Part shown: one piece after another, positions 1-34,598 of the stretch
Numbering within the stretch: the first letter of the stretch is position 1
How the letters are laid out: every line of letters begins with the position of its first letter
NCBI GenBank assembly: GCA_963934255.1
Contig: CAWVXU010000020.1
Location: 1 to 34,598 of the forward strand
Source of the DNA: an uncultured Fibrobacterales bacterium
GTDB lineage: Bacteria; Fibrobacterota; Fibrobacteria; Fibrobacterales; CAWVXU01
Direction: 5' to 3'
DNA length: 34,598 bases
Position numbers and translations under genes: made by a program
The notes under the pieces: generated by a model
Database searches by the model: none
Told to the model about the DNA's origin: nothing
Seen by the model: the letters and a program-made list of their open reading frames with translations, nothing else

Positions 1-72
1 TTTATCGTGCGAGGCATTTCAGCACTTAAAAATTCCGTTGACAAAGGTCGTAATTGTCTTTCTGAGAACTAA
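1..72 (+). CDS. 3' end of a gene truncated by the window edge; possibly a degenerate GGDEF-domain C-terminus
   Basis: Frame +1 is open from base 1 to TAA at 70-72 (FIVRGISALKNSVDKGRNCLSEN*). The AL..S..KGRN ending resembles the GGDEF tail ALYxAKxxGRN. A + strand terminator-like hairpin follows. Confidence 0.4.
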   Translation, partial: FIVRGISALKNSVDKGRNCLSEN

Positions 73-123
73 ATATCTGAGTTGATAAGCATTATTGCTT
101 CATGTTTCTGTTCATATTCAATG

Positions 124-158
124 GCGAGCTTTCTTTAATGAAGGCTCGCTTTGGTTTT
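124..158 (+). terminator. Intrinsic terminator-like hairpin between convergent genes
   Basis: GCGAGCTTTC-tttaat-GAAGGCTCGC (10-bp stem, one G-U pair) followed by TTTGGTTTT. Confidence 0.65.
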
Positions 159-163
159 ATTCA

Positions 164-1009
164 TTAAGCAGGTAACTGACTTGATTCTAATTGAGCAATT
201 TCTTGAACATAGTCGTTGGTTCTTTTATAAACTTCTTGCACAACTAGTCCAGCGAGATATTGGCCAAAAGTCGCTGTAATATGAACAACAGATCCAGGGA
301 TAACTGCTTTGTCATGACACCAATCTTTGGCTGACTCTAAGCCTTCTTTTTCAGTATGAAATGAGGGGCAGAAACATTGATGAGTACCTTCATCCACAGA
401 TGTCTTGTGAAAAAGAGGTATTACTTCTTTAGAATAAACCACTTTAAAGTCACCTTCGAATTTGCGAGCGCGAAGTCCTTTGCGTACATGCTTAGCTAAT
501 GGGTCATCTCGAGTTTTCCAAATAGAAGCGACTTCAATCTTAGTTGGGTCCATCTTGTAAGCGGCGCCCATTGAAGAAAAGAAGGTTGCTCCCACTTCAG
601 TTGCCGAAATACAAAGGTCGACTTTACTTCTGATGCTATCAATAGCGTCAATCACAAAATCGTATTGACCCAGTTTAAATTTATCTGCATCCCCTGGCTC
701 ATAGACTTCAAGATGAGTTTCGATAGTAGCCTTAGGGTTGAGCTCTAATAAACGCTTCCTCAGCTCATCGACTTTAGACTGACCTACATTTTTGGTGGTC
801 GCTTGAAGTTGACGATTGACATTAGTGATACAGACAGTGTCCGAATCGACTAAAGTTAAACGTTGAATACCTGAGCGTATTAAGCTATCAGCCACCCAAC
901 TACCTACACCGCCCACACCAAAGATGATCACACTTGTAGAATTAAGTGACTGTATAACATCTTCACCGGTGAGAAGATTGAGTCTAGAAAATATTGGAGA
1001 TACTGCCAT
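164..1009 (-). CDS. tcdA: tRNA threonylcarbamoyladenosine dehydratase (ThiF/E1-like)
   Basis: GVGGVGS nucleotide-binding motif, DxDxVxxTNxNRQ, DAIDS, SSMGA..K.DP, DPLAKxVRKxLR, VVYSxE, GS...ITATFG. Confidence 0.9.
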   Translation of the reverse strand: MAVSPIFSRLNLLTGEDVIQSLNSTSVIIFGVGGVGSWVADSLIRSGIQRLTLVDSDTVCITNVNRQLQATTKNVGQSKVDELRKRLLELNPKATIETHLEVYEPGDADKFKLGQYDFVIDAIDSIRSKVDLCISATEVGATFFSSMGAAYKMDPTKIEVASIWKTRDDPLAKHVRKGLRARKFEGDFKVVYSKEVIPLFHKTSVDEGTHQCFCPSFHTEKEGLESAKDWCHDKAVIPGSVVHITATFGQYLAGLVVQEVYKRTNDYVQEIAQLESSQLPA

Positions 1010-1044
1010 GTTAATAAATATAAATTCTTATTGTCGTCTTGACA

Positions 1045-1773
1045 TTAGGAGGTAGAGAAAAGTTGGTGAAAACTTTTTGTCGTTTTAGCTTTCAGCTCCA
1101 GAATGTCAATGTTTTTGAGAACTGCAGCATCCTGGTAAAATTGAATGAACTCATTTTCACTCAATTTGGCATCATCCGTTTCAAGCAAGAACTGATTGCA
1201 AGACAAGAATGCATCTCTTGATTTGACTCGACTCTCCTTTAAAATTTCAAGTCCAAACGAGAAGAACCATCCCTTTTGTTCCATTTGATTCATCCAATTA
1301 ATTGAGCCGCTATATCCATGGATAAGCCCTTTGACTTTGGGGTACTTTTCTAAAATCTTTCGAGTTTCATTATAAGATTTAACGAGATGAATTGAGACTT
1401 GACGATTCCATTTTTGTGCCAAAATAAGTTGTGCTTCAAATAATTTGACCTGTTCAATTCTAGGTATCTTTCTATGAAAGTCTAGACCGATTTCTCCGAT
1501 GTGAATTGATAAGTTTTCTTGTAAAAGAACATTCATTTGAGCTAATTCGTCTTGATGTGAATCAAAACTATGGCAGTACCAAGGGTGAATTCCGATACTA
1601 AACTGGTTGCTATCAGCAAATGCAAGCTTGGTATTGTGGCGGGTGGCTTTTGATTCTTGAATAAGTCCTAGCCACTCCTTTGCATGAGATGAAACTCTCA
1701 TGCTCTGGATTTTAGGCCCTATTGATTGCTGATGAGTATGAGCATCAACAAAAACCACTTTATCACTATTCAT
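1045..1773 (-). CDS. tatD: TatD-family metal-dependent DNase/hydrolase
   Basis: DAHTH, GIHPW, IGEIGLD, SIH, IHG and LETD motifs; adjacent to tcdA. Confidence 0.85.
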   Translation of the reverse strand: MNSDKVVFVDAHTHQQSIGPKIQSMRVSSHAKEWLGLIQESKATRHNTKLAFADSNQFSIGIHPWYCHSFDSHQDELAQMNVLLQENLSIHIGEIGLDFHRKIPRIEQVKLFEAQLILAQKWNRQVSIHLVKSYNETRKILEKYPKVKGLIHGYSGSINWMNQMEQKGWFFSFGLEILKESRVKSRDAFLSCNQFLLETDDAKLSENEFIQFYQDAAVLKNIDILELKAKTTKSFHQLFSTS

Positions 1774-1780
1774 TAGGGTG

Positions 1781-2406
1781 TTAATAACCCATGCGGTTTA
1801 AAGATTGGCTCTTGTTCAGGATAATTTCACTCAGATGACAATCTGAATTGGGTACACTTCTGAGATGGGTTATAATTTGTAGCATATCAACTCCAGGGCC
1901 CAATATTCGGTCGTCATAAGATCGTAATATACCATCAACCATAGGAAGCTCCATCATCCCCTCAACTTTACCTTCATCATCTTGAAAGTCTGCTAAGGTT
2001 CTTCATTCAATTGGTCATTCAATTGTAAGTCGATTCGCAAATTGACCTAGATGGTCAAGCTCAAAGATAGTCAATTGCTCTAAATAATGCGTTCACTCGA
2101 GTTCTCCCGTTTCAATGCACGTTTCGCTTCCGATAATTCCGCCAACGTCTAAAGAAGTGACTTCGTCGTCTTCAAAGCTTCGACCTGGCTTGCGAGTAGC
2201 TACTAATAATTCTGTCAATTGATTGGTCTTAATATTCGGGTCTTTGAAAGAGAATGACCAAATTTCCTCTATAGATTGTGCATCTTCTTCTTTTATTAAA
2301 GTGTTTACTAGAGTGGAAGTGACAATCAGCTCTGGAATATTTAGTCATAAATAGGGTTATTTTGAAGCTCTAGACTAAACTCTATTTTAATCCATTTTCT
2401 CTTCAT
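1781..2406 (-). pseudogene. Disrupted ~200-codon hypothetical gene
   Basis: ATG at 2406 overlaps the upstream stop (ATGA) and reads MKRKWIKIEFSLELQNNPIYD. After a 1-nt shift near 2345 the frame continues LNIPELIV... to TAA at 1783-1781, interrupted only by TGA at 2095, 2017 and 2005. It fills the gap between co-oriented genes. Confidence 0.7.
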
Positions 2407-2630
2407 TCAGTTTTCTTTTCAGAAACTTTTGCAATAAGAGCTAATACCAAAAACACCCATGGTGTTCCGTGCATCAGCACATCAAACCAGTCTAACATAG
2501 CGAGTGTTTTTTTACCTTCGAGCAACCACTTTATTTTCTCTAAAATATGTGGCTGAGGAGTGAAAGGAGCAAGCCCCAAAGTGAGACTCGCTATTAATGC
2601 GATCGGGAATAATTTCGATAAATATTTCAT
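2403..2630 (-). CDS. Small two-TM conserved membrane protein (LGLAPFxPxPH...DxxMHG family), function unknown
   Basis: Two hydrophobic segments with LGLAPFTPQPHILEKIKWL and DWFDVLMHGTPW. Confidence 0.75.
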   Translation of the reverse strand: MKYLSKLFPIALIASLTLGLAPFTPQPHILEKIKWLLEGKKTLAMLDWFDVLMHGTPWVFLVLALIAKVSEKKTE

Positions 2631-2652
2631 AACTCAAAACTAGGTAAGAATA

Positions 2653-2880
2653 TTAAACCCTGGAGTGACTTCCGTCACAGAGCGCGGCAGTTGTATTACC
2701 ACAAGCACATAAACGAACAGTACCTGACTTCTCTGGTGCAAACAATACCGGGGATTTACCCGTGCCTGCATGAGAGCCATCACAGAATGGAAAAGAAGTG
2801 CTTTGACCACAGTTGCAGCGGAAGTATTTACGGCCTGCTTCTACTTCGGTCAAAATCGGACGGTTTTGAAATCTAGACAT
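2653..2880 (-). CDS. CDGSH iron-sulfur (NEET/CISD3-like) protein with two [2Fe-2S] motifs
   Basis: CNCGQSTSFPFCDGSH and CACGNTTAALCDGSH; AAGGA RBS upstream. Confidence 0.9.
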   Translation of the reverse strand: MSRFQNRPILTEVEAGRKYFRCNCGQSTSFPFCDGSHAGTGKSPVLFAPEKSGTVRLCACGNTTAALCDGSHSRV

Positions 2881-2937
2881 AAGGTTTCCTTTTCGGGGTT
2901 TTGAAATTGTAATTATTAAAAAAAAGCTTAAATTGAA

Positions 2938-3822
2938 CTACGATAAAAAGGAGGATAAGTCTTGACTAGATAGTTTGATTTTCTCTAAAATCTCATCCAT
3001 ATCTTCGGGATTAAGAGAAACAGAAGCAAAAGCATTTCTATCAAAAGTAGGAACATATGGGTTGCCCGATTCTCCCAACATCAAAAAATGAACCAGTAAG
3101 TCCGCCACATGGATGATCGAAACTAATTCATAAGCGTCATCATCGACATCAATATCATCGGGTGAATTGTGAAACTCCACTGCTTTAATCAAATTGCGAT
3201 CTAATCCCCACTTATCCATTAGATAAGCTCCACACTCTTGATGGTTAAACCCAAAAACTTTATTTTCAGCTTTGACCATAGTGAGTGAATCACTTTTACA
3301 CGTTGCTAATACTTTATCAAATTCTTTCGGAAAATATTGAACTTCAATGATTTTACCAATATCATGAATAAGTCCTGCAAGAAAACATGAGTCCTTCACA
3401 AACTTAGGGCATTCTTCCACATAACCTGCTATAATTTGAGCAGCCCCAGCTACCGATAAACTATGAATCCAAAATGATTTAAAGTCAATAGAACTGCCAC
3501 CCCTCTGTGGCATTTGCTTCAAAATTGTCGTTGCCAGGACAATATTGGAAACTTGTTCAAAACCAAGCATCGCAATTGCTCGCTCAACACTCGTGGCTTC
3601 ATTTCGTATCCCAATAGCTGCACTATTGACAACTCTCAGAACCTCTAAGCTAATTGAAGGATCATTTTCAATTATTTTGGCAACTATTTCGACATTTGTA
3701 TTGGGGTCTTTTATTGCAGTATTTAGTTGCGTGTATATAGCAGGGATAGTGGGTAATTGGGCATCATCTGGAAGCTTTTTTAGCTTTTTTTCCACTTTGG
3801 GAAACATTAGGATCTGACTCAT
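2938..3822 (-). CDS. Stand-alone HDOD-domain signalling protein
   Basis: LPTIP, DPSIS..VLRVVNSA, AIAMLG, FWIHS, AGLIHDIGK, H...GAYL...W, AV.FH motifs; AAGGAG RBS. Confidence 0.9.
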   Translation of the reverse strand: MSQILMFPKVEKKLKKLPDDAQLPTIPAIYTQLNTAIKDPNTNVEIVAKIIENDPSISLEVLRVVNSAAIGIRNEATSVERAIAMLGFEQVSNIVLATTILKQMPQRGGSSIDFKSFWIHSLSVAGAAQIIAGYVEECPKFVKDSCFLAGLIHDIGKIIEVQYFPKEFDKVLATCKSDSLTMVKAENKVFGFNHQECGAYLMDKWGLDRNLIKAVEFHNSPDDIDVDDDAYELVSIIHVADLLVHFLMLGESGNPYVPTFDRNAFASVSLNPEDMDEILEKIKLSSQDLSSFLS

Positions 3823-3995
3823 TGCTTCTCCTTTATAATTTCCCGTGCAATTTCAGCACTCTTCCGATGAACGAGATATTCCATAATAGGATGATTACAA
3901 TCAGGGTTGTGCCTAAAAAACAACTGGACTCGCTTCTCAAGTTGGAGAAGCTGATTTTCATCCATTTCTGACTTCATCTCAAACAAACTTTGCAT
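3819..3995 (-). CDS. Unannotated 58-aa hypothetical protein translationally coupled to the HDOD gene
   Basis: GGAG RBS 6 nt before ATG at 3995; MQSLFEMKSEMDENQLLQLEKRVQLFFRHNPDCNHPIMEYLVHRKSAEIAREIIKEKQ*. Its TGA overlaps the HDOD ATG (ATGA). Confidence 0.7.
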   Translation of the reverse strand: MQSLFEMKSEMDENQLLQLEKRVQLFFRHNPDCNHPIMEYLVHRKSAEIAREIIKEKQ

Positions 3996-4073
3996 AAAAT
4001 TCTCCGTATATACTCAGATTGTACCAATATTCTATTTTGAGAAACAACAACTTGTTTTGTTTTGTTTTAAAAA

Positions 4074-6884
4074 GTGGACCCAATGAATAATAATGTAGAA
4101 ATTAATGACTTTATTGGTTTTTTAAAATCTTCTAGCTTTCAGGGAGATATCCAAGATTCCATTGGTCAACGGCTTTTGGCTGCCAGTGACAACTCTATTT
4201 ATCACCGAATCCCTGATTTGGTCATATTCCCCATGAATCGTAAAGACTGGGATATACTCTCCCAATCGATTTTAAATAAGATTTCCCCAAAAACCTCCTG
4301 GACTGTTCGAGGAGGTTTTACTGGGACTAATGGGCAATCCCTCAATGCAGGAATCATCATTGATTGCTCTAAATACTTAAAAGATGTTACTATTTCCGAC
4401 AGTGAAATTTGGGTAGAGCCAGGTGTTGTATTAGATCAGCTCAATATAAATTTAAAACCCTTAGGCGTGTTTTTTGCACCACATGTGAGTACTTCTAGTC
4501 GAGCAACTATAGGAGGTATGTTTGGCACAGATGCAGCAGGCAAAGGTTCGAGGAAATTCGGCCGCACTCATCACCACATTAGCGCCGTTCATTGGTTGTG
4601 TCCGGATGGGGAGATACGACATCTATCAACTACACCTTGGTCTGATATTCTTGAAATTTCAAAAGAAAATTCTTGGTGGGGTCGGATTCATCAGTCAATT
4701 TTAGACCATATTGTGGCTCCTCGTGATCAAATTCTCAAAGTTCAACCCAATCATCCACGGGGGCTCAGTGGATTTAATCTATTTGAGGCATGGGATGACC
4801 AATTAGAGGAGTTTAATTGGATTGCATTTTTATCAGGATCTGAGGGAGCCTTGGGGCTAGGAGTTTCTTTTAAAATAAAAACAACTACAATTATCGTTCA
4901 AAAATATCTATCACTGATACCTCTTAAAAATTTAGATGAAATGGTAGCCACTATTCCAAAACTTCTGAGCCAAGATCCCTTGGCTGTTGAACTCATTGAT
5001 GCTAATATTCTTGAAGCATCAAAAGAACTTTGGTCTCAAAACATTCGTGTCACTTCTGGTGATTTTTATAATCTTCTGCACCAATCTGAATTTCTTTTTC
5101 TTCAAGAGACAATTGAAGCTCCTCAAATAGATTCGATTCATAAGGTCGTTGAAGACCCTACAGAGCAAGCCCTTTGGTGGAAAATAAGAAGTCAGGGTGT
5201 TGAACTTTTATCTCGCTCAAGAACTCCTAAAAAAGCTGTCGCATTTGCAGAAGACAGTGTAGTACCACCAGAGTCATTTGGTCTCTATATTCGAGATTTG
5301 AAATCCTTGCTTGATTCACATGGATTACGGTATAGTCTATTTGGACACGCTGATGTGGGGTGTGTTCACATGCGCCCCTTTATGAATATGCAAGATTCAA
5401 ATGAAGTTGAATTGCTTCATCATTTACAAGATGATATTTTTGAATTAGTTCACTCCTATGGTGGGAGCTTTTGGGGCGAACATGGGCGAGGCCTTAGAAC
5501 TCAATTTGTGGCCAAAACATTTGGTGATGTTGTTTTTCCACTGATTCAGCAAATTAAAAGAACATGGGATCCTACAGGAAAATGGAACCCTCATAAAATT
5601 CTTCCTAGCTCAGAAAGCTTTGATATTGAACAACAACTCTATCAATCTATTTCTCCAAAATTACAAGAGAAATGGCATGGAATAATTCACTGTAATGGCA
5701 ATGGAGCCTGTCACAATCAAAGCCCCAATAGCCTTATGTGCCCAAGTTATTTAGTCAGTACTGATAAGTTTTTGTCACCTAAAGGTCGTGCTTTAATGGC
5801 GAGAGAATGGCTGACTAACCCATCGACCGAATTGACCAAGGACTTAAGAAAATCATTAGATTTATGTTTAATGTGCGAAGCTTGTGATCACGAATGCCCG
5901 AGTGAAGTGAATATCCCTGAATTTATTAATCACTTTGAGGAAACACTCCATCAAAGGAGTATGAACCCTTTTAAAAAAGTCAGTCAATGGTTCAATACTC
6001 ACATTGAAAAGATTCTTTTTATTTTTCATTATATTCCATTACTCTTGGTTTTTCATTCGAAAGAACGCTTTCTAGCCGTGCGAAAAATGAAGGGCCTTAT
6101 CAACGAATCTCAAAGTGACTTATCGCACAAAAAAAGCAACAATTTACTCGTTTTGGTTGATTTATATTCTTTGATAGTCAATCCCTCTTCCCTTATCAAA
6201 ATAAATGATATTAGTCAGCAACTTGGGGTCAAGCTAAGATTCACCAAGCCTTTACCTAGTGGTAAGTTACTTTATAAAAAAGGGCTCAATCAAGCTCTTT
6301 TAACCGAGGTTCAAAGCGTGATCAATCATATAAAATCTTATGATGCGACTTCAATAATTGCTATGGAACCGTCATTTTATCAAGCTTACTCTCATAGCTA
6401 TCCGCGACACTTTGAAAAATTGGGTCAATCTGTCAATTTCCCCGAGTTGAATGATTTAACAACAGCTCTGCTCAATATCATTAGCATGTCAGAAAATCCA
6501 GTATCACACACTCCAGGGAGTCCACGTTCTCTTTCTCATCCTTTTCTACCTCCAAAAAAAATTGCTCTTTTCCTTCATTGTCATGAACACAAACGTGCAA
6601 ATAAAATAAAAGAACGATGGATAAATATTTTTAATCATTGGAAGATAGAAGTGCAATTCCCTGCGACCTCATGTTGCGGTATGGCAGGAATCTGGGGCTA
6701 TTTACCAAAATCAAAAGATATGAGTCACAAAATTTTTAAAACTAGCTGGGGACCTGCCATTGAAAAGGAAGGACAATCTTATTGCTATACATCTGGTGTC
6801 AGCTGCTTAAGCCAAACTAAGGCCCGCGACAAAAAGATCGATCACCCCTTAGAGTTGATTCATTTCTTATTAAAAACTCGTTGA
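4074..6884 (+). CDS. FAD-binding/4Fe-4S/CCG oxidoreductase, YdiJ-like (D-2-hydroxyacid dehydrogenase family); start may be ATG 4083
   Basis: RGGFTGTNGQS, STSSRATIGGM, GSEG, FGHADVGCVH.RP, GEHGRG, CNGNGAC, MCPSY, CLMCEAC...CP, CCGMAG. Confidence 0.85.
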   Translation: MDPMNNNVEINDFIGFLKSSSFQGDIQDSIGQRLLAASDNSIYHRIPDLVIFPMNRKDWDILSQSILNKISPKTSWTVRGGFTGTNGQSLNAGIIIDCSKYLKDVTISDSEIWVEPGVVLDQLNINLKPLGVFFAPHVSTSSRATIGGMFGTDAAGKGSRKFGRTHHHISAVHWLCPDGEIRHLSTTPWSDILEISKENSWWGRIHQSILDHIVAPRDQILKVQPNHPRGLSGFNLFEAWDDQLEEFNWIAFLSGSEGALGLGVSFKIKTTTIIVQKYLSLIPLKNLDEMVATIPKLLSQDPLAVELIDANILEASKELWSQNIRVTSGDFYNLLHQSEFLFLQETIEAPQIDSIHKVVEDPTEQALWWKIRSQGVELLSRSRTPKKAVAFAEDSVVPPESFGLYIRDLKSLLDSHGLRYSLFGHADVGCVHMRPFMNMQDSNEVELLHHLQDDIFELVHSYGGSFWGEHGRGLRTQFVAKTFGDVVFPLIQQIKRTWDPTGKWNPHKILPSSESFDIEQQLYQSISPKLQEKWHGIIHCNGNGACHNQSPNSLMCPSYLVSTDKFLSPKGRALMAREWLTNPSTELTKDLRKSLDLCLMCEACDHECPSEVNIPEFINHFEETLHQRSMNPFKKVSQWFNTHIEKILFIFHYIPLLLVFHSKERFLAVRKMKGLINESQSDLSHKKSNNLLVLVDLYSLIVNPSSLIKINDISQQLGVKLRFTKPLPSGKLLYKKGLNQALLTEVQSVINHIKSYDATSIIAMEPSFYQAYSHSYPRHFEKLGQSVNFPELNDLTTALLNIISMSENPVSHTPGSPRSLSHPFLPPKKIALFLHCHEHKRANKIKERWINIFNHWKIEVQFPATSCCGMAGIWGYLPKSKDMSHKIFKTSWGPAIEKEGQSYCYTSGVSCLSQTKARDKKIDHPLELIHFLLKTR

Positions 6885-6932
6885 CTCATAGATAATAAGA
6901 ATCATATTCTTATTTTGCTCAAGGAGGGATAT

Positions 6933-7687
6933 GTGGAGAGACACACAAAAGCGATTTTAGTTCGACAAGTTATTTTTAAATCGATCAGGTGAAATTCATG
7001 CTTTTGGGTTGCTTTTTAGAGAATTCAATGACCTCCTTCAAGCTAAAATCAGTTCTAATCTCATGGCCACGAGTCGAGTTCTCATCAATACGATGAATAA
7101 CTTTGGCCCTAGATGATTTTGACCTTTCTGATGAAATGGAAAATCAATTTGAGTCGCTATTTGATATTGTAGATATCATCAAAATTGACTTGATGGAATG
7201 TGATTGGCAGAAAAAGTGGAGACTAGTGAGATTGTTCAGAAGTTTAAGAAATTACCAGAAACCACTCTATTATTATTGAGGTATATGAACTTAGCGTCAA
7301 ATGATGTCGGACGCGAAATCACTTCAATTAAACATGCCATTACCATGATAGGCAGACGAAAACTTTCTGACTGGCTTATGCTGATGATATACTCTGAAGG
7401 TGGAAGCTTAAAAGACCCCAAATCCGATCCTCTTTATATTCTCGCTTCCCCAAGAGCCAAAAACACGGAGAACCTTCTTGAAAAAATATGGCTTAAAAAA
7501 CAGAGCTCTTTTAGATAAAGCCTTTTTGTGTGGTATTTTTTCACTCATGGATACTCTACTCGGGGTGGATATGCAAATTTGTGAAGAACAAGACTTACTT
7601 GATCAATCTAATTTTCAATCACTCATAGATCAAGTTCAACTCGGGCTTGAAGAAGTCTCTGATGCTTCGCTCAGCGCATATGAATAG
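6933..7687 (+). pseudogene. Decayed EAL + modified HD-GYP/HDOD (YuxH/PdeH-like) gene
   Basis: AGGAGG RBS and GTG at 6933. Motifs lie in order across several frames: VRQVIF/NR...LLFR...ATSRVLIN...FG, ALDDF...DIIKID, LAEKVET, LLRYMN...ITSIKHAITMIG, AFLCGIFSLMDTLLG. Frameshifts and internal deletions are present. ORF-track entries 7204-7518 and 7478-7687 are fragments of it. Confidence 0.85.
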
Positions 7688-7701
7688 GTTGAGAAAACCA
7701 C

Positions 7702-8523
7702 TTAAAATGAGAGACGTATCCACTCACCAGGCCTTAATTGAATCAACCGTTCAAGATCTTGTTCTAAGACATAGGCGACCCTCTGATAACCTCCATGCGT
7801 CTGACATGAGTGCATCAAAACTATAGGGCCATTAGGTGTCCATTGAATCACGCCAGGAAAAACGGGCGATGAGGCAATCCCCGTGTCGATGTCGGCGTCT
7901 TTTTTTTTAGGAGACTGGATTTTAATTGCGACTTTATGGTTTAAATCATTAGCTAATATACTTTTTCGAAGCCTCACTCCCATTGAGTTAGAATTGGGGT
8001 CAATTTGCCAATAGCCCTCAATGGATTTTTTTATTTCTACGGTATATTCTGGGCCTTTGTGTAAATAAATTTCATCTCGTGGTTTCCATTTATTTCGTTG
8101 ACTTAAAATATTTGTAATTAAAGTTCTTAATGAAGTTTCATCTAGTACATGTGCTTGCTGAGGAATAAAAATAATCCAAGACCAATTTGCAATTTCAATT
8201 TTTGAAACTTCTAAATGAGCATCAGCTTTAACACTCACCCACTCTTCTGAATATATTTTCAGTAGAATACCTTTCGATATAAGCTTGCAATTCCTTCTTG
8301 CACCAAACAACAAAAGTGACCCTGCTTCTGATAGAGTTATTCTGGCTTGGCTCCAGTGAAACTGATGTATCTCGGCTTGAAATGGGAGCGTCTGTCTTAA
8401 TTTCAATAATTCTTGAAATGTCTGCATGCATACTGGACCTTGATAGGGATAACCTTGAGCTCTTGGCCTATGGGGGGCAGTCTCTCCAAAGTCAGCTAAA
8501 TCAAATTTTTCAATTTCATGCAT
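7702..8523 (-). CDS. pxpC: 5-oxoprolinase subunit C (carboxyltransferase/allophanate hydrolase subunit 2 family), divergent N-terminus
   Basis: SNSMGVRL, S.PVFPGVIQ.TPNGPIVLM...QTHGGY, L.QLRPG. Probable start ATG 8523 overlaps the end of pxpA. Confidence 0.75.
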   Translation of the reverse strand: MHEIEKFDLADFGETAPHRPRAQGYPYQGPVCMQTFQELLKLRQTLPFQAEIHQFHWSQARITLSEAGSLLLFGARRNCKLISKGILLKIYSEEWVSVKADAHLEVSKIEIANWSWIIFIPQQAHVLDETSLRTLITNILSQRNKWKPRDEIYLHKGPEYTVEIKKSIEGYWQIDPNSNSMGVRLRKSILANDLNHKVAIKIQSPKKKDADIDTGIASSPVFPGVIQWTPNGPIVLMHSCQTHGGYQRVAYVLEQDLERLIQLRPGEWIRLSF

Positions 8524-9250
8524 GATGAACACTTATTTTTTGCACTAATTCAAGAGCAATTGGAGAATCACTATGAACACAGATTGTTTGTGCTTCCACA
8601 ATACGATGAACGCTATGCTCAACCTGAGCTGAATTGTATTTTGAGGCAATTTGTATGGGTCTTTTTGATAGAAATTGTAAGGCTTGATTTAAGGCTACAT
8701 CAACTTCATGAATAGATGCCCACAAATAGCTTCTTGGACTGAGTATCACCTTTGCTGCTTTTAAGCAATAGCGTCTTTCAGCAAATACTTCAGGCATAAT
8801 TTTCATGCTCATTTTTTGAGCTAATTGAAGCCAGATAGAATTTGGCATTCCAACAACTCCTTGAAAACCCTTGAACTGGAGCCAATGAAGAAATTGACTC
8901 GCAAAATCTTCATCTTGATGCACTCGATGATACAATGCACCATGAGGTTTACACCATAATGGCATTTGATTAAATGAAGTAAACACATCAAATTGACGGA
9001 TTAAATCAGGTAAGAAACTGTCCCATGAAATATTATTTTCTTTACGTCCAAAATTATCCTGGTCTGAATATGAAAAATGAGCACTCACCATGACTTTATG
9101 TAACATTGCCAAATTTAGATAGTACTTCACGCTTTCTATATCTCCAGCGTGTCCACCACAAGCTAAATTTATCATCCCTACATATTGAATGATTTGATCG
9201 TCTATTGGGTGGGCAGCTCCTCTTTCCCCTAGATCGCAATTAATAATCAT
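8516..9250 (-). CDS. pxpA: 5-oxoprolinase subunit A (LamB/YcsF family)
   Basis: INCDLGE, NLACGGHAGD, AH.SY.D..NFGR, KPHGALY, EVFAERRY, TICVHSD. Confidence 0.9.
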   Translation of the reverse strand: MIINCDLGERGAAHPIDDQIIQYVGMINLACGGHAGDIESVKYYLNLAMLHKVMVSAHFSYSDQDNFGRKENNISWDSFLPDLIRQFDVFTSFNQMPLWCKPHGALYHRVHQDEDFASQFLHWLQFKGFQGVVGMPNSIWLQLAQKMSMKIMPEVFAERRYCLKAAKVILSPRSYLWASIHEVDVALNQALQFLSKRPIQIASKYNSAQVEHSVHRIVEAQTICVHSDSPIALELVQKISVHHA

Positions 9251-9878
9251 TAGACACTCGTTTAAATTTTATTTGATCACCTGGTTCAATACCTTGAATT
9301 AATTCTATAGACGTATTTCCTAAAAGGTGCCAACCTCCAGGAGAGCTTTCTGGGTATATCCCGCACTGTCCAGCAGCTATAGCGACACTGCCTTTGGGCA
9401 CTGAGCTTCGCGGACTTGATCTTCTCGAAATATTTAATCTAGAATCCAAACCCCACAAATATGGGAAATTGGGCTTAAACCCAATCATTGAAACAAAATA
9501 AATCGGAGTCGTATGAATTTGAATGATGTCATCAATGGATAGACCAAGCTCTAAGCTAAGCATTTTTAAATCTTCACCTTGATAAGACACTTCCACATTC
9601 CAAATTCTTGAATCTTTAAAAAAAGCTTCCATCTGATTTGGAGAATCTTGCTGGCTGAGGAAATCATACCAAGATTGCGCAATAATAAACTCATCCGAAC
9701 TTAATTGAATTGCTAAAGACTGTAATCCAGGAATAAATTCAACCCCCTGATGGTTTTGAAGCTTCGCCCATTGGTTTGACAGCTTCCAAAATGCTAAAAT
9801 TAATTGAGAAAGTGACACTCCTATAGAGGCGTTCCACTTAATTTCCCATGATCTGTGTGTGATTCGTTGTAATTTCAT
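9240..9878 (-). CDS. pxpB: 5-oxoprolinase subunit B (KipI/allophanate hydrolase subunit 1 family)
   Basis: GEDL, MIGFKPNFPYL, RRSSPR..VPKGSVAIA..Q.GIYP..SPGGWHLLG. Confidence 0.88.
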   Translation of the reverse strand: MKLQRITHRSWEIKWNASIGVSLSQLILAFWKLSNQWAKLQNHQGVEFIPGLQSLAIQLSSDEFIIAQSWYDFLSQQDSPNQMEAFFKDSRIWNVEVSYQGEDLKMLSLELGLSIDDIIQIHTTPIYFVSMIGFKPNFPYLWGLDSRLNISRRSSPRSSVPKGSVAIAAGQCGIYPESSPGGWHLLGNTSIELIQGIEPGDQIKFKRVSNDY

Positions 9879-9908
9879 TGTACTTTGTATGACTATGATG
9901 GAGGTCCT

Positions 9909-10829
9909 GTGTTACAACTTAACAATTTACAAGCCAATCTTAATCAAGTCATTTTGGGAAAAGAAACACAAATAGAACTAATTGTGGGCACCCTACTAGC
10001 TCAAGGGCATGTCCTTCTTGAAGATATTCCAGGGACAGGGAAAACAACTTTAGCTAAAGCTCTCTGTAAAAGTATTGATGGTGACTTTAATAGAATTCAA
10101 TTTACGCCTGATTTACTTCCTAGTGACATCTTAGGGTGCTCGATCTATCAACCTCAAAATGGTACATTCCGACTTGAAAAAGGTCCTCTCTTCTGTAATA
10201 TGTTTCTCGCTGATGAAATAAACCGTGCCGCCCCAAGAACCCAAAGTGCTCTTCTAGAAGCGATGGCCGAAGGACAAATCACTCTAGAAGGTCAAACCCT
10301 TGCCCTAGAACCACCATTTATGGTCATTGCGACGCAAAATACCATGGAAAATCAAGGAGTTTTCCCACTACCTGAAGCTCAATTAGATCGTTTTTTATTG
10401 CAGATGAGCCTAGGTTACCCCACTCTAGAAGAAGAGCTCAAAATCCTTCAAGAACGCAACATCAGCGACCCTTTAGATCGGATGCAGCCAGTGATTAGTC
10501 AGTTGGAGCTGAAGGTGGCTATTGAAGAAGTTCAGGCAATCACAGTCCACCCTGATATTTTAAAGTATCTCTTAACACTTATTCACAACACCAGAAAACA
10601 TCCTCAAATCCGATTAGGAGCCTCACCAAGGGCATCTATCGGTTTAATGAAATTCGGACAGGCATTAGCTTATTTGAGATCAAAAGACCATGTCAGTATT
10701 GATGAAATCCAAAATGCCTTCATTCCTATCCTTTCACATCGAGTTTTTCTCAACCCGAGTGAGCAAAGTAAGACAACCACACAAAGCGTTCTAGAAGAAG
10801 TTCTGCGATCGACTCAAGTTCCAAGGTAA
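9909..10829 (+). CDS. MoxR-family AAA+ ATPase; probable start GTG 9909 after GGAGGT
   Basis: GHVLLED.PGTGKT, RIQFTPDLLPSD, LADEINRA.PRTQSALLEAM, LPEAQLDRF, GASPRAS. Confidence 0.93.
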   Translation: MLQLNNLQANLNQVILGKETQIELIVGTLLAQGHVLLEDIPGTGKTTLAKALCKSIDGDFNRIQFTPDLLPSDILGCSIYQPQNGTFRLEKGPLFCNMFLADEINRAAPRTQSALLEAMAEGQITLEGQTLALEPPFMVIATQNTMENQGVFPLPEAQLDRFLLQMSLGYPTLEEELKILQERNISDPLDRMQPVISQLELKVAIEEVQAITVHPDILKYLLTLIHNTRKHPQIRLGASPRASIGLMKFGQALAYLRSKDHVSIDEIQNAFIPILSHRVFLNPSEQSKTTTQSVLEEVLRSTQVPR

Positions 10830-10832
10830 GTT

Positions 10833-12032
10833 TTGATCATATCTCGACTTCACTATCTCTATAAAACCTATCCAAGAAGACCAAAACATGCGGGTCTACT
10901 CATTCTACTTTATAATACTTGGGATGAGAAGCTGAGTCGAGGTGGGCAAACTCTCGTCTCACTTCTTATGCTGAGTCTATTTATTGAATTTTTACCCGGT
11001 CTCACATGGGCTGCCGGTTTTGCAGTCATGAGCATCATTGCTTTGACTTTTTCATTCTTAATGAGTTTACGCTCAATACCTCAAATACAGATAAAAGCTT
11101 GTTGCCCTAGTCTTGCAGTTGAAGGAAGTTCAGTTCTCGCAAGATTTGAACTTCAAAATACTGCACTCAAAAGTATCCCCAGCATAGGTATTCGACTTTA
11201 TCGTCTAAAAGACGGTCTAGTTTCCAAAAAAACATCCACATTTTTTGATCTTAATAACTCCGACCCGAGATCTCTTGAGCTTCAATTAGAAGTCAATTTA
11301 CGTGGTAATTATTTATTAAAAGAAATCTATCTCTTGCAAAGCGATCCTCTTGGCTTATTCTATAAACGCATGAAAATTGAAATTAATTGGGAACTCAGTG
11401 TTGTTCCTCAAAGTAGAAGTCATCAAGTTGTTCCTTGGCGTCATAAGTTGTTTTCTGAAAATTTACACAAACATCACCTGTTAGGCATACAATCTCAATA
11501 TCATTTCAAAGGAATGAGGCCTTTCCAAAAGGGAGACTCCAAGAAATTAATCCATCATAAAAGCTGGGCCAAGTCTCAAAATCCAATAGTTAAGGATTTT
11601 CACTATCAGCGCCCCACGCCTAATATCAAAATAATTATTGACCTTCACCTTGACTCAATTTGGAACAAACTTTCCTTTGAATATCTATTACAATACTTAA
11701 TAAATTTTCAACAGGAATTATTAAATCAAAATTACGACTTTTCACTCGAAACTTTACAAGGAAATCAAAGCACCTCCAAAAAAGATCTACACCTTATTCA
11801 TAGAACCTTAGCTGAAATTAAATCAAAGACAACTCATATCGCTTCTACAAAATCTATAAGCCTTAACAACCCAGGCAATACTCATGTGATTTTGGTTTTT
11901 TCAACTAAGGGGCCGCATACTTATGAATTAAATAAAAACGTTCAATGGGTCGAAGTCAATGATACTTTCACAAGTCAAATGGTATCAAAATTCCATACTC
12001 AACTAGGTTTTGATGGAACAATCACATCATGA
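10833..12032 (+). CDS. DUF58-domain membrane-anchored protein
   Basis: N-terminal TM pair; RG.Y...SDPLGLF; MRPFQKGD...IHHK variant of REY.PGD..R.IHWK; lies between moxR and the transglutaminase gene. Confidence 0.8.
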   Translation: MIISRLHYLYKTYPRRPKHAGLLILLYNTWDEKLSRGGQTLVSLLMLSLFIEFLPGLTWAAGFAVMSIIALTFSFLMSLRSIPQIQIKACCPSLAVEGSSVLARFELQNTALKSIPSIGIRLYRLKDGLVSKKTSTFFDLNNSDPRSLELQLEVNLRGNYLLKEIYLLQSDPLGLFYKRMKIEINWELSVVPQSRSHQVVPWRHKLFSENLHKHHLLGIQSQYHFKGMRPFQKGDSKKLIHHKSWAKSQNPIVKDFHYQRPTPNIKIIIDLHLDSIWNKLSFEYLLQYLINFQQELLNQNYDFSLETLQGNQSTSKKDLHLIHRTLAEIKSKTTHIASTKSISLNNPGNTHVILVFSTKGPHTYELNKNVQWVEVNDTFTSQMVSKFHTQLGFDGTITS

Positions 12033-13936
12033 GGAATTCAATTCATGCTAGTTTAATACTTTCATCCATTATGTGTGTTATTCTTTGGAATGCTGGAGTC
12101 TCGGAAATATGGCTCGGTTCAATAAGTTTGCTTTTTCTTATTCAAAGCTTCAGACGAAGTTATATATGGACACACCACACGTTGTTTTTTTGGGCTATTC
12201 CAATTATCCCGATATTAATTGTTTTTATTCAATCTGGCACAAATTTTCGCGAAATCATACAGGTAATATTACAACAACTATCATTGATGTTTTATATGAT
12301 GGGATCTTTTTTATTATTAAGTAGTCAACGCTCTCAGTTTTTATCACGAAGTAGAACTCTTTTTACTGCATCTATTATTAGCGCAGCTCCATTTTTAAGT
12401 GAATTACTCATCCTCATCCCCTTCCTCTTTATCGTCGGTGTATTTATCATTGGATTATACCCACCTGGTGAAAGTAGATTAATCAAAAAGCCATTTAAAA
12501 GAAATTTAATTGCATGGTCTCTAGTGATTTTGTTACTCTACCCGAGCCTCTATCTATTTGAGAGCCTAAGAGAACATGGCCAAAGTTGGAGTTCTAAAGT
12601 GTGGAGCCAATATTTTAATCCTCCTCAAATGAAAGGATTTTCATCTCTAACAGAACTAGGCAGTCTCGGGGTTTCATTGAGCTCCTCGGGCGACAATGAT
12701 TTGATGATTCAAGTAACATCAGACAAGTCACCAGGATATCTAAGAGGAATGAATTATCAGACTTACCATAGAGGGCGATGGCTTCATAGTTTAAAAGGTG
12801 TCGAGCTTAAACCTGTAGCTAATAGATTAGACCATCAAATTTATCGCTTTGACCAAAAATTCACCTTTCCAGATTATAATCATTCTAAAGAAGTCATCAA
12901 TCATCGCGACTTAAGAAGTCACATCTTTTATCATATCAATGATGCCTGGGTTGGAGTCCTTAGTGAAAAGGTTAAATTTCATCCGAGCCGTCACTTGCAA
13001 ATTGATGAAAACACAGAGAAAGGCTATTATTTTAGTGGAGAAAAAAACCATAACTTTGTGACTCATGAACGAGACTTAAAAATTCCAGATGAATTGCGCC
13101 TAACACTTCAATCCATTCTCATTGAAATGAATTCTAAAGAAAAACCAAAAACAAGTCAAGAATTACATCGATGGTTAAGGCTATTGAATCAATTTTATAG
13201 TCAACACTTCTACTATAGTTTTGATGTTGACCCTAGCCAAGAGAATGACCCCATCCTTGATTTCTTAGTCAATCAAAGGAAAGGCTTCTGTGAATATTTT
13301 GCAAGCGCCTCAGTGCTATTGGCTCGGGCTAACGGTATCCCCGCAAGACTTGCCAAAGGCTTTGCAAGCCCTACTCAAATGGATGACAATACCTGGTATT
13401 ATTTCCGTAAAAATGCTCATGCATGGATAGAGGTTCTCGACCCGGAAAAAGGCTGGATTAACTGGGATCCCACACCTTCAAACATGCTACCTGCAATAGC
13501 TAAACACCCTCTTCATCAGCGGTTATGGTTTCAAATCAAAGCAGCCATGCAAACGGGACGTTATTATTTTGAATATGGTCTATGGAAAGTATCAATAGAA
13601 AATCTCAGATTACACATTGAACTACACTTCATGGGATACATCGCGGGCTTAGTCTCTCTATTGCTACTCCGGGGAATACTATTAAAAATACGGTATTATC
13701 GACGGTCAAGCAGATTAGGTCCTTATTATTCAAAATCATCACCAGAATTACTTCGTTTACAGCAAGAAATTGACAGCCAATTTCAGAAATTAGGCCACCC
13801 CTGTCCTAACAACAGAAGCTACTTAAATCATTTAAGTTATTTGAGGGAAAGGCCCTTTGAAAAGGATGAATTAAAAGGCATTATTAATAAGGTATCAAGC
13901 TATGATGAAAAAAGGTTCCGAGAATTGGACTTTTGA
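12029..13936 (+). CDS. Polytopic membrane transglutaminase-like protein (TgpA/DUF3488-like)
   Basis: Multiple N-terminal TMs; YLRG..Y..Y...W; catalytic triad in GFCEYFASA, HAWIEV and WDPTP; ATGA overlap with DUF58. Confidence 0.88.
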   Translation: MRNSIHASLILSSIMCVILWNAGVSEIWLGSISLLFLIQSFRRSYIWTHHTLFFWAIPIIPILIVFIQSGTNFREIIQVILQQLSLMFYMMGSFLLLSSQRSQFLSRSRTLFTASIISAAPFLSELLILIPFLFIVGVFIIGLYPPGESRLIKKPFKRNLIAWSLVILLLYPSLYLFESLREHGQSWSSKVWSQYFNPPQMKGFSSLTELGSLGVSLSSSGDNDLMIQVTSDKSPGYLRGMNYQTYHRGRWLHSLKGVELKPVANRLDHQIYRFDQKFTFPDYNHSKEVINHRDLRSHIFYHINDAWVGVLSEKVKFHPSRHLQIDENTEKGYYFSGEKNHNFVTHERDLKIPDELRLTLQSILIEMNSKEKPKTSQELHRWLRLLNQFYSQHFYYSFDVDPSQENDPILDFLVNQRKGFCEYFASASVLLARANGIPARLAKGFASPTQMDDNTWYYFRKNAHAWIEVLDPEKGWINWDPTPSNMLPAIAKHPLHQRLWFQIKAAMQTGRYYFEYGLWKVSIENLRLHIELHFMGYIAGLVSLLLLRGILLKIRYYRRSSRLGPYYSKSSPELLRLQQEIDSQFQKLGHPCPNNRSYLNHLSYLRERPFEKDELKGIINKVSSYDEKRFRELDF

Positions 13937-13944
13937 GATATTAA

Positions 13945-13953
13945 TGCTATAAT
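13945..13953 (+). promoter_or_regulatory. Extended -10 promoter candidate for the STAS-trmK genes
   Basis: Perfect TGnTATAAT (TGCTATAAT) 29 nt upstream of ATG 13983. Confidence 0.5.
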
Positions 13954-13982
13954 AAGTCAGAGTTAAAGGGAAATCAATCATT

Positions 13983-14270
13983 ATGGGTGACGTTAAAGAA
14001 TTTAGATTAGAACTAGCAAGTGACGTTTTTGGTGACAAATCCTATGACTTGAAATTAAAGCTTTTGGATCTTATTCAAGAGGGTTATATCCATATCGTAC
14101 TTAATTTCAAAAACGTTAATATCATTGATTCTATTGGGTTAGGAATACTCTTGAAGACCCAACAAAACCTCAAAGGTGTTGGTGGTCAGCTTAGTATTGA
14201 AAATGCATCTAGCAGTGTCAGACACCTACTTGAAGTTACCTATCTGCACCGACAGATTAACATCCTTTAG
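13983..14270 (+). CDS. STAS-domain anti-sigma factor antagonist
   Basis: 95 aa; IVLNFKNVNIIDSIGLGIL with the conserved DSxG phosphoacceptor Ser. Confidence 0.88.
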   Translation: MGDVKEFRLELASDVFGDKSYDLKLKLLDLIQEGYIHIVLNFKNVNIIDSIGLGILLKTQQNLKGVGGQLSIENASSSVRHLLEVTYLHRQINIL

Positions 14271-14286
14271 TCATAGATTGTCTCAC

Positions 14287-14313
14287 TCTATGAATCTTCT
14301 ATGAATCTTCTAT
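14287..14313. repeat. 11-bp tandem repeat spanning the trmK start
   Basis: TCTATGAATCT-TCTATGAATCT-TCTAT. Confidence 0.85.
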
Positions 14314-14978
14314 CTCAGCCAATTAGCCTTCGAATACAAAAATTAATTGACTTGGTTCCTTACGATGTTGAGGAAATTTGGGATATTTGTTGTGACCACG
14401 GCATTTTTGGTCGGTATTTTCTGTTTAACTCATGTTCTCATCTCAAACAAGTTCATTTCCTGGATCAAGTTCCCGGAATCATGGAAAAATTAGAACGAGT
14501 AACACAAAGTGAATCAAATGGATATCAATCTTCTTTTCAACTCCATCAGGGCGATGGCCGCGTTTTTACCTTTCCCATGATTCACGGTAAAACACTTTTT
14601 TGTATAGCTGGCGTTGGCTCTGTCACCATCACAAAAATTCTCAACGCTATCAGTTTAAATAAAAATTTAGATCAAGCATACCTTCTCATTGGAAGCCACA
14701 AACAGACTTTCTCTCTGAGACAAACCCTGAAAGCACTTCAGTGGAAAATGATTGAAGAGAAAATTGTTTCCGAGAATGGTAATTTTAGAGAAATTTGGTT
14801 ACTAGCTAAAGTTGGCGAAGAAATATCTGATGTGGGAAACCCCAAACACGAAAATTTAGATACATGGCTGGCTTACTGGAGTGAGAATTTTGAACGAATT
14901 CGAGAAATTGAGAAAAAAGGTGGCTTGCCTGAAGTCAGCTCAAAAAAATTACTTCAGGCGATCAATAAATTTTCATAG
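14301..14978 (+). CDS. trmK: TrmK-family tRNA (adenine22-N1) methyltransferase
   Basis: WDICCDHG, GDG, IAGVG, LR..L....W....E.IV.EN..F.EI motifs. Confidence 0.75.
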   Translation: MNLLSQPISLRIQKLIDLVPYDVEEIWDICCDHGIFGRYFLFNSCSHLKQVHFLDQVPGIMEKLERVTQSESNGYQSSFQLHQGDGRVFTFPMIHGKTLFCIAGVGSVTITKILNAISLNKNLDQAYLLIGSHKQTFSLRQTLKALQWKMIEEKIVSENGNFREIWLLAKVGEEISDVGNPKHENLDTWLAYWSENFERIREIEKKGGLPEVSSKKLLQAINKFS

Positions 14979-14985
14979 ATCAAAA

Positions 14986-15642
14986 TCAGATATCATCTTC
15001 TTCAATATCAAACAATTCAGATAAACCTTCTTCGTCAAGTAACTCTTCAATCAGAGAAGATGCCCCTCTTATCGTCAGCGTCCTTTGGCCTGTTAAATCA
15101 GCCAAAAAGATAAGAGCCTTACTATCGATAAACCCTAAGTTGCTGAGGTCCAATACAGGCTTTAACTTCTCATCGACAAGGTCTTTTAGAACATGTATAC
15201 CCTTGGTCATAGACATGAAGCCCTTGATGCTATAAATAGCCTCACTTGATGTTCGTTGAGTTTCTACTGTGAATACTAAATCTGGAATGGTTTCACGTAT
15301 TGTCAGTTCAGTTGATGCAATATCAAAATCACTCCGGGTAATATATAAATCCATCAATTTGGTCATCTGAGTCATTTCTAAAACATTGACAACTCCAAAA
15401 GATAAGTCACATAGGATAAGCTTGAGTTGGAATTCTTGTAGCAGTTTATAGACCTGAATAATTGAACTTAATTGAACGGAGAAAAGGCTTTCAACATTCT
15501 CTAACGATAAGACGATGTGCTGATTTTTTTTAAATAAAAGCTTCTCAACTTCATACAACAAAACCCTTGTATTGTCGGCTGGAAGCTCCTTGGGAGTCAT
15601 TACTGAATATTTTTCAAATGATTCAATTTTTAAATTTTTCAT
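14986..15642 (-). CDS. Tandem STAS-domain protein
   Basis: Two STAS-like halves: IVLSLENVESLFSVQL...V.NVLEMT and VLDLSNLGFIDSKAL; ATGA overlap with the upstream gene. Confidence 0.7.
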   Translation of the reverse strand: MKNLKIESFEKYSVMTPKELPADNTRVLLYEVEKLLFKKNQHIVLSLENVESLFSVQLSSIIQVYKLLQEFQLKLILCDLSFGVVNVLEMTQMTKLMDLYITRSDFDIASTELTIRETIPDLVFTVETQRTSSEAIYSIKGFMSMTKGIHVLKDLVDEKLKPVLDLSNLGFIDSKALIFLADLTGQRTLTIRGASSLIEELLDEEGLSELFDIEEDDI

Positions 15643-17258
15643 CGGAGTTCACCTTTTTCAAGTGGAATAGTTTGAATGGCATCCAAATTCCAATAAATTT
15701 TAATTTCTTTTAAACCATCAAAAAATTCAACTGTTTTGCCATACATTACGACTTCTAACTTAGGCTGTAATTCTTGAATTAACACCTGGGCAGGAAGGTT
15801 TGTTGAATCTGAAGCTGCTAAAGTTAATGACTGCCTTTTTTTTTCAACAAGAGTCTTCTTCTTCTTCGTCCCCTCGTACTCAATCAGAACTTTTTTTAGT
15901 TGATCTTTAGAGCGTTGAGTGATTTCAGTTGCTCTTTTTAACATCGCTTTCATAGACCTTAAACGATTTTCTAAGCCTTCAAGTGTTACTTGGAGCTTTA
16001 TATAAAGGGTGTTTAAATTATCAAATTTAACCAGTGCTTCTTCTTCTTTTCGGTTCAGAAACTCTATTTTTGTAGTCGCCCCGGCAGGCGTGCCAATTTT
16101 GTGACAAGCAACACGGTCGTACACAACAATATCGCAATTATTGATCAGACTATTGCTGCCGCTGGCGATTAATGCCTCGGCTTTCACTTTAGTATCGAAA
16201 AGGTGAAGGTCAAATTCAACAATACCTTCAGATATTATTTCTGAATGCTGGGCCATATTTACTCGGACACCTTTAGCCCCACTTATAAAAGCTTTACCTT
16301 TGCCAAAAACGCCTCTTTTAATATGAACAAACCCATTAGTTGAAATAACTCTAGCCGCTTCAACTTCGCCCTCAATAGTTATATCACCATCGGCTATTAC
16401 TTCAAAATTGGCTTGTACATTACCATGAATAACTACATCACCAGAATATTTAATATTACCGGTTTTAAAACTGACATTGCCTTGAACGACATAAAGTCGA
16501 CCAACAGATATAGCAAGCCCTTCGCGGTATAAATAACCGGAATTAAGAGCACGAAGTTCTAAATTATCCTCACTAATTATTGTGTTTTTACCGCGAGGTA
16601 AATTAGCATCATCTCCTGGAGTCGCCAATATTTCATGTCCAAAAATATTTTTACCAGACTCACCCGGGGTTGGAGCTATTCTTTTACAAATGATGGCGCC
16701 TTCTTTAATTTGTTGAATATTTTCAAAAACTTTAAAATCAACTGAACCATCACAATTAGCTAGTGGCTTGGCATCAGGATCAATTTCCACTAACTCCAAA
16801 ATTTTAGCATCATCCCCCCGAACAGCCGGGGTATATTTGGCAATAATATGGGTTGGGCCCCATGATTGAGAGGATATAATTTTATCAACAAAAGACCAAT
16901 CAACACCATGAATTACTTTTTTGACTTTAAGAATAAATTCCAGGTCATGCACACTTAGTACTAAGCCTGTATTTTTGATTGATGACCTAACAGTTAATTT
17001 GGCGTATTCCTGAGTGCAAATTATTTCTAGATGATTTAATTTACCTTGATCAAACCTTATAAAATGGGGGCCAGCAAATTCAGGTTGACCAGATTTATCG
17101 ACTAGGATTTGTCCTACACGCTGCATGTCCATGTTCATAATTAAATCGCGTAGAAGTTCATCTTCAATGTCTTGGATTTCTGTAAAATTTGACTCATCAT
17201 CAGCCGTCAGATACATGCCATCGCCCTTAGCTTCCCACTTTAATCCTACTAAATTCAA
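15639..17258 (-). CDS. FapA/DUF342-family protein
   Basis: G.DA, DGSVDFK, P.PG..GKNIFG, GKNT, V.GNV...TGNI.Y.GDV.I.GNV beta-helical repeats and a C-terminal coiled coil. Confidence 0.85.
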   Translation of the reverse strand: MNLVGLKWEAKGDGMYLTADDESNFTEIQDIEDELLRDLIMNMDMQRVGQILVDKSGQPEFAGPHFIRFDQGKLNHLEIICTQEYAKLTVRSSIKNTGLVLSVHDLEFILKVKKVIHGVDWSFVDKIISSQSWGPTHIIAKYTPAVRGDDAKILELVEIDPDAKPLANCDGSVDFKVFENIQQIKEGAIICKRIAPTPGESGKNIFGHEILATPGDDANLPRGKNTIISEDNLELRALNSGYLYREGLAISVGRLYVVQGNVSFKTGNIKYSGDVVIHGNVQANFEVIADGDITIEGEVEAARVISTNGFVHIKRGVFGKGKAFISGAKGVRVNMAQHSEIISEGIVEFDLHLFDTKVKAEALIASGSNSLINNCDIVVYDRVACHKIGTPAGATTKIEFLNRKEEEALVKFDNLNTLYIKLQVTLEGLENRLRSMKAMLKRATEITQRSKDQLKKVLIEYEGTKKKKTLVEKKRQSLTLAASDSTNLPAQVLIQELQPKLEVVMYGKTVEFFDGLKEIKIYWNLDAIQTIPLEKGELR

Positions 17259-17289
17259 AATTCACTCATTTTAATTAATGTCAGCTAAA

Positions 17290-18435
17290 TTATAGTATCA
17301 AATTCCAAACACAATAACCACTACTTTTCGTCAGTTTCTTCACCTTGCGAAAGTACGGCTTTGCCATTTCATCAAATTTTAAAAACTCGTTCGCCACCAA
17401 TATCACTTCACCTTGTGGGCTTAGTACTCTGAATAGCGCTTCAATCCACAATTCACCCAAGTGGTAATCACTTTTAGAGCCTACATGAAATGGAGGATTG
17501 GTGATAATAATATTGTATTTATTCATCTCAGTTGATAGCATATAATCCCAATACACAGCCGGACCTTCTTGTCTAGATAAGTTCAGTGCCAATGACTGAC
17601 ATGCCAAACTATGGGCATCACTATAATTTACTTGTGAAAAACCCAGCTTCTGAGCTTGAAGCCCTAAAACACCGCTACCTGCTCCAAAATCCATTATTTT
17701 TGAATCCAAAGGCTTGTCTTTTAATAAAACGTCAAGTTCCATCAGCAACAAAAGGGTTCCTTGGTCCACCTTTTGGTGGCCATACATGCCCAGTGTTGAT
17801 TGTAAATCAAATCCAGGGTACTTGACTTGACTAAAATACTCCATTGGATGGTGCTCTTGTCTCACGCCCTTGTCTTGGCTCTGGTCCTGGGTTAACTCCA
17901 TTAACGTTAAAGCAACGACTCTGCATGATTTCTTTAATTCTAGAGTATCACTTTTATAACCAAAGCTGATTGCCTTCTTGGGAAGGGACTTCATTCCCTC
18001 TTGATTACCACCCCAGACTAGAACTCTTTTTACCTCAGCTTTGGCTAATACTTGGAGTACTGCACGATTAAGATCAGCAGATTTGTTTATTTTAAAAACA
18101 ACACTTGTGTCTTTGGGCTGAGTTAAAACAAACTTCTCGAGTTCAATCCAATGAAAAGCTCGATCACTCCAAAGTCCTTGGCTATTTTTTTGACTTAAAG
18201 TAAAATCTTGAAACCACTGATGCATACAATCAATCTGTGCATTCCCATTAAGACTGAGTGTTTTTTGAATTAGACCACAACCAGGGTCTATTAATAACCA
18301 TCTAGGGTGGGGATTAAAAGCAAGACCTGCCAAGTGACGGATGATCAATTTTTGGCTTGGCTCGCCCTCTCCTGTGCCATGAGGATGACTCCACAGATTT
18401 GTTGTTTCACTCTGAAAAGCATGTTGAAGCATCAA
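17290..18435 (-). CDS. Class I SAM methyltransferase, RsmC/MTS-like
   Basis: VDQGT.LL, DFGAGSG.LG, IITNPPFH, L...GE..LVAN.FL; degenerate N-terminal domain with G.N..G.KS. Confidence 0.8.
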   Translation of the reverse strand: MMLQHAFQSETTNLWSHPHGTGEGEPSQKLIIRHLAGLAFNPHPRWLLIDPGCGLIQKTLSLNGNAQIDCMHQWFQDFTLSQKNSQGLWSDRAFHWIELEKFVLTQPKDTSVVFKINKSADLNRAVLQVLAKAEVKRVLVWGGNQEGMKSLPKKAISFGYKSDTLELKKSCRVVALTLMELTQDQSQDKGVRQEHHPMEYFSQVKYPGFDLQSTLGMYGHQKVDQGTLLLLMELDVLLKDKPLDSKIMDFGAGSGVLGLQAQKLGFSQVNYSDAHSLACQSLALNLSRQEGPAVYWDYMLSTEMNKYNIIITNPPFHVGSKSDYHLGELWIEALFRVLSPQGEVILVANEFLKFDEMAKPYFRKVKKLTKSSGYCVWNLIL

Positions 18436-19117
18436 TCACCCTCCATTCTCCGGGCTTAAGTCCTTCACACGTCAAATCACCCATACTCATTCTGTGCAAA
18501 TAATTAACTCTATGTCCGGTGGCGCCTAACATTCGCTTAACCTGATGATATTTACCTTCAGTAATTACCATGGCAATTGACCCATCTTGTTTGAGTTCAG
18601 CACGTTTGGCCTTGAAGATTCCTTTTTCACTTTTCAGTTCAACTCCTTCTATGAGCTGATCGACTATAGTTTGATCTAGCGTATCTTCGCAACGCAGGTG
18701 ATATTCTTTTTCTAAGTGAGACTTTGGTGAACAAAATTTATGGTTTATATCGCCATCGTCGGTTAAAAGCAACAAGCCACTTGTGTCCACATCGAGGCGA
18801 CCCACACACTGTACCTCACGATTAATGTACTCTTGAGGTAAAAGTTCAAAGACGGATGAATGATGAGTTGGCTTATGAGAACATTCAAATCCACTTTGTT
18901 TATTCATTATGATCAAAACTTTTTCCATAAAGAAATGATACTTTGAATTCCATTCAAAGCCAAGTACACTTCGATCTATGAGAGTCGTCGGTGAATCAAT
19001 AATTAAATCATCAATTTTTAGAGCACCAGCTTGGATACTTTTAACGATATCTTTACGTGAACCGAGCCCTTGACTTTGTACCAATTTCGTGGCACTAATT
19101 TTTCGTTTATTTTTCAT
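18407..19117 (-). CDS. rsuA: RsuA-family rRNA pseudouridine synthase
   Basis: S4-like N-terminus; VGRLDVDTSGLLLLTDDG; EGKYHQVKRM. Confidence 0.88.
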   Translation of the reverse strand: MKNKRKISATKLVQSQGLGSRKDIVKSIQAGALKIDDLIIDSPTTLIDRSVLGFEWNSKYHFFMEKVLIIMNKQSGFECSHKPTHHSSVFELLPQEYINREVQCVGRLDVDTSGLLLLTDDGDINHKFCSPKSHLEKEYHLRCEDTLDQTIVDQLIEGVELKSEKGIFKAKRAELKQDGSIAMVITEGKYHQVKRMLGATGHRVNYLHRMSMGDLTCEGLKPGEWRVIDASTCFSE

Positions 19118-19129
19118 TATATCTCCTAA

Positions 19130-20041
19130 TTATTTTATTTGTTTCCAAATAAATTGAACTAGTTTCTCTTCCCACATCCCAGTAAGTTCGTTTTTTGATA
19201 ATTTCCAATTTCCATATAGATGCCTTAAGGGTAAAGTCCAAATACATTTACATGCATACAGAATGAGTGAACCTAAATTCCAAGAAGAAGTTAGGTCGAG
19301 CTTTAATAAATAGGCATCAGGACCATAGACTACCGCCCATCGTCCTTTTGCAATCAAGGGATGAACACCACTTAGTCCTCCAAGTAGCGAGGAGATCTTC
19401 GCTAAAAGCATAGGGTCTATCGTTCTCATTTCAAAATGCCATACTTTTAGATTAAAATTAAATAGCTTGAGCAAATCCACACTACGACCATATGCCCACG
19501 CGGTTAGCTTAAGCAACACCTTTGGATCAAGAATAGTACGAAGATATCTTAGTTCTAAAGGTACCTTCGCCTGGTTAGGCTTATCTTTTTTGTTCTTTTT
19601 TGAAATTAAGGACGAATTTTTATTTGGATTTTTAGATCTAGGTTCTGATAAAGACTCAGTATCGTCTAGCTTTTTTGACTTATCCGACTTTTCTTCATAG
19701 TTATTTTCGATGCTTTTTTCGATAGACTCTGCCCTCATGAATTCGTCATTGAGGTGATATTTGGTATCCGAATCCACTAACTTATTTTCAGAATCAGAGG
19801 ATGCATATTTAACTGTTTTGTCCAGCGGAGTAGTTGAGTAGCCTGAGTGATGGTCAGGCGAATTATTACTCAAAACATCTGGCTTTGAATTAAACTCTTT
19901 TGACCAAGAATAAATAACCCAAAGGTAAAATTTGACATCAATTGACACCCTTGAATCTAACAAGCGCAAGTGGGCCTTAAAGAGAAACGGCACTCCTAAT
20001 ATAATAAGGAGTGCCGAAATAATTCCAAAAAGGTAATTCAA
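19130..20041 (-). CDS. Hypothetical membrane-anchored protein with a central K/S/D/E low-complexity linker
   Basis: 303-aa ORF abutting the mlaC stop; N-terminal hydrophobic helix; no motif recognised. Confidence 0.7.
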   Translation of the reverse strand: MNYLFGIISALLIILGVPFLFKAHLRLLDSRVSIDVKFYLWVIYSWSKEFNSKPDVLSNNSPDHHSGYSTTPLDKTVKYASSDSENKLVDSDTKYHLNDEFMRAESIEKSIENNYEEKSDKSKKLDDTESLSEPRSKNPNKNSSLISKKNKKDKPNQAKVPLELRYLRTILDPKVLLKLTAWAYGRSVDLLKLFNFNLKVWHFEMRTIDPMLLAKISSLLGGLSGVHPLIAKGRWAVVYGPDAYLLKLDLTSSWNLGSLILYACKCIWTLPLRHLYGNWKLSKNELTGMWEEKLVQFIWKQIK

Positions 20042-20626
20042 CTATTCAGCCGCTTTATCTTTCAAAATCTTCACCAATTCATCAAAACTTTTATCCTTCA
20101 AGATGTCTTTAAATTGCTCACGGTAATTTCTCATCGTAGATAAGTCATTAATAACTAGATCCCATGCTTTCCAATTTCCATCATTGTTTTTGAATTTATA
20201 AGCTAAAATAGACTCTTCACCTTTGGCCCAGACATGTGCCGTTAAAGTTTGTTTTTTACCACTAAAATCGGCTTCTTCATAAACTGTTTTATCTGATTGA
20301 TAAACTTCGAGTTTTTTGACCGATGCATTCTCCACCATTGCTTTGAAAGCTGCAACAAATTCAGCTTGCTTTGCTATATCTTGAGATTTCCATGTAGAAG
20401 ATCCCAATGCACGTCGGCCCATCTCTTCGAAATCAAAGATATCATTTATCAAGAATTTCATGCGGTCGACATTTTCTTGGCTTGCTGCTGATTGATTCCT
20501 TTTGATTAATGATTGAAGTTCAATATCATTTTTTTTAATAGCGTCCATAGGACTCGCGCAAGTCAGGCTGATTGAAAGAAGTAAAGCTGGTAAAATATTC
20601 TTTTTTTTAAAAATCGTAAATTTCAT
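20042..20626 (-). CDS. MlaC/Ttg2D-family periplasmic lipid-binding protein
   Basis: Signal peptide; FDFEEMGRRALG..W, QAEFV..F, WKAWDLVI..LS...NYREQF. Confidence 0.85.
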   Translation of the reverse strand: MKFTIFKKKNILPALLLSISLTCASPMDAIKKNDIELQSLIKRNQSAASQENVDRMKFLINDIFDFEEMGRRALGSSTWKSQDIAKQAEFVAAFKAMVENASVKKLEVYQSDKTVYEEADFSGKKQTLTAHVWAKGEESILAYKFKNNDGNWKAWDLVINDLSTMRNYREQFKDILKDKSFDELVKILKDKAAE

Positions 20627-20646
20627 GTTGGCATCCTATGTCTCAT

Positions 20647-22113
20647 TTATTGAGATGTCTTTGTGTTATAAATACTTTGATATTCAGCTAAAGTCCAACC
20701 CACTTTAGAAAAAAGTGCTCCTACAGCCAAATTATATGCGTAAACTGAGTCATAAAGGTCTTTGCGATTGGACATGTTTTGCTTAAAAGCCTTAAGTAGT
20801 ATCCCACCTTGTGAAGGGTCAATGTCGTATTTCATTGCCGCACCCTTGAGCCAAGCGTCCGAGGCACGCAATGAACGCTGAGCGCTCTTAATACGTTTTT
20901 TGTGAAGAGTAACCTTGTTGTATGCCTCTTCCATGAGCAGTAATAGCCCAGTTGCCGCATAGATATCTTTTTTCTTCAATAAATTATATTCGTACTTGGC
21001 TTTCTTCAGTTTATCTTGTTGTGCCCAAAAATTCAAATTGTATTGAACACCTACTCCAAGCGCGCCGTCTATTGTATTGATTGGATCTCGTGAAAAGGCA
21101 TCTTCACCAAAATTAGTTCGATCACCCGCCCATGATTTGGCGTATTTAAATTCTCCAAAAAGGAAGAATCCAGGTCCCATTTCACCTCCAGCTAAATTGA
21201 TAAGAGCACGTTTGGCTTTGAGGCCGTAATTTAATTTCTTTAAATCAGGATGTTTCTCATATAACGCTTTTTTTAAGTCCTCCAGCGGTGGAATAACATC
21301 TTTACGCTGTCTAATCAGGGTATCCAAAATTTGAATATGTTCCCCTTGCTCACCTAGGCTAAATCTGAACCCTAAGCGAGCACGAGCAAGGCCTTCTTCT
21401 GTTTCATAGAGTGCTTTATCTAAAGAGTACCTATTGGATTTTAATTCTAGCAAATCAAACTGAGATACATTTTCGTCTTCCTCATCCAGAGCTTCTTCTA
21501 ATTTATCTGCTACTTTAGTGAGCTCTTTAAGCGCTTTGGAGGCGAGTCGATTCATACTCATCGCATAACTTAAACCATAATAAATCTTTTGTAATTCATA
21601 ATTCAAAACAACTTGAACTTTTTTGTAATCCCAAGCTGTCACATCTAAATCAGCTTGAGCAGCCATCAAACCATAGCGTAATCGCGAAATGTTTAGCGGC
21701 TGCGCCATCTCAATTTTAGTACCAAAATAAGGACCAAAAGTTGAAAAGTCATAACGGGTTTCTTTAGTCTCTATTAATTTACCATCAACAAGCTCAGTCT
21801 CAACTACTTCGTTTATATCCGGGGCAGGCCCAAATAAGATACTAGCTTTAAATTTGGGTAGAATGGCAGAGTTTTTAATGCTTTTGATTCGAAGTGATTT
21901 AATTGACTTCTTGTATTGAGCTTCTGCTAAAGTTGGATCGTTATCTATACTTGTTGAAACAAATTGATGAACATCCCATGAAATCGGTAGCTCAACATTA
22001 GACTGAGGTACCGTTTCAAGCACAGTATTAGATTCTTTTGCGTATGCAAAGGAACTGATAACAACAAATAAAGTGACCCAAAGGGTGACAAGGGAAGTTT
22101 GGCCCAATTTCAT
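20647..22113 (-). CDS. TolC-family outer-membrane efflux protein
   Basis: Signal peptide; two OEP-like repeats (NDPTL...ILPKF and HPDL...PGFFL); alternating beta strands and long helices; YNLAV..L ending. Confidence 0.8.
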   Translation of the reverse strand: MKLGQTSLVTLWVTLFVVISSFAYAKESNTVLETVPQSNVELPISWDVHQFVSTSIDNDPTLAEAQYKKSIKSLRIKSIKNSAILPKFKASILFGPAPDINEVVETELVDGKLIETKETRYDFSTFGPYFGTKIEMAQPLNISRLRYGLMAAQADLDVTAWDYKKVQVVLNYELQKIYYGLSYAMSMNRLASKALKELTKVADKLEEALDEEDENVSQFDLLELKSNRYSLDKALYETEEGLARARLGFRFSLGEQGEHIQILDTLIRQRKDVIPPLEDLKKALYEKHPDLKKLNYGLKAKRALINLAGGEMGPGFFLFGEFKYAKSWAGDRTNFGEDAFSRDPINTIDGALGVGVQYNLNFWAQQDKLKKAKYEYNLLKKKDIYAATGLLLLMEEAYNKVTLHKKRIKSAQRSLRASDAWLKGAAMKYDIDPSQGGILLKAFKQNMSNRKDLYDSVYAYNLAVGALFSKVGWTLAEYQSIYNTKTSQ

Positions 22114-22164
22114 AAAGAAAAACCATTTTCATTACTTTGGTGTAAAGATACTAATTTTGAATCT

Positions 22165-23340
22165 ATGCGTAGAATTTATGTCGATGAGAATATCCCTAAA
22201 GCCCACGATTTCTTTCAAGAATTCGGTGAGGTGAAAACATATCATGGTAGAGACTTGAAGTCTGAGGATTTGAGCGATGCCGACATACTTATTGTCCGTT
22301 CTATCACTCAAGTCAACCGTCAATTGTTAGAGAACACACCCGTCAAATGGGTCGGCACTGCTACCGCTGGCGTTAACCATATCAACCAGACTGACCTCAT
22401 AGATTTGGGTGTTTTATGGGAGTCAGCTGCCGGTTGCAATGCCGTAGCTGTGGCGGAATATGTCTTAGCAATTTTGTTTCGTTTATATGCTGAGGAAAAA
22501 TTGACCCCTCAAGATAAAATTGGAGTCATTGGTTACGGGCAAGTTGGACAGGCTTTGACTAATAAACTCACCGCCTTGAGTATTCCCTGGATTGCCGTTG
22601 ACCCTCCTCGAGCAGCAAAATTCGATGATATTGATTATGCTCATTGGGACAACCTAGCAGAATGTTCACTTATATCAGCCCATACTCCTTATACTCAATC
22701 TGGATTACACCCAACCCATAAAATGATTTCTGCGAGCAGCTTTAAGGGTTTCAAACCAAATTTACATGTAATTAATGCATGTCGAGGTGAAGTCATTGAT
22801 GAGGATTCAATTATTCAAAGTCGAACACTATTTGGGGACTTATTTCTTGATGTATTTTGGAATGAACCTTCCCCGGACTTGTCTTGGATGAAACAATCTA
22901 GACTCAATACACCTCATATTGCCGGCTATAGTTATCGTGGTAAACTTAATGGTTCGGCCATACTTGTAGAGAAATTGAATTCCTTTTTGGGATTAAACAT
23001 TCCTATTCACCAGGGACACTTCTTAAAAAGATCATCTACAATGACGGTAGTAGAATTTGAGGCCGAAAACCCACAAGCCAATTTAATAAAGAGCTTGATT
23101 AGCTGGATGCCTTCTCACTACAACCCTTGGTCAGATTCTGAGCGATTTGAAAAATCATGGCTTGATGAAAATCGCAGCTTTAGCTTTGATCAACTCAGAA
23201 AAAACTATCCTATTCGTCTTGAATTTGGTGATGTTGATTTGGAAATAAAGACCCACTGCCAATCTAATATTAGAACTGACTTTTACAAAAAACAGCTCCA
23301 CTCTTTAGGTTTTAGGTCCGTTAAAGTTTCATCCCTATGA
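22165..23340 (+). CDS. pdxB: Erythronate-4-phosphate dehydrogenase; true start probably ATG 22165
   Basis: I.VDENIP, LIVRS.T.V, GTATAG..H, AAGCNA.AVAEY, G.GQVG, INACRG, DVFWNEP, TPHIAGYS.RGK, FD.LRKNYP.R.EF. The longer ORF-track start overlaps the divergent TolC gene. Confidence 0.92.
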   Translation: MRRIYVDENIPKAHDFFQEFGEVKTYHGRDLKSEDLSDADILIVRSITQVNRQLLENTPVKWVGTATAGVNHINQTDLIDLGVLWESAAGCNAVAVAEYVLAILFRLYAEEKLTPQDKIGVIGYGQVGQALTNKLTALSIPWIAVDPPRAAKFDDIDYAHWDNLAECSLISAHTPYTQSGLHPTHKMISASSFKGFKPNLHVINACRGEVIDEDSIIQSRTLFGDLFLDVFWNEPSPDLSWMKQSRLNTPHIAGYSYRGKLNGSAILVEKLNSFLGLNIPIHQGHFLKRSSTMTVVEFEAENPQANLIKSLISWMPSHYNPWSDSERFEKSWLDENRSFSFDQLRKNYPIRLEFGDVDLEIKTHCQSNIRTDFYKKQLHSLGFRSVKVSSL

Positions 23341-24045
23341 TTCGGTAGGTTCTTCACCAAATTTATCTACTAGTGAATAATAGTTGGATAGCATTCTGTT
23401 AAGATAACGCTTAGGTAATTTCGCTTTATTGTATTTGAGGGCTTTATTCATAGCCCCTGGCCCAATATTATAAGCCATAATCCCTTTACTTAAACTTTGA
23501 TATTTGGCAACCAAATCCATCAGATAAAGTGTTCCATATAAAATATTTTGCTCTGCCCTAATCACCCCACCTTCACTAAGCTTTTTATGTCCAAACTTTT
23601 GGGCCACCCATTGAGCTGTGGACTCTTTAATCTGCATTAACCCCAACGCTCCACTTTCCTTGCCAGACCTATATCTACCAATAGCCCTGGGATTACCTCT
23701 ACTTTCAACACTCACAAGAGCTATAACCAAAAGTGGATCAAAACTTAGCGCGTTTGACATATTGTACAGTTGTTCACTTGTTTTGATAAATGATTTTTTT
23801 TCCATTTTATTTCTGGTTATAAAAGCAAAAGCATTTTGAACACGAAGACGTTTTTTCATCGTCAAAATTTGAAGTTTTGATTCTTGGACCTTGGATTGAA
23901 TACTAGGTATGTCTTTACGAACATTACTCATTTGATAGTTCACATGCACAAGTTTGGCAAAGAGGCTGCTCATCGCCACCACAATTAATGTCAAAATAAG
24001 ATAGAGCGTAGCTTGAGACAAACGCCAAGTGACCACCGCTTTCAT
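23335..24045 (-). CDS. Membrane-anchored SLT-domain lytic transglycosylase
   Basis: N-terminal TM and coiled coil; VES (catalytic Glu), GALGLMQI, NI..G..YL, AYN.G. Confidence 0.88.
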   Translation of the reverse strand: MKAVVTWRLSQATLYLILTLIVVAMSSLFAKLVHVNYQMSNVRKDIPSIQSKVQESKLQILTMKKRLRVQNAFAFITRNKMEKKSFIKTSEQLYNMSNALSFDPLLVIALVSVESRGNPRAIGRYRSGKESGALGLMQIKESTAQWVAQKFGHKKLSEGGVIRAEQNILYGTLYLMDLVAKYQSLSKGIMAYNIGPGAMNKALKYNKAKLPKRYLNRMLSNYYSLVDKFGEEPTES

Positions 24046-24716
24046 TTTTGTTTTTTTCTCAAATGATCTACCCAGTCAGGGATGTTTTTATATTTCACTC
24101 GGCTTAAGCTGTCTTTTAATAAGCCTAATTGTCTGAGGGGCGCTAGCTTCGTCTCAAGTTCTTTTAATTCACGACTTATGCTTTTTTGTTCGACAATGAG
24201 CTCTTGAACTTCTCGTCTAGATTTATCCAAATCTTCTGACTGAGTCTGAATCATCGTTAAGAGTGTCATCACCCAACCAGCTAGTAATAGCAAAACTAAA
24301 GCCGCCGTCGTTGGAGAAATCCGAATTCCAGTTTTTTTTGAATATTGCAACCCAACTGTCCTTAACGCCCGAACAAAACCTTGTTTTCTATAAGTTTCAT
24401 AGTTAGGGTAGATTTCAAACAGATGCTTATATGGAGCAAAAAACTTGACGTTTGATTTGTTGTCAAAAATTAAAATTAATTTAGCCTTGCGTCCGGCTAA
24501 ATTATTTTGAAGTTCCAAGAAGTTCTGCAAAATTTCCGCATCACGAATTTTGGCTTTTTGTAAATGAACGAAGAATTTTTTTTGGCCTTCGCTGATAAAT
24601 GAATCAAATTTTTCTTGAACAAACGGCCACTGATTGATGAAAAATATTCCATCAAATACCAGGCGTACAGCGCCCTCTATAAATTCAATCTTCGTATCTA
24701 ATTGTGAATTTCTCAT
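24042..24716 (-). CDS. Hypothetical protein: N-terminal STAS-like domain, single TM, C-terminal coiled coil
   Basis: STAS-like alpha/beta pattern in about residues 5-105; TM AALVLLLLAGWVMTLL; heptad-rich tail; ATGA overlaps at both ends. Confidence 0.65.
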   Translation of the reverse strand: MRNSQLDTKIEFIEGAVRLVFDGIFFINQWPFVQEKFDSFISEGQKKFFVHLQKAKIRDAEILQNFLELQNNLAGRKAKLILIFDNKSNVKFFAPYKHLFEIYPNYETYRKQGFVRALRTVGLQYSKKTGIRISPTTAALVLLLLAGWVMTLLTMIQTQSEDLDKSRREVQELIVEQKSISRELKELETKLAPLRQLGLLKDSLSRVKYKNIPDWVDHLRKKQK

Positions 24717-26650
24717 CCGAATAAAAATCCGGCCTTATGACAAATAATTTTTGACATTAATGAAATCTTTTCTTGACCTAGTAACTTGCATTCCCATAAG
24801 GGGAGAAGTTGTATCCCTTGGAACTGACTTTCAAATTCATTTCCCATCCCAAAATCAAGAATCGGTCTAACAAATAATTTACATGGTTTATGGAATTCCC
24901 AATGAAGACTAATCCCTTTGGATTTGTCTTTCCAAATAAGTTTACTCACATCTTCAATTAGGTGATTGTTCTTAATATCAACACGAGCTCCTTGTACTGA
25001 TAAAGTACAGGCGGTGACATCAATCCCACTTGAAGAGAGATTGAATAGAGACCCATAATAGCCATCGAACTCTCTAAAACTTCCATTTTTTAGCTGCTGT
25101 GTCCAAAGAAATTCAGAGCCTTTACCTTTGAATGTAAATACTTTGTCCATTTGCATGATATGCTCAACTTGATTAAACTTAATCCGCTGTTCAGCACTTA
25201 AAAGTAACTGAGAAGAGTCCTCACGTGGTTTAATTTGAAAATCCATCGGTTGGGATAAGATATGAGATTCATTGTGAATCCAATCAGGGATGTGAACTAA
25301 ATCAGCGTCCTCTTTTGAACATAATACATCTCGAAGCCCCACCATAGGAAAAACCTGGTAAATAGGGCCCTTACCTTCACTGCGTTCTGATTGTAGATAA
25401 GAATTTATCAAATTATGGCGTGCAGGCCTATAGTCAAGGCTTCTCAAAACACCACCACGCTTAGGCTCAACAATCACAGCAATTTGATCATTGGCAAAAA
25501 GGACCTCCTTAGCACCATTTCCAAAAAAATCGGTCACTTCTACTTGGAGGCCACGAACACCAGAAAGTTTACGAAGTCTATCTTCAATATCAATTAACTT
25601 TGAGTGAATTTCTTGACGATCTTCGACATATCTAATCCCACCGGTTTTGGCCGAATTTCTATAATAATAAAGGGATTGTGCAGGTAAAAGCATGTCATAA
25701 AAACCGTTGCGAATCTTTAAGTTTTCAACACTGTCGATGGCTTTGTGAATATAAATCATCTTCTTATGGATGTAATTGCATTCGGGTTGTAAAATTAATA
25801 AATCACGGCAACTTGTTTGATGTTCTTTGAGGCCGAGACTCTTTCCAATAGAGGGCTGAAGGTATATTGTCCCACCGGAAATTTGTTGGTCTACTTGAGA
25901 GTCTAAAGTTTCAAAACTAACCTCAAGACTATCTTGTTTCATTCGTTTGAGTAGTTTCTTGAGCCTGTCAAACCATTCATCATGAAAATGTCCACGGTTT
26001 CTTCTAATGAAAGGTAAATCAAGTTGAGTAAAGGATGTCTGCTCTGAAATTTCATTTAATTGCCCAATGAACTTTTTGTACTGACCATCAACAAAATGCT
26101 TGGAAAGATTATGGGAACTTGATAAAACCTTGAGAACTTTACCTCTGTCCTCAACAGTCCAGAAACCCTTGTCTGTCCCATATCGCCAAAGGGAATCCTG
26201 TAATTGGTATTGTTTTAAACAAGTGTATTCAAACCCATGTCTAGAAAGTAAATCAATGCATTCAGACTCCCAGACATAGGAAGGTAAAACAAAGCCCCGA
26301 GGCCTTACATTAAGTGTTTGCTCAAGTAAAGCTAAGTGTTTTTTAATATGCAGATCTTGGGTTTTACGTGGAATTAATGGAAAAATTGGGTCAAAATAAC
26401 CACCGCCGAGCCATTGAATTTGCCCCGCTTTCGTCTTTTCTAATATTGCTCCCAATATGGAGTTATTTACCTTAGAGAGCGCTTCTAGGAATCGGCCAGA
26501 AAAATAAACACTCACCTTAGTCAGGCCAACTTCATCCATTAAAGTCAAAACTTCCGTACAAAACACTCTTGTGATTTTTTCAATCTCAGAACTCTTGAGA
26601 TAAGGAGCATCATTTAGATGAAATGCCATAGATAGGTTTAGTTTAGTCAT
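24713..26650 (-). CDS. GH57 4-alpha-glucanotransferase-like protein (GH57 + DUF1925/DUF1926-like), probably catalytically inactive
   Basis: YFSG, LGGGYFDPI, RPRGF.LP..VWE, IYL...S, PE.NY.HKKM, AQ...YY....GG, D...G..E and P.RGG.L..LD match the family layout; the nucleophile motif is altered. Confidence 0.8.
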   Translation of the reverse strand: MTKLNLSMAFHLNDAPYLKSSEIEKITRVFCTEVLTLMDEVGLTKVSVYFSGRFLEALSKVNNSILGAILEKTKAGQIQWLGGGYFDPIFPLIPRKTQDLHIKKHLALLEQTLNVRPRGFVLPSYVWESECIDLLSRHGFEYTCLKQYQLQDSLWRYGTDKGFWTVEDRGKVLKVLSSSHNLSKHFVDGQYKKFIGQLNEISEQTSFTQLDLPFIRRNRGHFHDEWFDRLKKLLKRMKQDSLEVSFETLDSQVDQQISGGTIYLQPSIGKSLGLKEHQTSCRDLLILQPECNYIHKKMIYIHKAIDSVENLKIRNGFYDMLLPAQSLYYYRNSAKTGGIRYVEDRQEIHSKLIDIEDRLRKLSGVRGLQVEVTDFFGNGAKEVLFANDQIAVIVEPKRGGVLRSLDYRPARHNLINSYLQSERSEGKGPIYQVFPMVGLRDVLCSKEDADLVHIPDWIHNESHILSQPMDFQIKPREDSSQLLLSAEQRIKFNQVEHIMQMDKVFTFKGKGSEFLWTQQLKNGSFREFDGYYGSLFNLSSSGIDVTACTLSVQGARVDIKNNHLIEDVSKLIWKDKSKGISLHWEFHKPCKLFVRPILDFGMGNEFESQFQGIQLLPLWECKLLGQEKISLMSKIICHKAGFLFG

Positions 26651-26656
26651 ATTGAT

Positions 26657-26665
26657 ATTATACCA
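26657..26665 (-). promoter_or_regulatory. Extended -10 promoter candidate positioned for a leaderless mRNA
   Basis: Minus strand reads TGGTATAAT-ATCAAT-ATG(26650); no Shine-Dalgarno. Confidence 0.55.
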
Positions 26666-26682
26666 TAAAATTCAAGAATAAT

Positions 26683-27549
26683 CTAGAGCTCTAGATTATC
26701 AATAAGACGAGTTTCACCTAAATAAACGGCTATGAGCAAGACAGCCGGGCGGACGTATTTCTTTTGAGGGAGTAAGGTCTTTCGGTCAACTAACTCAAAG
26801 TACTGGATTTCGCCAAAACCTTCTTTTTCCAGCTTTTCCATGCCTTCTTTACGTTGTTTTATCCAACTTTTACCACTTTTAAGCTCTTTTTTAGCATCCT
26901 TTAAAGCCTGGTAGACACTCGCTGCTTTTTTGTAATTATTTTCACTTAAATATTCATTTCGTGAAGACTTAGCAAGTCCGCTCGTTTCTCTTTTTGTGAC
27001 GCAGCCAAGTATCTTAACGGGTATATTTAAATCAGTTACCATGCGGTTGATCAAATAGAGCTGTTGATAATCTTTTTTACCAAAATAGGCTGTATCAGGG
27101 ATTGAGGCCATTAAAAGCTTGGCTACGACTGTCAAAACTCCGCGAAAATGACCGGGTCGAAACTCTCCACAATAAAGATTTTCTAATTCAAAATTAGCTA
27201 GAGTCGTTTGGTGATTTGAGTTATAAAAAGAATCTTGGGTAGGGGCAAAAATGACAGTGGCTCCGGATAAGCTCCCGAGTCTCACATCTTCTTGAAGTCT
27301 TCTTGGGTATGAATCAAGATCTTCGCCTGCCCCAAATTGAAGCGGATTCACAAATATGCTCAAAATTACAACACCATGTGACTTCGAAGCTTTTTGAATT
27401 AATGACATATGACCTTCGTGCAATGCGCCCATTGTAGGGACTAAACCAACGCCTTGTCGCACTAGCTTCTGACGAGCTACTTCACGTCGAAGTTCATTGA
27501 CGTTTTTACAAACCGGGAGAGCAAATTTGATCTGAACCATTATGCGCAA
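26683..27549 (-). CDS. panC: Pantoate-beta-alanine ligase; start may be ATG 27540
   Basis: VPTMGALHEGH.SL, SIFVNPLQF, RPGHF.GV.TVV.KL, FGKKDYQQ, GLAKSSRN, RLIDN. Confidence 0.95.
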   Translation of the reverse strand: MRIMVQIKFALPVCKNVNELRREVARQKLVRQGVGLVPTMGALHEGHMSLIQKASKSHGVVILSIFVNPLQFGAGEDLDSYPRRLQEDVRLGSLSGATVIFAPTQDSFYNSNHQTTLANFELENLYCGEFRPGHFRGVLTVVAKLLMASIPDTAYFGKKDYQQLYLINRMVTDLNIPVKILGCVTKRETSGLAKSSRNEYLSENNYKKAASVYQALKDAKKELKSGKSWIKQRKEGMEKLEKEGFGEIQYFELVDRKTLLPQKKYVRPAVLLIAVYLGETRLIDNLEL

Positions 27550-27607
27550 ATTCCTTCATCTATTATGAAATTGACAACGAATAATCGCTTTCATAATAAT
27601 AAGTGTT

Positions 27608-28267
27608 TTAAAGTAGACTCGATGGATTGTAAAAATTCTTGCCTGCAGGAAATCTGTCTATTACCTTCAATAAGTCTTCCAAATCAGATTCATTTTCTAC
27701 GAAATCAATTTGATCAGTATTAATAGTCAATACAGGGCAATCAGAATAATTGAAAAAATGATTAGAATAGGTATGAATAAGAGCCTTTAAATAAGCTGGG
27801 TCCATGTTTTGTTCCATAGTGCGATTGCGCTTCTCTATTCTACCTTGAAGTACATCAGAATTACCTTGTAAATAAATGATGTAATCTGGTTTAGGCAACC
27901 CTATGTTTAGACTTTGAGCCACAGTGTCATACATGCGAAGCTCATCCTCTTTTAGATTAATACTGGCGAAAATTCGATCTTTATCATAACAATAATCAGA
28001 AACAGTACAATTCACAAATAGATCTTGTTGTTCGAAACTCGCTTTGAGCTGTCGATGCCTTGATAGCAAAAAGAATAGCTGAGTTTGAAACGCATAAGCA
28101 TTTTTGTTCTCATAAAATTTTTCTAAAAATGGATTTTCTTCAAAAATCTCAGATAAAAGCCTTGCTTGATAACGCTTAGACAAAATATGGGCCAAGGTAG
28201 ATTTGCCAACACCTATGACGCCTTCTATAGCTATATATCTAATGTCTTCAGGAAGCTTCATTTTCAC
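27608..28267 (-). CDS. Deoxynucleoside kinase (dNK family)
   Basis: IAIEGVIGVGKST, ENPFLEKFY, FQTQLFFLLSR, PDYIIYL, RI..R.R..E. Confidence 0.92.
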   Translation of the reverse strand: MKMKLPEDIRYIAIEGVIGVGKSTLAHILSKRYQARLLSEIFEENPFLEKFYENKNAYAFQTQLFFLLSRHRQLKASFEQQDLFVNCTVSDYCYDKDRIFASINLKEDELRMYDTVAQSLNIGLPKPDYIIYLQGNSDVLQGRIEKRNRTMEQNMDPAYLKALIHTYSNHFFNYSDCPVLTINTDQIDFVENESDLEDLLKVIDRFPAGKNFYNPSSLL

Positions 28268-28730
28268 CCAATTCCAAAATCAACTGATGGATACTTTTAT
28301 CACTCAAAGGATGCGTCCAATTTGGGTCACATTCTCTGAGCGGATTCAACACAAAACTACGAAAATTCATTTGAGGATGTGGAATTTTTAATCGGCCCAG
28401 TTGATGAATTTCATCTGAAATTGCCACAATATCTAGATCTAACTCACGTTCACCCCAACGGCGCCTCAACTGTCGGCCAAAAATAGTCTCCAAACCCTTG
28501 ATATATGCTAACATTTCCATTGCAGGCCAGCTAGATTGAAAACTCACAACCATATTGAAAAACCATGGCTGATTTTGTGGCCCTAGTGGTGCAGACTTCA
28601 ATATTTCACTAGAAATGAAGTCAAGTGGGAATCTGTTTTCAAAGCGTTGAACCACTTGATTTAAGATAGATTCAGAATTTTGAGTTAAATTTGGCCAATT
28701 TGAGCCAATTGCAATAAAATATTTTTTCAT
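28248..28730 (-). CDS. folK: 2-amino-4-hydroxy-6-hydroxymethyldihydropteridine pyrophosphokinase
   Basis: IAIGSN, Q..F.N.V, E..FGR....WG.R.LDLDI, IPHP....R.FVL.PL. Confidence 0.92.
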   Translation of the reverse strand: MKKYFIAIGSNWPNLTQNSESILNQVVQRFENRFPLDFISSEILKSAPLGPQNQPWFFNMVVSFQSSWPAMEMLAYIKGLETIFGRQLRRRWGERELDLDIVAISDEIHQLGRLKIPHPQMNFRSFVLNPLRECDPNWTHPLSDKSIHQLILELGENEAS

Positions 28731-28835
28731 ATCCTTCTAAATTTAGTCTTCAAATCCGGTTTTTTTAAGAAATTGTCTATATTTATCTCATAATCAAGTT
28801 TAAGATCAAAATCAAAAGAGTTCTCAGTAAGCATC

Positions 28836-28844
28836 TGCTATAAT
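28836..28844 (+). promoter_or_regulatory. Extended -10 promoter candidate for rho-proC-obgE
   Basis: TGCTATAAT about 200 nt upstream of the rho ATG, in the divergent folK/rho intergenic region. Confidence 0.45.
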
Positions 28845-29047
28845 GAGTTAGAACCTTTCAAGTCCCATCTGTTTTGATACTTAATTTCCCCATTCATTAT
28901 CTTTGATTTAATTTGGTGGCCAGTAAACTTTAGCTTTAATTTGAGACTTTAATTATTAGCGAAACACTAGGTAACCTCAATAAATCACTTGGTTAGAACT
29001 TAATACATCAATTTTCAAAAAAATTCTGACTCGGCATCGTCCGAAAT

Positions 29048-31204
29048 ATGTCAAAGGAGCCTCATTTGAGTGAAATGGAACCTGCAGTTCAAGCGGAATT
29101 ACCGCTTAACCCTACTTCTGAAACACCAATTTCTACTGAAGAACCCAAAAAACGTCGCGGAAGACCTAAAAAAGTGGTTGAAGAAGCCGTTGTGAGCGAT
29201 GCTCCAATTCAAACTGCACCGTCAGAGCCTCAATTAGAATCCTCTGAAGCACCTAAAAAACGTCGTGGCAGACCTAAGAAATCGAATGTTGAATCAGAAG
29301 CTTCAGCCATCCTAGAAGAAGTTAGCTCTGCTCCAGCGCCAACTCCTAAGACAGTTGCTCGCACTCGCCGTCCCAAAATAGTCAAAGAAACAGAAGTTTC
29401 ACCAGCATCTGAATCAGCAGCAGCTCTAGAATATTCTGAAAAACAGCCTAGTGAAAACCAAGCTACCGCTGGCCAAACGTCTGATAGTGTCGCCGCCCAA
29501 CCAACCGACGAAACACCTAAACCTAAGCATATAATCAAAAATGCAGCCGCTGAAAAAATTTCAAATCTAGTTGCTGAAAAAGCTCTTGCTAGAGCAGAGG
29601 CTGCTGCTGCCGCTGCTAGCTCCACAGCTGAAACTGATACCCAATCGCCATCAGACCCGGTTGCTGAGACTAAAAACGAAACCAAGCCAGAAACACCGAC
29701 ACAGGCTCAAGGTGAGTCACAAGATGATTCAGGCCAAGCTGATCGTAAAGAGCGTGGAAATCGTCAAAATCGTGATAATCAACGCAATAACCGTGATAAT
29801 CAAGGTGGCCGCGAGAATAACAACAATCGTAAAAACAATAAAAACAAATCTAAAAATCCTCGCCGCAAACAACAGTTTGACTACGAGATACCTCCTGAGT
29901 TTGAAGACGAACCTACAGGTCCAGAACCAGATCCAGCCAAAGCTGCAGTAGCTCAAGCACATTGGAAAGACCTTCGCTCTAAACAACCCTATGAACTTTT
30001 CAAAATCGCTCAAGAACTTGAAATCCCTGACATCAGATATATGCGTAAACAAGCGCTCATCTATAAAATTCTAGAGATTACCACTGGCGAAGAAGTCCCT
30101 ATCTATGCTGAAGGTGTGCTTGAAATCATGAAAGAGGGCTATGGTTTCTTAAGAAGTGCGGACCACAACTATATAGCTGGTCCTGATGATATTTATATCA
30201 GCCCTCAGCAAGTTAAACGTTTTGACCTAAGAAATGGTGATAATATCACTGGTCAAGTTCGAGCACCTCGAGATAACGAAAAATATTTCGCACTGATGCG
30301 CATTACCACCATCAATGAAGTAACCCCTGCTGTCTCTCGTCGACGTATGCACTTTGATAACTTAACTCCACTTCATCCTACTGAAAAACTAAAGCTTGAA
30401 TGGCAACATGATGAGTATTCCACTCGTGTCATGGATCTATTTACTCCTATAGGTAAGGGACAACGTGGTGTGATTCTCGCCCCTCCTCGTACAGGTAAAA
30501 CAGTTCTTTTGACCAATATCGCCAACGCGATTTCTCAAAATCACCCTGAAGTTAAACTGATGGTACTACTTGTCGATGAGCGTCCCGAAGAAGTTACAGA
30601 CATGTCTCGCTCAGTCAAAGGTGAAGTTTTAAGTTCTACTTTTGATGAACACCCTGAACGTCACATTAAAGTAGCTGATATGTTACTTGAAAAGGCCAAG
30701 CGCATGGTTGAACAAGGTCACGACGTCGTGGTATTACTTGACTCAATTACTCGACTAGCGCGCGCCAACAATGTTGTTATCCCTCACTCAGGTAAAATTC
30801 TTTCTGGTGGTGTGGATGCTATGGCTTTACAAAAACCAAAACGTTTCTTTGGTGCGGCTCGTAATATTGAAGGGGGTGGCTCACTCACAATCATTGGTAC
30901 TGCACTCGTCGAAACTGGGTCCAAAATGGATGAGGTCATCTTTGAAGAATTCAAGGGCACTGGTAACATGGAACTAGTACTAGATCGTAAGCTGGCGGAG
31001 AAACGCATCTATCCTGCTATTGATATTTTCAAATCAGGAACACGTAAAGAAGAGCTTCTATTAAGTAGCGATGAAATGCGTAAAATGCATGTATTACGTC
31101 GTTACCTTCAGGATTTATCCTCAATGGAAATCATGGAATTCATGAAAGATAAATTGAAAAATTCCAAAAATAATGCTGAATTCATGAATATGATGAACGG
31201 GTAA
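29048..31204 (+). CDS. rho: Transcription termination factor Rho with a long N-terminal disordered extension
   Basis: [22 protein letters not shown]...[50 protein letters not shown]. Confidence 0.97.
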
Positions 31205-31207
31205 GTA

Positions 31208-32005
31208 ATGAAAAATATTCTTTTTTATGGTGCAGGTAACATGGGTAAAGCAGTTCTTAAAGGACTACTGGCTTCTGGTATGCCTACCTCACAATTTCGT
31301 ATAGCAGGGAATCGTGAAAGCTCACGCACTTCAATCAAATCAGAATTTGATGTTGATTTTTTAGAAAATACTGAAGCATTTACTTGGGCAGATACTATTG
31401 TTCTAGGCATCAAACCTCAAATTTTTGCCCAAGTCAAAGCTCAATTAAAGGCTGAACTTGCAGATTGTTCTTGTACCATTATTAGCTTAATGGCAGGAAC
31501 CTCCATCGCTCAACTCAGCTCTGGACTAGGCTCTCAACATACTATTGTAAGAACGATGCCTAACTTGCCGCTCAATGTGGGTGAAGGCGCAGTGTCAATC
31601 TGTACCGATGGCTTGTCAAGTGAAGTCATTCAGGATGTATGTACTCTTTTTGAATCGGCAGGTATTGCTGTTCCTATTGAGGAAAGATTGATTGATTCAG
31701 CTACAGCTCTTGCAGGGTCTGCTCCTGCATTTGTTTTTCAATTCGCTGAAGGCCTCATCGCCGGTGGTGTTCTTGAGGGAATGCCTAGAGCTCAATCAGA
31801 AGCATTAGTTTTACAAGCTCTTAAAGGTAGTGTAAAAATGATGATCGACTCAAGTGAAAGTCCGTCAGATCTGACTACCAAAGTCTGTTCACCTGGTGGA
31901 ACGACTATTGCGGGAGTTCATACTCTTGAAAAAAATAATTTTAAATCCACATTAATGGATACCATTCGCGCCACAGCACAGCGCTCAAAAGAATTAGGTC
32001 AATAA
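31208..32005 (+). CDS. proC: Pyrroline-5-carboxylate reductase
   Basis: GAGNMG, LGIKPQ, IISLMAG, RTMPN, GSAPAF, V.SPGGTTIAG. Confidence 0.95.
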   Translation: MKNILFYGAGNMGKAVLKGLLASGMPTSQFRIAGNRESSRTSIKSEFDVDFLENTEAFTWADTIVLGIKPQIFAQVKAQLKAELADCSCTIISLMAGTSIAQLSSGLGSQHTIVRTMPNLPLNVGEGAVSICTDGLSSEVIQDVCTLFESAGIAVPIEERLIDSATALAGSAPAFVFQFAEGLIAGGVLEGMPRAQSEALVLQALKGSVKMMIDSSESPSDLTTKVCSPGGTTIAGVHTLEKNNFKSTLMDTIRATAQRSKELGQ

Positions 32006-33066
32006 TGTTTTTAGACGAACTCACAATTCATATTGAAGCAGGTAAAGGCGGAGATGGCATCTCTACCTTTCGCCGTGAAACCCACGTCCCTTTAGGCGGA
32101 CCTGATGGTGGTCGCGGTGGCTGGGGCGGTAGTATCTTTTTAGAAGTGACAGACAACTTTAATACTCTACTTGATGTTGGCTTTACACGAAATTTTAAAG
32201 CAGATGATGGTGGTCGTGGCGGTTCAGCTCGCAAGACGGGTAAGACAGGTGCAGATGTAGTGATCAAAGTACCACCAGGGACACAGGTACGGTCCGAAGA
32301 CGGCGAAATTCTAGTGGACCTTGTGACTCATGGACAATCATGGGTAGCTGCTAAAGGTGGAAAACCGGGCTTAGGCAACTCAAGCTTCAAATCAGCGACT
32401 AACCAAGCCCCTGAAGTATATACTCATGGACGGCCAGGAAAAAAACGCTCACTCAGGCTTGAACTTAAGTTAATGGCTGATGTGGGGCTTGTGGGTTTCC
32501 CTAATGCAGGTAAATCATCACTAGTAAATAAAATTAGCGGCGCCCGACCTAAAGTCGGTGATTATCCTTTCACAACTCTAGAGCCAATCCTTGGTATTGT
32601 TCGAATGAAGGGTTATGGCTCATTTGTCATCGCTGACATTCCAGGGATCATTGAAGGTGCTTCTGACGGTAAAGGTCTTGGACATCAATTCCTGAGACAT
32701 ATTGAGAGAAACCATGCTCTTCTATTTGTCATTGATGGTTTTGATACTGATGCTTATGAACGTTTTTTGACTCTCAAAAAGGAATTGAAAAACTTTCACC
32801 CAGAGATGGCCAATAAAGAAATTATCGTAGCACTCAACAAAACTGACTTAGATATTACCGCTGCAATTGAAGCTTTCAAGGCCGCTGGCCAAAAAGCTTA
32901 TCCTGTGTCGGCATTTTCGGGTGATGGACTTCCCGAACTTCTTAATGCACTAGAAGACCTAGTTCGCCCTAGTCTAAATACTGGTTGGGGTAAAGAAAAC
33001 CATAGTGGTTGGGGCGTTAAAGGCAAAAAATCCAAAAAACCTGATGCTAAAATTTGGGATGATTAA
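32005..33066 (+). CDS. obgE: GTPase ObgE/CgtA
   Basis: Gly-rich Obg fold (GGPDGG.GG.GG); ADVGLVGFPNAGKS, YPFTTL.P, DIPGIIEGA, NKTD; TAATG overlap with proC. Confidence 0.96.
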   Translation: MFLDELTIHIEAGKGGDGISTFRRETHVPLGGPDGGRGGWGGSIFLEVTDNFNTLLDVGFTRNFKADDGGRGGSARKTGKTGADVVIKVPPGTQVRSEDGEILVDLVTHGQSWVAAKGGKPGLGNSSFKSATNQAPEVYTHGRPGKKRSLRLELKLMADVGLVGFPNAGKSSLVNKISGARPKVGDYPFTTLEPILGIVRMKGYGSFVIADIPGIIEGASDGKGLGHQFLRHIERNHALLFVIDGFDTDAYERFLTLKKELKNFHPEMANKEIIVALNKTDLDITAAIEAFKAAGQKAYPVSAFSGDGLPELLNALEDLVRPSLNTGWGKENHSGWGVKGKKSKKPDAKIWDD

Positions 33067-33112
33067 TAAGGATAATTAGTTATTATACTCTCCCTCATTG
33101 TCTTAAAAAATT

Positions 33113-33145
33113 AAAAGCTCATCCTAGTTTAGGATGAGCTTTTTT
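33113..33145. terminator. Bidirectional intrinsic terminator between convergent genes
   Basis: AAAAGCTCATCCTA-gtt-TAGGATGAGCTTTT(TT): perfect 14-bp inverted repeat with A and T tails. Confidence 0.88.
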
Positions 33146-33175
33146 GGATAAAAAATGTTCGTTTAGATCAAAAGA

Positions 33176-33640
33176 CTAACCTAAAATAGCAAGTAATTTG
33201 TCTTTGTATTCTTCTGAAACATGTTCAAGAACGTCTTCAAATAAGTCTTCAATTTCTTCTTTATCATTGCTGTAAAAACGCTTCTCTTTGAGGGCACGCT
33301 TACATTCAACAAGGCCTTCTTCTGTTTCTAAATAACAAAGTCCGACAACTGCATCTTCAACATCGTCATGATCCGAGCTTTTGAGTCCTTCAATGAGAAG
33401 CGGTGCAACTTCTTTATTTCCAAGTTGCGCATAGAATTGACAATCAAACATAGCAGGTGGTTCAACATCGTTTTTCAGTGCCGCAACAAACTCAGCATGA
33501 CCCACTTGATTCATTATTTCTAAAATAAGGTCAAGGTTTTTTTCTTCTCGTTCGAACTGCTCTTCTTCTGGAAGTTCTTGGCAAAAATCTAAAATTAACT
33601 CTTCGGCTTGATTAATAGCATCTTGTGCAGTGAGTGACAT
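33176..33640 (-). CDS. Acidic all-helical hypothetical protein with a HEAT-like repeat
   Basis: AAGGA RBS; E/D-rich; LGNKEVAPLLIEGLKSSDHDDVEDAVVGL resembles a PBS-lyase HEAT unit. Confidence 0.7.
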   Translation of the reverse strand: MSLTAQDAINQAEELILDFCQELPEEEQFEREEKNLDLILEIMNQVGHAEFVAALKNDVEPPAMFDCQFYAQLGNKEVAPLLIEGLKSSDHDDVEDAVVGLCYLETEEGLVECKRALKEKRFYSNDKEEIEDLFEDVLEHVSEEYKDKLLAILG

Positions 33641-33697
33641 AATGTTCCTTTAGAGAGCTCTACAACGTTAGTATTGTGGAGTGGTACAAATTTATAC

Positions 33698-33729
33698 AAA
33701 AAAACCTCTTCAATCAGATTGAAGGGGTT
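33698..33729 (-). terminator. Intrinsic terminator downstream of 33772-34203
   Basis: Minus strand reads AACCCCTTCAATC-T-GATTGAAGAGG-TTTTTTT: stem with one mismatch followed by a U-run. Confidence 0.75.
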
Positions 33730-33771
33730 AATACTCAAATTAATGAGAAATCAAAATTCTAATTGATTGAA

Positions 33772-34203
33772 TTAGTTTTCTTGGTTTCCCATTTCTGTAC
33801 GCTCACGGTCAACCGTTTGGTTCAGATATTCATTAAAGTTACGATCAAGCTCAATACCATCGATATCTTCAGTATTGTTATCTAGTACGAAAACCGCAGA
33901 CGGGTTATCTAACCAACCAACAATATCAACATCGTCAATATTCATTGATTTGTCGCCAGCTTTTGCAGCTACGTAAGAAATTGCACCTTTTCCAATCCAG
34001 CCTTTTCCGCAACCAGCAGAAACCATAACATGACCAGAATTGTCTTTGATGATAGACATCTCTTCGCCAAATGGCACAGAACAGACATCACCGCCGCCAC
34101 CTTCTGATTTAGTAATCATAACAGGACCACGTTTAGAAGTAACGCTTCTAGCAGAAGCGATAGAGATGGCAGCTGCCAGTAAGATTAATAATATTTTATT
34201 CAT
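33772..34203 (-). CDS. Secreted hypothetical protein: signal peptide, SH3-like domain with a Cys pair, conserved C-terminal motif (GltF/CglF-like pattern)
   Basis: MNKILLILLAAAISIASA signal peptide; GWI motif typical of bacterial SH3b; AGGTG RBS; C-terminus shared with the neighbouring gene. Confidence 0.75.
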   Translation of the reverse strand: MNKILLILLAAAISIASARSVTSKRGPVMITKSEGGGGDVCSVPFGEEMSIIKDNSGHVMVSAGCGKGWIGKGAISYVAAKAGDKSMNIDDVDIVGWLDNPSAVFVLDNNTEDIDGIELDRNFNEYLNQTVDRERTEMGNQEN

Positions 34204-34251
34204 AAAAACACCTAATATTAAAAGGAATACTTCCTAGTGTCCTCTAATATA

Positions 34252-34273
34252 TGCGAATTAGTTAGAATTCGCA
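34252..34273. promoter_or_regulatory. Perfect 8-6-8 inverted repeat (possible operator or RNA hairpin)
   Basis: TGCGAATT-agttag-AATTCGCA in the 90-bp gap between the two paralogs. Confidence 0.4.
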
Positions 34274-34293
34274 AGAGAAAAATACGAATTTCC

Positions 34294-34598
34294 TTAGTTT
34301 TCTTGATTTCTAAACTCAATTCGCTCTCGATCGAGAGTCGCCACAAAATATTCGGTCATATTGCGATCTAAATTTATTGCCAAATTTTCTTCCAAAGCAA
34401 CCATGCTTTCAACCCAGGGGCTCATACTTTGTTCACCAAAGATATCATCGGGATTGAGACAAAAATGAGGCGTTTCCTTAGATTTATCGGCTTTCAAGGA
34501 GTCAATACAGTCTTTATTGCCGTTGTTCTTCAATTCTAATGGGCTAGATATCTTAGTTTGAAAGTCCGCAGCGCCTGGTTGAGCCCAGGTAATACCGG
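34294..34598 (-). CDS. Hypothetical protein, probably secreted, paralogous to 33772-34203; 5' end truncated by the window edge
   Basis: Frame is open to the edge (GITWAQPGAADFQTKISSPLELKNNGNKDC...); ITWA/Q looks like a signal-peptide end; ends LDRNMTEYFVATLDRERIEFRNQEN. Confidence 0.75.
   Translation of the reverse strand, partial: GITWAQPGAADFQTKISSPLELKNNGNKDCIDSLKADKSKETPHFCLNPDDIFGEQSMSPWVESMVALEENLAINLDRNMTEYFVATLDRERIEFRNQEN

Follow-up and report, generated by a model that had tools for sequence, protein, structure and literature searches.

Most of the phylum Fibrobacterota encodes a GH57 protein that has lost both catalytic residues, a membrane-anchored STAS protein and an SLT-family lytic transglycosylase side by side in a conserved three-gene module. 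The trio is adjacent in 182 of the 192 Fibrobacterota genomes examined, and its adjacency is therefore beyond chance; conserved synteny, set beforehand as a test of the original prediction, thus holds. We read the STAS protein and the lytic transglycosylase as a membrane pair that forms the core of the module, and the pseudoenzyme as their partner in the cytoplasm, and would put the chances of this reading at about even. Few lineages are known in which lytic transglycosylases are switched on and off by the cytoplasm, and the Fibrobacterota include major cellulose degraders of the rumen and the termite gut. The module would supply a specific three-protein candidate for wall control there, and it gives a context to the “4AGT-like” GH57 pseudoenzymes, so far without a function.

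The window, as we call the whole 34,598-nucleotide stretch of DNA that was analyzed, carries the trio as three minus-strand ORFs of 645, 224 and 236 amino acids, with the following features:

26657..26665, minus strand: extended -10 element, exact TGnTATAAT, 6 nt ahead of the gene 1 ATG
24713..26650, minus strand: gene 1, dead GH57 4-alpha-glucanotransferase-like (“4AGT-like”) protein, 645 aa, without TM, predicted cytoplasmic (Pfam PF03065/PF09095)
26279..26281, minus strand: codon of Ser124, which stands where active GH57 enzymes have the nucleophile Glu (alignment to 1K1W)
24713..24716, minus strand: ATGA stop/start overlap from gene 1 to gene 2 (sequence)
24042..24716, minus strand: gene 2, 224 aa, a predicted N-in protein with a STAS domain, a strand ahead of the TM, one TM and a coiled coil
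24396..24704, minus strand: STAS (SpoIIAA-fold) domain, about aa 5-107, without conserved phospho-serine (profile and fold)
24126..24332, minus strand: anchor of gene 2 at about aa 129-197, made up of a TGxR(L/I)S strand, a TM and a coiled coil
24042..24045, minus strand: ATGA stop/start overlap from gene 2 to gene 3 (sequence)
23335..24045, minus strand: gene 3, membrane-anchored SLT-family lytic transglycosylase, 236 aa (Pfam PF01464)
23821..24027, minus strand: anchor of gene 3 at about aa 7-75, made up of an [RW]-x-S strand, a TM and a coiled coil; a homologue of the gene 2 anchor, with which it is in register
23704..23706, minus strand: catalytic Glu114 codon of the SLT domain (invariant in 52/52 rows)

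Layout and conservation of the locus

The consecutive ATGA overlaps from which the trio was originally recognized are there at both junctions. Among orthologous loci the junctions are mostly overlaps of 1-14 nt, those of 4, 11 or 14 nt being commonest between genes 1 and 2. The extended -10 element proposed as the trio's own promoter candidate also stands up, as its position is kept: a -10-like hexamer lies 5-10 nt ahead of the gene 1 start in 55 of 82 orthologous loci, versus a mean of 12.3 and a maximum of 22 upon shuffling. Its placement predicts a leaderless transcript. A consensus promoter scan of the window performed at chance level (23 sites versus 19.3 +/- 5.8 expected), and the TGnTATAAT at 26657-26665 is not among the sites that it listed. 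In high-GC genomes, what looked like fusions of gene 2 with the GH57 gene or with the SLT gene turned out to be overlapping frames with false upstream starts; in this check, no single ORF contained two of the three trio profiles at full strength.

Gene 1 lies upstream of gene 2 in 187 of the 192 Fibrobacterota genomes, and the SLT gene lies downstream, likewise in 187. Genomes without gene 2 nearly always lack genes 1 and 3 as well: a full-strength gene 1 match is found in 3 of 67 such genomes, all three at contig ends, and an SLT orthologue in 3 of 66, each incomplete or broken by a contig end. All three genes are jointly missing from whole families and from four 93-98% complete genomes of families that otherwise bear the module. 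Eight families of Fibrobacterota are without it, and the module is therefore not a universal division part. Flanking genes vary across 61 loci while the trio persists. In one genus (g6), the SLT gene is separated from genes 1 and 2 in four of four loci; the relocated gene is still present in 10 of 10 genomes, and the nine copies fetched all start with the R-(L/F)-S strand. The SLT gene is broken into pieces in 4 of 187 loci, where it may be dispensable or the split copies may be sequence errors.

Expression in Fibrobacter succinogenes follows the same grouping. In published means over 14 conditions, Fisuc_0668-0665, among which the SLT takes up two locus tags, covary with r of 0.81-0.92, each finding its three best correlates among 38 genes in the others, and their levels fall with growth rate, being higher at slow growth (PMC6204037, Table S2). 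This co-expression speaks for co-transcription only.

In a distant lineage, gene 2 stands directly ahead of an orthologous SLT gene in three of three loci, none of which contains a GH57 gene. Here gene 2 ends in an SH3b-like domain (three of three loci; Pfam SH3_3 E 6e-5, below the curated cut-off), probably a genuine SH3b. With only the gene 2/SLT pair in these loci, the core is likely the STAS/lytic-transglycosylase membrane pair; gene 2 and the SLT are probably the ancient part, to which the GH57-like protein is tied in Fibrobacterota.

The GH57-like protein

Gene 1 keeps the whole fold of its family. It matches Pfam GH57 and two 4-alpha-glucanotransferase domains, its AF2 model (pLDDT 91.8) is matched to 1K1X by Foldseek (TM 0.76, E 7e-37), and its profile match to 1K1W has an E of 5e-57. 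The Pfam domains and the fold match put gene 1 in the GH57 structural family, whose 4-alpha-glucanotransferases combine a (beta/alpha)7 barrel with a helical bundle and a C-terminal beta-sandwich, and the three-domain fold of the Thermococcus litoralis 4-alpha-glucanotransferase (1K1W/1K1X) is matched over the entire length of gene 1. Unlike that enzyme, however, gene 1 has no nucleophile Glu, no acid/base Asp loop and few of the subsite aromatics. The nucleophile (CSR-3) is found in 2 of 58 gene 1 rows, and in 2 of 160 rows having a residue there, versus 10 of 10 active paralogues. The acid/base Asp (CSR-4, DDGEKFG) is present in none of the 58, all of which have a deletion of the DGEKFG loop; 25 retain the Asp just before it. 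The W219 equivalent, the Y270 equivalent and the CSR-5 Trp/His, invariant in the 10 active paralogues, are each found in 0 of 58 rows; in CSR-1, 30 of 58 rows retain the first His and 12 the second. Pocket residues vary between lineages, the conserved positions are structural residues only, and none of the residues common to the three lineage groups is conspicuously new when set against the active enzymes.

Gene 1 had been described as a non-catalytic alpha-glucan-binding protein. The first half of this description is upheld by the loss of both the nucleophile and the acid/base residue, which sets gene 1 apart from active 4-alpha-glucanotransferases; the second is weakened, as the subsite residues whose retention would mark a glucan binder are mostly gone. 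In a related enzyme, binding at +1/+2 requires W219, according to the available part of PMC9582752. On its residues, gene 1 is doubtful as a glucan sensor; some other surface of the protein could still bind glucan.

Its sequence features place gene 1 in the GH57 “4AGT-like” group, in which Martinovicova and Janecek (2018, PMC6037648, as far as its available part goes) count 63 entries, all bacterial, with a mean length of 623. Table S1 of that source includes a 618-aa F. succinogenes protein with the F-N-S-S-x-V type of CSR-3 seen in Fibrobacterales module rows; the group is described there in silico, in the part available without function or gene context, and its listed members are mostly from spirochaetes. 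In a gene 1 tree, built by a quick search with no outgroup, the 24 rows having W-x-A-E-R-V-W fall on one side of a branch (97) and include 12 from spirochaetes and 1 from Fibrobacterota. The branches of the tree are long, and it speaks neither for nor against a single loss of activity common to gene 1 and the spirochaete proteins. The module itself was sought in Spirochaetota and rejected there: gene 2 was not found in 251 genomes, the sole match being a 116-aa plain STAS protein. We also observe that CAZy-style annotation scores gene 1 as a GH57 glycosidase despite its lost active site.

The STAS protein, the lytic transglycosylase and their anchors

The gene 2 protein of the window itself has no Pfam match. 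The profile of its family finds STAS in the PDB (E 2.5e-9), Pfam STAS is detected in 54 of 66 family members, and the fold is matched by Foldseek with target-normalized TM values of 0.76-0.85 over about 100-120 columns; the STAS fold, the other test set in advance, is thereby borne out. The domain is followed by one TM (64 of 66 rows) and a long helix, consistent with the single TM and coiled coil expected of gene 2. A positive-inside bias is seen in 65 of 66 rows, and we infer an N-in topology. The Ser after the conserved Asp, which we take to be the STAS phospho-site, is present in 7 of 66 rows, and 124 of 192 have Asp or Glu in this column. Non-signaling STAS adaptors such as MlaB also do without a phospho-serine. 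Gene 2 resembles the anti-anti-sigma factors SpoIIAA/RsbV in fold and by remote sequence similarity, but it is membrane-anchored with a predicted periplasmic coiled coil and does not conserve the phospho-serine, and no anti-sigma kinase occurs among the annotated recurrent neighbor clusters of the 61 loci. Weak DivIC matches appear in 6 of 66 gene 2 rows; identity with FtsB/DivIC was ruled out by a separate DivIC above cut-off in five of five genomes tested.

Gene 3 is a predicted wall-cutting enzyme. It matches Pfam SLT (E 2.6e-22), and the claim that its active site is intact is confirmed by Glu114, Gly135, Met137, Gln138, Ala191, Asn193 and Gly195 (ES, GxMQ and AYNxG motifs), all kept in 52 of 52 rows; the catalytic Glu is found in 185 of 185 rows having a residue there. 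The TM and coiled coil ascribed to it are likewise recovered, as a single N-terminal hydrophobic segment within a strand-TM-coiled-coil anchor.

The gene 2 and gene 3 anchors agree in length and register, which would set Arg132 of gene 2 opposite Arg8 of the SLT. For the two, hhalign gives 96.9% over 72 ungapped columns and a score of 52.4, whereas none of 25 block-shuffled controls scored above 23.7. When the SLT-anchor HMM was run against the 5198 frames of the window's own genome, gene 2 was the best non-self match (18.8 bits; next 12.1). The reverse search is weak, the SLT ranking sixth among non-self matches at 8.2 bits, with at least 15 bits in only 6 of 63 SLTs. An [RW][LIFVM]S motif stands ahead of the TM in 129 of 185 SLTs and in 125 of 191 gene 2 proteins, versus 7 of 276 control TM proteins. 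An Atlas search with the SLT anchor returned only scores under 0.8. Homologous, in-register anchors sharing an [RW]-x-S strand are a new observation here, and because the anchors are homologous, pairing of gene 2 and the SLT in the inner membrane is favored and seems likely. Tandem duplication could also have produced homologous anchors that do not pair. When 187 gene 2/SLT pairs (effective number 96) were analyzed by mean-field DCA, noise dominated and most of the signal fell on topologically impossible pairs; the highest z*sqrt(n), 3.6, was at offset 112, inside a broad, weak raised band of about 90-118, the anchor register corresponding to an offset of about 111.

A possible mechanism, known systems and alternatives

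In our preferred reading, gene 2 and the SLT would join in the inner membrane through their related strand-TM-coiled-coil anchors, and the STAS domain would position or switch the predicted lytic transglycosylase from the cytoplasm. The dead GH57 would be a protein-binding partner, likely not a glucan sensor, that presumably contacts the STAS domain, and the module might regulate SLT activity in wall growth or cell separation. A more elaborate version, which we hold only tentatively and think unlikely in full, has a trans-envelope switch of the whole phylum arise by tandem duplication of one anchor: STAS-bearing and SLT-bearing copies would form a heterodimer, and the repurposed glycogen-type pseudoenzyme would dock on the cytoplasmic strands and gate wall cleavage by metabolite or growth state. 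If true, this would give the first demonstrated case of a glycosidase pseudoenzyme governing a peptidoglycan hydrolase from across a membrane.

FtsB and FtsL are a pair of TM-coiled-coil proteins, and gene 2 and the SLT would likewise be such a pair. Wall hydrolases are also controlled from the cytoplasm in FtsEX-EnvC/PcsB, going by the partial sources available, but there by means of an ABC ATPase that the module does not have. The nearest analogy in working logic may be SteA-SteB-RipA of the Mycobacteriales, in which two transmembrane proteins from neighboring genes form a pair whose enzyme-like domain in the cytoplasm is of doubtful activity, and the pair positions or activates a peptidoglycan hydrolase via coiled-coil contacts (PMC9897464, PMC12977500). 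None of its domains (TPPK-like in SteA, receiver-like in SteB, the NlpC/P60 hydrolase) is found in our three proteins; in the module, an SLT serves as the hydrolase and also makes up one half of the membrane pair, a STAS takes the place of the cytoplasmic domain, and the pseudoenzyme is a separate GH57-like chain. If our reading is true, the module would meet the same need as FtsEX and SteAB by an independent route. The original prediction knew of no described system of this architecture, which holds for the trio and not for the dead GH57, a member of an in silico group already described (PMC6037648). Our literature search, which covered few subscription papers, found nothing on the trio locus or on wall control in Fibrobacterota, nothing joining a STAS domain or a pseudoenzyme with a lytic transglycosylase, and nothing joining STAS with peptidoglycan and SH3.

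Two alternatives assign the module a different purpose. The dead GH57 could sense glycogen or maltodextrin and pass this state via the STAS protein and the coiled coils to the lytic transglycosylase. The intact 4-alpha-glucanotransferase fold and the partly kept first CSR-1 His would suit such a relay of carbon status, as would a pyruvate phosphate dikinase gene, divergent in nearly all cases, that is the upstream neighbor in 26 of 61 loci, and the higher expression at slow growth in F. succinogenes, where glycogen turnover matters (PMC6204037, available part). We nevertheless think it improbable: the subsite residues, W219 included, and the DGEKFG loop are lost, the pocket differs by lineage, the gene 2-SLT pair occurs with no GH57 nearby, Fisuc_0668 tracks growth rate and not carbon source, and the window's own genome has just a weak GT5 glycogen-synthase match (E 1e-5). 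Alternatively, gene 2 could tether the SLT so that the wall is opened locally for an envelope-spanning assembly, with the STAS domain and the dead GH57 as a cytoplasmic scaffold. The missing phospho-serine and the SH3b-like domain of distant gene 2 homologues are compatible with a structural role, and TolC-like and MlaC-like genes directly follow the SLT gene in most Fibrobacterales loci. These two genes, however, are missing from the loci of other lineages, are set apart by an inserted pdxB in the window and correlate poorly with gene 2 in F. succinogenes (r 0.52 and 0.25), and we rejected them as module parts on their restriction to Fibrobacterales and their poor co-expression. No secretion or pilus genes recur beside the trio in the neighbor clusters of the 61 loci, and this role, too, seems quite unlikely.

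Finally, the three proteins might act separately, in a co-regulated operon whose order is held by translational coupling and common timing and with no common complex. The separated SLT gene of genus g6, the distant lineage with genes 2 and 3 but no gene 1 in the locus and the noise-dominated covariation would all fit this reading; in Treponema, the 4AGT-like genes have other, unrelated neighbors in five of five loci, and gene 2 is missing from the Spirochaetota genomes searched. We give separate action little credence, since the trio persists while its flanks change, is lost jointly even from nearly complete genomes, and has anchors that match in length and register, with a strand motif that survives relocation of the SLT gene.

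Gene order, distribution and expression of the module

The three minus-strand ORFs agree in position with the original prediction, and both junctions are ATGA overlaps:

26657-26665, minus strand, extended -10, exact consensus, 6 bases ahead of the gene 1 ATG
24713-26650, minus strand, gene 1, ORF of 645 aa, GH57 4-alpha-glucanotransferase-like
24042-24716, minus strand, gene 2, ORF of 224 aa, STAS domain, transmembrane segment (TM) and coiled coil
23335-24045, minus strand, gene 3, ORF of 236 aa, predicted SLT lytic transglycosylase

This module is real, made of known parts and present at the level of the phylum, which we judge to be Fibrobacterota from the Atlas taxa and the source names of homologues. 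A literature search, thin on subscription papers, found no description of the gene combination; the module is so far undescribed, and its mechanism is a proposal.

Gene 2 was matched in 230 of 296 genomes by a single-sequence query and in 233 by a profile. Four of the profile matches (family f7, E about 1e-13) were taken, uninspected, as plain STAS proteins, leaving 229; in eight families the profile found no gene 2 (296 genomes searched). Neighborhoods were taken from 192 gene-2 genomes, picked non-randomly by score and spread. Gene 1 is immediately upstream of gene 2 in 187 (the rest being three contig edges and two others), an SLT gene is immediately downstream in 187 (one edge; four others, all in genus g6, which retains the SLT at another site in 10/10 genomes), and the complete trio is adjacent in 182. 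Of the 187 SLT genes, 4 are split and 2 more are cut by contig ends. At the gene 1/gene 2 junction, overlaps of 4, 11 or 14 nt are commonest. Of 67 genomes that lack gene 2, three give a gene-1 match of full strength, in each case at a contig end; an SLT orthologue turned up in 3 of 66 such genomes, all three incomplete or broken. One unpublished genome, G253, is a negative row in the gene-2 and gene-1 surveys, and none of the conclusions depends on it by itself. Since relatives are non-independent, these co-occurrence counts should be read as a pattern rather than as a statistical test.

The predicted extended -10 candidate is present as an exact match. A consensus scan gave 23 promoter-like sites versus 19.3 +/- 5.8 expected, this site not among them, and one isolated extended -10 is therefore not significant. 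Of 82 orthologous loci, however, 55 have a -10-like hexamer that ends 5-10 nt ahead of the gene-1 start (shuffle mean 12.3, maximum 22), 40 of the 55 also having TTG at -35 spacing; the same placement occurs ahead of gene 2 in 1 of 89 loci and ahead of gene 3 in 2 of 81. This conserved position predicts a leaderless transcript beginning at gene 1. In the module's own genome, such a hexamer stands 5-10 nt ahead of the ATG in 189 of 1432 long ORFs, which suggests that leaderless mRNAs may be frequent there.

In Fibrobacter succinogenes, Fisuc_0668-0661 are annotated in Fibrobacterales-locus order in Table S2 of PMC6204037. With tags matched to module genes by order and annotation, four module tags in that data set correlate at 0.81-0.92 over 14 condition means (99th percentile of 697 background pairs, 0.82), and the top three of each among 38 genes are other module tags. 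For the TolC and MlaC genes that follow the module, the correlation with gene 2 is 0.52 and 0.25. Module transcript levels drop modestly as growth rate rises (Spearman -0.58 to -0.79). For the GH57 tag, significance is listed for growth rate, not substrate (PMC6204037).

A degenerate GH57 and a predicted transglycosylase

Gene 1 has the whole 4-alpha-glucanotransferase fold (model pLDDT 91.8; TM score 0.76 to 1K1X, the Thermococcus litoralis enzyme). That it is a dead GH57, as had been proposed, is borne out across orthologues, nearly all of which have lost both catalytic residues. Of 58 aligned orthologues, 2 have Glu at the nucleophile position, as do 2 of the 160 rows of a larger set that have any residue at that column (27 truncated rows set aside); the acid/base Asp is found in 0/58, its loop being deleted. 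As a control, Glu and Asp are retained in 10/10 paralogues from families f7, f8 and f9. Gene 1 is a pseudoenzyme, and its substrate site has decayed too, the equivalents of W219 and Y270 and the Trp/His of conserved region CSR-5 each being found in 0/58. The W219 and Y270 equivalents are described in PMC9582752 as lining subsites +1/+2 in a related enzyme. Conservation across lineages falls chiefly on Gly, Pro, Trp and salt-bridge residues common to active enzymes. Module GH57 proteins form a single clade (SH-aLRT 99 in a quick tree with no outgroup). Two from family f8 (L034:5948-7846 and L036:4419-6302) have the nucleophile Glu and lack the acid/base loop.

Active-type and dead forms coexist in some genomes; on contig C11 of the module's own genome lies a second GH57 (L092:1-2484, minus strand, 828 aa) with catalytic-type motifs in CSR-3 and CSR-4. 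GH57 proteins of the dead kind were given the name "4AGT-like" in an in silico study (PMC6037648), whose listing has a Fibrobacter entry, most members being from spirochaetes. In five Treponema loci the neighbors of 4AGT-like genes differ from those of the module, and a search of 251 Spirochaetota genomes did not find gene 2. By labels read from translations rather than from a family scan, an Rnf-like cluster precedes the Treponema gene (L189:57-14026, L174, L162, L169), and MinD/FlhG-like, FapA-like and lgt genes follow it.

In gene 3, the expected intact SLT active site is found behind a hydrophobic segment and coiled coil: Glu114 is present in 52/52 rows and in 185/185 of a larger set, and one hydrophobic segment precedes the SLT domain in 50/52. 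Because the charge bias is weak (22/52), we argue the topology from the requirement that the SLT be periplasmic.

The STAS protein and the related anchors

The window's gene-2 protein has no Pfam match. The STAS-like domain originally proposed for it is nonetheless confirmed by the family: its profile retrieves SpoIIAA (E 2.5e-9), Pfam STAS is matched by 54 of 66 members, and in superposition the structural model fits anti-sigma antagonists. One TM follows the STAS domain in 64/66 rows, and from the positive charge on the STAS side (65/66) the domain is predicted to be cytoplasmic. A search of the whole library yielded 26 proteins with E no higher than 1e-30; beyond the family, matches were mostly STAS-only. 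The column that we take to be the STAS phospho-serine site holds Ser in 7/66; at this column (gene 2 aa 59-60, window 24535-24540, minus strand) 124/192 orthologues have Asp/Glu, as if locked in a phosphomimetic state, and the window protein has Ala. Identity with FtsB was rejected, FtsB being a separate gene in 5/5 genomes.

Genes 2 and 3 have related anchors (strand, TM and coiled coil), a point that the original prediction had missed. An ungapped alignment of the two spans 72 columns (probability 96.9%) and scores 52.4; among 25 block-shuffled controls the highest score was 23.7. The top non-self match of the SLT-anchor HMM among 5198 frames of the genome is gene 2, and 61/63 gene-2 rows reach at least 15 bits; searching the other way gives weak results (6/63 reach 15 bits). 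The motif [RW][LIFVM]S stands immediately ahead of the TM in 129/185 SLTs and 125/191 gene-2 proteins versus 7/276 control proteins, and g6 SLTs, though relocated, still start with that strand (9/9 fetched).

A distant gene-2 homologue, with a C-terminal SH3b-like domain (E 6e-5, below the Pfam cut-off), lies directly upstream of an orthologous SLT (215-220 bits) in 3/3 loci. Because these loci pair gene 2 with SLT and no GH57 was found in the 8, 8 and 2.7 kb upstream, gene 2 plus SLT is likely the oldest core of the module. As read from translations, the proteins flanking this pair are large, secreted and protease-like, with sorting-type domains at the C terminus (L301:2348-7690, L302, L303).

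Possible mechanism and surrounding genes

The data establish gene order, co-occurrence, folds, residue loss and anchor homology; the pairing of the gene 2 and SLT proteins, the GH57-STAS contact, the regulation and the physiological role are our inference. In the reading that we consider most likely, at even odds, the twin anchors would hold the products of genes 2 and 3 together as a pair, with the STAS domain as a cytoplasmic handle and the dead GH57 as a protein partner there; the three together would place or gate wall cleavage. Across 187 gene 2/SLT pairs, covariation was dominated by topologically impossible contacts, with a weak and broad rise around the register of the anchors. Its working logic would be shared with SteAB-RipA, described in PMC9897464 and PMC12977500 as a transmembrane pair, encoded by adjacent genes, whose cytoplasmic part is enzyme-like and which controls a wall hydrolase, but the two have no domain in common and the module is not a member of that system.

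The glucan-sensing relay via STAS to SLT that was first proposed has the whole GH57 fold on one side and the decayed subsites on the other, and we consider it unlikely. Equally improbable is a passive tether serving an envelope machine, and we doubt a co-regulated operon without a complex to the same degree. The surroundings of the module are variable.

PPDK (pyruvate phosphate dikinase) is upstream in 26/61 loci, TolC-MlaC is downstream in Fibrobacterales only, and folK-dNK-panC, co-directional and upstream in the window, occurs in just 3/61. In many loci outside Fibrobacterales, PPDK and gene 1 are divergent (L031-L070, L133-L161), the module's own genome gave no PPDK match, and a PEP-utiliser-like gene comes after several active 4-alpha-glucanotransferase paralogues. 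In most other Fibrobacterales loci TolC-MlaC comes straight after the SLT; here pdxB (22099-23340, plus strand) lies between, and it overlaps both the stop of the SLT (23335-23340) and the start of tolC. The block at 18407-22113 (minus strand), conserved in Fibrobacterales, encodes TolC-like, MlaC/HpnM-like, a conserved hypothetical protein (19130-20041; no Pfam match, 31 bits to its own family HMM) and RsuA; no ABC or RND partner adjoins the block. Two more STAS proteins, one tandem-domain, and a FapA-family gene (13983-14270, plus; 14986-15642, minus; 15639-17258, minus) lie 7-10 kb from the module and are not conserved beside it. Elsewhere in the window are a trio of MoxR-type AAA ATPase, unannotated 399-aa protein and transglutaminase-like protein (9885-13936, plus strand) and a Rho with an N-terminal extension of ~300 aa and an AT-hook-like match (29048-31204, plus strand).
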